The notes under the pieces: model-generated | What the model saw: only the letters and a program-made list of their open reading frames with translations | What the model was told of the DNA's origin: nothing | The model's database searches: none | Program-made: the position numbers and the translations under genes | Shown: piece after piece, positions 1 to 64,000 of the stretch | Layout: each line of letters opens with the position of its first letter | Numbering within the stretch: the stretch's first letter is position 1 | Source of the DNA: Vicinamibacteria bacterium | GTDB lineage: Bacteria; Acidobacteriota; Vicinamibacteria; Marinacidobacterales; Marinacidobacteraceae | Length of the DNA: 64,000 bases | Reading direction: 5' to 3' | NCBI GenBank assembly: GCA_963555995.3 | Contig: OY821641.1 | Coordinates: 1,600,001 to 1,664,000, forward strand

Positions 1-178
1 GACGTTCTCGATGAGTCCGAACGCCATACCCGAGACGAAGCGCCTGATTGCGGTTCAGGACACGCGCCGGGCCGAGGAGATCGCCCAGCAGAGCGTTCGG
101 CTGACGACGTCGCGGCGGGTCCGCGCCCGCGTCCTGCGGGCCGTCCGGGAGAGGAGTTCCACAACGGATTCGGGGTAG
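1..178 (+). CDS. C-terminal end (partial) of a PEP-protein phosphotransferase (PTS enzyme I, PtsI/PtsP-like)
   Basis: Frame 2 reads TFSMSPNAIPETKRLIAVQDTRRAEEIAQQSVRLTT...VRARV and ends TAG at 176-178. It resembles the 'LSMSxxxIPxVKxxI...AxxLAxxAL' C-terminus of enzyme I. Not in the ORF track because the start is outside the window. Confidence 0.6.
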   Translation, partial: TFSMSPNAIPETKRLIAVQDTRRAEEIAQQSVRLTTSRRVRARVLRAVRERSSTTDSG

Positions 179-258
179 CCGAAGAACGTTCCCAGCCGTT
201 TCGACCGTCTGCACCCGGTAGGTGGTGCTGTGAAAAACACGCGGTAAAGGAAACAGAT

Positions 259-392
259 GGAAGCGAACCCTCGGTTCGCTTCCGGCGATTTCGGGGGAAA
301 GTGTGAAAGGGGGTTACCCCCTTTCACAAGAAAGTAACGACAAATCGGAACTCGCCGAAGCGTGCGCCAGCACGCGAGGGAGTTTCGATTTG
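259..392. repeat. Cluster of strong palindromes between convergent genes (possible terminator or palindromic element)
   Basis: GGAAGCGAACC-ctc-GGTTCGCTTCC (259-283); TGTGAAAGGGGG-tta-CCCCCTTTCACA (302-328); CAAATCGGAACTC...GAGTTTCGATTTG (341-392). Confidence 0.7.
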
Positions 393-496
393 CGGCGCGA
401 AGCGCCGGGCGGTTCCCGGATGGGCCCCCACTTTCCATGAGCGATGGGATCCACCTTGGCCCCCGATCGTGGCCCATCCGGGGACCGCTCGACGGA

Positions 497-3898
<3,402 letters not shown>

Positions 3899-3910
3899 GA
3901 AGCCTGATGG

Positions 3911-4097
3911 CTAGTAGCCGGTGGGCAAAGTGGCGTGAGCGCCGAAAGCGGTGAGGCGCCCGGCTGACAAGGCGCGCGAGGTAGGAATACCAGAGGTCTT
4001 TCGACCGATGCGCAACGACGAGCGCCGCGGAGCGGCGCGGTTCAGCCGGGATGCATCGCCGCTTGAACGCCACGCCACTTTGTTCACCGGCTGCTGG
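3911..4097 (+). mobile_element. 187-bp MITE-like element, copy 1
   Basis: Imperfect terminal inverted repeats CTAGTAGCCGGTGGGCAAAGTGGCGTG / CACGCCACTTTGTTCACCGGCTGCTGG. Aligns end to end with the reverse complement of 7526-7712. Confidence 0.85.
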
Positions 4098-4104
4098 ACA
4101 TCAG

Positions 4105-5751
4105 TTACTCGACACGGCCTTCAAGGAACCACGAGCGCCGTTCCCGGTCAAAGAAAACCCAGCAGACATCGCCGCGTTTCAGGCGGACGAAAAAGTAGTC
4201 CCGAGAGACCGGCCTTCCCGAAAGCAGACGCCACCAGCCTCCGGAGACGCGGAAGGGACCGGTGAAACTCTGAACGGGACCGTGGTCCACGCCCCGGAGC
4301 AGCCAACCATCGGGTTCGCCGGGACCCCGATGGGGAAGGATGAGCGGCTGGTCGTAGATGCGGCGAATCAGGCGAGGGGTCCGGGTTTCGAAAAAATCCC
4401 GCGGCGGGCTCTTGCCCGGAACATTCCGGACGGTGGCCTCTTCCGGAGAGACCGGCCGGCACCGGTAGCGTCCCCGCGGAAGGTGCGCATCCCGGATTTC
4501 CAGCCGGACCAGGGAGTCTTCGCCGAATTCGGCCTGAACCTGGGCCAGCGCTTCCGAAGCCCTCTTCGGGCCGGTGGAAAGGGCTTCCCCGGGGCGCTGG
4601 TACAGGCCGGGCTGTTCCGCGGCGTAGATACCGCCGCGAGCCCGGAGAACGAGGCCGAGGATCCTTCTCGGTTCCTCTTCCGGGCCTGGGGAGGGTCTCG
4701 GAAGCACTCGCGGCCCGGCGCCGGCCCGGTTCTCCAGCGAGCTGGCCCCGAGCCGCAGGCGGAGCAGGGAGAGGAGCTTCACGCCGTCCTCGGTGGGAAG
4801 GGCGGGACGGACGGACCCGGAAATGGGCGGAGCGTCTTCGCACTCCACCTCGTAGGCGAGTTCGACGACCGCGAGGCCCTGTTTCCCGAGATCGGCGAGG
4901 ATCCGGTCGAGCAGGCGCTTCGCGTGGAAGATGAGCCGCTCGATGTCGGTCTCGGGAGGTTCGAAGGAGACCCGCTGTTCTACCGGCGTCTCCCGGCGGA
5001 AGGTCTGGGAAACCGGCGCGGAGCTCTCTCCGGTGCCAAGGCGGTGGAGTTCCAGGACCTCCTTCCCGAAGCGGTTCGCCAGTCCTCGTCCGGACCGTCC
5101 CTCCCCGGCCAGGCGCAGCAGCTCCCGAAGCGATGAGATGCCGAGCTTCTCCAGACCGGCGAGGGTCTTCTCCGGCAGTCCGAAGCGGACGAGCGGGGCC
5201 CGGAGGGCAGCGGTTCTTTCCTCGGCGGGACTTTCGAAGATCTGGAGTCCGAACGTGGCCCGCGCCGCCGCAAAGGAGTGGAACCGGGTAAAGCCCACCG
5301 CGATCGAGACGCGGAACCCGTCGCCCCGGAGATCGTTCGAGAGCGCCTCGATCCAGTCCGAAAGCGGACCGAACAACCCGGTCAGGCCGGATGCCCGCAG
5401 CCAGAAGGTTCCGGCAGCGCCGCACCCGGACAGTTGGGGAGCGAGGGAGGAAGCCGATTCGACCTGGGGACTCCAGCGGTGGAGCCGTTCGGCCAGCCGG
5501 TGGACTTCCCGCGCTACTTCCGAAGCGCGGACATGACCGATCCGGAGCGCGGGGCAGCAGGCGGTCGCGGCGGCCTGCCGCATCCCCGGGCGCGCCCCGA
5601 GAGTGATCGCCCGGCGGTTCGCCCAGGAAATGCGTGCCCGCACCGTGTCCTCGGTGACCACCGCCACCGGTTCCTGCCGCCATTCGGGATGCCGCCGCAG
5701 CAGGATCTGGAGCGGCAGCGCCGGAACGTCAACACATGCCAGCCGGTTCAC
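4105..5751 (-). CDS. imuB: ImuB, inactive Y-family DNA polymerase of the mutasome
   Basis: N-terminal RLACVDVPALPLQ, LGARPGM, WSPQVE; C-terminal GPFRVSGGWW...RDYF...CWVFFD...WFLEG typical of ImuB. Sits between imuA and dnaE2. Confidence 0.9.
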   Translation of the reverse strand: MNRLACVDVPALPLQILLRRHPEWRQEPVAVVTEDTVRARISWANRRAITLGARPGMRQAAATACCPALRIGHVRASEVAREVHRLAERLHRWSPQVESASSLAPQLSGCGAAGTFWLRASGLTGLFGPLSDWIEALSNDLRGDGFRVSIAVGFTRFHSFAAARATFGLQIFESPAEERTAALRAPLVRFGLPEKTLAGLEKLGISSLRELLRLAGEGRSGRGLANRFGKEVLELHRLGTGESSAPVSQTFRRETPVEQRVSFEPPETDIERLIFHAKRLLDRILADLGKQGLAVVELAYEVECEDAPPISGSVRPALPTEDGVKLLSLLRLRLGASSLENRAGAGPRVLPRPSPGPEEEPRRILGLVLRARGGIYAAEQPGLYQRPGEALSTGPKRASEALAQVQAEFGEDSLVRLEIRDAHLPRGRYRCRPVSPEEATVRNVPGKSPPRDFFETRTPRLIRRIYDQPLILPHRGPGEPDGWLLRGVDHGPVQSFTGPFRVSGGWWRLLSGRPVSRDYFFVRLKRGDVCWVFFDRERRSWFLEGRVE

Positions 5752-6658
5752 GGCATTTCCTTTCGAACCGGACTCCGGGGAGAAGGCGGTCCCGGCCCCG
5801 GAGCGGCGGCAGTCCCGGAGAGGAGGGAACCCCGTTCCCCTTGTCCTTGAGCACGGTGATGACGATGTCGTTTCCCCGGCGGCTCGCGTCGAAGCGCTTG
5901 CCCACCCGAGGGTCGAGCGATGGGGCGGCCGGTGGTTTGTCGGTCAGCAGGACGACCGCGGTTCGGTACTTGTGCGCGAGTCCGGCAAGCCGCGACAGGT
6001 GCGGGAGCCCGGGAGGAGTGCCCGGACGGGACCTTGGAGTCCTCCCGGATGCCGCGGCGGAGTCCGGCCCCGATTCCCGAACCGATTGGCGAACCGATTG
6101 AGGACCGGAACGCTCCGGCGGGAGCGAATCGGCAAGGTCCACGACCACCAGTCCGAAAGCTCCCGAGTGGACAACCCGGGTGGCGGCGCGAATCTGCGCT
6201 CCCGGTGTTTCCAGCCGCAGCAGGACCAGCCGGTCCAGCGCGATCCCCGATTCCACCGCGTCCGGGGGAAAGAAGAGGCTGCGGGTCGTCGCGATCCAGG
6301 CGATCAGGGCGGGGTCTGGGGCGGGGCCCGCGCCATCCAGGTCGGTTGCGGCGCGCGTTTCGCGGCCTTCGGCCGCGTGCCGACCGGAGGTCGGCGTTCC
6401 AAGCCGGAGCTGATGATGCTGGGCCTCGGCGACCAGCGCCAGCGCCGAAGACAGGACGCCGGAATCCGCCGTCCCGGAGATTTCCACGAGGCTGCCGGCA
6501 AGCCGGGCAAGCCCCCACTTCGCGAGTTCCCGGCCAGGATGCGGTTCCTGGGTCCGGGCGGGGTGGGTTCGGCGGAGTCCGGGTTGTCCGGACGGAACGG
6601 CGGAGCGGGCCGCGGACGGAACCGGGGACCGAAGGGAGGCAAGGGTTTGTGGCATCAC
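5729..6658 (-). CDS. imuA: ImuA / RecA-like mutasome accessory protein (start uncertain)
   Basis: GSLVEISG, IAWI...FFPPDAVESGIALDRLVLL, SGAFGLVVVDL, RLAGLAHKYRTAVVLL form a degenerate RecA fold. Overlaps the imuB start. Confidence 0.8.
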   Translation of the reverse strand: MMPQTLASLRSPVPSAARSAVPSGQPGLRRTHPARTQEPHPGRELAKWGLARLAGSLVEISGTADSGVLSSALALVAEAQHHQLRLGTPTSGRHAAEGRETRAATDLDGAGPAPDPALIAWIATTRSLFFPPDAVESGIALDRLVLLRLETPGAQIRAATRVVHSGAFGLVVVDLADSLPPERSGPQSVRQSVRESGPDSAAASGRTPRSRPGTPPGLPHLSRLAGLAHKYRTAVVLLTDKPPAAPSLDPRVGKRFDASRRGNDIVITVLKDKGNGVPSSPGLPPLRGRDRLLPGVRFERKCREPAGMC

Positions 6659-6709
6659 GGTTTTCTCTCGACCGGTATCGGACTCGTCAGGCAGACCTCA
6701 TGGGGGGAT

Positions 6710-7345
6710 TCAGCGAATCCGGCGTCGCAATTCCACAACTCTCCCGAGGATCCGGCAGGATCCGGGAGGTGGACGGAGCGTGTCGAAGCCGGGGTTTTCC
6801 GGCCGCAGCTCCATCCCGCCCGGTCCCAGGTGGAGCCGCTTCACCGTGGCTTCCTCTTCAAGGAGCGCCACCACGATCTGACCGGAAACGGGCGTTCCCC
6901 GCCGTTCGACGATGACGGTGTCTCCGGGCAGGATGCCGGCGCCGGACATGCTTTCCCCTCGAACCCGGAGGGCGAAGTAGTCCGCGAGATCCCGGGAATC
7001 GGGGATTTCCACCGGGAGGTTCCCCTCCGGGTTCTGGATGGCCTCTTCGAAACCGCCGGCGGCGACCTCACCCAGGAGGGGGACCGGCTGAAGGCGGCCC
7101 GTGGACCAGTCCGGCGCCGGAAAGGACGGCTGTTTGGGCAGGCGATAGCCGCGGGCCCGGCCCGGCTCCTTGACCAGGCGCCCCTCTGCGACGAGAGCGG
7201 CGAGATGGGCCCGGACGGTCTCGACGGCCCGGAAACCGAAGTGCCGCTGCACTTCGCGCAGGGAAGGGGAGTCTCCCCGCAGGAGACAGTCGCGCACGAA
7301 GCGGAAAACTCGGTTCCGGGTCTGTCCCGGAGGGGTCTTGGGCAC
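6710..7345 (-). CDS. lexA: LexA-family SOS repressor (S24 peptidase)
   Basis: wHTH PSLREVQRHFGF...VRAHLAALVAEGRL...RARG, cleavage site VAAG, catalytic VRGESM and EATVKRL. Probable GTG start at 7345 rather than the ORF-track 7420. Confidence 0.93.
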   Translation of the reverse strand: MPKTPPGQTRNRVFRFVRDCLLRGDSPSLREVQRHFGFRAVETVRAHLAALVAEGRLVKEPGRARGYRLPKQPSFPAPDWSTGRLQPVPLLGEVAAGGFEEAIQNPEGNLPVEIPDSRDLADYFALRVRGESMSGAGILPGDTVIVERRGTPVSGQIVVALLEEEATVKRLHLGPGGMELRPENPGFDTLRPPPGSCRILGRVVELRRRIR

Positions 7346-7351
7346 GCGCAC

Positions 7352-7379
7352 AGCATAACAGACATTTGTCTGGTATGCT
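7352..7379. promoter_or_regulatory. Candidate LexA operator overlapping the lexA promoter
   Basis: Near-perfect palindrome AGCATA-a-CAGACA-tt-TGTCTG-g-TATGCT. On the minus strand, TATGCT (-10-like) lies 6 nt upstream of the lexA GTG. Confidence 0.7.
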
Positions 7380-7397
7380 AAAGCAAGGAAACGGCTG

Positions 7398-7515
7398 GGA
7401 ACGCCGGCTTCAGCCGGCACCCGCTGCGCGGAGCGCAGCGGAACGACATACCGTCGCTGCCCGCATGGCGCGTGGGCAGGCCGGTGGCGCCATCACGGCC
7501 GGAGGCCGGCGCTCC
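7398..7515. repeat. REP-like palindrome pair (family GGA[A/G]CGCCGG-loop-CCGGC)
   Basis: GGAACGCCGGCTTCAGCCGGC at 7398-7418 and an inverted partner GGCCGGAGGCCGGCGCTCC at 7497-7515. Confidence 0.75.
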
Positions 7516-7525
7516 GAGGCTTCCC

Positions 7526-7712
7526 CTAGCAGCCTGTGGACAAAGTCACGCGGCATTCGAACGCCGATGCATCCCGCCTGAACCGCGCCTCTACGAGGCG
7601 CTCTGCGTTGCGTTTCGGTCGGAATACACCCGGTATTCCTCCCTCACGCGCCTTGTCAGCCGGGCGCCTCGGCGTTCTCGGTGCTCACCTCACTTTATCC
7701 ACAGGCTGCTAG
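7526..7712 (-). mobile_element. 187-bp MITE-like element, copy 2
   Basis: Terminal inverted repeats CTAGCAGCCTGTGGACAAAGT / ACTTTATCCACAGGCTGCTAG with CTAG at both ends. The right CTAG contains the ssb stop codon. Confidence 0.88.
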
Positions 7713-8512
7713 AAGGGCACGTCGTCCACGTCGTCGCTCGTATTCACTCCGCTGGATCCCCAGGCGTCCGGCTGCTTCCGCTCCGCGCGCGACCCGGAGT
7801 CCTTTCCGGACCTCTGGCCGGAAGCCCGGCCCGCGGACTCATAGCCGCCGCGTCCCGAGCTGCCGCTGCCCAGGACCGAGTGGGCCCGGGTCTCGGTGAC
7901 CCGCCGTTCCCGTCCGCTGCGATCGTTGTACTTGCGGGTCTGCAGCATCCCCTCGACGAGGACCCGCTGGCCCTTCTCGAGCTGGCCCTCCAGCCGCTGC
8001 GCGGGTTCTCCGAACACCGCGACCTGGTGCCACTCGGTCTCCTCGTTGGTCTCCCCGTCCCGCCGGGTCCAGCTCTCGCTGGTGGCGATCCGCAGATTCA
8101 TCACCATGAAGTTGTCGAACTTCCTCAGTTCCGGGGTCTGGCCGAGGTTGCCCAGCACGATGGAGCGGTTGACCCCCGGCTCGGCGCCCTCGGACGCGCG
8201 CACGATGTCGGCCCGGACCTCCGTGGAATACATGTCCTCACCTTCCTGGTTCCGGTACTTGCGGGTCCGCAACTGCCCCTCGACGTACACCGGGCTGTCG
8301 GGCGCGAGTCCCTCGGCGACTGCCGCGTTCCGCTCGCCGCGAACCACGACCCGGTGCCAGGCGGGCCGCTCCCGCATCGCGCCGGTCTCGTCGTTTTCGA
8401 TGGTCACCGTCTTCACGTTCAGGTTGACCAGCTTCCGTCCGTCGTCGAAGACGCGCGTCCGCGGGGCGTCGGAAACCACCCCGCGCAGCACGATCTTGTT
8501 CACATCTCGCAT
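7709..8512 (-). CDS. ssb: Single-stranded DNA-binding protein with two tandem OB folds
   Basis: Two SSB domains (VNKIVLRG...WHRVVV...VYVEGQLRTRKY and VNRSIVLGNLG...EWHQVAVFG...VLVEGMLQTRKY), a Gly/Ser-rich linker and an acidic DDVPF tail. RBS AAGGAG precedes ATG 8512. Confidence 0.93.
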   Translation of the reverse strand: MRDVNKIVLRGVVSDAPRTRVFDDGRKLVNLNVKTVTIENDETGAMRERPAWHRVVVRGERNAAVAEGLAPDSPVYVEGQLRTRKYRNQEGEDMYSTEVRADIVRASEGAEPGVNRSIVLGNLGQTPELRKFDNFMVMNLRIATSESWTRRDGETNEETEWHQVAVFGEPAQRLEGQLEKGQRVLVEGMLQTRKYNDRSGRERRVTETRAHSVLGSGSSGRGGYESAGRASGQRSGKDSGSRAERKQPDAWGSSGVNTSDDVDDVPF

Positions 8513-8550
8513 TGCATCCACTCCTTCCGGCCGCCTCGAGCGGCCGGTTC

Positions 8551-9483
8551 TCACACGCCGGGGTCTCGCGGCGGCATGGCGTCCAGCTCCCTTTGCGCCA
8601 GACGCGCCGCCGTGGTTCCGGCAAAAACATCCAAGATGTCTTCAAAGATTTCGCGCGCATCGGACTCATGGCCCATTCGCCCGAAGATGAGGCCCTTCTT
8701 GTACCAGGCCTCGCCAATCTTGCTGCTGTCCGGGAAATCCCGAATCACGATGTCGAACTGTTCGAGAGCGTCCTCCAGCCGGTCCTGAGCCAGCCGGCAT
8801 TCTCCCATGAAGTAGCGGGCGTTGTCCGCGAGCTCGCCTCCCGACTCGGCGACCCGCTCGAAGCCGGCCAGGGCGAGGTCATAGCGCCCCTGGAGATAAT
8901 CCGCGTCGGCCTGCAGATAGATTTCGGAGACGCTCGGTTCATCCAGGACCGTGGCCCCTTCCGCGGCGCCCTCCTCACCGGAGCCTTCCTGCGGCGATGG
9001 TTCGTCCCCGGCCGCGGCTTCCGGCGTTTCGGCCTCCTCACCGTCCGGCGGCGCGGGGTCGCCGGCCTCCGCGGAACCGGCCCCCAGGAGCGCGGCGCGG
9101 CGCTGCGCCTCCCGTACCGACTCCACTTCCACCATCAGGGCCGAGAGGCGGCCATTCGTATCCCGGAAGGCCTCGCTCAACGTCGCGACGCTCCGTTCCA
9201 TGCGTTCGAGCGTATCCATCGTTTCGGCGCGGCTCTGGCGATCGGCGGTGAGCTGTTCCTCGCGGTCGGCGAGGAGAGCTTCCACGGCCTGGGAGAGGGC
9301 GGTCTGGGCTTCGACCAGCGTGGCGAGCTGCGCCTGGATCTGCCGGATCTCGGACACGATGCGGTTCTGGTCGCGTTGGGCGCCGGCCGGGGTCGCACCG
9401 AGGAGCGGCGTCGCGGAGAGGAAACCGAGGAGGACCGCGGCGACGAGCGCTGTGGTGGGGGACGCGGGTCGGAAAGACTTCAC
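8551..9483 (-). CDS. cpoB: Tol-Pal protein CpoB/YbgF (coiled coil plus TPR)
   Basis: Signal peptide, coiled coil, TPR YLQGRYDLALAGF...ADNARYFMGE...FPDSSK. GTGA overlap with the pal stop. Confidence 0.85.
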   Translation of the reverse strand: MKSFRPASPTTALVAAVLLGFLSATPLLGATPAGAQRDQNRIVSEIRQIQAQLATLVEAQTALSQAVEALLADREEQLTADRQSRAETMDTLERMERSVATLSEAFRDTNGRLSALMVEVESVREAQRRAALLGAGSAEAGDPAPPDGEEAETPEAAAGDEPSPQEGSGEEGAAEGATVLDEPSVSEIYLQADADYLQGRYDLALAGFERVAESGGELADNARYFMGECRLAQDRLEDALEQFDIVIRDFPDSSKIGEAWYKKGLIFGRMGHESDAREIFEDILDVFAGTTAARLAQRELDAMPPRDPGV

Positions 9484-10121
9484 TTGGCGACGATCTCCAG
9501 ATGGGCGCGGCGGTTTCGCCGCCAGGCGGCTTCGTTCCGGCCCGGGTCGAGAGGGAATTCCTTGCCGTAGCTGATGATCCGCATCCGGCCGGAACCGACG
9601 CCGAGATCCCGCAGGTAGTCGCGGACGGCCCGGGCGCGTTCCTCCCCGAGCGCCAGGTTGTACTCCACCGTGCCGCGTTCGTCGCAGTGCCCTTCGACGA
9701 GGATGCTGACCGAGGGATAGCGGGACAGCCACGCGGCGTTCTCTTCGAGGGTGGCCCGCATCGCCGGGGTGAGGTCGGCGCTGTCGTAGTCGAAATGCAC
9801 GTCCTCGAGGTATCCCTCGGCGTTCAGCTCCTCGAGGCTCTTGGCCCCGATGTCCAGCAGGTCGGTCTCGCTTCCGACCTCGGGCGGGATGGCCAGGATC
9901 TCGTCCTCGGTCAATCCGCCGGAATCCGAGGGCCCCGGATCGGATTCGCGTTCGACAGCGTCCTCCGAAGCCTCGGGAGGAGGCATCGGGCCGGGCGCCG
10001 GGTCGCTCCCGGTTGCCGGGGTGCGGTTGACGGAAGAACAGGCGAACCCCGCCAGCAGCGCGAGCAGGAGGGCGGCCGGGAGCGCCCGGCGGGTCGGAAG
10101 GAGTCTCGAATCTGGTCTCAT
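9480..10121 (-). CDS. pal: Peptidoglycan-associated lipoprotein
   Basis: Lipobox FAC; OmpA-like VHFDYDS...VEGHCDERGTVEYNLALGEERA...ISYGKE...NRRA. Confidence 0.95.
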   Translation of the reverse strand: MRPDSRLLPTRRALPAALLLALLAGFACSSVNRTPATGSDPAPGPMPPPEASEDAVERESDPGPSDSGGLTEDEILAIPPEVGSETDLLDIGAKSLEELNAEGYLEDVHFDYDSADLTPAMRATLEENAAWLSRYPSVSILVEGHCDERGTVEYNLALGEERARAVRDYLRDLGVGSGRMRIISYGKEFPLDPGRNEAAWRRNRRAHLEIVAK

Positions 10122-10131
10122 GGGGGCGACT

Positions 10132-11670
10132 TCATTGCGGGTTTCCGGGAGGGTTGCCCCAGCGCGGGGTGGTGTTGCTCCCCTCGCGCGTGAGCTGCTT
10201 CAGATTGGAGCCGTCCCGGTGCATGGTGAACACCTGGTCGCTGCCGGCCCGGTTGGAGGCGAACGCGAGGTGCAGGCCGTTGGGAGCCCACGAGGGACTC
10301 TCGTTGCTGCCGCGGCCGGTGGTGAGCTGGCGGGTCTGCCGGGTCTCGAAGTCATGGACGACGATGTCGAAGGGGCGGCGCTCGATCCGGGAGGCGTAGG
10401 CGATCTCGCTGTGCTGGCGTGACGGGGACCAGGCGGGGGAATCGTTGTACGAGCCCTCGAAGGAAACCCGCCGCAGGTTCAGTCCGTCCCGGTCCATGGT
10501 GTAGATCTGCGGGGCTCCGGTCCGATCCGAGGTGAAGGCGATCGTGCGTCCGTTCGGGGACCAGGTGGGGGCGACATCAATGGCGCGGTTGTCGGTGAGC
10601 CGCCGCAGCTCGGCGCCGTCCACCGCAGCCAGATAGATCTCCGACTGGCCGTCGCGATTCGAAGTGAACGCGATCCACCTCCCGTCCGGCGACCACGCCG
10701 GGGTGAAGGACTGGAACTCTCCCACCAGCTTCTCGCCGCGGCCCTGATAGAGGAAGGCGAGATAGAGGGCCGGAGCGCCTTCGCGGTAGGAGATGTAACT
10801 GAGCGCCCGCCCGTCCGGCGACCAGCTCGGGGTGATGTTCAGGGAGCCGTTGGCGGTCACCGGGCGTTGCCCGTGACCGTCGTAGTCCATCAGGTAGATC
10901 TCCTTGCTGCGCGGGCCCGAGCGGCTGGTGGAGAAGGCGATCCGGGTGCGGGCGACGCCCTGGTAGTTCCCGGCGTGCTGCAGGATGTCGTCCGCGATCC
11001 GGTGGGCGAGGGTGCGGGCGGCGCCGCGGGCGGCCGTGTAGCGGCGGCCGAAGACGTTCTCCTGCGCCCGGACGGCGTGCATCCGCACTTCGGCAACGAG
11101 AAACTCGCCATCAATCCGGAGGTCTCCACGGATCAGGATGTCGGCGCCGATGGATTCCCACTGGTAGTAGTCGAGAACGCCTTCCGGCGATCCGGCTTCG
11201 GCGATCCGGTAGAAGCGCTTCGGAAGCATCCGGTACACCCCGGCGTACTCGATGTCGTTCCACAGGACTTCGCTGGCCACCGACGCCGATTCGGCCGCTT
11301 CCCCGGCCACCGTGGATCCCGCGTCGGAAAGCGGTTCCGCCGGGGCGGCGTCCGATCCCTCGGCCCGGATCCCGCCCTCGGAGGCTTCGGGCGCCGCCCA
11401 CCGGAAGTCCGGGATGGCCATCCGCACCGGAGCGCCCGGACGGGTGATGTCGAGGTACCAGTCGCCGGTGTCCTGGGTCGCGGCCTCGGCCGGGAACGCC
11501 CCGAGACTCGTGACTTCCACCTCCGGAGCGCCGCTTCCGGGCTCGGCTGCCGGACCGCTACCCGCGAACCCGGCGATCCCGGTCACCGGGACGAAACCCG
11601 AGGCGACTCCGGTGGCCAGCGCGGCGCCCAGCACCGGCAGAACGAGGCGAGGCAGGCGGGGAGATTTCAT
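10132..11670 (-). CDS. tolB: Tol-Pal beta-propeller TolB
   Basis: AHRIADDI...TRIAF followed by repeated PD40 motifs (PSWSPDG, PAWSPDG, PTWSPNG). Confidence 0.93.
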   Translation of the reverse strand: MKSPRLPRLVLPVLGAALATGVASGFVPVTGIAGFAGSGPAAEPGSGAPEVEVTSLGAFPAEAATQDTGDWYLDITRPGAPVRMAIPDFRWAAPEASEGGIRAEGSDAAPAEPLSDAGSTVAGEAAESASVASEVLWNDIEYAGVYRMLPKRFYRIAEAGSPEGVLDYYQWESIGADILIRGDLRIDGEFLVAEVRMHAVRAQENVFGRRYTAARGAARTLAHRIADDILQHAGNYQGVARTRIAFSTSRSGPRSKEIYLMDYDGHGQRPVTANGSLNITPSWSPDGRALSYISYREGAPALYLAFLYQGRGEKLVGEFQSFTPAWSPDGRWIAFTSNRDGQSEIYLAAVDGAELRRLTDNRAIDVAPTWSPNGRTIAFTSDRTGAPQIYTMDRDGLNLRRVSFEGSYNDSPAWSPSRQHSEIAYASRIERRPFDIVVHDFETRQTRQLTTGRGSNESPSWAPNGLHLAFASNRAGSDQVFTMHRDGSNLKQLTREGSNTTPRWGNPPGNPQ

Positions 11671-12620
11671 GGAATCCGGGGCGCCGGTCCGTCCGGACTC
11701 CCGGCCGCTTCCTGCTCGTAGGTGAAGAGGAGGTGCACGCCGACACGGTCGCGCGGATAGCTGTCGGGAAGCCGCGGCAGGGGTTCGGCCAGCACGACCG
11801 CCCGGAGCGCCGCCCGGTCGAGGAGCGACTGGCCGCTCGAGGTCTCCACCTCGGCGTCACTGATGGCCCCATCGCGGAAGATCGTGAACCGGATGACCAC
11901 GGTGGCCCGGCCGCGAACGGGGATCTGCTGCCAGTTCGCCTGGATCCGGGCGATCATCTGGCGCTGGTAGAAGGCGTACTCGAAGTCCTGGTCGAAGCGC
12001 GTGCCGCCCGGGGTCCCTCCGAGGCCGATGCCGGTGTTGCCGGAAGCCTGCCGGTTGGCCACCCCGGCGCTGGCGGCTCTCCGGGTGGGCCGGGACTTGG
12101 TATCTACGGGGCGGCGGGTCTCGAGCCGGGCCGAATCGGCCCACGCGGCATCGCGCCCCCGGAGCCCGGATTCCGGGCGCTGGGGGCGCGCCGCCCGGCG
12201 GCGGGCGCGGGCGTCCGGAACCGGCATGCGGTCACGGTTCTCGACGGTCGGGCGCACCACCTCCGGACGGGACGCCGGAGGTTCGGGGACGGGTTCGGGC
12301 TCGGGCGGCGGAGGCTCGGGAGCGGGCGGCTCCGGTTCCGGTTCCGGGATGGGCTCCGGGGCAGGGGGCGGCGCCGCGGCGCTCCCGAGGCTCGGGGTCG
12401 GACTCGGGCCCGACATCCCGAGTTCGATGAAGGCGGCGGAGGGAGGCGCCAGATCGCGGCCCGAATCCAGCTCCAGACCCACGGCGGCGCCCCCCAGCAG
12501 CACGACGTGGGCGGTCGCGGACCAGATCAGGTGGCGCCGGAACGGTTCGTCCCCCCGGCCCGGCCGCGAGGATGCCGCCGGCCCTTGCCGGGTTGGCGGA
12601 GTCCGGGGAGGATCCGGCAC
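11667..12620 (-). CDS. tolA: TolA/TonB-family energy transducer
   Basis: TM anchor with S-x3-H (SATAHVVLL), Pro/Glu-rich linker, TonB_C-like SSGQSLLDRAALRAV. Located in the tol-pal operon. Confidence 0.8.
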   Translation of the reverse strand: MPDPPRTPPTRQGPAASSRPGRGDEPFRRHLIWSATAHVVLLGGAAVGLELDSGRDLAPPSAAFIELGMSGPSPTPSLGSAAAPPPAPEPIPEPEPEPPAPEPPPPEPEPVPEPPASRPEVVRPTVENRDRMPVPDARARRRAARPQRPESGLRGRDAAWADSARLETRRPVDTKSRPTRRAASAGVANRQASGNTGIGLGGTPGGTRFDQDFEYAFYQRQMIARIQANWQQIPVRGRATVVIRFTIFRDGAISDAEVETSSGQSLLDRAALRAVVLAEPLPRLPDSYPRDRVGVHLLFTYEQEAAGSPDGPAPRIP

Positions 12621-12626
12621 GAACAG

Positions 12627-13118
12627 CTACCTTTGCCGTTGTTCGCCGGGGTAGGCGTACACGAGACCCACACGGTCGAAACCCGCACGTTTCATCGTGT
12701 CTATTACCTCGATGACCTGTCCGTATTCTAGCGAGACATCCCCCTGCAGATAGCCTTCGCGAGCCCCCTCCAGATCAACGATTTCGCGGAGCCGCTCTTC
12801 CAGCAGCAGCGGGTTCACCGCCCGCTCGCCGACGAAGGTCCGGCCCTCGGCGTCCACCGTGACGATGACGCGCTCGGTGGCCTCCGCGGACCGCATCCGG
12901 GCGGTGGGCAGGTTCACCTCGAGGGAGCGGACGAGGAGCGGCGCGGTCACCATGAAGATGATCAGCAATACCAGCACCACGTCCACGAAAGGGGTGACGT
13001 TGATCTCGGAGAGCGCGCTCCCCGCGCCCGCTCTGCGGCGGGCGCCGAGCCGGGCCAGGGCGGAGCCGGAACCCGGTCCCGAAGTTCCCGCGGCGCCGCC
13101 GGCGGTTCCCATCCCCAT
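12627..13118 (-). CDS. tolR: TolR/ExbD biopolymer transporter
   Basis: EINVTPFVDVVLVLLIIFMVTAP signature. Confidence 0.9.
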   Translation of the reverse strand: MGMGTAGGAAGTSGPGSGSALARLGARRRAGAGSALSEINVTPFVDVVLVLLIIFMVTAPLLVRSLEVNLPTARMRSAEATERVIVTVDAEGRTFVGERAVNPLLLEERLREIVDLEGAREGYLQGDVSLEYGQVIEVIDTMKRAGFDRVGLVYAYPGEQRQR

Positions 13119-13122
13119 GCCG

Positions 13123-14004
13123 TCAGCGGGCCAGGTGCCGTTCCAGCATGGCCACGTACTCCATGGAGAAGTCGTCCATCGTGGTGGTGATCCGGCGAAT
13201 CTGGGCCAGGAAGGCGTTGTAGGCGATGACGGCCGGGATCGCCGCCGCCAGTCCCGCGGCGGTCGCGATCAGGGCTTCCGACACGCCGGGGGCGACCACG
13301 CTGATGTTCGCCGACTGGGTGAGCGCGATGTCCCGAAAGGAGTTCATGATGCCCCAGACGGTCCCGAAGAGTCCGATGAACGGGGTGGCGCCGCCGGTCG
13401 TCGCCAGAAACATCATCCGGTGCTCCAGCACCGCCGTCTCGGTGGACGAGGCGCGGAGCAGCGACCGCGCCACCGCTTCCATGTTGGAGACCCGCAGGCG
13501 GACCGGTTCTTTGTCCTCGGCGTCCTGCCGGGACTGGTAGCGGACTTCCTGGTAGCCGGCCTGGAACAGCCTCGCCAGCGGGCTGTCGGGATGTTTCCGG
13601 GCCCAGGCGACGACGTCCGCGAACCGCTTGGCGGACCGGAAATGGTTCAGGAAGGCGGCCGAACTCCGCTCCACCCGGCCGAGCCGCCGCGACTTGTGCA
13701 GGATGATGGCCCAGGAGACGAGACTGAAGAAGAGCAGGGTGGCGAGCACGAACCAGGCGACCGGCCCGGCCTCCACCACGAGCGCGAGGAAACCGCCCTC
13801 ATCGAGGAATCCCGCGGAGGGATCGAGTTCGACGGTGGTTACCGCCTCGTCCACAATCTCGGCGGCCTGGGGTTCGGGCGGCGTCTGTCCCGCCGCTGCG
13901 GCGAGGGGGAACAGCAGCGAGACCCCGGCCCCGAGGAGAGCGCGAAGGGAAGCCGTGAACCGGGCGAACACGTAGAAGCGGCGGGAGACCCGAATACCCA
14001 ACAT
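13123..14004 (-). CDS. tolQ: TolQ (MotA/TolQ/ExbB proton channel); start uncertain
   Basis: LATTGGATPFIGLFGTVWGIMNSF and VVAPGVSEALIATAAGLAAAIPAVIAYN. Confidence 0.92.
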   Translation of the reverse strand: MLGIRVSRRFYVFARFTASLRALLGAGVSLLFPLAAAAGQTPPEPQAAEIVDEAVTTVELDPSAGFLDEGGFLALVVEAGPVAWFVLATLLFFSLVSWAIILHKSRRLGRVERSSAAFLNHFRSAKRFADVVAWARKHPDSPLARLFQAGYQEVRYQSRQDAEDKEPVRLRVSNMEAVARSLLRASSTETAVLEHRMMFLATTGGATPFIGLFGTVWGIMNSFRDIALTQSANISVVAPGVSEALIATAAGLAAAIPAVIAYNAFLAQIRRITTTMDDFSMEYVAMLERHLAR

Positions 14005-14156
14005 ATAGTAGCCTAACCCATGCTCAACCACTATCCATTGGGGTTCCGGCCGTTTCGGGCGCCGATCCGCCGCGGGGAGGGTTCCGCGGGTCCAGGGGGC
14101 GCACCCCTCCGGTACTGACGCAGAGTCCGGACTTCCCGTTCCCACTGCCGGCCGCG

Positions 14157-15944
14157 ATGCTCCACTGGCTCCGGGCGCGAAACGTCGCCCTCCTCAAGGA
14201 CGTCTCGCTCGAGTTCGAAGCGGGCCTGAACGTGGTCACCGGCGAGACCGGGGCGGGCAAGAGCGTTCTGCTGGAGGCGCTCGGGCTGATTCTCGGGGGG
14301 CGCGGACGTTCGGCGCTCGTGGGTCCGCTGGCGGACCGCGCGGTCGTCGAGGCAGGGTTCACCGCTCCCGGAGCGGGAACCGCGGACGGGGAGCGATTCG
14401 GGGCGCTCGCCGAGGAGGCGGGAGTCTCCGCCGAGGACGGCGATCTCGTGATCCGGCGGGAGCTGCGGCTCGGGCCGGGACGGCGCTCGATCGTCAACCG
14501 GGTCACCGTGAACGGGACGGCGGCGCCGGTGGCGGTGCTGCGCGCGCTGGGCGCGATCCTCGCCGAGGTCTACAGCCAGGGCGAGTACCTGGCGCTCCTG
14601 CAGCCCGGCGCCGCCCGGGAGGCGGTGGACGAGGCGGGTGGCCACGCTCCCCGGCGGCGTGAACTGGCGGTCGCCTTCCGCGACCTCCGTGCTCGGGAAG
14701 CGGAGCGCGACGCCCTCCAGGAGCGGCTGACCGCGGCGGCGGCGCAGCGCGCCGAGATGGAGAGGGCCCTCGAAGCGATCGAACGGGCAGCGCCGCAACC
14801 GGGCGAGATCGGGGGCCTGCTGGAAGAGCGGCGAACGCTCGGCCACGCGGAACAGCTCGCCGGCCGCCTCGAGAGTGCGTACCAGGCGCTCTACGGGTCG
14901 GACTCCGCGGCGGGCGCGCAGTTGGCGGTTGCGCTCCGCGCCCTCGAGGACGCTGGCGCGATGGACCCCCGGACCGCCGGTCTGCTCGACGGACGCCCGG
15001 ACCTGCTGGTCGAGGTGGAGGACCTCGCCGCCGCGGTGCGGGACCGGCGCGACCGCGTCCGGGCGGCGCCGGAGCGGCTCGCGGAAATCGAAGATCGCCT
15101 CGCCGTGCTGCGAGGTCTCGAGCGCCGTTACGCCGGAGGAGCGGGCGGCGCGGACGCCTTGTTGGAGCGGGCTGCCGAGATAAGGGGCGTCCTCGCCGAA
15201 TTCACGGACCAGGCCGCCGAACGCCGCCGCGCGGCAGCCGCGGCCCACGCTGCGGCTGCGCTCTACCGGGAGCGGGCGGCGGCGCTCCGCGCGGCGCGCG
15301 CCGCCGCCGCGAAGGCGCTCGCCGGCGGGGTGCGGGGTGAACTTGCCGGCCTCGGGATTCCCCGCGCCCGTTTCTCCATCGGGATCGAACCGCTCGCGGG
15401 AGAATCCGGGTCCGGGGAGGCGGAAGGCACCGGGCACTTCACGGAACACGGCCTCGACCGGGTGGAGTTCCTGTTCAGCGCCAGTCCCGGGATGGCGCCG
15501 GCGCCCATCGGAGAGGTCGCCTCGGGAGGGGAGTCGTCGCGGTTCTTTCTCGCGCTGAAGGCCGCCGGGGCGGGGAAGGGGGGTGCGGCGACCCTGGTCT
15601 TCGACGAGGCGGACACGGGGACGTCCGGCCGCATCGCCGATGCCGTCGGGCGGCGCCTGCGGCGGCTCGCCACCTCGCACCAGGTCGTTTCCGTCACCCA
15701 TCTGCCCCAGGTCGCCGCCCTTGGGCGGGTCCACCTCGTTGTCGAGAAACTAGAATCCGGCGATGCGGTTCGGGTCTCCACCCTCGGTGGCGACGCCCGG
15801 ACCGAGGAAATCGCCCGTATGCTCGCCGGCCCCGAGGTCACCGACACCGCTCGCCGACACGCCTCCCAACTGCTCGCCGGCGCGGACGCCGAGGCCCCGG
15901 GCAACGAGACCGGAGGCCTCGCGCCGGGGCCGGCGGGGCGCTGA
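14157..15944 (+). CDS. recN: DNA repair protein RecN
   Basis: Walker A TGETGAGKS, coiled coil, ASGGE signature, LVFDEAD, VTHLPQVAA, EEIARML. Confidence 0.95.
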   Translation: MLHWLRARNVALLKDVSLEFEAGLNVVTGETGAGKSVLLEALGLILGGRGRSALVGPLADRAVVEAGFTAPGAGTADGERFGALAEEAGVSAEDGDLVIRRELRLGPGRRSIVNRVTVNGTAAPVAVLRALGAILAEVYSQGEYLALLQPGAAREAVDEAGGHAPRRRELAVAFRDLRAREAERDALQERLTAAAAQRAEMERALEAIERAAPQPGEIGGLLEERRTLGHAEQLAGRLESAYQALYGSDSAAGAQLAVALRALEDAGAMDPRTAGLLDGRPDLLVEVEDLAAAVRDRRDRVRAAPERLAEIEDRLAVLRGLERRYAGGAGGADALLERAAEIRGVLAEFTDQAAERRRAAAAAHAAAALYRERAAALRAARAAAAKALAGGVRGELAGLGIPRARFSIGIEPLAGESGSGEAEGTGHFTEHGLDRVEFLFSASPGMAPAPIGEVASGGESSRFFLALKAAGAGKGGAATLVFDEADTGTSGRIADAVGRRLRRLATSHQVVSVTHLPQVAALGRVHLVVEKLESGDAVRVSTLGGDARTEEIARMLAGPEVTDTARRHASQLLAGADAEAPGNETGGLAPGPAGR

Positions 15945-17471
15945 ATGACCGCCCGCGCGCCCATCCCGCCGCCGCTCCGGACCGGTCCGGCCGCCGGGCA
16001 TCCCGCCGCGGCCCCGGCCGCCGGGCATCCCCTCCGGTTTCGGATCGAGACCTGGGGTTGCCAGATGAACGTCCACGACTCGGAGAAGATGGCGGCGGCG
16101 CTGGGGTCGCTCGGTTGCCGGCCGGCGGACACGGAGCCCGCCGAGGTCGTGGTCCTGAATACCTGTTCGGTTCGGGAGAAGGCGCAGGAAAAGGTCTTCG
16201 CCCGGGTGGAGCAGCTCCTCGGCCGGGGCGGCGAGCGCCCGCGACTGATCGGGGTGGCGGGATGCGTGGCGCAGCAGGAGGGGGAGGCGATTTTCGGCCG
16301 GGCGCCGGCGGTGGACTTCGTCCTCGGCACCCAGAGCCTGGTGCTCCTGCCGGACATCGTGCGCCGGCTCCTCGACGGAGAGACCCGGATCGTCGAGACC
16401 GGGCGCCATCCGGACAACCTCGACATCCCCCCGGAGCAGATCGCCCGGATTCCCGGGGTCAAGGCGTACATCACGATCATGGAGGGTTGCGACAACTTCT
16501 GCTCGTTCTGCGTGGTGCCCTTCACCCGCGGGCGCGAGCGCTGCCGGAGCGTGTCTTCCATCGTGCGGGAAGCGGAGTCGCTCGCGGCGTCGGGGTTCCG
16601 GGAGGTCCAGCTTCTCGGCCAGAACGTGAACTCCTACCGGGACCCGGAAGACGGAAGGGGCTTCGCCGAACTGACCGACGCGGTGGGCGCGGTGCCGGGC
16701 ATTCGCCGGATCCGCTTCACGAGCCCGCATCCCAAGGACTTCAGCGACGCGCTGATGGACCGCTTCGCCGCCGGGGGTCCGCTGATGCCGCACATGCACC
16801 TCCCCGCGCAATCGGGTTCGACGGCCGTGCTGGAACGCATGCGGCGCGGCTACAGCCGTGCGGAGTTCCTGGACCTGGTGGGGCGAGCGCGGGAGAAGGC
16901 TCCCGAACTCGCCCTCTCCACGGACCTGATCGTCGGCTTCTGCGGCGAGACGCGGCGCGAGTTCGAAGACACCCTGACGCTCCTCGACGAGGTGCGGTTC
17001 TCCTCGGTCTATTCGTTCAAGTACTCCGAGCGCCCGCACACGCTCGCCTCGAAGCGGTTGCCCGACGACGTGCCGGACCCGGAGAAGACGGACCGGCTCG
17101 TCGAACTCCAGGCCCGGCAGCGGGAGATCCAGCTCGCCCTGCACCGCGGCCTGGTCGGCCGCGAGGTGGAAGTGCTCGTCGAGGGCCCCAGCCGCCGGGG
17201 TGATGGCCTCGCCGGACGGGGGCCCGACAACCGCATCGTCAACTTCGACGGCCCGCCGGAGGCCACCGGGAGCTTCGGCGAGGTGCGGATCACCGGGTTC
17301 GGCCCGAACAGCCTGCTGGGTGAGCCCGTGAGTTCGCTGACGCCGCGCCGGCTCGCCGGGGCGCCGGCGGGCCTCAGCAACGACCCGGGTGACGGGGGCG
17401 CCCCGATCCCCCTCCCCGTCGTCCCGGCGGCCCCGGGAAACGGCGCCTGCGAGGCCATGTCCGCCGGATGA
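15945..17471 (+). CDS. miaB: tRNA methylthiotransferase MiaB
   Basis: TWGCQMNVHDSE, NTCSVREKA, radical SAM CDNFCSFC, RIRFTSPHP, C-terminal TRAM domain. Confidence 0.95.
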   Translation: MTARAPIPPPLRTGPAAGHPAAAPAAGHPLRFRIETWGCQMNVHDSEKMAAALGSLGCRPADTEPAEVVVLNTCSVREKAQEKVFARVEQLLGRGGERPRLIGVAGCVAQQEGEAIFGRAPAVDFVLGTQSLVLLPDIVRRLLDGETRIVETGRHPDNLDIPPEQIARIPGVKAYITIMEGCDNFCSFCVVPFTRGRERCRSVSSIVREAESLAASGFREVQLLGQNVNSYRDPEDGRGFAELTDAVGAVPGIRRIRFTSPHPKDFSDALMDRFAAGGPLMPHMHLPAQSGSTAVLERMRRGYSRAEFLDLVGRAREKAPELALSTDLIVGFCGETRREFEDTLTLLDEVRFSSVYSFKYSERPHTLASKRLPDDVPDPEKTDRLVELQARQREIQLALHRGLVGREVEVLVEGPSRRGDGLAGRGPDNRIVNFDGPPEATGSFGEVRITGFGPNSLLGEPVSSLTPRRLAGAPAGLSNDPGDGGAPIPLPVVPAAPGNGACEAMSAG

Positions 17472-17493
17472 GCGCGGCAACGAGGAGCTGACC

Positions 17494-17994
17494 GTGGAGA
17501 TCGAGGTAAGCATCAAGGCGATCCTGATGGTGCCGCGGACCAGCGCCGCGGTCGTGATGCTCAAGGAGGAGTCCGGCGATCGGGAAGTCCCCATCTGGGT
17601 GGGACCCATGGAGGTCCGCGCGATCGGCCTCCAGATCGAGAACTACGAGCCGCCCCGGCCCTTCACGCACGACCTGATCCGGGAACTGCTCCGGGAGCTG
17701 GATGCCCGGGTCACCAAGGTGGTGATCCATGACGTGCAGGACAACACCTTCTACGCGCATGTCCATCTCCAGCGCAAGCGCCAGCGGCTCGCGGTGGACG
17801 CGAGGCCGAGCGACGCCATTGCCCTCGCGCTGCGGACGCGGGCGCCCATCTTCGTCCATTCCCGCGTCATCGAGCGCGGCGCCCGCCGCGCCGAGGAGCT
17901 CATGGCGGAGGACGTCGAACCACCGGAGGACAGCGAGGCGCTCGGTGACTGGCTGGAGGCGCTCGACGAGGACGACCTCGGTGACGCGCACTGA
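17494..17994 (+). CDS. Bifunctional nuclease (DUF151) family protein
   Basis: VPIWVG..E, PRPFTHDL, NTFYA, DARPSDAIALALR. RBS GAGGAG precedes GTG 17494. Confidence 0.9.
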   Translation: MEIEVSIKAILMVPRTSAAVVMLKEESGDREVPIWVGPMEVRAIGLQIENYEPPRPFTHDLIRELLRELDARVTKVVIHDVQDNTFYAHVHLQRKRQRLAVDARPSDAIALALRTRAPIFVHSRVIERGARRAEELMAEDVEPPEDSEALGDWLEALDEDDLGDAH

Positions 17995-18770
17995 TGCACG
18001 CCACCATCACCGTTGCGAACCAGAAGGGCGGGGTAGCCAAGACCACCACCGCGGTCAACCTGGCGGCGGCGTTCGCCGGCGCCGGACACCGGACGCTGCT
18101 GGTGGATGTGGATCCCCAGGCGAACGCCTCGGTGAGCGTCATCGAGCCGGACCCGTCCCGTCCCTCGATGCTGGAGGCGCTCACCGGCGAGGTCCGCTTC
18201 GCGAAGATCATCAGCCCTACCTCGGTGGAAGGCCTGTCGGTCGCCGAGGCGCGTATCTCGCTCGCGAAGCTGGAGCGGCAGCTCCTCGGCGACATTGATG
18301 CCCACTACCGGCTCCGGGACCGCCTCCAGTACGTCCGGGGGGAATTCGAGTACGTGGTGATTGATACCCCTCCCACTCTCGGGCTCATCACGGTGAACGC
18401 GTTGGTGGCGAGTGACTACCTGCTGCTGCCGCTGCCGCCCACCTACTACGCTCTGGAGGGCGCCGACGACCTGCTGGACACCCTCGAGCAGGTCCGCCGC
18501 CGCCCCAATCCCGATCTGTCGCTCCTCGGAGTGGTGGTCACGATGGCGGATCAGCGCACCCGGATCGCCCGCGACGCGATCCGCAAGATCCGGGGACACT
18601 TCGGAAAGGCCGTCTTTCGGACGCTGATCGGCCGGAACGTCCGGCTCGAAGAGAGTCCCGCCTACAAGGAGTCCATCTTCGCGTTCGCCCCCGACTCCCG
18701 GGGAGCCGAGGACTACGGACGCCTGTCTCGGGAGGTGCTTGCCCGTGTCCAAGCGAACTGGTCTCCCTGA
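17994..18770 (+). CDS. parA: ParA/Soj family ATPase
   Basis: ANQKGGVAKTTT, DVDPQAN, IDTPPTLG, NALVA, RNVRLEESP. Confidence 0.92.
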   Translation: MHATITVANQKGGVAKTTTAVNLAAAFAGAGHRTLLVDVDPQANASVSVIEPDPSRPSMLEALTGEVRFAKIISPTSVEGLSVAEARISLAKLERQLLGDIDAHYRLRDRLQYVRGEFEYVVIDTPPTLGLITVNALVASDYLLLPLPPTYYALEGADDLLDTLEQVRRRPNPDLSLLGVVVTMADQRTRIARDAIRKIRGHFGKAVFRTLIGRNVRLEESPAYKESIFAFAPDSRGAEDYGRLSREVLARVQANWSP

Positions 18771-19614
18771 AAAAGTCGCTCTGAAGCCGCGTGAGAGCCA
18801 CTACGTGGCGGGGCTCGCTCCCGAAGAGCCGCAGGTCCGGCACCGGATGATCCCGACGGCGCAGATCCATCCCAATCCCGATCAGCCGCGCCAGCGCATC
18901 GGGGCGCTGGAGCCGCTCGCCACCTCGATCCGCGACCAGGGCATCCTCCAGCCGATTCTGGTCCGCCGCCTGGGTCCCAAGGACTTCCAGATCATCGCGG
19001 GCGAGCGGCGCTATCGCGCCGCGGTACTCGCCGGGCTGCGCGAAGTGCCGTGCGTCGAACGGGAGGCCGAGGCGGGGGACGCGCTCGAGTTGGCCCTCGT
19101 GGAGAACCTGTTGCGGGACGACCTCTCCGCCTTCGAAGAGGCTGCCGCCTACGAGGGGCTCATCCGGGAGCATGGACACACCCACGACTCGCTCGCCCGC
19201 CGGGTCGGCAAGGGACGCACGTCCATCACCGAGACCCTCGCCCTCCTGAACATACCGGAGGAGATCCGGGAACTCGCCCAGGCCTCCGGGATCGTCTCCC
19301 GCCGCCAGTTGCTGCGGGTGGCCCGCGAACCGAATGCGGAAGCCATGCTGGCCGCTGTCCAGCGGCTCGCCCAGGGGATCGGGGAGCCGGCGCCCAAACG
19401 CCCGAAGGGCAGGGGAGAGCGCGCGCGGCCCTTCGTCTTCCGCTACGCCCCGAAAGACGGTCCTTTCCGTCTGCAGTTGACCTTCCGCCGCAGCGAGGTC
19501 GAAGAGGCGGACGTGGTGGAGGCGCTCCGAACCCTGCTGCGGCAGCTCGAAGAGGCGAGCGACGATGTCGGCGCGCCGACATCGGACGCAAGCGACAGCG
19601 AATCAAAGAGTTAG
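18739..19614 (+). CDS. parB: ParB/Spo0J family partition protein
   Basis: PNPDQPR, GILQPILVR, IIAGERRYRA (CTP-binding box), ALVENLLRDDLSAFEEA and an HTH. Confidence 0.92.
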   Translation: MPVSKRTGLPEKVALKPRESHYVAGLAPEEPQVRHRMIPTAQIHPNPDQPRQRIGALEPLATSIRDQGILQPILVRRLGPKDFQIIAGERRYRAAVLAGLREVPCVEREAEAGDALELALVENLLRDDLSAFEEAAAYEGLIREHGHTHDSLARRVGKGRTSITETLALLNIPEEIRELAQASGIVSRRQLLRVAREPNAEAMLAAVQRLAQGIGEPAPKRPKGRGERARPFVFRYAPKDGPFRLQLTFRRSEVEEADVVEALRTLLRQLEEASDDVGAPTSDASDSESKS

Positions 19615-19693
19615 ACCGGGTATCGGTCAGTTCTTCCGGTATCGCCGGTCGAATGCCGGACGATTTCCGGGACGCCACAATAGAATGCCGCGC

Positions 19694-20266
19694 ATGTCCC
19701 GATTCTCAGCTTCCGCACTCTTGGCAGCCGGTCTGGCCACCGGTCTCGCCGCCACCGCCGGGTCCGCGCAGGACACCGACACGCCGACCGTGAAGGTCGG
19801 TGACCCGGCCCCCGATTTCGAACTCGAGGACGCCCACGGCGCCTCGTACCGTCTTTCGGAACTGCTGAAGCGCGGCCCGGTCGTCCTGGAGTTCTTCCGG
19901 AGCGGGGGTTGGTGACCATTCTGCATTGCGCAACTCGGCGAGTTGCAAGGATCCCTGGCTGAGTTCGAGGCGGCGGACACGACCGTGCTCGGCATTTCGA
20001 AGTACGGGACCGGGGAGACCCTGACGTGGCTCTCGAAGAACGACTGGTCCTTCCCGATCCTGGTGGACGGAGGCCCGGTCATCCGCGAGTACGGCATCCC
20101 CAACCCGGATCACGACGGGACGGACCGGGAAGGCATACCCCATCCCGCGACCATCATCGTGGATCCGGACGGTGTCGTCCGTTTCGTCAACGTCTGGGTG
20201 AACTACCGTGACCGCACGGCGCCCAACGAGATCCTCGCCGAGATCTCCCGTCTCGGGGGGTCCTGA
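19694..20266 (+). CDS. Exported peroxiredoxin-like (AhpC/TSA-redoxin) selenoprotein, UxxC, Sec at TGA 19913-19915
   Basis: Signal peptide, then VGDPAPDFEL...GPVVLEFFRSGGW-[TGA]-PFCIAQLGEL continuing in the same frame into ORF 19943-20266 (HPATIIVDPDGVVRF). A SECIS-like hairpin follows the TGA. Confidence 0.85.
19926..19948 (+). promoter_or_regulatory. Candidate bacterial SECIS element 1
   Basis: GCAACTC-ggc-GAGTTGC stem (19930-19946). The apical loop starts with G, 22 nt after the UGA. Confidence 0.65.
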
Positions 20267-20298
20267 TGACCGCCCATCACCAAAAGGAGTTCCGGCCC

Positions 20299-20835
20299 AT
20301 GAAACGCCGTCTCACGCTGTCCGCCCTGCTGTTGGCCGTGTCCGGCGGTCTTGCCGCCGGTCAGGCGCCGATGATTCCCGACTGGGAGAACGCGGCGAGG
20401 TTCGAGCTGGTGGCCTCGCAGTCCCCGGTCCGTCCCGGCGACCGCCTCGAAGTGGCGGTGGTCGCGGAACTGGACGCGGGGTACCACCTCTACGGCCCCG
20501 AAGAGGCCTTCCCGACCGCCACCGTGGTGGAACTCGTCGAGGGAGGAGCCTTCGAGAGCGGTGAGCCCGCCTATCCGCCGCCGATCCGGCGGGATCTTTC
20601 GGGACTCGGGGAATACGACCTCTACGAGGGGACGATCGCCATCCGGATCCCGGTCACCTCCGTTCGCGAGCGGGGCCGGTCCGCGGACGCCGAGGTGCTG
20701 GTCCGCTACCAGCTCTGCACGGACAACGCCTGCAGCGCGCCCACCAGCACCACCCTGGAGCTGTCGCTGCCGACCGCGAGGGCCGGGGCCCCGGTGAAGG
20801 CGCTGCATTCCGAGATCTTCGGGGAATCGCGATGA
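20299..20835 (+). CDS. Exported DsbD N-terminal (alpha) domain protein
   Basis: Signal peptide, GYHLYG, YEG, YQLCTDNACSAP (two-Cys motif). RBS AAGGAG. Confidence 0.8.
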   Translation: MKRRLTLSALLLAVSGGLAAGQAPMIPDWENAARFELVASQSPVRPGDRLEVAVVAELDAGYHLYGPEEAFPTATVVELVEGGAFESGEPAYPPPIRRDLSGLGEYDLYEGTIAIRIPVTSVRERGRSADAEVLVRYQLCTDNACSAPTSTTLELSLPTARAGAPVKALHSEIFGESR

Positions 20836-21317
20836 GTCGCGTGGTCCATACCTGCCACGCCCGGGTCGTCAAGGAGGCCGGTCCGGTCCGGCAGGCCTTC
20901 CTCGAGGACTTCGAGGCGCCCGTCCGTTTCGGCGTCCACAGCGGGATCGCCGCGTTCTACGGGGTCACCCCGGCGGAGGAGCTGCCGGCGACCCTCGACT
21001 ACGTGGTGGCCGCCACCGGCGGTTGAATGGTGGGTACGTTCGGGCGGGCGCTCGAAGTACGCGGCATTCCGAGCCAGCCGGATCGGCTTTCGGCCGATAT
21101 CGAGGGCGACATTGTGGACGAGAACGGGGTCATGGCGCTGCGGGCCATCCGCATCCGGTACCGGGTGGCGTTGCCGGCCGGCAAACGCGAAGAAGCGGAA
21201 CGCGCGCTTCGCTTCCATGAGCGCGGCTGCCCCCTGGCCAACACCCTGAAGGACGGCGTGGACATCACGTATACGGCCGACTTCGAAGAACTGGACGGCG
21301 CGGGCGCGGCTGGATGA
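20832..21317 (+). CDS. OsmC/Ohr-like selenoprotein, Sec at TGA 21024-21026
   Basis: TLDYVVAATGG-[TGA]-MVGTFGRAL in one frame, with the resolving Cys in GCPLANTL. ATGA overlaps couple it to both neighbours. A SECIS-like hairpin follows the TGA. Confidence 0.85.
21034..21060 (+). promoter_or_regulatory. Candidate bacterial SECIS element 2
   Basis: GTAC-g-TTCGGGC-gggc-GCTCGAA-GTAC hairpin. The apical loop starts with G, 20 nt after the UGA. Confidence 0.65.
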
Positions 21318-21832
21318 GCGACCCGGCGTCGGCGATCCGGGCGCTGATGCGCCGGGCGCCGCAACTGGTGACCGTCGTGACCGCCCGTGGTCCGGACGGG
21401 CCGAGGGGAATCACCGTCAGTTCCTTCACTTCGGTGAGCCTCGACCCGCCGCTGGTGCTCGTCTCGATCATGAATTCGGCCCGGGCGCACCCCGCCATCG
21501 CCGCGGGCGCTTTCCGGGTGCACCTGCTGGCGTCCGACCAGGCCGATGTTTCCGGGCACTTCGCCAAACCCGGGCTCGACGCGAACACCCAGTTCGGAGG
21601 CCGGTTCGCCGAAGCCGTGGAGGCGGGCGGAACGGAGGATCCGCCCCGGATTCCCGGCTGCATCGGCTGGCTCCGCTGCGTGACCGCCGGGTCCCATGCC
21701 GAGGGCGACCACACGCTGTTCATCGGAAGAGTGACGGAGGGCAGGGTGGAGCGGGCCGAGGCCGCTCCCTTGCTTTACTACGACCGGGGCTATCGCGAAG
21801 TGGGAGGCGTCCCGGGTGATTCGCCGGGCTGA
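21314..21832 (+). CDS. Flavin reductase family protein (HpaC-like)
   Basis: VTVVT, GITVSSFTSVSLDPPLVLVS, GDHTLFIGRV, PLLYY..GY. Confidence 0.92.
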   Translation: MSDPASAIRALMRRAPQLVTVVTARGPDGPRGITVSSFTSVSLDPPLVLVSIMNSARAHPAIAAGAFRVHLLASDQADVSGHFAKPGLDANTQFGGRFAEAVEAGGTEDPPRIPGCIGWLRCVTAGSHAEGDHTLFIGRVTEGRVERAEAAPLLYYDRGYREVGGVPGDSPG

Positions 21833-21836
21833 TCCG

Positions 21837-22718
21837 ATGCGCATTCCGGGAGCCGCGCTGCTCTTCCTGCTGGGAGCCGGAAGTCTCGCCGGCTGTGGGG
21901 GCGGCGAGGAAGCGCCCCCGCCCGCCGAAGAACCGGCGCCGGTGGAAGAGGCCCCGCCCGCCCCGGAGCCGGAGCCGGCGAGGCCCGCCCCGCCGCCGCC
22001 CCCGCCGCCGCCGACAACCGGCGGTCTGCAGGTGGAGGGGACCGAGGGGGCGCGCGTGGTGCTGGACGGCCGGGTGCTGGGCACCGTGCCGGGCGCCTGG
22101 GAGGATCTGGACGCCGGGGAGTATCCGGTTCGGGTGGAGAAGGAGGGCTTCCACCCGCTGGAGGTGAGCATCACGATCCGGGGCGGCCGCACGCGGTCGC
22201 TGGCCGCGGAGCTCGTCGAAATGCTGGGGTCCATCACGGTGGAGAGCGACGTGGCGGGCGCGAACGTTTTCCTGAACCGGAACTTCAAGGGGAACACGCC
22301 GGTGACCATCAGCGACCTGAGCCCGGGTGAATACAGCCTGACCGTGTCGGTGGAGGGGCGCGACGTGGTGTCCCGGAAGGTCGAGGTGGGCCGGCGGCGG
22401 GTCCCGGTCCGGGTGGAGTTCGGCGACCCGGCGGCCTCGCTGGACGTCCGGGTCGCCGTGGTCCACAAACACCGCTTCGGGTCGTGCGAGGGGACGCTGG
22501 TCGCCACGCCGGAGGGGTTCGACTACCGGACCGATCACAAGGACGCCTTCCGGCTGTCGTTTGGCCAGACGGAACGGTTCGAGATCGATTACCTGCAGAA
22601 CAACCTGCGTCTCAAGGTGCGGGGCGGGCGCACCTACAACTTCGAGTCGCCGACCGAGGACCTGGACGCGCTGTTCGTGTTCCACCGCGACGTCGCCGCG
22701 TTTCGCGAGCAACGGTAA
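21837..22718 (+). CDS. PEGA-domain lipoprotein
   Basis: Lipobox LAGC, Pro-rich linker, two PEGA repeats (GARVVLDG...GEYPVRVEKEGF; GANVFLN...GNTPV...GEYSLTV). Confidence 0.8.
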   Translation: MRIPGAALLFLLGAGSLAGCGGGEEAPPPAEEPAPVEEAPPAPEPEPARPAPPPPPPPPTTGGLQVEGTEGARVVLDGRVLGTVPGAWEDLDAGEYPVRVEKEGFHPLEVSITIRGGRTRSLAAELVEMLGSITVESDVAGANVFLNRNFKGNTPVTISDLSPGEYSLTVSVEGRDVVSRKVEVGRRRVPVRVEFGDPAASLDVRVAVVHKHRFGSCEGTLVATPEGFDYRTDHKDAFRLSFGQTERFEIDYLQNNLRLKVRGGRTYNFESPTEDLDALFVFHRDVAAFREQR

Positions 22719-22734
22719 CGGGCTGATCGCTAGT

Positions 22735-22762
22735 TCTTAACATAATCATCCTTATCGGAAGT
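22735..22762 (-). other. dif-like XerC/XerD recombination site
   Basis: Minus strand reads ACTTCCGATAA-GGATGA-TTATGTTAAGA: 11-6-11 geometry, XerD arm 9/11 identical to E. coli TTATGTTAAAT. It is an AT-rich island in an intergenic region. Confidence 0.8.
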
Positions 22763-22899
22763 CGCGCGAGCGACCCTCGATAAGGATCGAAACCGCCGTG
22801 GGCACCTCCGGAGTGCTCGCGCGCCGTCCGATCAGGGGGCCGTGCTTATCCGAAGTTGCTGCCGCAACTTCCGATAAGCGGGCCGGACGCCAGCGATTT

Positions 22900-23096
22900 G
22901 GAACGCCGGTCTCCAGACCGGCACCGCGGGCCGGAGGCCCGCGCACGTCGTTTCGCTATGGGCCGGAGAAGGCCTCACGCACGGGGAGGATCCAATCTGT
23001 CCGGATTCGCAGACGGGAAAAAGCCACCCAGCGGGACGGCGAGGCGCCGTGCGCGGCGCGGAGCGCCGCGCGTGCCGGTCTGGAGACCGGCGTTCC
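22900..23096. repeat. Inverted REP pair (REPIN-like)
   Basis: GGAACGCCGGTCTCCAGACCGGC (22900-22922) and its exact reverse complement (23074-23096). Confidence 0.85.
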
Positions 23097-23119
23097 AAGC
23101 CGTTTCCGCCGTCATTCCG

Positions 23120-23584
23120 TCAGTCGTCCGGCGACCCGAACCGCTCTTTGAGTCTGGCCGTCCGGTACCTGAAGATCCGCCGCACGTCGGGCGTGACCAG
23201 CAGCCGCTCGACGAGGGCGCCGCCCGGCGCCCGGTAGTGGACCTCGTCGGAAGCGATCACCACCGCTCCCCTGCCCGGACGCTCCTCCACCTCGAACCGG
23301 TGCTCGTGAACCCAGCTCCGGTAGGGGCCGGCCACCTGTTCGTCCACGAAGCGGTGCGGCGGCTCCCAGGCGGTGATCTCGCTGCGCCAGCGAAGCGGGA
23401 TCCCGTGGAGGCGCAGCCGATAATCGATCTGCGCGCCCCGCGACATCGGGATCTCGCCTTCGGTCAGGACCTGGAAACGGAGCCAGGGCGGGGTGAGCAC
23501 CTCCAGATTCCTGGCGCTCGAAAAGAATGCGAAGACGGTCTCCAGCGGAGCCGCCAGCGCGACGGAACATCGAAAGACTGGCAT
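23120..23584 (-). CDS. SRPBCC/START-fold protein
   Basis: VFAFFSSARNLEVLTPPWL, RWRSEIT.WEPP..FVDEQ..GPY..W.HEHRF, IFRYR. Confidence 0.88.
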   Translation of the reverse strand: MPVFRCSVALAAPLETVFAFFSSARNLEVLTPPWLRFQVLTEGEIPMSRGAQIDYRLRLHGIPLRWRSEITAWEPPHRFVDEQVAGPYRSWVHEHRFEVEERPGRGAVVIASDEVHYRAPGGALVERLLVTPDVRRIFRYRTARLKERFGSPDD

Positions 23585-23723
23585 CCGTTCCTGATGGTAA
23601 CCTTCCCCGGTTACTCCTCTTTCGACGCGCTGAGCGGGCGGCGCCAGACCGGTGGCCATCCCACCCGCCGTCCTCCGAAACGAAGTCCCGGCCGCGAGCG
23701 GCGGGCACGAGGCAACATTCGGC

Positions 23724-24149
23724 ATGGCGGACAACGTAGCGGCCCCCGAGGCCCCGATTCCCGGCATTGACTACGAACCGAAGCCGGGCGGGAGCGAAAA
23801 CGCCGGGCAGAAGGCGAACGGCTCGGCCCCGGCGTCCTATTCGATGCTCGAGCCCCGGATGAAGGCCATCTACGGCCAGTTCTACAAGGAAACCTACTTC
23901 TCCGAGAACAAGCACCTCGATCCGAAGGTTCAGGAACTGATCGCCCTCGCCTGCTCCCTGATTGCCCAGTGCGAGGGCTGCCTCGACGGGCACGTGAAGA
24001 AGGCCCTCAAGCTCGGGGCGACCAAGGAAGAGATCAGCGAGGCCATCGTGATCGCCATCGGCATCAACGCCGCCGCGATCGTGGACCAGACGGACCGCAC
24101 GGCCACGCGCCTCGGGCTGAACCACTTCCCGGCGAAGGTCCGCCTGTAG
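23724..24149 (+). CDS. Carboxymuconolactone decarboxylase / AhpD-like protein
   Basis: LDPKVQELIALA...QCEGCLDGH...GATKEEI.EAI, containing a CxxC motif. Confidence 0.85.
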   Translation: MADNVAAPEAPIPGIDYEPKPGGSENAGQKANGSAPASYSMLEPRMKAIYGQFYKETYFSENKHLDPKVQELIALACSLIAQCEGCLDGHVKKALKLGATKEEISEAIVIAIGINAAAIVDQTDRTATRLGLNHFPAKVRL

Positions 24150-24177
24150 CCAGCGACCCCTGGTCGCTCAGGGGTTT

Positions 24178-25275
24178 TCAGGGAGCGAAGACCCCCTCCC
24201 CCGCCCCGGCGGGGTCGGGTCGCGCGGACCGGTGCGATTCCAGCGCCTCGCGCGCGGCGGTCTCGATTTCCGCGTCCACCCGCGCCTCGATGTCGTTCAG
24301 GACGGACTCCGCCACGGGCTCGTTCCCGGCCCCGCCCCGGCGCAGGAAGGCGCGGTAGGTGCGGACCGGATCGCGCCGGCCATAGTGCTCGAACAATGCG
24401 GCGGGAAGGATCCTCCGACTCTCGCCCTCGTCGTGGGTGGCGTGGCCCCCCATCCGGAACGTCTCGGCAAGCAGGAACGCGGGGCGCCGGTGTTCCCGCA
24501 CATCGGCCCGGGCGAGCCCGGTGGCGGCGAAGACGTCCAGCACGTTGTTCCCATCCACCCGGAAGGTGGGGACGCCGTATCCGGCGCCGAGCTGCGCGAG
24601 CCGTTCTTCCCCGCCCTCCGCCAGCGGGGTCCCGAGCGCGATCCGGTTGTTCTGGATCACCACGATGAGCGGCGCCCGGAGCGCCACGGCGGACACCACC
24701 CCCTCGTGGAACGCGGCCGTTCCCGTCGTGCCGTCCCCGGCCCAGGTCAAGGCCACCCGCGACTCCCCCCGGAGCCGGAAAGCGAGCGCCACACCGGCGC
24801 ACACCGGCACGAGGGAACCGACCATGCTGATCGGGGCCAGGATGCCTCGCTCCAGGTCCCCGAAGTGGAGGTCCCTGCCCCGCGCCGGTCCGTCTCCGGT
24901 GCCGAGGGCCCCCCGGAACATGGAGGCCAGGCTCATCCCCCGTTCGTGACACGCCCCGACGTTGCGGATCATCGGTCCGACCACGTCGTCCGGTCCCAGC
25001 GCGTGGCAGGCGCCCACCGTGACCGCTTCCTCCCCTGCCCCCAGCCACGCCTTGGACAGGACGCCGGACCGGACCCAGCGCTTCAACTGGAGGTCGTGGA
25101 GACGATTTCTTACCAGGCCCTCGTAGAGGCGTAACCGCGCGGCCTCGTCGAGCGTCCCGACGACCCGCGCGCGCTCCGGGTCGGCCAGGACGGCGGTTTC
25201 GTAGTCCCGCAGCAGCCCGGCGTCCTCGCGCCAGGCCACGTATTCCGGGGGGTCGAGCCCGGGGACGCCTCTCAC
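24178..25275 (-). CDS. TPP-dependent 2-oxoacid dehydrogenase E1 alpha subunit
   Basis: GEEA, GDG TPP motif followed by QNN, RVDGNNVL, FRMGGHATHD, RDP. Confidence 0.88.
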   Translation of the reverse strand: MRGVPGLDPPEYVAWREDAGLLRDYETAVLADPERARVVGTLDEAARLRLYEGLVRNRLHDLQLKRWVRSGVLSKAWLGAGEEAVTVGACHALGPDDVVGPMIRNVGACHERGMSLASMFRGALGTGDGPARGRDLHFGDLERGILAPISMVGSLVPVCAGVALAFRLRGESRVALTWAGDGTTGTAAFHEGVVSAVALRAPLIVVIQNNRIALGTPLAEGGEERLAQLGAGYGVPTFRVDGNNVLDVFAATGLARADVREHRRPAFLLAETFRMGGHATHDEGESRRILPAALFEHYGRRDPVRTYRAFLRRGGAGNEPVAESVLNDIEARVDAEIETAAREALESHRSARPDPAGAGEGVFAP

Positions 25276-25288
25276 GCCGAGCGGTGGG

Positions 25289-26794
25289 TCAGGCGGAAAC
25301 GCCGTTCCAGCGAACGAGTTCCCCGGCGATCCGGTTTTCGACGGCGTCGGCGTTCCACGAGTTCCGGAGGCCGTTCGTCATCACCGAAAAACCCAGGGCG
25401 CGGCCTTCGGCGGCGAGCGGGAACGCGACCCCCGAGAGGGAGCTGACGCCGCTGAGGGTGCCGGTCTTGGCGATCACCCGTCCGAGGGTCTCTTCTCCGA
25501 ACAGCCGCCGCGAGAGCGTGCCGTCCACGCCCGATACCGCCAGGGAGCACAGGAAGTCGGTCCGCAGTTCGGGCTGGCTGTAGAGGTCGCGGACCACCGC
25601 CACCAGCAGGCGGGCGCTCAGCTTGTTCTCCCGCGAGAGCCCCGAGCCGTCGTCCACGGCGAAGGTCGAGGCCGGAAAGCCGAGCCCCACGAGGTATTCC
25701 TCGAGGGCCCGCACGCCCTTCTCGCGGGTGCCGGGCGGCCCCCAGCGGTGGGCGCCGACGGCGAAGAGCAACTGCTCCGCCGACCAGTTGTTGCTGTACT
25801 TGCCGAGGGCCTCCAGCACCTGGGTGAGCGGCGCGGAGTCATGGCGGTACAACAGCAGTTTCCGCTCGGGATGCTCCAGCGTTCCGCGGCGCGGTGCGCC
25901 GGTCACCGCGACGCCCCGCTCCACGAGCTTTCCCTTCAGCGCGTACCCGAAGTAGAGCGCCGGTTCCGTGGCCGTGAACTGCGCCACCCGCTCGTTGCCG
26001 TTCCGCAGGATGCGTCCCTGGAGCCGGATGCGACGGGTTCCCCGGCGCTGGGCGAGGATGTAGGGGCGCCCCGAGTTCCGGAGCACCATCCGGTTCTGGA
26101 CCTCGTAGTAGCCGTAGCCCTCGTCGCGGACGCCGGGACGATTGCCCTCTCCGGGCACGCCGGCGACCTCCACCCGGTTCCAGTGGTAACCGAGGGCGCT
26201 CTGGATGGGCTCGCGGTAACGAATGCGCCGCCGCACGAGAGCCTGGTCCGTTTCCTGGACTTCGAAGAACGAGTCGTCCAGCACGATGTCGCCCCGGATT
26301 TCGGTGATGCCGGCCGCCGCCAGCGAGTCCGCGACGTAATCCAGGTCGTGCCGCTGCACGCTGGGATCGCCGGACCCGAAGACGTGGACCGGACCCTCGA
26401 TCACCCCGGCCCCGGTCGGTGGCGCATCCACCAGCAGGCGCGTCGGGAAGCGGTAGCTCGGTCCCAGGTAGTGGAGGCAGGCCCCCATCACCGGCAGCTT
26501 CATTCCGGACGCCGGCACGTAGGTCCGGTCCGGGTTGTGTCGAAAGAGCGCCGCCCCGGTTTCGAGGTCCTCCACGTGAATCCCGATCGCCCGGTTCAGG
26601 CCGAAGCGCCGCCGCACCGCATGGAGCCTCCTCCCGAGGTCCGCGAGCGAGTCCTCCGAGAACGGCGCCGTCCGTTCCCGGCCCCCGGCCGGGCTCGCCA
26701 GCGCGAGTCCGGGCGCCCCCGCAAGCACCCGCAGCGCGCGGCGGCGGTCCAACCGCCAGTCGGCGGCGCCGTGTCGCGGGCGGGGCGGGTTCAC
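25289..26794 (-). CDS. dacB: D-Ala-D-Ala carboxypeptidase/endopeptidase PBP4 (peptidase S13), possible Tat signal
   Basis: PASGMK (SxxK), SNN, DGSGLSRENK, AKTGTL; N-terminal DRRRAL. Start is approximate. Confidence 0.9.
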   Translation of the reverse strand: MNPPRPRHGAADWRLDRRRALRVLAGAPGLALASPAGGRERTAPFSEDSLADLGRRLHAVRRRFGLNRAIGIHVEDLETGAALFRHNPDRTYVPASGMKLPVMGACLHYLGPSYRFPTRLLVDAPPTGAGVIEGPVHVFGSGDPSVQRHDLDYVADSLAAAGITEIRGDIVLDDSFFEVQETDQALVRRRIRYREPIQSALGYHWNRVEVAGVPGEGNRPGVRDEGYGYYEVQNRMVLRNSGRPYILAQRRGTRRIRLQGRILRNGNERVAQFTATEPALYFGYALKGKLVERGVAVTGAPRRGTLEHPERKLLLYRHDSAPLTQVLEALGKYSNNWSAEQLLFAVGAHRWGPPGTREKGVRALEEYLVGLGFPASTFAVDDGSGLSRENKLSARLLVAVVRDLYSQPELRTDFLCSLAVSGVDGTLSRRLFGEETLGRVIAKTGTLSGVSSLSGVAFPLAAEGRALGFSVMTNGLRNSWNADAVENRIAGELVRWNGVSA

Positions 26795-26927
26795 CGGGCG
26801 CCCTCGATGGCTTCCCGAAGCAGCACGGGGCGAAAGGATACCCCGGCCCGCCCGCCGGGAGCCGGGCCCGACCGCGCCGGGGCCGCCGGTAGAATGCGGA
26901 ACCGGCGCGCGCCAACGGAGGTCCGTG

Positions 26928-27233
26928 ATGACCAAACGCGATCCGAAACACCTGACCCGCCGGCAGTTGCTGGGGGGCGCAGTGACCGCTCCCCTGCTGC
27001 TCGCGGGCTGCAGTACCGGCCCGAATCCGGGCGAGGGGCCGACCGTCGCGGCGCTCGAATACGCGAACAGCTTGCTCGACCATCCCCTGCCCGCCGAGCG
27101 GCTCCCGGCGATCCTGCCGGCGGTGCGAATGAACCACGCTTTCTTCCGGGCCGTCCGGGAACTCGAGATCCCCGATCTCGTGGAGCCCGGCGTGATGTTC
27201 GTGGCGCGCGGTCCCGAGGCCGGGGAGGACTGA
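26928..27233 (+). CDS. Small Tat lipoprotein, possible amidase small subunit (GatC/AtzG-like C-terminus)
   Basis: TRRQLL twin-arginine motif, lipobox LAGC, C-terminal RELEIPDLVEPGVMF. Ends 3 nt before the amidase start. Confidence 0.6.
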   Translation: MTKRDPKHLTRRQLLGGAVTAPLLLAGCSTGPNPGEGPTVAALEYANSLLDHPLPAERLPAILPAVRMNHAFFRAVRELEIPDLVEPGVMFVARGPEAGED

Positions 27234-27236
27234 GGC

Positions 27237-28661
27237 GTGATCCCCGAACTCTGCCGGCTCAGCGCCCGGAGGCTCTCCGAGCGCATCCGCACCGGCGGCC
27301 TTTCGCCGGTCGAGGTCGTGGAGGCCCACCTCGCCCACATCGAGGCGACAGACCCCGCGATCAACTCGTTCATCACCGTGACGGCAGACCACGCCCTCGC
27401 CCGAGCCCGCGAAGCGGAAGCCGAGATCGCGGCGGGCAACTGGCGCGGCCCGCTCCACGGCATCCCTTACGCCCCGAAGGACATCCTCGCGACCGCGGGC
27501 ATCCTGACCACGAACGGCTCCCGGGCCACCGCCGACTGGGTGCCCGACTACGAATCCACGATCACGGCGCGGCTGAACGACGCCGGCGCAATCCTGATCG
27601 GCAAGCTGAACCTGCTCGAGTTCGCCATGGGGAGCGGCGTGCTCTCGGGCTTCGGCCCGGCAAGAAACCCCTGGGCCACCGACTACACCCCGTCCGGTTC
27701 TTCCTCCGGCTCCGGCGCGGCGCTCGCCGCCCGTCTGACGCCCCTGTCCATCGGCACCGACACCGGGGGGTCCATTCGCGGCCCGGCCGCCGCCTGCGGC
27801 GTCGTCGGCCTGAAGCAGACCTACGGCCGCGTCAGCCGGTTCGGGGTCACCACCCTGAGCTGGACGCTCGACCACGCCGGTCCCATGACCCGGACGGCCT
27901 GGGACGCCGCCGCCATGCTCGGCGCCATCGCCGGGCCGGACCCGCGCGATCCGACCGCGGCCGAGGAACCCGTGCCGGACTACCTTGCGGGGCTCACGCC
28001 CGACGTTGCCGGCTTGCGGATCGGCGTGCCGGTATCCGGTTTCTTCGAGGCGGCGACCGACGAGGTCCAGGCGGCGGTCCATGCCGCGATCGCCCTGCTC
28101 ACCGCCGACGGCGCGGAGATCGTCGAGGTCGAAGTGCCCCACGCGGAGCTCGCCGGGAGCGCCGGCTGGATCGTCGCGATGGCGGAGGCCGCCACGTTCC
28201 ACGAGAAGCGTCTCGCCGAACAGCCGGAGGATCTCGATCCGCTGGTACGCGAACGGCTGGAGGTGGCCAGGTTCTATCCCGCCACCGACTACATCAAGGC
28301 GCTGCGGCTGCGCACCCTGTTGCAGCAGGAGATGGCCGAGGTCTTCCGTAGCTGCGACGTGATGATCGTGCCCAGTTCCCTCTTCCCGGCCGACCCGCTC
28401 CGGTCGGAGGCGGCGGCCATGAGCGACGTCCGCGCCGGGACCGATCCCGATGCGCTGGACAGCCGTCCGGGAAACACCTTCATCGGGAACATGACCGGAT
28501 ACCCGGGCCTCACCATGGGATGCGGGTTCACCGCGGAGGCCCCGAAGCGGCCCCTCGCCCTCCAGATCTACGGGCCGCCTTTCTCCGAGGGCCGCCTGCT
28601 CCAGGTGGCCCACGCCTACCAGGAACGCACCGCCTGGCACGAGGAGCTGCCGCCGATCTGA
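27237..28661 (+). CDS. Amidase signature family protein (GatA/AtzE-like)
   Basis: GPLHGIPYAPKD, GSSSGSGAA, GTDTGGSIRGPA. Confidence 0.93.
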   Translation: MIPELCRLSARRLSERIRTGGLSPVEVVEAHLAHIEATDPAINSFITVTADHALARAREAEAEIAAGNWRGPLHGIPYAPKDILATAGILTTNGSRATADWVPDYESTITARLNDAGAILIGKLNLLEFAMGSGVLSGFGPARNPWATDYTPSGSSSGSGAALAARLTPLSIGTDTGGSIRGPAAACGVVGLKQTYGRVSRFGVTTLSWTLDHAGPMTRTAWDAAAMLGAIAGPDPRDPTAAEEPVPDYLAGLTPDVAGLRIGVPVSGFFEAATDEVQAAVHAAIALLTADGAEIVEVEVPHAELAGSAGWIVAMAEAATFHEKRLAEQPEDLDPLVRERLEVARFYPATDYIKALRLRTLLQQEMAEVFRSCDVMIVPSSLFPADPLRSEAAAMSDVRAGTDPDALDSRPGNTFIGNMTGYPGLTMGCGFTAEAPKRPLALQIYGPPFSEGRLLQVAHAYQERTAWHEELPPI

Positions 28662-28746
28662 CCCCGGCCGCGCTGCGGGAGCGCCGCATCCCGGCCGGCT
28701 GTTGCCCGGCCGACGCGCCGCGGGAAGGTGCGGGTATGCTTGAAGC

Positions 28747-29349
28747 ATGTGCGGAGCAGGAAAGCGCGCGGCGCTCGCCCGAAGGATCGCCGGGTTGGTT
28801 CTGGTGGGCGCCGGCGGACTCTTCGGCTCGGGCGTCTTCGCGGCGGCGCAGCACGGGGAGTCGGGTGAGCCGGAGGCGTTCCGGAACCCGTACGCGTGGC
28901 CCTCGCTGTCGCAGTTGGTGGAAAGCTCGGACACCATCGTCGCCGGTGAGGTCCTCGACCTCCGCTCGGCCTGGACCGCGGACCGTCGCGAAATCTTCAC
29001 CACCGTGACGCTCCGCACCGAGCGGAGCTTCAAGGGCGCCGCCCGACACCTCGTCCGGTTCCGGGTCCCCGGCGGAACGGTCGGGGACACCCGGATGATC
29101 GTCACGCACTCGGCGCAGTTCATGACGGGCGAACGGGCGCTGGTTTTCCTGGCCGGCGAGAGCGGGCGGCTTCCCCGCGTGACCGCCGGAGAGGCCGGCA
29201 AGCGGCACCTGCGCACCGACGCGGACGGCGCCGAGCGCATCCTCCCGGGATTCACCCTCGCAGACATAGACCCGGGCACATCGGGGCTCGACACGCTGGA
29301 CGATCTGGCCGAAGCCCTCGCCGGCCCCTTGGCGGCCGCTTCCCGTTAG
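28747..29349 (+). CDS. Secreted hypothetical protein (similar to the N-terminal domains found with matrixin-like proteases)
   Basis: Signal peptide, SLSQLVESSDTIVAGEV, PGGTVG, F..GERALVFL. Confidence 0.65.
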   Translation: MCGAGKRAALARRIAGLVLVGAGGLFGSGVFAAAQHGESGEPEAFRNPYAWPSLSQLVESSDTIVAGEVLDLRSAWTADRREIFTTVTLRTERSFKGAARHLVRFRVPGGTVGDTRMIVTHSAQFMTGERALVFLAGESGRLPRVTAGEAGKRHLRTDADGAERILPGFTLADIDPGTSGLDTLDDLAEALAGPLAAASR

Positions 29350-29359
29350 CCGTTCCCTC

Positions 29360-30352
29360 GTGTCCTTCCAAACATTCCCCCGTGACGTTCCCCGTGCGCT
29401 CGTTCGCCTCTGCCTGCCCCTCCTGGTCCTTTTCGGGTGCGGAGGCGGAGACGGCTCCACCCCGACATTTCTGAGCCTCGGGACGGCGCCGCCGGGCGGG
29501 GCCTTCTTCGTGGTCGGCGGGGCGCTCGCCGAAGTGCTGGACGAGGCCGGGATGCGCGTGACCGCCGAGGCCACCAAGGGATCGGGCGAGAACATCCGGC
29601 GGCTGGCTTCCGGCGAGCTGGATTTCGCCATCTCGAACGCCGCGGTCACCTATTTCGCGGCGCGCGGCGAGGACGGCTGGGGCCGGGCTTATCCCGTCCA
29701 GGCGGTCATGACCCTGGCGCCCAACGTGGCGACCTTCGTGTCTCCCCGGCGGCACGAAGTGCACCGGATCCAGGACCTCGCCGGGAAACGGGTGGTCGTG
29801 GGGGTGGCGGGCGCCGGGTTCGAGCACTTCATCCGGCCGATCGTCGAGGCGCACGGGGTCACCTACGAGGACTTCATCCCGCTCTACAACACCCAGGCGG
29901 GCGCCGTGGACATGCTGAGCGACGACTCGGCGGCGGCCGCCTTCCTCGGCGGCGCCGTTCCCACCGCCTCCATCGTGCAGGCGACCGCGGGCATGGACAC
30001 GCTGCTGGTGCCGCTCGATCCCGACGTCAGGAACTCCCTGCCGGAGCGGTATCCCTTCTATCGCGAGGCCGTCATTCCGGCGGAGACCTACCGGGGGCAG
30101 GACGAGGACTACCTGGGTCTCGACGTGGGTTCGATGCACGTCATCACCCGCGCCGACGCCGACGAGGAGACGGTCTATCGGGTCACCCGGACGCTCTGGG
30201 AGCGCCGGGAGTCGGTGGTGGAGAAGCACCCCGCCGGGCGGGCGATCAACGAGAACAACGCCTCCCGGAACACCGGCGTCGTCTTCCATCCGGGCGCGGA
30301 GCGCTTCTATCGGGAGATCGGGATCTGGCCGGACTCCGCTCCCGAGCCCTGA
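29360..30352 (+). CDS. TAXI-family TRAP transporter solute receptor
   Basis: Lipobox FGC, GTAPPGGAFF, TKGSGENI, FHPGAERFYRE. Confidence 0.92.
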   Translation: MSFQTFPRDVPRALVRLCLPLLVLFGCGGGDGSTPTFLSLGTAPPGGAFFVVGGALAEVLDEAGMRVTAEATKGSGENIRRLASGELDFAISNAAVTYFAARGEDGWGRAYPVQAVMTLAPNVATFVSPRRHEVHRIQDLAGKRVVVGVAGAGFEHFIRPIVEAHGVTYEDFIPLYNTQAGAVDMLSDDSAAAAFLGGAVPTASIVQATAGMDTLLVPLDPDVRNSLPERYPFYREAVIPAETYRGQDEDYLGLDVGSMHVITRADADEETVYRVTRTLWERRESVVEKHPAGRAINENNASRNTGVVFHPGAERFYREIGIWPDSAPEP

Positions 30353-30375
30353 GTCCGCTCTGAACCTCGCTCCTG

Positions 30376-32304
30376 GTGGCTGAGTCGGGCCTCCCGGCGT
30401 TCGAGCGCGCCCGCGGGGTCGCGGTCGGCGTCCTCACCCTCCTGCTGACCGGCTTCGTGCTGGTCGAGGTGAACCGGCCGGCGCTCACCCCCCAGGCGCA
30501 GCTTGCGGCATTCGGGCTCGCCGGCCTGCCGCTCGCCTTCCTCATCCGGATGAAGCCCGGCGATCCGTGGTGGCGGCGCGGGACGGACATCCTGGGTCTG
30601 CTGTCCGCGGTGGCGGGCTGCGCCTACGTCCTCTACTGGAGCGGTTTCGGTCCGGAGGCGCTCGGCGACCGCGCCGGCGGGGAGACCGGCCTCGACATCG
30701 CGCTCGGGCTCCTCGGGCTGTTCGGCGTGCTCGCGGCGACGGCGCGGGTGATCGGGCCCGCCCTGCCCGTCCTCGCGGGTCTCTTCCTCGCCTACGCCCT
30801 GATCGGCCCGCACCTTCCGGAGTTCCTCTTCCCCCACCGGGGCTATTCGCTCGCCCGCATCGCTTCCCAGGGGTTCCTGCAGAGCCAGGGGGTCTTCGGG
30901 ATCGCGATGAAGGTCATGTTCGCCTACGTGTTCCTGTTCGTGGTGTTCGGGGCGATGCTGCAGGCGACCGGGGCCATCCGCTTCATCACCACCTCGGCGC
31001 GCCGTCTCTTCCTCGGCACGGTGGGAGGCGCGGCCAAGGTCTCGGTGGTCGCGAACGCGATGATGGGGTCGCTGTCGGGGAGCGCCGTCGCCGACGCGGC
31101 GACCACCGGCACGGTGACCATCCCCCTGATGCGGAGCACCGGCTTCACCGCGCGCGCGGCGGCCGGGATCACGGCGGCGGCCAGTTCCGGGGCGGCGCTC
31201 GTGCCGCCGGTGATGGGCGCCGCCGCCTACATGATGCTCGAGCTGGTGGACCCGCCGGTGAGCTATCTCCAGGTGGTGCAGGCGGCGATCCTCCCCGCCC
31301 TCCTCTACTACGTGGCCCTCATCGCCATGGTCCACCTGCACGCCCGCCGCCATCTGGTGACGGCCCCGGCGGACGGCGAGGCGGAAGGGAACGGCGAGCA
31401 GGTCCCCCTCCAGGCGGGCATCGTGTTCGGGGTCGGCCTCGTTTCGCTGGTCGTGGCCCTCCTCGCCGGACGGACCGTGTTCCGGGCGGTCAGCGTCGCC
31501 TTGCTGATCGTGGTCCTGGCCTCCCTCTGGCACCACAGCACCCGCCCCGACCTCCGGAAGCTGCTGGATTCGCTGAGGCGGATCGCCCAGGGGGCCGCTC
31601 CCCTGGTCGCGGCGGCCGGAGCCGTCGGAATCATCCTCGGCATGGTCACCCTCACGGGGCTCGGCACCCGCTTTCCGGCGGCCGTCCTGTCGGTCGCCGG
31701 CGAAGGGCTGCTCCCTGCCCTCCTCCTCATCATGGTGGGTTCCATCGTCCTGGGGATGGGGCTCCCGTCGGCCGTCTGCTACCTGCTGATGGCGATCCTC
31801 ATCGGGCCGGTGATCGGCCAGCTCGGCGTGCCCCCGCTCTCGGTGCACTTCTTCATCTTCTACTTCGGGATGATGTCCATGGTGACCCCGCCGGTGGCGC
31901 TCGCCGCCTACACCACCGCGGGCATCGCCAACACCCCGATCATCCCGGCGGCGCTCACCGCCTTCCGCTACGCGCTGGCCGGGTTCGCCCTGCCCTACTT
32001 CTTCGTCTTCCGTCCGGAGCTTCTCCTGATCCTGGACGGAGGCCGCGGCGTCCCCGGAGCGATCGTCGCCGTCCTCCTGGGCAGCGCGGTCGTGCTGCTC
32101 CTCTCGGTGGGGATCGCGGGCTGGCTGTTCGGCCCGCTCACGGCGCCCGTTCGGGCCGCCGCCCTGACCGCGGCCGGACTCCTGCTCTGGCCGCCGGCGC
32201 CGGGCGAACTGTTCGCGTTGCCCAACTTCCTGGGAATGGCGGCGCTGGCGGCGCTTCTCCTCTTCGCGTACCTCGGTCCGCGCCGCAGCCCGGCGGCGAG
32301 TTGA
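30376..32304 (+). CDS. TRAP transporter 4TM/12TM fused permease
   Basis: GGAAKVSVV, GSAVAD...TG.VTIP, PPVMGAAA, GMGLPS, TPPVALAAY. Confidence 0.93.
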   Translation: MAESGLPAFERARGVAVGVLTLLLTGFVLVEVNRPALTPQAQLAAFGLAGLPLAFLIRMKPGDPWWRRGTDILGLLSAVAGCAYVLYWSGFGPEALGDRAGGETGLDIALGLLGLFGVLAATARVIGPALPVLAGLFLAYALIGPHLPEFLFPHRGYSLARIASQGFLQSQGVFGIAMKVMFAYVFLFVVFGAMLQATGAIRFITTSARRLFLGTVGGAAKVSVVANAMMGSLSGSAVADAATTGTVTIPLMRSTGFTARAAAGITAAASSGAALVPPVMGAAAYMMLELVDPPVSYLQVVQAAILPALLYYVALIAMVHLHARRHLVTAPADGEAEGNGEQVPLQAGIVFGVGLVSLVVALLAGRTVFRAVSVALLIVVLASLWHHSTRPDLRKLLDSLRRIAQGAAPLVAAAGAVGIILGMVTLTGLGTRFPAAVLSVAGEGLLPALLLIMVGSIVLGMGLPSAVCYLLMAILIGPVIGQLGVPPLSVHFFIFYFGMMSMVTPPVALAAYTTAGIANTPIIPAALTAFRYALAGFALPYFFVFRPELLLILDGGRGVPGAIVAVLLGSAVVLLLSVGIAGWLFGPLTAPVRAAALTAAGLLLWPPAPGELFALPNFLGMAALAALLLFAYLGPRRSPAAS

Positions 32305-32325
32305 TGCCGGCGGCCCGAACGTCCG

Positions 32326-33708
32326 TCAGCCACCGATGCAGTAGAGCGCTTCCGCGGTCCTGAGGAAGATCCGGCCCCCGGACATGGCCATCGAACTCAG
32401 GGTGTAGGCGCCCATGTCGTTGGTGGCGAGGATTTCGAGGGCGTCGCTCCCCAGCCCCACCACGGTGGCCACGCCGTCCTCGTTGATGATGTAGATGCGG
32501 CCCTCGGCCAGCACCGGCGAGGCGCTGTAGGTGCCGGACGGCAGCCGGGTCGGCCCCAGCAGGACCTCGCCGGTCTTGGCGTCGAGCGCGTACATCACCC
32601 CGTTGTCGGTCACCACGTAGAAGCGCTCGCCGTCGGTCACCGGGCTCGGGACGTCGGGTCCCCGGTCGAACGACCAGACGCGGTGCGAGTCGGTGATGTC
32701 CCCTTCCCCGCCGGTGCGGAGCGCGAGCAGCGGCTTCACCCGCGTCGGCGCGTAGATGATGCCGTCCTTCACCACCGGGGACGCCACGATGCGGTAGGCG
32801 CCGTTGTTCTCCGGGTTGAGGCCGTCGGAGCGCCAGCGCTCCCGGCCGGTGTCGAGATCATGTCCCGTCACCACATCGCCCCCGGTGATCACCAGTTCGA
32901 AGCGCCCGTCCACGTCGTGGACGAAGGGCGTCGTGTAGGAGTCGGGGGATTCCCGGATCGCGTCGGTCGGCCGCTCCACCCGCCACTCGGTCTCGCCGGT
33001 CGCCTTGGCGATGCGCAGGAGGTAGGAGGGGTCGTCGGTCTTCATCCCGTGCAGCACCTGCACGTAGATCGCGTCCTCGAAGAGGAGCGGGCTGCTCGCG
33101 TAACCCCAGTTCAGTCCGAAATCGCCGTAGTCCGCCGGGATGTTGCGCGACCAGCGCTCGGTCCCCGCGAAGTCGAACGCCTTGAGGACCCCGGTGCCGG
33201 TCAGCACGAAGACGTGTTCCCCGTCGGTCACCGGAGAGGGCGAGGACATGTTCTGCTTGCGTCCGCGGGTGTCCCGGTCGCTCAGGTGACGCGTCCAGCG
33301 CACCGATCCGTCGGCCCGGTCGAGCGCCCACAGTTCGATGTGCCCGGTATAGGCGACGTTGCCGCGGCCCTCGGCGGCGCGGCGCCGGCGGCCGTAACCC
33401 TCGGACGGGTTGGCGGGGACCCCGGCGGCGTCCTCCGGGATGGAGACGTTGAGGAAGATCGTGTCTCCCGAGATGATCGGGGTCGCGCCGCTCCAGGCGG
33501 GCATCGGAACCTTCCACACGATCCCGTTCTCGGTGTCCCATTCGACCGGCAGGCCGGTCTCGCCGCTGACCCCGTCGTGGGTGGGGCCGCGCCAGTGCGG
33601 CCAGTCCTCGGCGAAGGCGGTTGCCGGGAGGAAACCGGCGGTCAGCAGGACCGGGAGAAGTCGAAGAGCGAGTCGGGACACGGCGGGACCTCCGGAAGTG
33701 CCGTCCAT
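32326..33708 (-). CDS. PQQ-like (BamB-type) beta-propeller secreted protein
   Basis: Signal peptide, DWPHWRGP, repeated SPV/SPL and W motifs. Start is approximate. Confidence 0.85.
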
Positions 33709-33727
33709 TGTAGAAGGACGAGCGGAA

Positions 33728-35923
33728 CTACCGCGTGATCCCGAAGAGCCGGTCAATCGCCCGGATGACGAGCACGCCGCCGCTCGCCGCCGGGGACGCC
33801 ATCACGATCCGGTCCACGCTGTTCTTCGCGAGCAGCTCGTATTCGCGTCCCGCCCGCACGACGAACGTCTCCCCTTCCTCGGTCGTGAAGTAGAGCCGGC
33901 CGTCGGCGGCGAACGGCGAGGCCGCGTAGGAGCCCCCGACGCCCCCGATCCGGGCGCGGTAGAGACGCTCGCCGGTCTCGCCGTCGTAGGCGGAGAGGCG
34001 GCCGTTGTTCGCGCCGAGGTAGAGGACGCCGCGGTAGAAGATCGGCGAGGGGATGTACACCCCGCCCCGATCCTTGCTCCAGGCGATGGCCTCGCTCGAA
34101 TCCTCACCGGGCGCGAGGGTGAGGTCGCCCTCCGCCCCGGGCCGGATCGCGTAGATCGGGCGGATGGGCGGATATCCCGCCTGCACGAACAGCAGGCCGT
34201 CGCCGAGCAGCGGCACGCTGATCGGGATCTCCGAGTTGGGGCCGAGTCGCCAGCGCTCGGCGCCGGTGGCCGCGTCGTAGCCGCGGATCACGGTGCCGTT
34301 CACGACCACCTCGGCGTCTCCCCCCACGTCGTGCACGAACGGCGTGGAGAACGTCGAGACCTCGTCGCGGGGGGTCCGCCAGCGGGGTTCTCCGTCTTCG
34401 AGGCCGAAGGCGCCGAGGAAGGCGTCGCCGTGGACGTCCGCCAGCACGATCACCGCATCGCCGTGGATCACGGGAGAGGAAGCGTGGCCCCACTGGTAGT
34501 CGGGGTCGTAGAACCAGCCGCTGTTCAGGACCCCGACCTCACGCTCCCAGAGCAGGTTGCCCTCGAGGTCGTGAGCGAGGAGCGCGCCCATGCTCCCGAG
34601 CAACGTGACGATCCGCTCGCCGTCGGTGACCGGGGTGGCGTTCGCCTGGCTCGACTTGGTGTGCCGGCGTGTCATCGGGACGCCGCGCCGCAGTTCGGTG
34701 GTCCAGAGCGGTTCTCCGGTCAGGAGCTCGAACGCTCGCAGTTCCCAGCGGTGCTCGCTGTCGTTCTGGACCGGCGCAACATCGCCGTAGAGGCCGATCC
34801 GGAACTCCGAGTCCTCGGTCAGGCTCGCGGCGATGACCACGTACACCCGGTCCTCCCACACGATCGGGCTCGACACCCCGAGACCCGGGAGGGGGGCTTC
34901 CCAGGCGATCCCCTCGCCGTCGGCCGCGTTCCAGCGGAGCGGCACTCCCTGCTCGTCGGCGATCCCCGATCCCCGAGGACCGCGGAACTGCGGCCAGGGG
35001 CGCGCCCGGATGGGCGCGAGGTCTCCCGGTGCGGAAGCCGCTTCCGCGGCCACCGCCGCCTCGGCGACCTCCCGCGCCGCGGCGCGGCTTTCGGCCTCAC
35101 CCTCGGGCCCGTAGGCGACCGTTTCGCCGCCGGTTTCGACGATCAACCGCTCGACCATGCCGCCCCGGCCCGGGAAGCCGTAGCGGGCTCCGCCCTCGGT
35201 GATGAAGGACCGCGGGCCGCCGCGCGGCGCGAGCGCGACCGGGGGACCGGTGAAGCGCTCGTCCCCCGAACCGGAGTCACGCTCGAAATTGCGCGCCTGA
35301 AGCACTCCGTCCTCGGACACGACCCGCACTCCCCGCTCCGCGGTCTCGTTCCAGTAGCTCCCGGCGAGCTGCTGCCGGGCCTCCTCGGTGAGCTCGGGCG
35401 CCGCCGCCGCCCGCGCGGTCCGCTCCCGGAGAAGGGCCGCGATGCCTTCCGAGGCCGCGGCCTCCCGCGCGGCCGCGAGCGCGTCCTCGTCGAAGTTCCC
35501 GTTATCGAGGACGGCGTGCAGCAACTCCTCGTCACCCTGCCGCGACGCCCGCACCAGCAGCCCGCCGACGCCCGGCGCCCCGCGTCCGAGCAGGAAGAAG
35601 ACGACCTCCCGGTGTCCGGAGCCCGCGGCCCGGCCGAGGGCCGTCATCTGGTAGAAGCGGTCCTCGATGCCGAGGGCTGCCCCCGCATCGGCGAGGCGCC
35701 GGACGGCATCCAGATGTCCCCGGTCGGCGGCGAAGAACAGCGCGGTGGCGCCGTAGCGGTTCGGAGCGTCCACGTCGGCGCCAGCGGCGAGCAGCTCTTC
35801 GATCTGCCCGACGTCACCGTCCCGGGCGGCGCTACGGAGCGCCTCGCCCGGGTCCTCCTGGGCCCCTGCGGAAGGTGCGAGAAGCAGCGCGAGCGCCGCC
35901 AAAAAGACTGAGAGAGATTTCAC
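33728..35923 (-). CDS. Ankyrin-repeat plus PQQ-like beta-propeller fusion protein
   Basis: RBS GGAGGAGG, GTG start, signal peptide, ankyrin repeats ([10 protein letters not shown]...GADVDA; [13 protein letters not shown]; [11 protein letters not shown]), then a WPQFRGP propeller. Confidence 0.85.
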
Positions 35924-36037
35924 GTCGCCTCCTCCGCCTGCATTCTGTCGCTTCCGTGAGCCGGCTGGCTCCGCAGTAGCGACAGTCCGTGGTGGCGAGC
36001 CCATTATCCCGCTCGCTGCCGGATATGCTCGGGCCGG

Positions 36038-36793
36038 ATGGCCCAGTACGACGCGATCGCCGCCGCCTACCAGGACTCGAAGCAGCTTCCCTTCCGGAAA
36101 CACATCGAGCGCCACACGCTCTTCGAGGCCCTCGGAGACCTGCGCGGCCTCCGCGTGCTCGACCTCGCGTGCGGGGAGGGTTTCTACACCCGGCTGTTGA
36201 AGCTGGCGGGCGCCGCCGAGGTGACCGGGGTGGACATCTCGGAAGAAATGATTCGCCTCGCCGAGCGGCAGGAACGGGAGAACCCCCTCGGATGCCGCTA
36301 CGTCGCCTCCGACGCGGCGGAATACCAGCCCGAAGGCCCCGTGGACCTGGTCGTCGCCGTGTACCTCCTGCACTACGCCGGGAGCGCGGACAAGCTGCTC
36401 CGCTTCCTCGAGGTTTGTCACGCCGCGCTCCGTCCCGGCGGACGGCTCGTCGGGTTCAACGACAACGTGCTGGACCCGCCGCGCGGGACCGTTTCCTGGA
36501 GCAAGTACGGGATCGTCAAGACGGGACCGGCCATCCCCACGGCGGGCGCGCCGATCCGCTACCGCCTCACGAACTCCGACGGCGCGACGTTCGAGTTCGA
36601 CAACTACTACGAGAGCCCCGAGACCTACGCGCGGGCGTTCGAGGCGGCGGGCTTCCGCGACTTCCGCTGGCTCGACGTTTCGCTCGACCCCGCCGAGCGG
36701 AACAACCCCTTCTGGGACGACTTCCTCAAGAACCCGCCGGTCATCGCCTTCACCGCGAAGAAGCAGTTGCGGGGAGTTCGCCACCGGGCGTGA
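36038..36793 (+). CDS. Class I SAM-dependent methyltransferase (ToxA-like small-molecule MTase)
   Basis: VLDLACGEG, GVDISEEMI, YLLHYA, LRPGG. Confidence 0.9.
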   Translation: MAQYDAIAAAYQDSKQLPFRKHIERHTLFEALGDLRGLRVLDLACGEGFYTRLLKLAGAAEVTGVDISEEMIRLAERQERENPLGCRYVASDAAEYQPEGPVDLVVAVYLLHYAGSADKLLRFLEVCHAALRPGGRLVGFNDNVLDPPRGTVSWSKYGIVKTGPAIPTAGAPIRYRLTNSDGATFEFDNYYESPETYARAFEAAGFRDFRWLDVSLDPAERNNPFWDDFLKNPPVIAFTAKKQLRGVRHRA

Positions 36794-36807
36794 TCGCGTA
36801 CCGGCTT

Positions 36808-36830
36808 GGAACGCCGGTCTCCAGACCGGC
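36808..36830 (+). repeat. REP-like palindrome
   Basis: GGAACGCCGGTCTCCAGACCGGC, identical to 22900-22922. Confidence 0.85.
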
Positions 36831-36885
36831 ACCGCGGCCCGCAGGGCCGCAGCGGCGCAGCGCCCGCCGGGCCGTGCGGCCGGTC

Positions 36886-37415
36886 GAATCACACAAGCTC
36901 GGGGCGTGAGGCAGGCCGAATCACACAAGCTCGGGGTGCGAAGCGGGCCGAATCACACAAGCTCGGGGTGCGAAGCGGGCTGAATCACACAAGCTCGGGC
37001 CGTGAGACGGGTCGAATCACATAAGCTCGGGGGTGTGAGGCGGGCTGAATCACATAAGCTCGGGGGTGTGAGGCGGGCTGAATCACATAAGCTCGGGGCG
37101 CGAGACGGGCCGAATCACATAAGCTCGGGACGCGAGACGGGCCGAATCACACAAGCTCGGGGCGCGAGACGGGCCGAATCACACAAGCTCGGGGTGCGAA
37201 GCGGGCTGAATCACACAAGCTCGGGCCGTGAGACGGGTCGAATCACATAAGCTCGGGCCGTCAGATGGGCTGAATCACATAAGCTCGGGGGTGTGAGGCG
37301 GGCTGAATCACATAAGCTCGGGGCGCGAGACGGGCCGAATCACATAAGCTCGGGGCGCGAGACGGGCCGAATCACACAAGCTCGGGGTGTGAGGCGGGCT
37401 GAATCACACAAGCTT
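36886..37415. repeat. Tandem array of 17 units, 32-33 bp period
   Basis: 15-bp core GAATCACAYAAGCTC at 36886, 36918, 36950, 36982, 37014, 37047, 37080, 37112, 37144, 37176, 37208, 37240, 37272, 37305, 37337, 37369 and 37401, separated by 17-18 bp semi-variable segments. Confidence 0.95.
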
Positions 37416-37425
37416 GGCTGCGAGC

Positions 37426-40230
37426 TTACGAGCGCACCCGGCGCGTCCGTTTGCGGCGCGTTTTCTTCTTGGCGCTCGCGGTGAGGGGAGCGCGCATCCG
37501 CTCGTAGAGCGCGAAGAGGTGCTCGACACGTTCCCGCTCCGACGGGAATTTGCGGGGCCGGTAGAGGCGGTCCACGGCGCGGTCGAGGGTTGCGTGCGTT
37601 CGGCGCAAATCCGGCGGCATCAGATCCGGATCGTAGAGGTCGGCGAGCGTCGCTTCCGGATAAGCGGCGCGGGCGTCAAGCACGGCCTCGGCGAGGGGAT
37701 CCAGCGTTGACAGGTCCGCTCCCCCCGGGGGTGGCGGGAAGGGGTTGTACACGAAGCCGCTCGAATACCGGTAGTCGCTCTTCAACCGGCCGCCGATGTT
37801 CCTGAGCCACGCCATGTGCATGGCGGAGGTGAGAAGCCCGAAGAGACCGAGCGTGGCGTCCTCTACGACCAGCAACTGGTTGCTGGGAATCGCCGGCGGG
37901 CTCAGGTATCCGATCGGAACGTATCGGCGTCGTTCCGAGCTGACCTCCGGAATCACGAGAAAATCCCTCGTGGGGACAACCGTGACGTGGAACTCGGTTG
38001 GACGGTCGGCGAGCGACTGGCCCAGTTTCCCGGCTTCGGTCGCCCGGTAGTTGCGCACGGCCCTGATGCGCCCCATCACGCCCGGCAGGACGCGCAGCTT
38101 CGCCGGCGACTCGCCGGCAGGATAGAGGATCCACCGTTCGAGGCGATTGATGTGCTCCCTGCCCCCGATGAATGGGCGCACCATCGTTCGGGCACCCGGT
38201 TCCATCGCCAGCAGGTTCGCGCGTTCCGTCGCGTCGAGAACGTAGTGGCCGCCGTCCACCGGTTTGGAACCTACGCCGATCCGAGGAAAGCCGCCGGAAG
38301 AGCTCCGCTCGCGCTGAACGACCAAGTGGGGATTCTGCAACCCCCCGGCGTCGAACAGGTACGGGGAGAGCGCCGCGTGCGCGCTCTCGTGCGGGTCTCC
38401 CTTCGGGTCGTCGTAGGAAAAGAGGCGCCGGACCGGTGGAGCGGCCGCCCGATCCGCCAAGCCCACGATGACGACATGCACATGGGCCATGCCGCGTGCC
38501 TCGGACTGCCACGCGAACGTGCGATGGGCGAAGGCGATCTCCAGTCCGTAGCGGGAGAACAGGGCCGGCCAGAGCTGGGGCGCCTGCTCGCCCTGCGTGA
38601 TCGAGTTCGTGGCCACGAACCCGATTCGGGCCCGTCCTCCCTTGAAATAGCCCCCGGCCTTGAGGAACCACGCCGCCACGTAGTCGAGCCGCGAGCCCGT
38701 CGCTCCGAGCTCCGCCATGAGCGTCCGCGTCTGCCGTTGTTTCGGCGCGTCACGCCAGACGAACCCTCCGAACGGCGGGTTGCCGAGGATGAACGAGCAG
38801 TTCTTCGCCGACAGCACATCTTCCCAGTTCATCTCCAGCGCGTCGCGGCAGTGGATGTGCGGTGAGCGCCGCAGCGGAATCCGGGCGTACGCCTCGCCGA
38901 ACTCCAGACTGAGTTCGTTGTTCATCAGGTGGTCCATCATCCACAGCGCCACCTCGGCGATCCGGGCCGGGAACTCCCCGATCTCGATGCCGTAGAACCG
39001 GTCCACATCGAGCCGGGACAGCGAACTCACGTCGAACTGAAGGACGCGCCGCTCCCCGCGCCTCAGCAACTCGCGGAGCACCTCGAGCTCCAGCCGGCGG
39101 AGCTCCCGGTAGGCGATCACGAGGAAGTTGCCGCAGCCGCAGGCGGGATCGAAGAAGGTGAGTTCGCCGAGCCGATCCTGAAACGCTCGGAGTTGCGTCG
39201 CCCGACCCCGGCGGAGTGCCCTGACCCGGGCGAACTCGTCCCATAGCTCGTCGAGGAAGAGCGGCTGAATGACCTTGAGGATGTTCGCTTCCGTCGTGTA
39301 GTGCGCTCCCTGCGCGCGGCGCTCCACCGGGTCCATCACGAACTGGAAGAGCGACCCGAAGATCGCCGGGGAGATGCTCGACCAGTTGAACCGGCAGGCT
39401 GCGAGCAACTGCTCCCGCATCGTTGCCGTGAAGTCGGGGATCGAGATCCGGTCCGCGAAGAGGTCCCCGTCCACGTGCGGGAACCGCGCCAGATCCTCGT
39501 CGAGCGCCGCTCCCCTCTCGCCTTCGGGCGTGTCCAGCACCTGGAAAAGCCGCATCAGCAACGGGCCGAGGTCGGTCCCGTCCTCGCGGGTCCGGGTCTC
39601 CACGAAGTCGAGCAAGAGATCCCGCGGCTCGAACACCCCGGTGTCGTCCGCGAACAGGCAGAACACGATCCGCACCAGGAACCGTTCGAGGTCGTGCCGC
39701 GCGTAACCCGTATCCCGAAGGCTGTCGTGAAGTCTCCCGACCAGTTCCGCCGCCTCGATGTTCGCCGGGTCCTGATCGCGAAACGTCCGGCTGGCCACCC
39801 CCAGGATGAAGCCGAACTTCTCGACGTGGTCCGGCAACTGGTCGAGCTGGAAGGAAGCCACGTCCCGCTGGAGCAGGTCGTGCAACTCGAAGCGCTGGAA
39901 GTCGCTCACCAGGATGAAGCGGGGCTTGTCGCGCTCGGCAAGCGCGTCGAAATAGCCCCCGGCCTGTTCGTAGGCCGCTTCCAGGTCGCGTCCGGCGCTC
40001 TTCTGCTCGACGATCAGGACGCCCGGCCAGAAGAGATCAATGAACCCGCCGGTGTCGTCGAGCTTCTGGACGTGTTCCTCGTAGCGGGCCACCGACTCCC
40101 GGCGCACCCCGAAGATCTGGAAGAAATCGTTGTAGAAGCTCTGCGTCTCGCCCTTCTCGTAACTGGCGTCCGCCCACTTCCGCGCGAAGGACGCCGAACG
40201 GACTCGAATCTCGTTCCAGGAGAGGCGCAT
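37426..40230 (-). CDS. MmeI-like type IIL/IIG restriction-modification enzyme (nuclease, N6-adenine MTase, TRD)
   Basis: PD-(D/E)xK-like FIDLFWPGVLIVEQKS, GAHYT, motif I FFDPACGCGNF, motif IV GNPPF, VSSERRRYVPIG, GGRLKSDYRYS, TLADLYDP..MP. Confidence 0.92.
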   Translation of the reverse strand: MRLSWNEIRVRSASFARKWADASYEKGETQSFYNDFFQIFGVRRESVARYEEHVQKLDDTGGFIDLFWPGVLIVEQKSAGRDLEAAYEQAGGYFDALAERDKPRFILVSDFQRFELHDLLQRDVASFQLDQLPDHVEKFGFILGVASRTFRDQDPANIEAAELVGRLHDSLRDTGYARHDLERFLVRIVFCLFADDTGVFEPRDLLLDFVETRTREDGTDLGPLLMRLFQVLDTPEGERGAALDEDLARFPHVDGDLFADRISIPDFTATMREQLLAACRFNWSSISPAIFGSLFQFVMDPVERRAQGAHYTTEANILKVIQPLFLDELWDEFARVRALRRGRATQLRAFQDRLGELTFFDPACGCGNFLVIAYRELRRLELEVLRELLRRGERRVLQFDVSSLSRLDVDRFYGIEIGEFPARIAEVALWMMDHLMNNELSLEFGEAYARIPLRRSPHIHCRDALEMNWEDVLSAKNCSFILGNPPFGGFVWRDAPKQRQTRTLMAELGATGSRLDYVAAWFLKAGGYFKGGRARIGFVATNSITQGEQAPQLWPALFSRYGLEIAFAHRTFAWQSEARGMAHVHVVIVGLADRAAAPPVRRLFSYDDPKGDPHESAHAALSPYLFDAGGLQNPHLVVQRERSSSGGFPRIGVGSKPVDGGHYVLDATERANLLAMEPGARTMVRPFIGGREHINRLERWILYPAGESPAKLRVLPGVMGRIRAVRNYRATEAGKLGQSLADRPTEFHVTVVPTRDFLVIPEVSSERRRYVPIGYLSPPAIPSNQLLVVEDATLGLFGLLTSAMHMAWLRNIGGRLKSDYRYSSGFVYNPFPPPPGGADLSTLDPLAEAVLDARAAYPEATLADLYDPDLMPPDLRRTHATLDRAVDRLYRPRKFPSERERVEHLFALYERMRAPLTASAKKKTRRKRTRRVRS

Positions 40231-40272
40231 GGCGGCGGCGTATTGTGGCAGCCGTGCCCGCCCGGAAGGCGG

Positions 40273-41133
40273 TCAGCGCACCGAGCAGCCGTCGTCGCAG
40301 CGGACGGTCACGGGTGGGCAGCCGGGCAGCCGGGCGTCGAGCTCGACCCGGTTGAAATCGGTCCACCGGAAGGGGATCGTGGCCCGGAATCCGTCGCCGG
40401 TGCCAGTGGCCGCGAAGCCGGTGGTGAACAGCGAGCTCGCCGGGGGATGCGGAAAATCGTCAATGTCGATCTTCGTCTCGTAGGGGTGGACCATGGACAC
40501 CGAGGCATCCGGGTGGGACGCCGCGAGGGTGATCTCGCCGGTCCGCATCCGGCGGGCCTCCGAGCCGCCGAAGCGGGCCGTGACGTCCAAGCCGCCGCAG
40601 CGCACCGGCGGAGAATCCACCACCACCACCCGCAGCGCGTCGTCGGCGAGGGTCAGCCCCGCCGGGAGCCCGCCGGCGGGGGGCGCGAGCCGGATCGTGT
40701 ACGCGGCGTCCGCCTCGCCCGTTCGCCCGTCGGGGAGCGCCTCGATCGCGAAACGGGCCACCCCGCTGACCTTGATCCGGGGAAATCGCGGGGTGACGGC
40801 GTAGGGGGTGCGGAGTTCGTCCGGCGGCGCGTCCGTGACCACGGCGAACTGGAAGCCCGCTTCCGACCCGCCCAGGGGCGAGCCCGGACTGAGCCCCAGC
40901 ACCCGCACCTCGGCGAAGAAGACGCCGCCTTCCACGACCCGGACCGCGCCGCTCGCCGGGACGAGGGAACTGGCGAGCTTCAGGACGATCTGTTCGCCGG
41001 GGGGCGGCGCGGGAGTCGGCGGGGGCGTGGTCGGCAGGCCGCCGCCGTCGGTGCCCTCCCCGCCGCCGCAGGCGGCGAACCCGAGCAGCGCCGTGGCGGC
41101 GAGGATCGCGGCAACCGGAACGTGGGCGATCAC
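40273..41133 (-). CDS. Hypothetical lipoprotein
   Basis: Hydrophobic signal with AAC lipobox, Pro-rich linker, codon usage fits a gene. Confidence 0.65.
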   Translation of the reverse strand: MIAHVPVAAILAATALLGFAACGGGEGTDGGGLPTTPPPTPAPPPGEQIVLKLASSLVPASGAVRVVEGGVFFAEVRVLGLSPGSPLGGSEAGFQFAVVTDAPPDELRTPYAVTPRFPRIKVSGVARFAIEALPDGRTGEADAAYTIRLAPPAGGLPAGLTLADDALRVVVVDSPPVRCGGLDVTARFGGSEARRMRTGEITLAASHPDASVSMVHPYETKIDIDDFPHPPASSLFTTGFAATGTGDGFRATIPFRWTDFNRVELDARLPGCPPVTVRCDDGCSVR

Positions 41134-41149
41134 GAGTCCGTCCTCACAG

Positions 41150-42286
41150 CTAGCGCGGGACCCGTCCGCGGGCCAACGTGATGTCGGGGATTACGAGCGT
41201 CTCTCCCGCGGTCACTTCCGCCCAGCGCCACTGGTCCTGGAAGTCGAGCACGCCGGCGGCGGCCGCCTCGGCGATCAGGTGCGGGCTGGCGCTCCCGGTG
41301 TCCACCTGGATCGGGTGCACCCAGAGCAGCACGCGCCCCGGCCGCACCCCCGCGACGTGGAAGACGCCGTTCTCGTCGGCGAAGGCGCCGGGACCGGGGT
41401 GCACTCCGGCGCGCGCCTCGAACGTCTGCACGTAGGCGAAGCGGGCGGGCGCGCCGTTCAGGGTCACCCGGCCCGCCACCGCCCCCCGCGACGCGCCGAA
41501 CCCGAGAGCGGGGTAGAGCAGCGCCATCGCCACCCGGTCGTCCTCGCTCAGCTCCCCCTGCTCGCTGGTGTACGCCATCGTCGGCGACGGCCGGAAGACC
41601 GGCGGCGCCCTGTCCTCGCGGACCAGGAAGATCGGCACCGGGTACGGCTCGGTGTGCATCAGGCCGAAACAGTGGCCGATCTCGTGGGTGACCACGTTCG
41701 TGAGTTCCTGCTCGACGATGCCCTCCGCGAACCAGTAGTCCGGGAACGCCGGATTGATCCGCACGTCGCATTCCTGGATCCGGTCGCCGGAGGGGTCCCA
41801 GCCGGCCAGCTCCGCGATGCTGGCGGTGCCGCGCACCTGCCCCTCGAACTGCGGCCAGAAGTACACGTCGTTGCTGCCGTTGATTCCGAGGTCGGCGGTG
41901 TTGGCGGCGGCCCCCCCGACCACCGCCACCCGCAGCGCCGAGCCGGGAACCCGGTCCCAGCGCGCCACGGCGTTCCGGACGACGCGCGCCCACATGGCGG
42001 GGTCCACCGCGTCCGGAAGGGCGCCGGTGTCCGGGACCGTGAAGGTGACCGTGCCGATGCCGGGGTCCCAGCGCATGGCGGAGTCCGCCGCGGTGATGAG
42101 TTGATCGGGGCTGCGCGGCCGGAAGCGGTAGGCGTCCCCCGGGACCGCCAGGAGCAGCGCCGCGCCCGCGGCGGCGCCCAGCGCCCAGCCGGCCCCGCGG
42201 GCCGCGACGGAGCGCTTCCTCGGGAAGGGCCGGTCGAAGCCGTCGCCGCGAGGGAGACCGGGAGCGCCGGTGTCGAGACGTTTCAT
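41150..42286 (-). CDS. Matrixin/M10-like zinc metalloprotease with C-terminal carboxypeptidase-regulatory-like domain
   Basis: HEIGHCFGLMH zinc motif, Met-turn PTMAY, LSEDD...LYP. Confidence 0.85.
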   Translation of the reverse strand: MKRLDTGAPGLPRGDGFDRPFPRKRSVAARGAGWALGAAAGAALLLAVPGDAYRFRPRSPDQLITAADSAMRWDPGIGTVTFTVPDTGALPDAVDPAMWARVVRNAVARWDRVPGSALRVAVVGGAAANTADLGINGSNDVYFWPQFEGQVRGTASIAELAGWDPSGDRIQECDVRINPAFPDYWFAEGIVEQELTNVVTHEIGHCFGLMHTEPYPVPIFLVREDRAPPVFRPSPTMAYTSEQGELSEDDRVAMALLYPALGFGASRGAVAGRVTLNGAPARFAYVQTFEARAGVHPGPGAFADENGVFHVAGVRPGRVLLWVHPIQVDTGSASPHLIAEAAAAGVLDFQDQWRWAEVTAGETLVIPDITLARGRVPR

Positions 42287-42309
42287 CGAATTCGGGTTCT
42301 CCGGGGTCG

Positions 42310-43752
42310 CTACTCCGGGCCGAAGGCGTAGAGGGCCTCGACGGTGCGGATGTAGAGGCGGGAGGGCGCGATGGCCGGGGTGGCGTACACCGCTTCCCCG
42401 AGCGGGTTGACCTGGACGACGTCGAGTTCCGCAGTCGTCTCGCCCGGGTCGAGCGGGCGCACCACGGCCGCGAGGCCCAGCTCGCTCACGAAGTAGATCT
42501 TGCCGTCGGCGGCGACCGGGGAGGCGTAGTAGGCGTCCACCGCGCCCGCGAGCCGCGCCTGGGAGAGCATGGCGCCGGTATCCGGGTCGAGTGCGGTCAC
42601 GATGCCTCCGTCGTTGACCATGTAGAGGACGCCGCCGTAGAGCAGTGGCGAGGGGAGCTGCGGCACCCGCCGCCGGTAGCTCCAGACGGTGTTCGGTTCC
42701 GTCAGGTCGCCGGCCTCTCCGGGGGCGCCCGGGCGGATCGCCAGGATGCCGTTCTGGGAGGAAAGGACCGCCTCGTAGTAGGCCCAGTCGCCGGCCTCCA
42801 GGTTTCCATTGCTGTTCAGGTCGATCACGTCGAACCAGAAGTCGGAGTGTCCGGCGGCCTCGGCGCGGGCGAGCACGCCGTCGCCGTCGGCGTCGGAGGC
42901 TGCGAGCGCCTCGGCGAACGTGGGTGGGGTGATCTGGTTGCCGGGCTGGTTCACCGGCGCCCCGTAGCCGTTGACGTAGATCAGGTCTCCCTCGAGCAGC
43001 GGGGTGGACTTCATCTCCCAGGGGAGTCCCCGGACCCACCAGCGGACGGCCCCGTCGGCCACGCCGTAGGCGGTGAGGAGGAAGCTTCCCGGCGCGAGAA
43101 TCTCGGGTCCGTCCGCCGTTTCCCGCAGGACCGGCGTGGAGTGGCCGCTCGTTGCTTCCGGGCGCGGGGTGCGCCAGAGGATCTCCCCGTCCGTCCGATC
43201 GAACGCGACGATCTCCGAGTTGAGGTTCTGGTCGAGCACCAGGATCACGGTATCCCCGGCGAGGATCGGGGAGGCGCCCATCCCGTAGTAGTTGTCGAAG
43301 GGGCCGAGCGGCTGACGCCACGCCTCCCTGCCCTCGCCGTCGTAGCCGATCAGGCCAAGGTCGGGAAAGAACGAGTACACCCCGTCGCCCGTCGCGGCGA
43401 CGCTGGGGGAGGCCGCGTTGTTCCGGGAATCCACCTCGGTCACGCGCTCCCGCTTCGCCGCCGCACGCCACAGTTCCTCTCCGGTCTCGGGATCGAGCGC
43501 GATGGTCAGGAACTCGTTCTCGACGAATGCCGTCACGTGCACGCGGCCGCCCGCGAGGATCGGCGAGGAGTGTCCCGGCGGGAGCGGCGTCCGGAAGATC
43601 AGCGCCCGGTCGGGCCCGAAGACGACCGGGAGTTCCCCGTCGGGACCGATGCCGGTCCCGTTGGGGCCGCGGAACCGGTCCCATTCGGACGCGGCGGCAG
43701 GGGCTGCCATGCCGATGCAAGTGATGACGGGGAGGACGCGGCGAAAACTCAT
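42310..43752 (-). CDS. PQQ-like beta-propeller protein with EF-hand-like insertion
   Basis: WDRFRGPNG; Ca-binding-like loops DADGDGVL..E and DLNSNGNL. Confidence 0.85.
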   Translation of the reverse strand: MSFRRVLPVITCIGMAAPAAASEWDRFRGPNGTGIGPDGELPVVFGPDRALIFRTPLPPGHSSPILAGGRVHVTAFVENEFLTIALDPETGEELWRAAAKRERVTEVDSRNNAASPSVAATGDGVYSFFPDLGLIGYDGEGREAWRQPLGPFDNYYGMGASPILAGDTVILVLDQNLNSEIVAFDRTDGEILWRTPRPEATSGHSTPVLRETADGPEILAPGSFLLTAYGVADGAVRWWVRGLPWEMKSTPLLEGDLIYVNGYGAPVNQPGNQITPPTFAEALAASDADGDGVLARAEAAGHSDFWFDVIDLNSNGNLEAGDWAYYEAVLSSQNGILAIRPGAPGEAGDLTEPNTVWSYRRRVPQLPSPLLYGGVLYMVNDGGIVTALDPDTGAMLSQARLAGAVDAYYASPVAADGKIYFVSELGLAAVVRPLDPGETTAELDVVQVNPLGEAVYATPAIAPSRLYIRTVEALYAFGPE

Positions 43753-43887
43753 GAGAAGGCCCGGGAACTTTACGGCTCTCGGGGTGTCAACCCAATAGTG
43801 TCGCGGGGCGACGGGCGGCGGTGGCGGCCGTACGCAGCCGTGAGGGTGGATGAAGTTGCGATGTGCGCGGCGCGGAGCGCCGCTGGT

Positions 43888-43910
43888 GCCGGTCTGGAGA
43901 CCGGCGTTCC
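43888..43910 (-). repeat. REP-like palindrome
   Basis: GCCGGTCTGGAGACCGGCGTTCC, same family and same flank (GCGCGGCGCGGAGCGCCGC) as the 23074 copy. Confidence 0.85.
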
Positions 43911-43988
43911 AAGCCGCATGCGTCGTGAGGGTGGATGGGGTTGTGCCGGTCGGAAGGCCGCTACCGCGAGAACCGGCCGGCGCTTCCT

Positions 43989-45886
<1,898 letters not shown>

Positions 45887-45890
<4 letters not shown>

Positions 45891-47257
45891 CGCTGGTCCC
45901 TCGTGCCGTCGGCCGCCGCGGCGGCGTCCTCGGCGATCGCGTACAGGTGCTCCGTGCCGCGCAGGTAGATCGTGCCGTCCACGACGGCCGGGGAAGCCAT
46001 CACCGGCTCGTCCACGCTGTTCGTCGCCAGGACCTCGAACTGCGGCCCCGGACGGATCACGTGGGTGTCCCCGTCCTCGCTGGTCAGGTAGATGCGCTCG
46101 CCCGCCACCACCGGCGACGAGAAGAACCGGGACGGGAGCGGCATCCGGCCCCCCTCGTAGAGGACGTCGCCGGTCGCACCGTCGAGCGCGGTCAGGATGC
46201 CGCCGTCGCTGACGAGGTAGAGCACGCCCCGGTGGAAGACGGGTGACGGGACGTAGCCCTGCCCCTTCCGGTAGTCCCAGCGGAGCGAGCCGTCTTCGAG
46301 GTCGAGCGCCAGGATGTTCTTCCGGGGGTACCCCGTCGCGGCGAACACGAGTCCGTCGCCGGAGGCCACCGGGCTCGGCACCGCGTTGCCCCCGAGTCCT
46401 TCCACGCGCCAGCGCTCTTCGCCCGAATCCGCCCCGTAAGCGACGATCTCGTCCGTCCCCATCGCGATCAAGAGCGGGGGGCCGGCCGCGGATGGTGCCA
46501 CCACCGGTGTCGCCCAGCCCACCCGCTGGGCCCGCTCTGCCCGCCAGCGAATGGCGCCGGTGGCGATGTCGAGCGCCGCGATGAAGGACCCGTCACCCTC
46601 CTCCACGTCGCTCTGGACCACGACGAGTCCGGCGGCCGCGATGAGCACGGGAGAGGTCGCCACCCCCATCCCCAGGGTTCCGACGCCCCCGAAGTCCTGG
46701 GACCAGAGGAGGTCTCCCTCCACGCTGAACGCGTAGAGACCCTGCGTCCCGAACCAGGCGACGACCCGCTCGCCGTCGCTCACCGGGGTGGGATTCGCGT
46801 AGGAGCCGATCCGGTGGCGGTTGTCGTAGGGAAGCGCGCCGGCCCGCACTTCCCGGCGCCAGCGCAGCGCTCCGCTCCGGCGGTCCAGAGCGAGCAGCAG
46901 CACGTCCAGCCGCTGGTCGGCGCCCAGGCTGTCGGGGTGGAGGAACTCCTCGCTGCCGAGGAAATGGACGATCGCGCCGTGCCCGTGGACCTTCTCCCCC
47001 GAGATCGCGCTGGTCAGGAAGATCAGGTCTCCGACCACAATCGGCGACGAATGCCCCCGGCCCTCGACCGCCGCCTTCCAGACGACGTTCTCGTCGGCGC
47101 TCCAGCGGAGCGGGGCGCCGGACTCCGCCTGTGCCCGTCCTCCGGGGCCGCGCCACTGGGGCCAGTCTGTTGCCGGGTCCTGGGCGGCCCCCGCGGTCGC
47201 CAGACACGCCGACAGGACGGCCGCAAGCCGGACGGCGCGATCGGGCGAAAGCGTCAC
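45887..47257 (-). CDS. PQQ-like beta-propeller secreted protein
   Basis: DWPQWRGP, GHSSPIV, PTPVSDG. Confidence 0.85.
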
Positions 47258-48630
47258 CGCGGAGGCGTCGTCGCGCCCGCGCCGGGAGACCGGAACGCGT
47301 AGAGGTGGTCCACCCCGCGCATGAAGACGGTCCCGCCCGCCATGGCCGGGGAAGCCCAGATGGCTTCCGGCAGGGAGCTCTCGGCGACGATCTCGAACTC
47401 CTCCTCGGCCCGGAACACCGTCAGGTCGCCCTCGAGGCTGCCGATCAGGACCTGTCCCTCGTACCCGACCGGCGAGGAGTTGTAGCGGCCCGGGTTCGTG
47501 GGGCGGGCCTGGAAATGGAGCGAACCGTCCTCCGGATCGAGCGCGGTGATCACGCCGCCGTCCGACAGGAAGAACAGGATGCCCTGGTAGAGGAGCGCCG
47601 AGGGGAGGTATCCGGTCCCCCGCTCGTAGGTCCAGCGGACGCGGGGTTCGGCCCCCGGCAGCACTTCGAGGGCCCGCATCTCCTTGCCGGGGTAGCCCGT
47701 CGAGACGAAGACGAGGCGGCCGTCGCCGAAGGGCCGGTGGACCGGGGTGTGGACGGGGGCCGAGTCCTCGAAGGGCGCCGTCCGCCAGAGTTCGACGCCG
47801 TTTCCGGCGTCGTAGGCGCCGAGGAAGTGGTAGCCGGGCACGAAGAGCTGGGTGACGCCCCCGACCGGCAGCAGCGCCGGAGTCGCCCAGGCTTTGCGCG
47901 CCCGCCGCTCAGTGCTCCAAGCGATCTCTCCGCTGCGGCGGTCCACCGCGAAGATACGCGAGCCCTCGCCGTCGTCGTTGTCGTGGACGAGGATCAAGGT
48001 CTCGCCGTGCAGCACCGGATTGATCCCGTGGCCGAGCCCCCAGACGCCGTAATCGCCGAGATCGGTCGCCCAGACGGGGTCCCCGTCCAGCGTGAAGGCG
48101 AACAGGCCCTGATTGCCGAAAGAGAAGTAGACCCGCTCCCCGTCGGCGATCGCCGTCAGCGAGGCGTAGGTGTTCGACCGGTACCGGTTGTCGTACACGG
48201 GGCCGTCATGGACCGTCCGCCGCCACACCTCGCGTCCCGTCCGCGCGTCGTAGGCGAGCGCCAGCAGGGTGTGATGGAGGTCCCCGGCCGTGCTCCCGCC
48301 GTGCAGGTACACCTCGCCGTTCCGGACATGCACCGGCGGCTCCCGCCCGGGAATCGGATCGCCGGTGACGGCGGCCGAGACGAAGACGAGCTCGCCCCAC
48401 ACGACCGGTGACGAATGCCCCTCGCCCGGGGTCGCCGTCTTCCAGAGCCCGTTCTTGTCCGGGTCGAACCGGACCGGCAGCCCGGTCTCGGTGGAGACGC
48501 CGTTCGCGGCCGGCCCGCGCCAGGCGGGCCAGTTGGCGGGCTGCTCGGCGCCCGCCGCCGATTGGGCGGCGGGCGCGCCGAAAGCCAGGGCGCCCAGGAG
48601 CAGGACGGCGGCGGGCGGACGGAGGCGCAT
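47254..48630 (-). CDS. PQQ-like beta-propeller secreted protein
   Basis: NWPAWRGP, GHSSPVV; paralog of the downstream gene. Confidence 0.85.
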   Translation of the reverse strand: MRLRPPAAVLLLGALAFGAPAAQSAAGAEQPANWPAWRGPAANGVSTETGLPVRFDPDKNGLWKTATPGEGHSSPVVWGELVFVSAAVTGDPIPGREPPVHVRNGEVYLHGGSTAGDLHHTLLALAYDARTGREVWRRTVHDGPVYDNRYRSNTYASLTAIADGERVYFSFGNQGLFAFTLDGDPVWATDLGDYGVWGLGHGINPVLHGETLILVHDNDDGEGSRIFAVDRRSGEIAWSTERRARKAWATPALLPVGGVTQLFVPGYHFLGAYDAGNGVELWRTAPFEDSAPVHTPVHRPFGDGRLVFVSTGYPGKEMRALEVLPGAEPRVRWTYERGTGYLPSALLYQGILFFLSDGGVITALDPEDGSLHFQARPTNPGRYNSSPVGYEGQVLIGSLEGDLTVFRAEEEFEIVAESSLPEAIWASPAMAGGTVFMRGVDHLYAFRSPGAGATTPPR

Positions 48631-48698
48631 CGGCGGTGCCGCGTATTGTGCCTCCCCGAGGGTCGTTCGGGTGACGCCCACTAGACTTCCTGCCCATC

Positions 48699-50153
48699 AT
48701 GGGTCCCCGAAACCCCCGCCGCGACGTCGCCGCGGCATCCGCCGTCTGGACGGCGACCGTCCTGTTCGCCACCGTCGCACCGGCCCAGGACTGGCCGATG
48801 TGGGGGGGGACTGCGGACCGGAACATGGTCTCCGACAGCCCCGCCCGGCTCCCCTCCGAGTGGGACGTGAACAGCGGGCACAACGTGCGCTGGGTGGCGG
48901 CGCTCGGCTCGCAGACCTACGGGAACCCGGTGGTGGCGGGAGGCCGGATCTTCGTCGGCACCAACAACGAGGCGCTCTACGACGAGGAGGTCGTGGGCGA
49001 CAAGGGGATCCTCCTCGCCCTCGATGCCGCGACCGGCGAGTTCCTCTGGCAGATGGTCTCCGACAAGCTCGTCTCCGGCCGGGTGAACGACTGGCCCTAC
49101 CAGGGGATCTGCTCCTCGCCGCTCGTGGAGGGCGACCGCCTCTACTACGTGACGAACCGGGGCGAACTGCTGGCCCTCGACGTCCACGGCATGGCGAACG
49201 GGAACGACGGGCCCGTGACCGACGAGGCGCGCCAGTCCCCGACCGACGGGGACGTCCTCTGGCGGCTCGACATGATGGAGGAACTGGGCTCCTTCCCCCA
49301 CAACATGTCGAACTCGAACCCGGTCGTCCACGGGGACCTCATCTTCGTGAACACCTCGAACGGCCACGACGAGAGCCACGTGAACCTTCCTTCGCCGTCC
49401 GCCCCCGCGATCATCGCGGTGCACAAGGAGACCGGCGAGCTCGTCTGGGCGGCGAACCAGGTCGGAGAGAACGTCCTGCACGGGCAGTGGTCCGCCGCCG
49501 GAGTGGCCGAGGTGGGCGGCGTCACCCAGGTCGTCATGGGCGAAGGGGACGGCTGGGTCCGGGGGTACGAGGCCGGCACCGGCGAGACGCTCTGGTGGTT
49601 CGACACGAATCCCGCGGACTCGGTCTGGCCGCGCACCCGGAACAACGTCATCTCCACCCCGGTCATCCACAGCGATCGGCTCTACATCGCGAACGGCCAG
49701 GACCCGGAGCACGGCGAGGGGGTCGGCCATCTCTACGCGATTGACGCCACCCAGCGGGGCGACATCACCGAGACCGGCCGGCTCTGGCACTACGACGCGA
49801 TCCGGCGCAGCATCTCCACCGGCGCGCTCCGGGACGGCATCTTCTACCTGCCCGATTTCTCCGGCTTCCTCCACGCCGTGGACATCGAGACCGGCGAGCC
49901 GCTCTGGGTGCACGACACCTTCGCGGCCGTCTGGGGATCGCCGGTCATCGCGGACGGCAAGCTGTACCTGGGGGACGAAGACGGGGACATCGTGGTGCTC
50001 CGGCCGGGGCGGGCCGAGGAGGTCATCGCCGAAATGAACATGGGCGGCTCGGTCTATTCCAGCGCCGTTCCGGCGAACGGCGTCCTCTACATCGCGAGCC
50101 ACAACCAGCTCTTCGCCCTCGAGGAGCAGGACGCCGCCGGCGGCGGTCGCTGA
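48699..50153 (+). CDS. PQQ-like beta-propeller secreted protein
   Basis: DWPMWGG...RNMV, GSQTYGNPVV, GICSSP, GQDPEHGEG. Confidence 0.85.
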   Translation: MGPRNPRRDVAAASAVWTATVLFATVAPAQDWPMWGGTADRNMVSDSPARLPSEWDVNSGHNVRWVAALGSQTYGNPVVAGGRIFVGTNNEALYDEEVVGDKGILLALDAATGEFLWQMVSDKLVSGRVNDWPYQGICSSPLVEGDRLYYVTNRGELLALDVHGMANGNDGPVTDEARQSPTDGDVLWRLDMMEELGSFPHNMSNSNPVVHGDLIFVNTSNGHDESHVNLPSPSAPAIIAVHKETGELVWAANQVGENVLHGQWSAAGVAEVGGVTQVVMGEGDGWVRGYEAGTGETLWWFDTNPADSVWPRTRNNVISTPVIHSDRLYIANGQDPEHGEGVGHLYAIDATQRGDITETGRLWHYDAIRRSISTGALRDGIFYLPDFSGFLHAVDIETGEPLWVHDTFAAVWGSPVIADGKLYLGDEDGDIVVLRPGRAEEVIAEMNMGGSVYSSAVPANGVLYIASHNQLFALEEQDAAGGGR

Positions 50154-50409
50154 TCCCGGGACCCAGAGGCGCGCCGGTCTTCGGACCGGCATCGCCAGCA
50201 GAAGACTCGCGGGATGCACCGAGAGACGGAAGGCCATGGCGGCAAGAGTCGTCGGCCTCGATGGATGGAGGGGTGGCTGGATTTCCGCCGTGGGCGATCG
50301 CGGCACGCCGCGGGGTGTCAACACCGGATAGCGCCTCGCGGGCTGCGCCCGGGAACAACGCGTCGCGGCGATTGCACCGGAACGGGAAGAACCGACGATG
50401 ACGACATTC

Positions 50410-50459
50410 GAAATATGGATCGTGTTCCATATTTCCGTTCGGAATATGGATCGTGTTCC
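50410..50459. repeat. AT-rich palindrome / direct repeat (second REP-like family or operator)
   Basis: GAAATATGGA-tcgtgt-TCCATATTTC (50410-50435); AATATGGATCGTGTTCC repeated at 50412 and 50443. Confidence 0.75.
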
Positions 50460-50504
50460 GCGAAACGCCGCTGATGGCAGAGCCGAAGGTACGCTAGAGC
50501 GGCC

Positions 50505-51716
50505 ATGGAGGTAGCGCCGACCGAAGGCCCGGGAACCAACGGCGTGGATCTCCGTCCCGGGAGTCTTCCCGGAACCTGGCGCCTCCCGACCGGGCCGTCG
50601 CCCCTGGTCCGCTCCGGTCCCGGCGCGCTCGCCGCTCTCGGCGAACTCGCCCGGGGCCTCGGACTGCGGCGGACCCTCGTCACGTCAGACCCCGGGATCG
50701 TGTCCGCCGGGATCGCGGAGCACGCCGCGGCGAGCCTCCGGGAAGCCGGTGTCGAGGCGGCGGTGTTCTCGGACTTCGGCGAGAACCCGACCGAATCCGA
50801 CGTCGCCAACGCGGCGGTGGCGGCGCGCGCCCTGAAGGCGGACTCGCTGGCCGGCGTGGGGGGAGGAAGCTCGCTGGACGCCGCCAAGGGGGCGGGGTTC
50901 GTCCTCGCCGGCGGCGGCCGGATGGAGGACTACCGGGGCTACGACACGTGCCCGCATCCCCTGCCCCCACTGCTCGGCGTCCCGACCACGGCGGGAACCG
51001 GCAGCGAAGCGCAGTCCTACGCGCTCATCTCGCGGGACCGGGACCACCAAAAACTTGCGTGCGGCGCCGCCTCCGCGATGTTTCGCGCGGTCATCCTCGA
51101 CCCGACGCTGCTCCCCTCGGCGCCTCCGGAGGTGATTGCGGCGACCGGCTTCGATTCCATCGCCCACGCGGTGGAAACGGCGGTGACTTCCGGGCGGACC
51201 GACGAGTCGGTGGCCCTCAGCCACCGCGCCTTCGCGCTGCTGAGCCGGGCGTTCCCGCTGGTCACGGCCGGTGACGCCGACGCCGCCGCCTGGGAGGCCA
51301 TGCAGCGCGGCGCGTTCCTCGCGGGCGCGGCCATCGAGCGATCCATGCTCGGGGCCGCCCACGCCTGCGCGAACCCCCTGACCCGGCGGTTCGACGTGGC
51401 CCACGGCCGGGCGCTCGCCATCACCCTGCCCCGGGTGGTGCGCTGGAACGCCTCCTCCGCGACGGAGGCCTATCGCGATCTGCTGCGCGCCGCCGGGATC
51501 CCGCCGGGAGACGATCCCGCGGACACCCTCGCGAGCCGGCTCGACGCCTGGGTCGTCAGGGCGGGCCTGCCGCGGGAGCTCGCCGACGCGAGCGTCCACG
51601 ACCGCGACCTGCCGGCGCTCGCGGAGGAGGCCTCCGCCGAGTGGACCGGACGCTTCAATCCGCGCCCGTTCGATGCGGCGGGCGCCCTCGCCGTCTATCG
51701 TTCCGCCGTGGCATGA
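50505..51716 (+). CDS. Iron-containing alcohol dehydrogenase
   Basis: ENPT, GGGSSLDAAK, PTTAGTGSE, DSIAHAVE, HACAN, HG. Confidence 0.92.
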   Translation: MEVAPTEGPGTNGVDLRPGSLPGTWRLPTGPSPLVRSGPGALAALGELARGLGLRRTLVTSDPGIVSAGIAEHAAASLREAGVEAAVFSDFGENPTESDVANAAVAARALKADSLAGVGGGSSLDAAKGAGFVLAGGGRMEDYRGYDTCPHPLPPLLGVPTTAGTGSEAQSYALISRDRDHQKLACGAASAMFRAVILDPTLLPSAPPEVIAATGFDSIAHAVETAVTSGRTDESVALSHRAFALLSRAFPLVTAGDADAAAWEAMQRGAFLAGAAIERSMLGAAHACANPLTRRFDVAHGRALAITLPRVVRWNASSATEAYRDLLRAAGIPPGDDPADTLASRLDAWVVRAGLPRELADASVHDRDLPALAEEASAEWTGRFNPRPFDAAGALAVYRSAVA

Positions 51717-52861
51717 AGCGCACACTCGCTCTCACCCTCATCGTTCTCCCGCTGGCCGCCGGCGCCGCCGCGCAGGGCGGCGGCGACTGGCCCCAGTTCC
51801 GCCGGGACGCGGCGCTCACCGGCATCGCCGCCACGCCGCTCGGCGACGGGCTCGAACTGAAGTGGAGCGCGCCGCTCGGCTTCTCGGTGGAGTCCTCCCC
51901 CGCCGTCGCCGGCGGTTTCGTGTACGCGACCTCGCTACCGGGGGTGCTGGTGAAACTGGACCTCGCGGACGGCGCCGAGGCATGGCGCTATCGCCCCGGC
52001 GGCGCCGAAGCCGATGCCGGAGAGTTCGAGGAGGACCGCTTCGGGGAGTCCTCCCCGGCGGTGGCGGACGGCACGGTGTTCGTGGGGGACCTGATGGGGG
52101 TTCTCCATGCCCTCGACGCGGAGACCGGCGAGGTCCGCTGGCGCTTCGCGACCGGGGCCGAGATCAAGTCCTCGCCGGTGGTGGCCGGTGACCTCGTGCT
52201 CATCGGCAGCTACGACGAACACTTCTACGGCGTGGACCGCGCGACGGGCGAAGCCCGCTGGTCGCTCCAGACCGAAGGGCCCGTGCACGCCACCCCGGGG
52301 CGCCACGACGGCCTCGCCTGGGTGACGGGGTGCGACGCGGTGCTCCGCGGGGTGCGGATCACCGACGGGACCGAGATGCTTCGCTTCGACTCCGGCGCCT
52401 ATACCGCCGCCTCCCCCGCCATCGCGGACGGCACGCTCTACTACGGCACCTTCAACAACGAGGTGCTGGCGGTGGACGTGAAGGCCGGCAAGCTCCGGTG
52501 GCGCTACGAGCACCCGGAGCGGCACTTTCCCTTCTACGCCTCCGCGGCGGTCGCGGACGACCTGGTGATCGCCGCCGGCCGGGACAAGCTGGTCCACGCC
52601 CTCGACCGGCAGACGGGGGAGGCCCGCTGGGCCTTCCGCGCCCGCGCCCGCTTCGACGCCTCGCCGGCGGTGGCCGGGAACCGCGTGTACGCCGGGAACG
52701 CCGACGGCCGGCTCTACGTGCTGGACCTCGCCACCGGCGAGAAGCTCTCCGAGTTCCACGCGGGCGCCGCGATCATGGGCTCCCCCGCAATCGCCGGTGG
52801 ACGCATCGTCTTCGGCACCCAGGACGGCACGCTCTTCGCGCTTGGCCCGGCTTCCGACTGA
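51713..52861 (+). CDS. PQQ-like/BamB-type beta-propeller secreted protein
   Basis: Signal peptide MKRTLAL, DWPQFR, regular SSPAV...G.L.ALD..TG...W repeats. ATGA overlap with the Fe-ADH stop. Confidence 0.88.
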   Translation: MKRTLALTLIVLPLAAGAAAQGGGDWPQFRRDAALTGIAATPLGDGLELKWSAPLGFSVESSPAVAGGFVYATSLPGVLVKLDLADGAEAWRYRPGGAEADAGEFEEDRFGESSPAVADGTVFVGDLMGVLHALDAETGEVRWRFATGAEIKSSPVVAGDLVLIGSYDEHFYGVDRATGEARWSLQTEGPVHATPGRHDGLAWVTGCDAVLRGVRITDGTEMLRFDSGAYTAASPAIADGTLYYGTFNNEVLAVDVKAGKLRWRYEHPERHFPFYASAAVADDLVIAAGRDKLVHALDRQTGEARWAFRARARFDASPAVAGNRVYAGNADGRLYVLDLATGEKLSEFHAGAAIMGSPAIAGGRIVFGTQDGTLFALGPASD

Positions 52862-52876
52862 GGCCGGCCGCGGCGC

Positions 52877-53257
52877 TTAGTCGCCGCCCTGCGATCCGCT
52901 ACTCACCCGCACCCGGTCGCGCGTCGCCACGATCATTGCGCCGTCCACCATGGACTCTGCCTCGTCCCCAATCAGTTTCCGCATCGTGCTCACCTGCTCG
53001 GGCGCCGACAGGCGATGGAGCCGCACGATGCACGGGTGCGCCATTCCCCGAGCGAACACGAGTTCCCCGTAGTCCTTGTCCTCAGTGATGAGAACCCGTC
53101 CCTCACGGAGGGCCACGCCCATCAGGAACTCATCAGACTCGGGAGATGTGCGGCTGGCGATCACGACATCATGTCCTTCGCCGACCAGCATGGAGGTCAG
53201 CGCCCGCGAAGCGGTACAGACATCAACGAGAAACCGCAGCTGACGCTGCGGTTTCAT
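52877..53257 (-). CDS. DUF5615 PIN-like toxin (VapC45-like)
   Basis: RFLVDVC, GHDV, D..L...ALREGRVLITEDKDYGELVF. Confidence 0.85.
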   Translation of the reverse strand: MKPQRQLRFLVDVCTASRALTSMLVGEGHDVVIASRTSPESDEFLMGVALREGRVLITEDKDYGELVFARGMAHPCIVRLHRLSAPEQVSTMRKLIGDEAESMVDGAMIVATRDRVRVSSGSQGGD

Positions 53258-53508
53258 GCGACTCGAATCTGCTCGAAGACGCGCTCTCCCTCCATCGAGC
53301 GGTGCGCGTACACCAGGCATGCCTGGATGTCGTCTGGCTCCAGAATCGGAAACTCGTGCAGGATCGTCTCCGGGGTGTCGCCGGCGGCGAGCTTTCCCAG
53401 CACGTGCTCGACAGCGAATCGCATGCCCCGAATGATCGGCTTGCCGCCGAAGATACGGCGGTCCGCCGTAATGCGAGCGAGCAGTTCCCGTTCTCGTTCT
53501 CTGGTCAT
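53254..53508 (-). CDS. DUF433 antitoxin
   Basis: RITAD..IFGGKPIIRGMR...L..G...E.IL.EFP.LE..DIQACL.YA. Confidence 0.9.
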   Translation of the reverse strand: MTRERERELLARITADRRIFGGKPIIRGMRFAVEHVLGKLAAGDTPETILHEFPILEPDDIQACLVYAHRSMEGERVFEQIRVA

Positions 53509-53563
53509 CGGAGTGTTCCGCCCCGCAAAGATTAGCAGCGGTGCGCCGCCCCTTACGGCTTCC

Positions 53564-54793
53564 CTACAGGCGCGTCATCTGCTCCAGCAGCGGCCAGAAC
53601 TCCAGCTGTTCCACCGCATGGCTGCGGTAGATGCCGAGCCCGTCCATGCCGGTCCCCCGCGCGATGCGGGCGGCTTCCATCATGGCCGCCGGGGTCTGGA
53701 GGCTTCCCGGGTGGTAGCAGGAGAACTCGGCCATTGTCGGCACCCGGCCGGCCACCGTGTCCACGAAGTGGCGGCAATGCCGTTCGATGGTCGCCATGTC
53801 GGTCGTGGACCGGAACCAGAGGTGCATCTCGTCGCAGAGTCCCTGCTCCACCCAGGCCGGCCAGTCCTGGATCCGCGGGACGTAACCGTCCGCGTCCCGG
53901 TTGATGACGGTGATCGTGAAGACCGCGTCGGAGCGAACCGCCTTCACGGCATCGCGGATGTCCCGGACCATGTCGGTCCAGCGGTCGGCGCGGAACTGCA
54001 CCCACTCGGGATCGCCGTTCGGCAACTGGAAGGGATCCCGTCCCGTGGCCTCGCGGAAGGCGCCGACGATGGAGTCTTCGTAGCCGTCGGTGGTGACCCC
54101 GTTCTCGTCCTCGTTGATCGAGACGAACTCGGCCTGGATCCCGCGTCCGCCGCTCCGGGCGAGGAGTTCGGCGAACACCCGCGCCTCTTCCGCCCGTCCC
54201 TCCGGCAGCCCGGGACTGAGGAAGACCCGCTCGTAGGGCTTCAGCTCGTCGGTCCGCTCCCGGTTGCGGTGGCGGTGTTCGGGGTTCTCGCGAACGAAGT
54301 CGCTCAGGCTCTCGATCCGCTGCGGGTGGCTCCAGATGGGCCGGTGGGCGTTCAGGATCGCCCGTCCCTCCTCGGTACCGAAGCGGGGGACCATGAAGTT
54401 GGACGACCACGCGGGGTACATCCGGATGCCGCCGGCGGACGCGACGGCCTTGTAGGGATGGACCTCGACCCCCACCGCGGCCCCCGCCTCCACCAGCTCG
54501 GCAGACGCCCCCGGGGCGAACACCCGCGAGACCCCGTGATCGCTGCACTTCCGCACGTATTCCTCGACATCGCTGCGGCCGCCCCCGGCGTAGGGCGAGT
54601 CGGCGAACGATTCCCCGAGTCCGAGGTCCTGGCCCCAGAGCGCGACGCCCGCCGGCGGCCCCGATCCCGCAGAGGTCTGGGCCTCCGGGGCGGCGCTCTC
54701 CTCCGCGCCGCCGCAGGCGGCCGCCGCCGGTACCGCCGCCAGCGCTCCCTTCAGGAACTCCCGGCGCCCCACGTCCTCTTTCCGAACACTCAC
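53564..54793 (-). CDS. Tat-exported lipoprotein, glycoside-hydrolase-like TIM barrel (GHL10/DUF187-like)
   Basis: GRREFLK Tat motif, AAC lipobox, F...TG.DP...WVQFRAD, QDWPAWVEQGLCD. Confidence 0.65.
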   Translation of the reverse strand: MSVRKEDVGRREFLKGALAAVPAAAACGGAEESAAPEAQTSAGSGPPAGVALWGQDLGLGESFADSPYAGGGRSDVEEYVRKCSDHGVSRVFAPGASAELVEAGAAVGVEVHPYKAVASAGGIRMYPAWSSNFMVPRFGTEEGRAILNAHRPIWSHPQRIESLSDFVRENPEHRHRNRERTDELKPYERVFLSPGLPEGRAEEARVFAELLARSGGRGIQAEFVSINEDENGVTTDGYEDSIVGAFREATGRDPFQLPNGDPEWVQFRADRWTDMVRDIRDAVKAVRSDAVFTITVINRDADGYVPRIQDWPAWVEQGLCDEMHLWFRSTTDMATIERHCRHFVDTVAGRVPTMAEFSCYHPGSLQTPAAMMEAARIARGTGMDGLGIYRSHAVEQLEFWPLLEQMTRL

Positions 54794-56073
54794 AGCGAAA
54801 CTCCGTTTCGGGTGGCGTCTTCGATCCCGGCCGCGAAGAGGTCTATCTCCTCGAGCGTGCTGAAGACACTCGGCGAGACCCGGATGCAGTCGAATTCACC
54901 CCGGACGAAACGGGGCCGGACGTGGATCCGGTACTTGCGTTCGAGGAAATCGGTCAACTCCCCCGAATCCACCCCCTCGATCCGCATGGCCCCGATCCCG
55001 CACGCCTGCCGGATGTCGGGCGGGTTCAGCACCTGCACCCCGGGAAGCTCCTTCACCCGCTCGGCCCAGCGCCGCCGCAGGTAGACGAGGCGCTCCGCCT
55101 TCCGCTCGGCGCCGAGCCCCTCGTGGAAGGTCACCGCCTCGGTGATCGGCCCCCGCACCGCGATCGGGTTCGTCCCGATCTGCTCGAACTTGCGGATGTC
55201 GTCGTCCTGGCTCTCGGGAGCGCTCATCAGCGGCCACACCTTGGGGATCTTCTCCTTGCGGACGTAGAGGAACCCGGTGCCGACGGGCGCGAAGAGCCAC
55301 TTGTGGAGGCTCGTCCCGTAGTAGTCGCAGTCGAGGTCGTCGCGGGTGAAGGGGAAGTGCGCGAAGCCGTGGGCGCCGTCCACCAGCGTCTCGATGCCGT
55401 GGCGGCGCGCCATCCGGCAGATCTCCCGCACCGGGAAGATCTGTCCGGTGGTGAAGGTGGTGTGGCAGATCAGCAGGAGCTTCGTCCTCGGCGTGATCGC
55501 GCGTTCCAGGATGCCCGTCAGTTCGGAGAGGTCCTCCGGCGGCGTGGGGTACGGGACGGTGCGCAGCACGATCCCGTCCCGCCGCTCCCGCTGACGGAAG
55601 GTCATGAGCATCCGCGGGTAGTCCTGGGTGGTGGTGAGCACCTCGTCTCCTGCCTGCAAGGGCAGCCCGAACTGCACGATCTCCATCGCCTCGCTCGCGT
55701 TCCGGGTGAAGGCGAGCTCGTCCGTCCCACACCCGAAGGTCGCCGCCAGCCGCCGCCGCGCCACCTCGATGCGCGGCCCGAGCAACTCGTCCACGTAGAG
55801 CGAAGGACCCATGTTCATGATGTCCCAATACTGGTCCATCGCCCGCTGCACGGGGATCGGAGCGGGGCTCACGCTCCCCGAGTTCAGGTTGATGTGGTTG
55901 CGGTCAATGGTGAACGCCTCCCGCACCCGGAACCAGAAGTCCTCGTCCTGCGCCGCTGCCTGCGCGCTCCGGGCGCCGAGCCGCGCCACCGCCTTGCCGA
56001 CCCGTTCCTCCGCATCGGCATGGAGCGCGGTCAGCGCTCCGCCGGTCGCGGCCAGAAAAGCTCTTCGGTGCAT
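54790..56073 (-). CDS. Class V PLP aminotransferase (isopenicillin-N-epimerase/cysteine desulfurase-like), Tat signal
   Basis: MHRRAFL, DEDFW, NLNSG, RNASE, VDGAH, SLHKW (PLP lysine). Confidence 0.9.
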   Translation of the reverse strand: MHRRAFLAATGGALTALHADAEERVGKAVARLGARSAQAAAQDEDFWFRVREAFTIDRNHINLNSGSVSPAPIPVQRAMDQYWDIMNMGPSLYVDELLGPRIEVARRRLAATFGCGTDELAFTRNASEAMEIVQFGLPLQAGDEVLTTTQDYPRMLMTFRQRERRDGIVLRTVPYPTPPEDLSELTGILERAITPRTKLLLICHTTFTTGQIFPVREICRMARRHGIETLVDGAHGFAHFPFTRDDLDCDYYGTSLHKWLFAPVGTGFLYVRKEKIPKVWPLMSAPESQDDDIRKFEQIGTNPIAVRGPITEAVTFHEGLGAERKAERLVYLRRRWAERVKELPGVQVLNPPDIRQACGIGAMRIEGVDSGELTDFLERKYRIHVRPRFVRGEFDCIRVSPSVFSTLEEIDLFAAGIEDATRNGVSL

Positions 56074-56133
56074 GCGTTTCTCCTTCGCCGTAGCGGTTCC
56101 CGAACATACCATCGGCTTCCGGAGGTTTCCGAC

Positions 56134-57465
56134 ATGACCAACAGGTGCTCCCTCTTCCCCGCCGTCACCGGATCCCTGGCGCTTGCGGCTGGAATCGCCG
56201 CGGCGCAACCCACCGTCCCCTACCTCCCCGGCGAGGACGGCATCCTTCCGCAGCCCCATGTGGCGCTCGTGAACACCCACGTGGTGAACGTGGTGGACGG
56301 CACGGTGCTGGAGGACGCCGTCGTGGTGGTCCGAAACGGGTTGATCGAGTCCGTGGGAACCGACCCGCCCCCCGACGGGGCGCACATGCTGGACCTCGGC
56401 GGCCGGCACCTGATGCCGGGGCTCTTCGACGGCCACTGGCACGGGCGCACCCTCGACGGTCTCTACCGGGCGCTCGAATCGGGGGTGACGACCATGAAGA
56501 GCGCCGCGGTGGGGAGCTTCCTCGACGTCCGGATGAACGACATGGTCGAGAAGGGCCATCTCGCCGGGCCCGAGATCTTCGCCGCCGGGGTCTATGTTCT
56601 CCCCAACCTGGGGCAATCCGCCCTTGCCGATCCGCGGCTCTACAAGTACCTCCACAACGAGGTGAAGGGGGTCGAAGCGGTCCGCGAGGTGGTCCAGGTG
56701 GACGTGGACCGGGGCGCCCGCTGGATCAAGACCCGCTCCGGGGGCACCACGTCGGGGCCGGATGGCCCGGACCCCAAGATGCTCGTTTACAGCGTCGAGG
56801 AACTGACCGCCATCGTGGAGGAGGCCGATGCGCTCGGCGTCAAGGTGGCCTGCCACGCGCACGGCAGGGAGGTGGTGCGGAACGCCATCGTCGCCGGCTG
56901 CGCGACGATCGAACACGGCTCCTACGTGGATGACGAGGGGCTCCGGCTGATGCTGGAGATGGGAACCGCCTGGGTCCCGACCTACACCTCGGTGGTGGGG
57001 TTCCTCCTGCCCCACGACGACTACAACTCGTCGGCCAGTTACCAGCGCGGCAGCCACCTGCTGCACTACCTGCAGAAGGGCTTCCGGCGGGCGCTCGAAC
57101 TCGGCGTCACCATCCTGACCGCGACCGACACCCAGTACGGACCGAACACGAACGTCCGCATCTACCGGGAGATGACCCACTTCGTGGAGATGGGGATGAC
57201 GCCGCTCCAGGCGCTCCCGTCGGCGACAATCCGCTCCGCCGAGGTGTACGGCATCCGGGACCGCACCGGCGCCATCGAGGTCGGTCTGGAAGCCGACCTG
57301 GTCTCCGTGGACGGGAACCCGGTGGAGGACATCTACGCGACCCACGAGCCCATGTTCGTGATGAGCAACGGCCGCATCGTGTTCCACCGGACCGTGGACC
57401 CCGACCACTACATCCCCCGCCGGGTGGGGGTCACCGGGTTCGGCACCGGCGGTCCGCGTCCCTGA
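56134..57465 (+). CDS. Metal-dependent amidohydrolase (Xaa-Pro dipeptidase-like)
   Basis: LMPGLFDGHWH, WIK, ACHAHG, IEHG, ATD, G.IEVGLEADLV.VDGNP. RBS GGAGG. Confidence 0.9.
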   Translation: MTNRCSLFPAVTGSLALAAGIAAAQPTVPYLPGEDGILPQPHVALVNTHVVNVVDGTVLEDAVVVVRNGLIESVGTDPPPDGAHMLDLGGRHLMPGLFDGHWHGRTLDGLYRALESGVTTMKSAAVGSFLDVRMNDMVEKGHLAGPEIFAAGVYVLPNLGQSALADPRLYKYLHNEVKGVEAVREVVQVDVDRGARWIKTRSGGTTSGPDGPDPKMLVYSVEELTAIVEEADALGVKVACHAHGREVVRNAIVAGCATIEHGSYVDDEGLRLMLEMGTAWVPTYTSVVGFLLPHDDYNSSASYQRGSHLLHYLQKGFRRALELGVTILTATDTQYGPNTNVRIYREMTHFVEMGMTPLQALPSATIRSAEVYGIRDRTGAIEVGLEADLVSVDGNPVEDIYATHEPMFVMSNGRIVFHRTVDPDHYIPRRVGVTGFGTGGPRP

Positions 57466-57471
57466 CCGTCT

Positions 57472-58584
57472 ATGGGGACAACGCAGACGATGCGGTCACC
57501 GGCCTTCTGGACCGGCCTGGCGCTGGCGGGACTGGTTTCGGTCGCCGCCACGTTTTCCGCGGAGTGGATCGCGCAGTCGCTGCTCGGACTCTCGGGGACT
57601 CCGGTCAGCCCGATCATGCTGGCCATCGTCCTCGGCATGGCCGTCGCGAACGTCTCCACCCGGGCGGAGGCCGGGGCGCCGGGACTGCGGTTCGCCTCGA
57701 CCACGATCCTGCGCCTCGGCATCGTGCTGCTCGGTTTCCGCCTGAGTCTCCTCGCCGCCGGCAAGTTCACCCTGGCGGCCCTGCCCTTCGTGGTGATGGC
57801 CATCGCCGCCGGTGTCAGTGTGGTCCGGCTGCTGGGGCCGCGCCTCGGGCTCTCACGGACCCTGGCCGGGCTGATCGCGGCGGGGACGAGCATCTGCGGG
57901 GCCACCGCGATCGTCGCCACCGCGCCGCTCATCCGGGCCCGGCAGGCCGAGGTCACCTACGCCATTTCCTGCATCACGGTGTTCGGGATCGCCGCCATGT
58001 TCGGCTACCCGATCCTCGCGCACGCGATGTTCGGCGGCCAGCCGGAGCTCGCCGGACTCTTCCTCGGGGCGTCCATCCACGAGACCGCCCAGGTCGCCGG
58101 GGCCGGCGCGATGTACCAGGTCCAGTACAGCGCGCCCCTGGCGCTCGACGTCGCCACCGTCACCAAACTGGTGCGCAACCTCTCGATGCTGGCCTTGATC
58201 CCGCTGGCCGGCATTCTCTTCGGCGAGACCCGGTCGGTGGACGCTCCCGGCCCCCGCGGCTGGCTCCGCCTGATCCCGTGGTTCGTGGTCGGGTTCGCGG
58301 CGTGCTCCGCCCTCCGCACGCTCGGCGATCACGGGGACCGGGCGTTCGGTCTGCTCGCTCCGGAGGTGTGGGGGGCGATGGTGGTGTTCTTCCGCCACGC
58401 GGCCGAGAACTGCCTGCTGCTGGCGATGGCCGCGGTGGGGCTCCAGACGAGCTTCGCCGGCCTCCGGCGCATCGGCCTCCGTCCGTTCCTCTTCGGACTC
58501 TTCGCCGCCGCCGTGGTGGGAGGCGTCAGTCTGCTGCTGATCGCGGGATTCGGGTCGCCGGTCCTCGATCTCGTCGGCTACTGA
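57472..58584 (+). CDS. YeiH / putative sulfate exporter (UPF0324) membrane protein
   Basis: LRLGIVLLG, GTSICGATAI, G.SIHETAQV, KLVRN, AMAAVGL.T. Confidence 0.9.
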   Translation: MGTTQTMRSPAFWTGLALAGLVSVAATFSAEWIAQSLLGLSGTPVSPIMLAIVLGMAVANVSTRAEAGAPGLRFASTTILRLGIVLLGFRLSLLAAGKFTLAALPFVVMAIAAGVSVVRLLGPRLGLSRTLAGLIAAGTSICGATAIVATAPLIRARQAEVTYAISCITVFGIAAMFGYPILAHAMFGGQPELAGLFLGASIHETAQVAGAGAMYQVQYSAPLALDVATVTKLVRNLSMLALIPLAGILFGETRSVDAPGPRGWLRLIPWFVVGFAACSALRTLGDHGDRAFGLLAPEVWGAMVVFFRHAAENCLLLAMAAVGLQTSFAGLRRIGLRPFLFGLFAAAVVGGVSLLLIAGFGSPVLDLVGY

Positions 58585-58622
58585 GCCACGGGTCCCCAGT
58601 CAAACAGGCGGCGAAACGGCTT

Positions 58623-58785
58623 GGAGCGCCGGCTTCAGCCGGCACCCGGTGCGCGGAGCGCACCGGAAGGGCGCATGCCTCACCCTGCATGGCGTGCCCG
58701 CGGGGGACCCCGGCGCCATCCCGGCGAATGAGGTCCTTCCCGCCGCCCGCCTGCGGCGGGCTGTGCCGGCTGAAGCCGGCGTTCC
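58623..58785. repeat. Inverted REP pair (REPIN-like)
   Basis: GGAGCGCCGGCTTCAGCCGGC (58623-58643) and GCCGGCTGAAGCCGGCGTTCC (58765-58785). Confidence 0.85.
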
Positions 58786-58833
58786 AAGCCGGCGCGCCAC
58801 CACGCCGGTCGGCGTGAGTTCCAGCACGGACTG

Positions 58834-61347
58834 TCAGAACCGGACCCGGACGCCCACCGTCGGGACCCGGGGAAAGCCGAAGCTGGGGATCTCTTCGACC
58901 GTGGGGACGTCGCCGGGGTTCGCCACCACCTCGGTCTCGATCGCCACCCCGTTCCGCCGGTTCAGGGCGTTGATCACCTCGGCGTAGGCCGACCAGCGGC
59001 CGCGGCGGTAGGTGAGCCGGAGATCGAGGCGGGCGTAGAACGGGAGCCGGGCGCGCTGCAGGTTGTCGAGCCCGCCGAGATCCGCGGCGTAGGCGAGGTT
59101 CCCGTCGTCGTCCGTCTCCGGCACCAGCCGCCCGCGTTCGTCCTCGACGGCGGCGACCCGCACTCCGACCGCCGGGGTGTACGGGAACCCGCTCGCCAAC
59201 CGCCCGGTGGCGGCGAGGCTCCACGACTCCGTGATGCCGACGCGGCCCACCACGTTCAGGGCGTGGGGCCGGTCGTACTCGAACGGGTAGCGGAGCCCGT
59301 AGGTCTCCCGCTCCGCCTTCCCGTAGGCGTAGGAGATCCAGCCCGCGATCCGCGCCGAAGGATCGAGCCGTTCCAGGTACACGTCGAGTCCGCGCGCGAC
59401 GCCCCGGCCCTCGTTCACCGGGTTGATGGTGATGCGGGGGTCGCGCGGCACGCTGCCGGCGAGCTCGGACGGGAAGTCGTACTCGGCCAGCCGCCGCATC
59501 CGCTCCGTCTCGGTCTCCAGGCGTCCCACCAGCAGGTCGTCGAAACGCTTCCAGTACCCCTCCACCCGGAGGCGGGCGTCTCCCGGCAACGCCTTCTCCA
59601 GCCCCACGACGGCGTGCACCGCCCGTTCGTGGAAGAGGTCGCCGATGGCGTTCAGGTCGAGCAGGTAGTCGGAGGAGACCAGCTTCTCCCAGCCGGGACT
59701 CTGGGTGTAGAGCCCGCCCGCCGCCCGCGCCTGCACCCCGCGCCCGAGGTTCCAGCTCGCCGCGAAGCGCGGGGACAGGGTGGACCGCCCGTTCAGGGTG
59801 CTCCAGTCGAGGCGCAACCCCGGCTCGACGGTGAAACGGTCCGTCACCCGGTAGGCGTCCTGGACCCAGGCCCCGCCGCGCACGCCGGAATGCTCGGAGA
59901 CCAGCAGGTCCGGCAGCGCCGCTCCGCCCTGCACGCTGCTCGGGTTGGCCGCGCTCTCGTTCCGGGGACCCTGGATGATCTGGTCGAGCGACGACTCGAG
60001 TCCGTGGAGTTCGAAGCCCGTCTCCACGAAGTGCCGCGTTCCGAACTGGATGCCCACCTCCTGGCGCAGCGCGAGGTCGCGGACCGCCCGCTCCCGCTCG
60101 AAGGCGATGCGGGTGGGCAGGTCGCGCCGCTCGGGGTCCTCGACGTTCACCACCCGGTTCTCGGTGAAGATCTCGGCGTCGAAGTCCAGCACCTCGGTGT
60201 TGCGGTACCAGGAGAGGATCGTGGTGGCGGTCACCCGGTCGGAGATGAGCGCGTCGAGACGCGCCGCGCCCAGCTCGTTCCCGATGTCCCCGAGGAAGTC
60301 CACGCGCTCGCCCGCCTCTTGGCCCTCGTCCTCGGTGAAGTTGAAGTTCGTGTCCTCCCGGCTCGACAGCCCGACGAGCGACAGCCGGTGTCCCGGCCCG
60401 AACTCCCAGTCCGCCCGCAACTGGAAGTCCTCGAACGAGGGGAAGTCCTGGTCGAGCACGCGGCCGACGACCACGTCGTAGTAGGTGCGCCGGGCGGTGG
60501 CGAGCCACGAGCCGCCGCCCGGGAGCGGCCCCTCGAACACCAGGTTGCCGTCGGTGATGCTCAGCGACGAGGTCCCCCCGAAGGCGCGCTCGCCGGGCCG
60601 GTTGCGCACCACCAGCAGCGAGGAGAGGCGGTCCCCGTACTGGGCCCCGAAACCGCCCGCCGCCAGCGAGAAGTTGGAGACGGTCTCCGGGTTGAAGGCG
60701 CTCACCAGCCCGAAAAGCCGGTAGGGGTTGTGGATCTCCACCCCGTCCATCAGCGTCAGGTTCTGGTCCGGGGTGCCGCCGCGCACCGAGAGGAAGCTGC
60801 CGAAGTCCGTGGTGGGCGTGACCCCGGGCAGCGTCGCCAGCGCCCGGAAGATGTTGTCCACCGTGCCGGCGGTCTCGAGGACCGCCTCGGGCGCCACCCG
60901 GGTCGCCGCCGGGCGCTCCAGTTCCGGCGCTTCGGCGGTCACTTCCACCGCCTCTTCCTCGAACGTCCGGGGCAGGAGTTCGATCAGCGCCTCTTCGTCC
61001 CCCGGGACCGGGACCGACGTTTCGAAGTAACCCGGAGCGGCGACCCGCAGCGAGGCGGCGCCGGCGGGAACCTCCAACCGGAAGGAACCGTCCGCTCCGG
61101 TGACGGCGGTCGCGGCTCCGGCGACGAGCGCCGCCTCCGGGACGGGCGCCCCGGTGAGCGCGTCCACCACCCGGCCCGTGACCACGCGGGTCTGCGGGGG
61201 CGCCGGCCGCGTCGCTGCCGCGGTCGGGGTGGTGGCCGCCCACACGAGGGCCGGCAGGATCGCGGCCACGATCACGGCCGCTTCCAGGGCCGTCCGGATG
61301 CCGCGACCTGGACTCATGTGCGCCGGGAGCCTAGCCGTCTGGTCCAT
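58834..61347 (-). CDS. TonB-dependent outer membrane receptor
   Basis: N-terminal carboxypeptidase-regulatory-like domain, plug LPGV...VRGG.PDQN...DG, GGFGAQYG.RLSS, C-terminal Phe (GVRVRF). Confidence 0.92.
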   Translation of the reverse strand: MDQTARLPAHMSPGRGIRTALEAAVIVAAILPALVWAATTPTAAATRPAPPQTRVVTGRVVDALTGAPVPEAALVAGAATAVTGADGSFRLEVPAGAASLRVAAPGYFETSVPVPGDEEALIELLPRTFEEEAVEVTAEAPELERPAATRVAPEAVLETAGTVDNIFRALATLPGVTPTTDFGSFLSVRGGTPDQNLTLMDGVEIHNPYRLFGLVSAFNPETVSNFSLAAGGFGAQYGDRLSSLLVVRNRPGERAFGGTSSLSITDGNLVFEGPLPGGGSWLATARRTYYDVVVGRVLDQDFPSFEDFQLRADWEFGPGHRLSLVGLSSREDTNFNFTEDEGQEAGERVDFLGDIGNELGAARLDALISDRVTATTILSWYRNTEVLDFDAEIFTENRVVNVEDPERRDLPTRIAFERERAVRDLALRQEVGIQFGTRHFVETGFELHGLESSLDQIIQGPRNESAANPSSVQGGAALPDLLVSEHSGVRGGAWVQDAYRVTDRFTVEPGLRLDWSTLNGRSTLSPRFAASWNLGRGVQARAAGGLYTQSPGWEKLVSSDYLLDLNAIGDLFHERAVHAVVGLEKALPGDARLRVEGYWKRFDDLLVGRLETETERMRRLAEYDFPSELAGSVPRDPRITINPVNEGRGVARGLDVYLERLDPSARIAGWISYAYGKAERETYGLRYPFEYDRPHALNVVGRVGITESWSLAATGRLASGFPYTPAVGVRVAAVEDERGRLVPETDDDGNLAYAADLGGLDNLQRARLPFYARLDLRLTYRRGRWSAYAEVINALNRRNGVAIETEVVANPGDVPTVEEIPSFGFPRVPTVGVRVRF

Positions 61348-61419
61348 GTCGCCCTCTGATGCCCACCGGCACCTTCCAACAATTAAGGGCGACGCCTGGC
61401 GAAGTTACGGCTCGGACTC

Positions 61420-61602
61420 GGAGCGCCGGCCTCCGGCTGGGAGCGCCGGTCTTCAGACCGGCACGCGCTGCGCCGCGCGGCGCTGCGCTCGGCACGAAGC
61501 TGACTTGCGCGCTGGCGTTCTGCTTTCGGTTCATCAGCGCGAACTGCGACACGACATCCGCGAGCCTTCGGCCCGCTGTGCCGGTCTGAAGACCGGCGCT
61601 CC
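61420..61602. repeat. REP cluster / inverted pair
   Basis: GGAGCGCCGGCCTCCGGC (61420), GGAGCGCCGGTCTTCAGACCGGC (61440-61462) and its reverse complement (61580-61602). Confidence 0.85.
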
Positions 61603-61619
61603 CAGTCGTCTCCGCCGTT

Positions 61620-61757
61620 TTCGGGCTCCCTGCCGGCGGTCAGGAAGCGGGTACCGGCCATCAGGAACGGCGGAATGGCCCTGACCCCGACCCCGATGGC
61701 CAGGTACGTGGAACCCCAGATCAGATAGACGGCGGCGAACGCCAGGAACTTCCGCAC
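61620..61757 (-). pseudogene. Truncated EamA/DMT (YedA-like) transporter fragment
   Basis: AFAAVYLIWGSTYLAI.....IPPFLMAGTRFLTAG is the N-terminus of YedA-type transporters. Homology stops after about 42 aa and the frame runs into REP sequence. Confidence 0.8.
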
Positions 61758-61827
61758 CGCGGGCCGTCCTCAGCGGGGTCTTTCGGGACTCGGCCGGGGG
61801 ACGGGGCCGGGCGGCCCCGTCACGCGC

Positions 61828-64000
61828 TCAGCGGAGCGAGGCGACGATTTGCTCCGCCTGCCGGACCTGCTCGGCGAGGGACGACAGCGCCTCGCTCACC
61901 ACCCGCACGTAGAAGCGCGCCGCCTCCCACTCTTCCTCCTCGATTCCCTCGCGGACGCCGGGGATCGTCTTCACGCCGTAGCCGGTGTAGAAGCCGGGCG
62001 CATAGACCTGGTGCCGGAACCACTCCCGGTTGGGGAGGCCCTCGTCGTAGCCCAGGCGGCGCTCCGAGGTGTAGAGGAGCTGGTTCAGTTCGGAGACCCG
62101 GGCGTTCCCGAGCACCGCCTCGGCGGAGGCGTCGGTGAGTCCGGAGAGCGCGTCCTCGTACCCCTGCCCCGCCTCGCGGAGCGCGTCGAGCGCCCCCTCG
62201 ATCACCTCGAAATCAATCTCCTCCGGCGACTCCATCGCGGCGTGGGTCTCGCGGATCTCTTCCACGTAGGTGGCCATCGCGTCGGCCAGATCGGTGAACC
62301 CGAACGGCAGGATCGCGGCGTTGGCGAGCCGCCACATAGCGGTCCCGACCAGCCGGGAGAGCGTCCGCCCGAACACGTACTCGCTGTCAGAGAACTTCTG
62401 GTACCAGTGGAACGAGTCGTAGTTCGAGTGGTACACCCCGCCGGGGCTGTCGCCGCCGAAACCGAGGTTCAGCGAAGCCATCGTCAGGTGGTCAATGAAG
62501 ACCGTGTAGTCGGAACCCGAACCGAGCGCCGCGAGGCGCAGGTCGTCGCTCTGTTCGATCTCGCGGCGGGCATCGGGATTCGCCGCGGTCTCCAGCCGCC
62601 GCGCCCGCGCCGCTTCGAAGACGCTGACCCCGCGCTCGGGGTCCTCGATGTCCCGCGCCACCTCGTTCAGGAAGCGCTGGAGGGTGTGGCTTCCGGCCAT
62701 GCTGAGCCACCCCTTCCCGGTGCTGTCGGTGTTGATGTAGGTCACGCCCTTCTCACCGAGGTCCTCCCGGTGGGTCTCCGCCCACTCGGTGGAACCGAGC
62801 AGACCCCACTCCTCGGCGTCCCAGAGCGCGAACACGACGGTGCGCCGGGGCCGGATCCCCGCCTGCAGCAGTTCGCCGAAGCCGCGGGCGGTCTCCATGA
62901 GCTGGACCGCGCCGCTGATCGGGTCGGTGGCGCCGTTGCACCAGGCGTCGTGGTGGTTGCCGTGGACGATCCATTCATCGGGATAGGTGGAGCCCTCAAT
63001 GCGGGCGACCACGTTGTAGATGGGCCGCACCTGCCAGTCGTAGGCGGTGCGCATCCGCACGGTCACCGGTCCCGGACCGATGTGGTAGGTGATCGGCAGC
63101 GCCCCCTTCCAGTCGTCGTTCGGCGACGCGGTTCCGCGGAGCTGCTCCAGAATGGGAAGCGCGTCGCCCCAGGAGATCGGCAGGACCGGGATCTTGACCA
63201 GGGTCCGGGCGGTCTCGCGGGTCAGCTTCTCCCGGTCCTCCTTGGCGCCCCAGCCCGGGGTCAGCGGGTCGCCGGGATGGACCGGCATGTCCAAGATGGA
63301 GCCGCGCTGCACCCCCCACTTGGGACGGTAGGGGCCCTCGGGATAGGTGAGTCCCTGGTAGTAGCCGTCCTCTTCGGGATCGGAATAGAGCAGCGCGCCG
63401 AGCGCGCCGTTCTCCTGGGCCAGCTTCGCCTTGATGCCGCGCCAGCTCCGCCCGTAGCGGGCCAGCACGATCTTCCCCTCCACCGAGATGCCCAGTTCCG
63501 CGAGCTTCTCGTAGTCCTCGGGAATCCCGTAGTTGACGAAGACCACCTCTCCGGTCACGTCTCCGTCCGCCGCGTAGGGGTTGAAGGTGGGAAGTTGCCC
63601 CGGGTCCGAAGAGTCCTTGTCCTCGGGGATCCCGAGTTCCGCCAGCCGCAGGGTGTAGGGCTCGGGGCCCAGGACCTCGACGTGCCGATCCACCGGGAGC
63701 GGCATGAGCGCCTCGGTCTCCTCGATCGCGGCGTCGAGTCCGAAGGAGAGGAACTTCTCGAGCGCGTAGTCGGCCACGCGCTTGCTCCCGTGCCCGAACC
63801 CCCCGATGTGCGGCTCCTCCGACATGTACTCCATGTACTCACGGATCCGCGCCGGGTCGGGGACGGCCCGGAAGCGCTCTTCGATTTCCCGCTGTTCCTC
63901 CCACTGACCGGCGAGGAACCCCCGCGGGGGATCGGCTGACTGCGGTCGCGCGGCCGGCGGAAGCGCCAGCGCGGCGAGGACGACGAGAAGGACGGGAACT
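61828..64000 (-). CDS. M28 peptidase, glutamate carboxypeptidase II/transferrin-receptor-like (5' end outside the window)
   Basis: PA domain (VNYG, GKIVLARYG), GNHHDAW, DAEEWG, GSGSDY, YHS.YD, RHQVYAPG. The frame stays open upstream of 63834 through a signal-peptide-like stretch to the window edge. Confidence 0.92.
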   Translation of the reverse strand, partial: VPVLLVVLAALALPPAARPQSADPPRGFLAGQWEEQREIEERFRAVPDPARIREYMEYMSEEPHIGGFGHGSKRVADYALEKFLSFGLDAAIEETEALMPLPVDRHVEVLGPEPYTLRLAELGIPEDKDSSDPGQLPTFNPYAADGDVTGEVVFVNYGIPEDYEKLAELGISVEGKIVLARYGRSWRGIKAKLAQENGALGALLYSDPEEDGYYQGLTYPEGPYRPKWGVQRGSILDMPVHPGDPLTPGWGAKEDREKLTRETARTLVKIPVLPISWGDALPILEQLRGTASPNDDWKGALPITYHIGPGPVTVRMRTAYDWQVRPIYNVVARIEGSTYPDEWIVHGNHHDAWCNGATDPISGAVQLMETARGFGELLQAGIRPRRTVVFALWDAEEWGLLGSTEWAETHREDLGEKGVTYINTDSTGKGWLSMAGSHTLQRFLNEVARDIEDPERGVSVFEAARARRLETAANPDARREIEQSDDLRLAALGSGSDYTVFIDHLTMASLNLGFGGDSPGGVYHSNYDSFHWYQKFSDSEYVFGRTLSRLVGTAMWRLANAAILPFGFTDLADAMATYVEEIRETHAAMESPEEIDFEVIEGALDALREAGQGYEDALSGLTDASAEAVLGNARVSELNQLLYTSERRLGYDEGLPNREWFRHQVYAPGFYTGYGVKTIPGVREGIEEEEWEAARFYVRVVSEALSSLAEQVRQAEQIVASLR

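Follow-up and report, generated by a model that had tools for sequence, protein, structure and literature searches.

The only chromosomal dif site of this Vicinamibacteria bacterium, at which its sister chromosomes are separated, is followed on its XerC side by a non-coding unit of ~135 bp that contains four extra XerC-like arms, and the two hairpins seen at the locus are the halves of this one unit. Sequence conservation in related genomes indicates that the extra arms are under purifying selection, and that three helices formed by them, for which strand-specific folds are predicted, are kept by compensatory pairing. We tentatively favor, with a little less than even confidence, a model in which the module is an attP-like, putatively folded XerC substrate that became fused to dif, is selected and mostly vertically inherited, originated from the end of a minimal IMEX and was amplified by slippage. 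Coordinates refer to the window, the whole stretch of 64,000 nucleotides that was analysed, unless they are prefixed with contig C1 of the genome (G000).

The dif site and the unit beside it

The site at 22735-22762 had been described in a first-pass annotation as a complete 11-6-11 dif-like site, and all of its sequences and spacings proved to be as described: it consists of an XerD arm (22735-45), a 6-bp centre (22746-51) and an XerC arm (22752-62, hereafter A0), which on the minus strand read in the order XerC arm, centre, XerD arm. The genome scan and the skew and KOPS checks proposed in that annotation identify it as the true chromosomal dif. It is the one full dif-like match in the 3.80-Mb chromosome when up to five arm mismatches are allowed, and the two exact copies of the XerC arm found there both lie at this locus. 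The cumulative GC skew reaches its maximum at C1:1,623,085, ~320 bp from dif. The most strand-skewed octamer genome-wide, GGGCAGGG (251:57, cumulative peak at 1621-1622 kb), is one that we take to be of the KOPS type, and KOPS-type octamers change strand between C1:1,621,739 and 1,623,269, around the site; dnaA lies opposite, at C1:3.47 Mb. With no other full match in the genome and with the skew and KOPS switch located here, a better dif elsewhere is ruled out. Two strong tyrosine recombinases of the genome type as XerC and XerD, each being the best fit and just below the family cut-off (L208, 325.6 on TIGR02224, cut-off 335.2; L209, 329.3 on TIGR02225, cut-off 329.6), and three weaker ones are also present. 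The XerD arm shares 9/11 bases with that of V. cholerae dif1 (Table I of PMC3089051), and a single matching dif site was found in 24/24 genomes of the family and in 33/41 of the genomes searched overall. Elsewhere on the chromosome, two giant polyketide-synthase-like frames (~19,600 and ~15,900 codons) at C1:3,320,000-3,430,000 produce an extreme local GC skew. A second parA-parB pair is present in the terminus at 17994-19614 (plus strand), 3 kb from dif, and the other ParB adjoins dnaA at C1:3.47 Mb.

Both dif and the module lie between a convergent pair of genes that encode a PEGA-domain protein and an SRPBCC protein. The XerD-side flank is constant, as it aligns to the PEGA gene flank in all 20 family genomes tested, and in the module-free genome G019 the SRPBCC gene is reached within ~270 bp after dif. 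The features of the locus are as follows.

21816..22718, plus strand: PEGA-domain gene (Pfam PF08308, E 1e-26), XerD-side host flank of dif
22735..22762, minus strand: chromosomal dif, sole full match in the genome, at the GC-skew/KOPS switch and opposite dnaA
22763..22772, plus strand: loop 1, 10 nt, comprising a 3-bp stem and a tetraloop
22773..22787, plus strand: A1, inverted XerC-like arm whose 4-nt tail is complementary to the dif centre; pairs with the dif XerC arm to form hairpin H1
22788..22815, no strand: s1, variable spacer with a 7-bp range in length and a mean pairwise identity of 44%
22816..22834, plus strand: extension (22816-23, complementary to loop 1) and inverted arm A2 (22824-34), alternative partner of the dif XerC arm in predicted helix H3
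22835..22845, no strand: 11-nt centre between A2 and A3; its start resembles the dif centre and its end is GTGC
22846..22877, minus strand: hairpin H2, comprising A3 (22846-56), loop 2 (22857-66, 10 nt) and A4 (22867-77), with an invariant C:C/G:G mismatch
22878..22897, no strand: s2 (10 nt, pairs with the 11-nt centre) and eroded joint
22898..23102, no strand: inverted pair of a dispersed REP-like repeat (core 22898-22924 and 23072-23098), unrelated to the arms; truncates the array
23120..23584, minus strand: SRPBCC/polyketide-cyclase-like gene (Pfam PF10604), XerC-side host flank

Outward from A0, the unit thus runs through loop 1, A1 with its tail, s1, the extension, A2, the 11-nt centre, A3, loop 2, A4, s2 and the joint. 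The inverted degenerate arm followed by GGATCG that had been noted 10 nt after the XerC arm is present; the A1 arm (22773-83) has three mismatches to the XerC arm, and GGATCG has 4/6 bases as in the dif centre. The same annotation held that this module recurs 94 bp later. The spacing of 94 bp is as stated, and the arms, the 10-nt loop and the perfect inverted arm A4 (22867-77) are all there, but they form the second half of one unit rather than the same module again. Nor are the two hairpins equivalent: only H1 carries a dif-centre tail, and it folds better on the plus strand, whereas H2 folds better on the minus strand. The arms named in that annotation all exist, but A2 and its 8-nt extension had been overlooked. 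A2 recurs as a direct repeat, A4, 43 bp further on, and in G004 and G008 both are identical to the dif XerC arm of neighbouring families. The 11-nt centre starts with GGA, GGG or GAG, and with TGA in the sole genome whose dif centre starts with TGA. In relatives with several copies, the next unit begins at the joint after half an XerC arm, and the joints retain at most the outer six bases (the outer half) of that arm.

Arm-like 11-mers are nowhere in the genome as dense as in the module, with six in 150 bp as compared to four in the runner-up. Two arm-loop-inverted-arm pairs exist in the chromosome, both of them here, whereas ~0.12 are expected by chance (one arm with at most one and the other with at most three mismatches, loops of 3-30 nt). 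The predicted fold has a z score of -4.0 on the plus strand and -4.7 on the minus strand, and 0/200 shuffles were as good on either strand. Distally, the array is cut off by the REP-like repeat, which has ~400 copies genome-wide at up to three mismatches (215 + 188) and which also ends the array in G004, G005, G006 and G013. The location between convergent genes and beside real REPs, together with a dispersed repeat of Lachnospiraceae that has very similar hairpins, could suggest that the module is a REP/BIME repeat, a terminator or an RNA structure with a chance likeness to dif arms. We consider this highly improbable. REP/BIME elements exist in many dispersed copies, whereas the module occupies a single locus in each of 16 genomes; the copy number refutes a REP, including the multi-copy REP unrelated to dif that had been raised as a possibility for the arm-10-arm hairpin, and the adjoining ~400-copy REP has no relation to it. 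The module moreover starts inside dif, and it stays with the XerC arm where a large element separates this arm from the PEGA gene. No Rfam family was found on the module at 11 loci, and the strand indicated by the G:T bias differs between helices.

Distribution, descent and copy number

With up to two mismatches allowed, the 10-nt-loop hairpin is present in 16/16 genomes of the genus, always at a single locus, and in 0/12 other genomes of the family. It starts inside dif in 9/16 genomes and behind the far site of a conjugative element in the other 7/16. The unit is present in one to five copies across the genus, with five in G006; G001 and G002 contain a lone H1 that is followed by foreign DNA, and no full unit. 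Beyond the genus, both genomes of genus g3 contain an eroded homologue of the A2-centre-A3 core that lacks H1 and in which the same A2/A3 variants recur, and 2/3 genomes of genus g4 contain hairpins with an unrelated stem sequence on the same dif arm. One of the latter, G043, contains three mutually different hairpins with half arms at their joints, and in the first of them the inverted repeat is perfect. A version with a 14-nt loop is found on the dif arm of one distant genome of the phylum. Across lineages, the loops on the dif arm measure 10, 11, 14, 19 nt and longer; designs with other loop lengths and stems were seen in other genera, at L257:~1500 (G043), L009 (G017), L010 (G022), L013 (G018) and L213 (G230). 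No extra arms were found within 260 bp of dif in G016, G019, G020, G021 and G023. An exact-pattern scan of the phylum (4-34-nt loops, a pattern that this genome's own hairpins do not fit) returned 1/401 genomes (G230), and a dif-anchored scan of the class returned 5/301, all within this family; exact-pattern scans miss degenerate copies and other XerC-arm variants. Database records with the same module include 'Candidatus Marinacidobacterium sp.' and 'Vicinamibacteria bacterium' (Acidobacteriota), and sequencing runs that match the locus include marine and sponge metagenomes, with no RNA run among those listed. A metagenome scan yielded 12 loci, of which one is the dif locus of this genus and the remainder are low-GC repeats or chance matches.

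The dif of this genus is used by a conjugative IMEX. A GGI-like element of 30-37 kb occupies the site in 7/16 genomes (G005, G006, G007, G009, G011, G012 and G015), with both ends on one contig in four of the seven. Annotation of the element in G005 and G009 revealed genes for VirB2/3/4/9/10, a coupling protein, RepB primase, ArdC, ParA and a tyrosine recombinase. In all seven, dif is restored and the far site consists of a degenerate XerD arm, a conserved centre and an XerC arm, which is the far-site layout, with a new dif, of TLC/GGI-type IMEXs. The element pushes the module outward, such that the unit lies outside the far attachment site and 30-37 kb from dif (measured in four genomes). Co-transfer of the unit with the element was rejected as a rule, as the backbones of G005, G006, G011 and G012 are mostly 89-100% identical and their units differ. 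The element itself (L035, L220 in G005 and L222 in G009) has been exchanged recently between species, its backbone being mostly 89-100% identical versus 85-91% for the host flanks. Its first ORF (443 aa) belongs to no Pfam family and gives a weak RepC lead, and its far XerD arm is fully degenerate, so that an XafT-like activator may exist. Defence-like cargo is also seen at dif: a trio (GmrSD-N, AAA-DUF3696 and an unknown) in G001 (L031:447-3704), an AAA gene tail near dif in G018 (L048) that by eye resembles the one in G001, and MrfA-type DEAD helicases next to dif in G017 (L047) and G022 (L050). A 14-kb insert that splits the array in G004 was rejected as an IMEX body, as it is an IS256-family composite transposon. 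In G009, the array at the far end (L204) is preceded by a pair of XerC arms that are separated by 33 bp and differ in their centres, and the current dif carries a degenerate hairpin; these are traces of more than one event at this dif.

Copies within a genome resemble each other more than copies from different genomes, with identities of 0.90 (17 pairs) versus 0.72 (236 pairs; G003 excluded), and the altered inner part of the joint arm is common to the copies of one genome. On the whole, the relationships among first units mirror the host tree (Mantel rho 0.45, p 0.0055, 13 genomes). The dif-proximal unit is the best preserved and distal units are eroded. A 43-bp deletion between A2 and A4 that removes H2 segregates in this species, with contig depths of 43 versus 46 in run X1 and 13.5 versus 7.3 in run X4 (both from one study), and is also fixed in unit 2 of G008; this deletion between direct repeats bears the mark of slippage. 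Two further runs are ambiguous, as hairpin 2 lacks cover in X3 and the module contig stands at 5x flank depth in X7. The unit thus likely gains and loses copies by slippage, and the tandem copies likely arose in this way rather than by repeated phage insertions. In a few cases the units are discordant with both flanks: in G005/G012, the left unit halves are 0.99 identical versus 0.88 for SRPBCC and 0.90 for the element end, and in G011/G012, SRPBCC is 0.97 identical versus 0.73 for the left unit halves. These cases hint at occasional movement of units or at short-tract recombination, and ordinary recombination of short tracts could account for the G005/G012 discordance. The idea that s1 captures spacers in a CRISPR-like manner was rejected, as the spacers are concerted within genomes.

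These patterns bear on the interpretation originally proposed, in which every hairpin or unit marks an integration event of its own by an eroded ssDNA IMEX (an inovirus or a satellite). The position on the XerC side, where IMEXs accumulate, and the CTX-attP-like geometry noted at the outset hold up, and the GGI-like element establishes dif as an IMEX target and integration hot spot in relatives; better preservation of the proximal unit, distal erosion and the three dissimilar hairpins of G043 also agree with serial integration. The cleavage position described in PMC4246890 and PMC3442271 implies that each XerC-type integration leaves behind a complete copy of the former host XerC arm at the joint, whereas the joints here keep at most its outer six bases and share their altered inner part among a genome's copies. 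The copies are concerted, no phage genes or cargo ORFs lie between the non-coding units, and the Zot family is found in 0/28 genomes of the family (66-95% complete). For the internal joints the interpretation is already largely refuted, and as a whole we judge it very unlikely.

Searches for a free relative of the unit were likewise negative. No free copy was found in phage records, nor in the viral contigs and plasmids that had been suggested as places to look for the arm-10nt-arm hairpin: the one exact match in viral contigs is a chance match inside a T4-like helicase gene, plasmids gave four short weak matches, and phage records gave none. No circular unit joint was seen in the contigs of seven runs, which cannot show absence. 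Contig C2 of this genome (5.2 kb) was rejected as a free element, as it has no blastn match to C1 and encodes transposase-like and housekeeping-like ORFs; it may be a stray contig from another organism. A dispersed repeat of Lachnospiraceae/Clostridia (~95-bp unit, no Rfam family) does contain hairpins whose arms are nearly the same and whose loops measure 8-9 nt; its neighbouring arms are often 6 nt apart and dif-like (L057, L060, L097, L116, L127 and many of L052-L131). Comparison of these arms with the dif arm of their hosts returned repeat ends or sites that are not clearly dif. An arm-9-arm hairpin is also present in two copies 51 kb apart on an Acidiferrales contig (L059, L110), apparently dispersed and not at dif. 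A full-text literature search, confined mostly to main texts outside subscription journals, found no report of such modules at chromosomal dif, and dif surveys may mention them. PMC7307601 and 10.1101/2022.12.17.520857 were considered as literature neighbours; the latter concerns IS elements abutting dif, which differ from the module.

Conserved arms and predicted helices

The four extra arms are 0.91 identical among 12 genomes, versus 0.67 for third codon positions of the PEGA gene and 0.44 for spacer s1, and the best-kept arms are those of H2 (A3 0.96, A4 0.92). This level of conservation argues against the earlier notion of a merely eroding scar. The alignment consists of 12 first units; G013 (indel) and G007 were left out, as were G001 and G002, which have no full unit. 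In H1 (A0:A1), 97.7% of cells are paired, three columns are compensatory, and a G:T pair is invariant in 12/12 aligned genomes. H2 (A3:A4) is 88.9% paired with two compensatory columns, and H3, in which A0 together with loop 1 pairs with the extension and A2, is 89.3% paired with six. Covariation scores are reached by 0/500 shuffles, a type of control that relatedness inflates. The helices also retain fixed, arm-specific departures from the dif arm, namely the G:T in 15/17 H1 and the C:C in 21/21 H2 copies, and loop 1 forms a G-N-N-A/G tetraloop on the plus strand in 16/17 first hairpins, whereas loop 2 forms G-N-N-A on the minus strand in 19/21 units (four out-of-register H2 copies excluded from these counts). 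Predicted energies are lower on the plus strand for H1 (11/12) and on the minus strand for H3 (11/12) and H2 (12/12). The tails of A1 and A2 track the local dif centre, being of GGA type in most of the genus, TGA in G009, GAG in g3 and GGA(A) in g4; G014 is an exception. When a circle is built in silico from one unit, its minus strand reads by eye as an arm-centre-arm dumbbell in 12/13 genomes (G013 differs), and the strand at the unit joint, which would be exchanged in this circle, does not match the dif centre. First units without arm deviation comprise 6/6 of those displaced from dif by the element and 2/7 of those at dif (Fisher p 0.021, kin not being independent).

Could such a structure have arisen without function? 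XerC nicks or stalled forks may trigger fold-back copying of the XerC arm together with a few centre bases, with the loops of mini-hairpins nucleating the copying, templated repair homogenising the arms and slippage multiplying them. In several lineages, stems of unrelated sequence and loops of various lengths are attached to the same dif arm, the tails copy the local centre, the first hairpin of G043 is a perfect inverted repeat, distal units decay and H2 is dispensable, all of which agree with a by-product of this kind. However, templated repair would erase the fixed arm-specific mismatches of H1 and H2, and H2 does not involve dif at all yet is the best-kept hairpin; the recurrence of the A2/A3 variants in g3 is also difficult to reconcile with this origin. 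We regard a functionless by-product as decidedly unlikely. As a point against the favored model, the covariation could in part stem from templated repair between inverted repeats.

Relation to known Xer systems and possible origin

The module would act like the CTX-type IMEXs without being one of them. In PMC4246890 and PMC3442271, CTX attP(+) is described as a fold of two inverted dif-like sites, one of which has a 12-bp centre (that of attP1; PMC4246890, PMC3089051), whose XerC arm contains a single mismatch and whose XerD arm contains two; integration of CTXphi needs XerC alone and is determined by the bases adjoining the XerC site. Like attP(+) of CTXphi, RS1, YpfPhi and CUS-1 and the arrays that these elements form (PMC3089051, PMC4246890, PMC3442271), the module is an inverted dif-like site on the XerC side of dif. 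Its centre is over-long (11 nt as compared to 12 bp in attP1) and its first bases match the target dif; the XerC-arm duplex contains a single mismatch and the second arm about two; the predicted double hairpin measures ~135-150 nt; and copies stand in tandem. On the minus strand, predicted H3 and H2 together place two inverted dif-like sites in one single-strand stem. In contrast to CTX, the second arms are XerC-like rather than XerD-like (by inspection, 7-8 of 11 positions of A3/A4 could pair with the dif XerD arm), and neither centre is short, the partner centre being 10 nt instead of 5-7. The joints, including the distal one, lack an intact host XerC arm, an extra hairpin is present on the opposite strand, and the module is vertically inherited and selected across the whole genus. 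It is also gene-less and, being non-coding, has no rolling-circle or morphogenesis genes, and the search for the Zot family in 28 genomes gave no sign of a helper inovirus.

Other systems resemble the module in part. GGI/TLC-type IMEXs, as described in PMC9226527 and PMC5357621, have a degenerate XerD arm with a conserved centre and XerC arm, a description that fits the VirB/VirD4, RepB-primase and ArdC element of the seven relatives; the module, unlike TLCphi/GGI, lies beyond the far site of that element and does not track its transfer. A folded-strand substrate is also used at integron attC sites (PMC3089051). The module shares with attC arrays the (predicted) folded single-strand sites, the conserved mismatches and the array beside a primary site, and differs from them in that it has no cargo ORFs, no integron integrase at the locus, and spacers that are concerted within genomes. 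In integrons, the attC cassette arrays are folded single-strand sites with conserved mismatches beside the primary site.

Accessory DNA adjoins the recombination core site in cer/psi, and in a wrapped synapse a fixed accessory-to-core spacing is expected. The module repeats recombinase-type motifs next to the core, with A2 and A4 as direct repeats, as do cer/psi and the DR1/DR2 repeats of Tn4430; it differs from these in that its arms are mostly inverted, its pairing covaries, its phasing and copy number vary, and it adjoins a chromosomal dif. At the Tn4430 IRS, the recombinase itself binds the accessory repeats DR1/DR2 beside the core (PMC2847244). By analogy, the module may be a host accessory of dif, whose extra arms bind XerC as double-stranded DNA or whose folds, once the terminus has been unwound, act as a gate on the dif XerC arm or return it to duplex form, thereby tuning dimer resolution or guarding dif against invaders. 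The single locus fused to dif, the mostly vertical descent, the selected arms, the A2/A4 direct repeats that in G004 and G008 equal the XerC arm of neighbouring families, and the separate predicted partner of each dif-arm strand are all consistent with this role. However, the distances from A0 to A2 (66-73 bp) and from dif to A3 (88-95 bp) vary by 7 bp and not by helical turns, and loop 1 covaries with a stretch 50 nt away, which implies pairing. In 7/16 genomes dif has its unit ~30-37 kb away, and the displaced first units are the best kept; G001 and G002 have H1 alone, part of the population of this species has lost H2, and five relatives have no extra arm near dif. On balance, an accessory role, which the first-pass annotation had named as its other option, seems to us rather unlikely but is a live alternative.

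In the model that we tentatively favor, the module likely descends from an attP-only (minimal) IMEX end. Whenever the terminus region becomes single-stranded, each of the two strands of the dif XerC arm would re-pair with an inverted copy supplied by the module. On the minus strand, the XerC arm and 2-3 bases of the centre would pair with A2, with one mismatch, and stack on H2, producing an arm / over-long centre / arm fold as in attP(+); on the plus strand, the XerC arm would pair with A1. XerC may bind these predicted folds. The short centre homology would then license an XerC-first, FtsK-independent exchange of a single strand with a dif, which replication would resolve, and this exchange could let a unit occasionally replace another unit at a dif, such that the module persists by its own activity. 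Occasional replacement would explain selection without an obvious host need. Tandem copies would arise by slippage between the repeated half-arm/loop/A1 stretches and not by fresh integrations. As the A3/A4 arms are XerC-like, the centres are 10-11 nt and the exchanged strand does not match, the unit would not be a canonical CTX substrate as a free circle. That no free copy, circular joint or Zot was found in the collections, contigs and genomes searched, and the overall vertical signal, count against this model, as do the designed-looking folds on both strands, which a selfish ssDNA element would not need.

A broader proposition, which we consider doubtful, is that gene-less Xer parasites or domesticated switches of ~135 nt exist that graft themselves onto dif, move by host XerC alone from one dif to another among related species, and originated in or spread through several phyla; the Lachnospiraceae repeats, with their common arm-loop-arm design, could be a form that left dif. 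When the conjugative element that occupies a common dif with such a unit delivers ssDNA, the unit would possibly ride on it.

The chromosomal dif is generally regarded as a bare 28-bp site, and IMEXs as gene-bearing phages or islands. A selected, non-coding and folded XerC-arm module that a whole genus retains would, if true, count as the smallest known IMEX or else as the first cis-acting accessory at a chromosomal dif. In either case, its three covarying helices, with their predicted strand bias and conserved mismatches, would provide exact substrates for XerC action on folded DNA outside Vibrio.

Follow-up and report, generated by a model that had tools for sequence, protein, structure and literature searches.

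The window, the whole 64,000-nucleotide stretch of DNA analysed here, lies on contig C1 of a 93% complete genome (G000) from a bacterium that is likely associated with a marine sponge. Next to an MmeI-family restriction-modification (RM) gene, it carries a tandem array designated F1 (Table 1). The core, GAATCACAYAAGCT, is present in 17 copies at positions 36886–37414, with 13 spacings of 32 bp and 3 of 33 bp, against a chance expectation of 0.09 cores, and none of 100 shuffles attains 17. Together with TRF (period 32, 17.0 copies, 87%), the core positions bear out the initial annotation in the number of units, the 32/33-bp period and the 10 bases between the last core and the stop codon of the MmeI gene, and also in the nearly invariant 15-bp core, whose 15th base is C in 16 of the 17 copies. 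The span given there, up to 40230, takes in the MmeI gene; the array itself ends at 37415. Between the cores are about five re-used spacer variants, several of them identical, and the higher-order arrangement already described is clearly seen in the mean unit distance, which is lowest at lag 7 (2.1, versus 3.4–5.9 at the remaining lags).

Table 1. Features at the array and the surrounding junction (positions in the window).
Feature	Position	Strand	Remarks
Class I SAM methyltransferase gene	36038..36793	+	Left anchor of variable junction; in 15/15 same-genus genomes
REP-like palindromic element	36802..36850	.	Abundant unrelated family, outside array
F1 array	36886..37415	+	17 cores GAATCACAYAAGCTC, period 32/33 bp, internal 7-unit duplication
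MmeI-family type IIG restriction-modification gene	37426..40230	-	934 aa; junction cargo; 1 of 3 genome paralogs
286-aa gene without Pfam or NCBIfam family	40273..41133	-	Within inserted stretch
378-aa gene without Pfam family	41150..42286	-	Within inserted stretch; zinc-metalloprotease matches weak, far under cut-off
PQQ_2 beta-propeller gene	42310..43710	-	Right anchor of variable junction

The MmeI gene has an uninterrupted frame with DPACGCG and GNPPF motifs and all five MmeI Pfam domains (MmeI_N, hel, Mtase, TRD, and C), and PADLOC assigns it to type IIG. Convergent methyltransferase genes had been proposed on both sides of the array; the left gene is indeed a convergent class I SAM methyltransferase, but by its NCBIfam matches it is no DNA methyltransferase. 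One variant pattern of the REP-like element has 470 matches in the genome, which is repeat-rich and also contains CRISPR-like arrays with a 61-bp period (C1:1462147–1465895).

In 10 of 15 relatives, the PQQ_2 gene directly abuts the SAM methyltransferase gene and the junction is empty, and in 4 of the 15 it holds an array of a different motif, in some cases with defence cargo. G008 has a frameshifted gene of the winged-helix family described below and an F5 array, G002 an MmeI 3′ fragment, a gene remnant and an F5 array, and G009 an array alone. A unit of gene plus array is apparently gained and lost at variable junctions, in many cases together with defence cargo, which here is MmeI. The proposed co-occurrence of arrays with MmeI-like genes was not borne out: the two other MmeI paralogs of the genome have no known core within 2.5 kb, and an array stands at the stop in 0 of the 23 MmeI loci inspected in relatives. 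Five of these 23 MmeI genes are directly followed by a gene of the winged-helix family, which gives an indirect link.

Distribution of the arrays

Copies of the F1 core are confined almost entirely to arrays: 82 of the 83 in the genome sit in seven arrays, and the last has been cut off by an IS21 element. At six loci other than that in the window, the core adjoins unrelated genes; one F1 array, approximately 950 kb from the window array, ends 82 bp ahead of a 375-aa gene (G000:C1:2589677–2590804) that runs in the same direction. The cores are equally conserved in orphan and gene-linked arrays, and the spacers vary. Among 24 relatives, a single genome has the core, in two isolated copies, and the tandem F1 pattern has 0 matches in metagenome and viral contigs. 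The initial annotation had named scattering over unrelated loci as a mark of a neutral repeat; the scattering is there, but neutrality is opposed by the coupling of motif to protein type described in the next section.

The array positions (24 after merging) are distributed uniformly in their distance from the origin (KS p 0.98), and the arrays are evenly spread round the chromosome (gap CV 0.56 vs. 0.76, p 0.037). Among the 13 orphan arrays of 32-bp period in G000, five lie directly beside an RM gene, and RM genes make up 5 of the 26 genes flanking G000 orphans, compared with about 28 of 2808 called genes; this enrichment is not repeated in relatives, where 0 of 34 flanks is a DNA methyltransferase. 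IS and recombinase elements are often inserted in or beside arrays. Modules and orphans are found among RM, TA, SIR2, ABC-ATPase, and cysteine-desulfurase/DUF4007 genes, and numerous gene-linked loci lie between housekeeping genes in conserved synteny.

Several known classes of element were rejected. The core is asymmetric and nearly always in arrays, which argues against REP/BIME, and its orientation is mixed on both arms, which argues against a replichore-polar site (Ter/KOPS-like). A transcription roadblock or insulator was suggested by a convergent bias in G000 orphans (12/21 vs. 18%), but relatives have 3/17. Phage or plasmid carriage is opposed by a search with the domain, which gave one weak match in viral sequences and none in 72,556 plasmids. 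That the array is not CRISPR and has no Cas or Nop gene nearby, as first noted, holds: the spacers are re-used, there is no Rfam match, and no cas family occurs among the neighbours scanned. TIGR-Tas systems are defined by a Nop-domain protein encoded with the array and by unit-length guide RNAs, and PF01798 has 0 matches in the 93% complete genome.

A winged-helix protein family and its phased arrays

The proteins of the family have predicted amphipathic N-terminal helices, a Pro-rich linker and a C-terminal winged helix with a weak match to Fic-like_C (PF21247), scoring 16–24 bits in the six G000 paralogs against a gathering cut-off of 27 bits; two fusion relatives found by the family profile exceed this cut-off. 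In the protein paired with F1 (core, GAATCACAYARGYT), the winged helix is formed by residues 280–365. AlphaFold models have pLDDT 93–97 in the winged helix, an unstructured linker and long N-terminal helices. The top Foldseek rows are winged helices, including 4rgl and 3lmm, all with E > 0.001, and in an atlas search the whole protein falls to Fic-like_C clusters with scores < 0.9, the N-terminus having no usable match there. The median N-terminal hydrophobic moment is 0.63, compared with 0.46 in 200 random proteins, and a transmembrane-like score is reached in 4 of 43. Over 12 pairs, dN/dS is 0.41 for the N-terminus, 0.28 for the winged-helix domain and 0.70 for the linker. No description of the protein family or the arrays was found in the main texts of the largely open-access literature searched.

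Beside each of the six paralogs in G000 stands a phased array with a core of its own (F2 at two paralogs and F1, F3, F5, and F6 at one each), and a seventh core family, F4, has two copies before a paralog in G008. An adjacent 21/32-bp-phased array with at least four copies accompanies 54 of 64 family genes (13 of 77 domain matches were left out as fragments, frameshifted copies or fusions), upstream in 40 and downstream in 14, and the linkage recurs in two other studies at 93–95% identity. Across many different cores, the periods are only 2, 3, 5, and 6 helical turns. Spacings peak at 20–21, 31–33, and 63–65 bp, with 508 spacings giving a phase R of 0.80 at 10.5 bp, and at least 9 of 11 motif bases are common to 82–88% of 74 domain pairs with at least 70% identity, compared with 2–5% of 1232 pairs below 60%, both statistics including two loci (L063 and L073) whose automatic array pick was wrong. 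The recognition-helix columns predict motif similarity no better than the remainder of the domain (partial r 0.21 vs. 0.27), and L032 and L013 have an identical helix stretch and different cores.

When 13 genomes of at most 20 contigs were scored for six motifs, gene and array were found together in 19 cells, the array only in 3, the gene only in 0, and neither in 56; the F3 pattern does not pick up the F3-like genes of G001 and G013, which were left out of F3, a variant core, AGCGTGGAGT, being located beside the G013 gene. Besides the three array-only cells of this near-closed set, arrays without a detected gene are F4 in G000 and those in six fragmented genomes.

More distant domains carry repeats inside the gene. 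At 28 of 44 such loci (L173 left out as an edge artefact), repeats lie in the gene just upstream of the domain, as they do in 0 of 27 control windows, with a 21-bp spacing in 79 of 104 intervals. These loci mostly encode longer fusion proteins, the full-length ones scanned being AlbA_2/HATPase_c_4; the repeats are in frame, and three loci have the 12-bp motif of the closest array type. L175 and L188 carry ATCGACCGGASCT, the “T” motif, and the ten domains nearest to L175 are the ten T-type ones (48–54%), with L175 and L188 outside the T type in the ML tree.

Possible roles of the window array

Because gene and array adjoin in most of the family, the core tracks the protein type, fusions have the same motif and arrays recur at the junction, we believe that the arrays are very probably cognate binding sites, the winged helix binding the array core; against it stands that a linked gene and array would co-vary through inheritance alone. 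The N-terminus is predicted to bind the membrane, which on the modelling we consider probable. Our preferred reading, with a probability of about 0.5, is that a winged-helix protein encoded elsewhere on the chromosome docks at the row of sites in the window array and holds the locus at the inner membrane. With one site per three turns, the protein molecules would be aligned along a single face of the DNA, and their predicted membrane-binding N-terminal helices would hold the array locus at the membrane. The array upstream of the 375-aa gene would in addition serve the autoregulation of that gene, and orphan arrays, including that in the window, would still load protein. Of the functions first suggested, a phased protein-binding array for a regulator stands, with the likely partner being the distant winged-helix protein, not the RM enzyme. 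A housekeeping tether is a poor fit, because 4 of 24 genomes are without the gene, the number of domain matches ranges from 1 to 10 per genome, and broken copies are frequent. The candidate roles are a membrane tether, the best of them, the relic of a lost autoregulated gene, and a DNA antidote for a membrane-active protein.

A cognate array could be a relic at this locus, the operator half of an autoregulated module left by gene deletion or brought in with cargo and capable of passive titration at most, although we consider this rather unlikely. The decayed modules of G008 and G002 and the solitary array of G009 at the same junction speak for it, as do the outlasting of genes by arrays and the IS and recombinase insertions; moreover, a family gene in G014 is flanked on both sides by direct-repeat arrays, so recombination could leave a solo array. 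Yet orphan F1 cores are conserved like gene-linked ones amid variable spacers, no match to the winged-helix-family profile (A1/A2) points to a gene remnant near any G000 orphan, 14 of the 54 gene-linked arrays follow the gene, a position from which an operator cannot work, and a pure repressor needs no conserved amphipathic N-terminus. That N-terminus is central to an explanation as defence or addiction, in which the free cationic protein would damage the membrane unless arrays held it on the chromosome, and phage degradation of host DNA, or array loss, would release it; each paralog would read its own 12–14-bp address, and domain and repeat would have been recruited together from AlbA_2/ATPase fusions that encode their own sites in frame. 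The Trp/Arg-rich N-terminal helices presumably resemble lytic peptides, the family is patchy, with many specificities and often broken, gene-only cells number 0 of 78 where array-only cells occur, and hotspots are re-used by different motif types; the surrounding defence genes, the five MmeI genes followed by a family gene and the even chromosomal spread fit as well. We nevertheless hold an antidote to be unlikely: PADLOC has no match for the protein, the RM enrichment fails in relatives, and many gene-linked loci lie among housekeeping genes.

The remaining explanations dispense with the winged-helix protein. Slippage and unequal exchange could have grown a neutral minisatellite, tied to the gene by descent only, and the internal 7-unit duplication, the ragged ends without terminal repeats by eye, the repeat-rich genome and the arrays without genes all agree with this. 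It is very unlikely in view of the restricted helical periods over many cores, the invariant core beside variable spacers, the 54 of 64 adjacencies and the retention of one 12-bp motif, in frame, by those distant fusions whose domain is the most similar. A processed multi-unit ncRNA (CRISPR-like or TIGR-like guides, or a sponge RNA) is not supported and is less probable still: folding is better on the plus strand than in shuffled sequences (z −5.6), but the minus strand folds alike (z −4.7), and shuffling does not give a fair comparison for a tandem repeat. The TCGG/CYGA pairing seen at first, with G-U-compatible variation at two positions, is present in this array; taken over all 66 F1 units in the genome, it is due to core bases that never change and to C/T transitions, a single compensatory change standing beside 10 broken cells, and only 22 of the 66 form both closing pairs of the GAR mini-hairpin called usual. 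This leaves the RNA option without covariation or a fixed orientation to flanking genes, and scans at the array gave no Rfam, promoter or terminator match and no sigma-70-like site; no Nop domain is found in the 93% complete genome, and the spacers are re-used variants. Equally unsupported, and the most improbable of all, is the view that the array serves the MmeI enzyme as a decoy or for loading, in favour of which the 10-bp distance to the stop and the five orphan arrays abutting RM genes might be cited: one core lies beside enzymes of different types and unrelated genes, the two paralogs and 23 ortholog loci have no such array, and the junction holds another motif in relatives.

If the binding is true, one small domain has yielded over a dozen natural winged-helix/motif pairs, a library in which each domain's site is written beside or inside its own gene and the recognition code is directly testable; the pairs could serve as orthogonal locus tags, analogous to ParB/parS labels. 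In-frame repeats in the AlbA_2/HATPase_c_4 linkers would then be DNA sites, not protein features, since outside genes the period becomes 32 bp, a multiple of the helical turn and not of the codon. Either role, a membrane tether with many addresses or a membrane toxin sequestered on DNA, would be new biology, and this in a lineage of uncultured symbionts.

Comparison with known systems

Plasmid iterons and centromeres of the parC/tubC type are direct repeats at integral turns beside the gene of the presumed binder. The arrays here are chromosomal and multi-locus, and no Rep initiator, ParA, ParM, or TubZ is encoded among the scanned neighbours; an iteron origin or plasmid centromere was rejected for lack of a Rep or partition NTPase gene there. 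Cbp1 on Sulfolobales CRISPR repeats likewise pairs a dedicated protein with a long regular array (PMC10883916); the protein here is unrelated, and there is no CRISPR.

Possibly closer in domain content are CccR, a Fic-attached HTH that binds repeats in its own promoter (PMC9755527), and CbFic2, an HTH-bearing Fic protein (PMC10628234), and the AlbA_2/HATPase_c_4 proteins ending in Fic-like_C (PF21247) have a C-terminal winged helix that is probably related, on weak Pfam matches, and phased repeats in their own gene. The present family has no Fic or ATPase domain and differs in having up to dozens of direct repeats rather than an inverted pair, and arrays also outside the gene and at distant loci, unlike CccR and the fusions.

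The closest functional parallel to a membrane tether is found in Noc and RicO, which bind specific DNA sites and also possess an amphipathic helix (PMC12203958; 10.64898/2026.03.06.710092). In Noc of Bacillus subtilis and RicO/RocS of Staphylococcus and Streptococcus, the amphipathic helix and the domain for DNA binding belong to a single polypeptide, as predicted here, and Noc/RicO sites are dispersed on the chromosome like our arrays, being single motifs rather than tandem phased arrays; their sites also differ from the arrays, which have no origin bias or terminus exclusion. The present proteins have no ParB fold, five paralogs giving no Pfam or NCBIfam match to ParB/Noc or RacA/RocS/RicO, and carry the amphipathic part at the N-terminus and the winged helix at the C-terminus. 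Finally, the family differs from Noc and RicO in its patchy distribution and in comprising up to ten paralogs with different motifs.

The array, its junction and its neighbors

The F1 array of the window is a real, non-random feature: the 17 units at a 32/33-bp period described in the initial annotation are borne out as 17 cores, far above chance expectation, and the higher-order arrangement reported there reflects a 7-unit duplication inside the array. It is an orphan array, with no adjacent family gene, of a winged-helix/phased-array family for which literature searches found no description. As had been noted, 10 bp separate it from the stop codon of the MmeI-family gene, whose frame is uninterrupted, and stops are present in all six frames through the array. 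Directly to its left is a REP-like palindrome from an abundant family unrelated to the array; two variant patterns of such palindromes give 470 and 318 matches genome-wide, and REP-like tandem clusters with units of 80–380 bp occur elsewhere in G000, the source genome, where the window spans C1:1600001-1664000.

The 5.5 kb between the SAM methyltransferase and PQQ_2 genes are, on sequence comparison, variable cargo at a re-used junction whose occupants differ in array type, because the junction is empty, with the two genes directly adjacent, in 10 of 15 same-genus genomes and differently filled in others. An F5 array sits there in four: alone in G009, with an ABC-ATPase gene in G001, with a frameshifted family gene in G008, and with an MmeI fragment, a family-gene remnant and a SIR2 gene in G002. 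One genome has just one small unrelated gene. A site upstream of a cysteine desulfurase gene is likewise re-used, with arrays of three motif types in 5/6 genomes. The window also carries a long series of PQQ_2 beta-propeller genes, one being an ankyrin-repeat fusion. The array likely lies in the terminus region of the chromosome, since the cumulative GC-skew maximum, noted post hoc, falls within the window roughly opposite dnaA.

Coordinates of features in the window and on contig C1 of G000
Feature	Position	Strand
SAM methyltransferase gene	window 36038-36793	+
Variable cargo	window 36794-42309	
F1 array	window 36886-37414	
PQQ_2 gene	window 42310-43710	-
PQQ_2 gene series	window 32300-35900, 42300-53000	
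REP-like palindromes	window 22889-23112, 36802-36850, 43858-43926, 58607-58801, 61429-61618	
Cumulative GC-skew maximum	C1:1623084	
dnaA	C1:3471492	
F4 array L016	C1:114455-114789	
Locus L013	C1:915361-916665	
Three CRISPR-like arrays, 61-bp period	C1:1462147-1465895	
Array locus L002	C1:2171560-2174025	
F1 array L003	C1:2454950-2455028	
375-aa partner gene	C1:2589677-2590804	

The proposed tie to MmeI-like genes did not hold: 0/23 ortholog loci have an array at the stop and none lies near two paralogs, while an F5-type gene directly follows MmeI in 5/23. MmeI, judging from these loci, needs no array. Restriction-modification neighbors and convergent junctions are enriched at the G000 arrays, an enrichment not seen at 17 orphan arrays of relatives. 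The reading as a structured RNA fares no better. The array folds better than shuffles on both strands, as a tandem repeat with an AGCT palindrome would; the postulated junction stem shows one compensatory change across 66 F1 units, and the supposed mini-hairpin is complete in 22 of these. No Rfam family or promoter-like site was found in the array, and no Nop protein in G000.

Array families and the predicted winged-helix partner

A genome-wide look for the core, as earlier suggested, located it at unrelated loci: 83 copies at ≤1 mismatch, 82 of them within 7 arrays of 3–18 units spaced by 32 bp, or by 21 and 32 bp in alternation, and the 83rd severed by IS21. The neighbors are unrelated (AcrB/PQQ, MmeI, AAA-PDDEXK, two further DNA methyltransferases, Fic, ISL3). 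Five further phased-array families, F2–F6, have distinct cores; the F4 array is gene-less in G000, and two F4 core copies precede a paralog in G008 (L055). The three-unit array L003 extends into the 3′ end of a methyltransferase frame, whose final residues it encodes. IS21, other IS and a serine-recombinase element recur in or at the border of arrays (L002, L139, L141, L148, L149, L197), which suggests that arrays are insertion targets for such elements.

The 375-aa partner gene lies 82 bp downstream from the end of one F1 array, and five paralogs in G000 stand next to F2 (two), F3, F5 and F6 arrays. All six proteins share a C-terminal domain with Fic-like_C matches below threshold, for which the AlphaFold model gives a confident winged helix, joined by a Pro-rich unstructured linker to long N-terminal helices; the Foldseek rows are winged helices, none reaching E 0.001. 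Trp and Arg are abundant in the N-terminus, which is under purifying selection and, by hydrophobic moment, strongly amphipathic; no clear transmembrane segment was seen in it. The family was detected in 20/24 same-family genomes versus 0/16 genomes drawn from two further families of that order, and about 50 representatives among 1.84 billion match across most of its profile. Where a full-length homolog lies in a named record, the title is Acidobacteria, Vicinamibacteria or Ca. Marinacidobacterium, and the other sequencing runs that contain some of the region are metagenomes of sponge or marine origin, so the organism likely belongs to this group. At L013, an AlbA_2/HATPase_c_4 gene without the C-terminal winged helix lies divergent from the F3 array and gene, and the module at L150 has a comparable gene ahead of it, an arrangement that may preserve a sign of where the module came from.

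Coupling of genes and arrays

An adjacent array of at least four copies accompanies 54 of the 64 intact domains (40 upstream, 14 downstream), with spacings equal to 2, 3, 5 and 6 helical turns. Motifs grow more alike as domain identity rises (Mantel r 0.51 over 53 rows, related rows not being independent; permutation maximum 0.16). For six motifs in 13 genomes of ≤20 contigs each, 19 cells held gene and array, a count to which the linked array itself contributes, three the array only, none the gene only, and 56 were empty. Orphan arrays are numerous in genomes that have the matching gene; F1 arrays and the F1-type gene are confined to G000 among 25 genomes compared. Contigs of two other studies carry the gene at 93–95% identity, continuing into the array. 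Two arrays in G013 are very long (L211, 85 cores; L212, 42), and at L234 in G002 a duplicated gene-plus-array unit flanks SIR2 and HATPase genes on both sides.

The strongest argument for coupling lies outside the lineage. The family domain is also C-terminal in AlbA_2/HATPase_c_4 proteins (records titled Gammaproteobacteria), with comparable genes in records of Planctomycetaceae and Chitinophaga, and repeats stand immediately before the domain in 28/44 distant loci, mostly in frame at 21-bp spacing, versus 0/27 control windows. The 12-bp motif of the T-type domains occurs in frame at L175, L176 and L188, and the closest domains to L175 are the ten T-type domains. Its retention over 50% protein identity, a different architecture and a different period points to DNA recognition. 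Against this, the tree does not place L175/L188 with the T type, recognition-helix columns predict the motif no better than the remaining domain columns, L032 and L013 share a helix with different cores, and T arrays without a detected gene occur in six genomes, all fragmented.

Possible function and known systems

Most likely, the F1 protein would bind every core via its winged helix, along one helix face, with the flexible linker allowing the amphipathic N-terminus to touch the membrane; an array ahead of the gene would also restrain the gene's own expression, as with CccR, which limits its own expression through promoter repeats (PMC9755527). That the window array is a relic operator array, or that array DNA is an antidote for a putative membrane-active protein, stay serious rivals to this binding model because of the patchy distribution, the broken copies and the defence neighbors. 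The partner family is not a member of the Noc/RicO group: no homology was found among the Pfam and NCBIfam hits of five paralogs, and its own array sites are distributed uniformly round the G000 chromosome. The likeness to Noc and RicO (PMC12203958; 10.64898/2026.03.06.710092) is one of architecture, with the binding and membrane parts here predicted.
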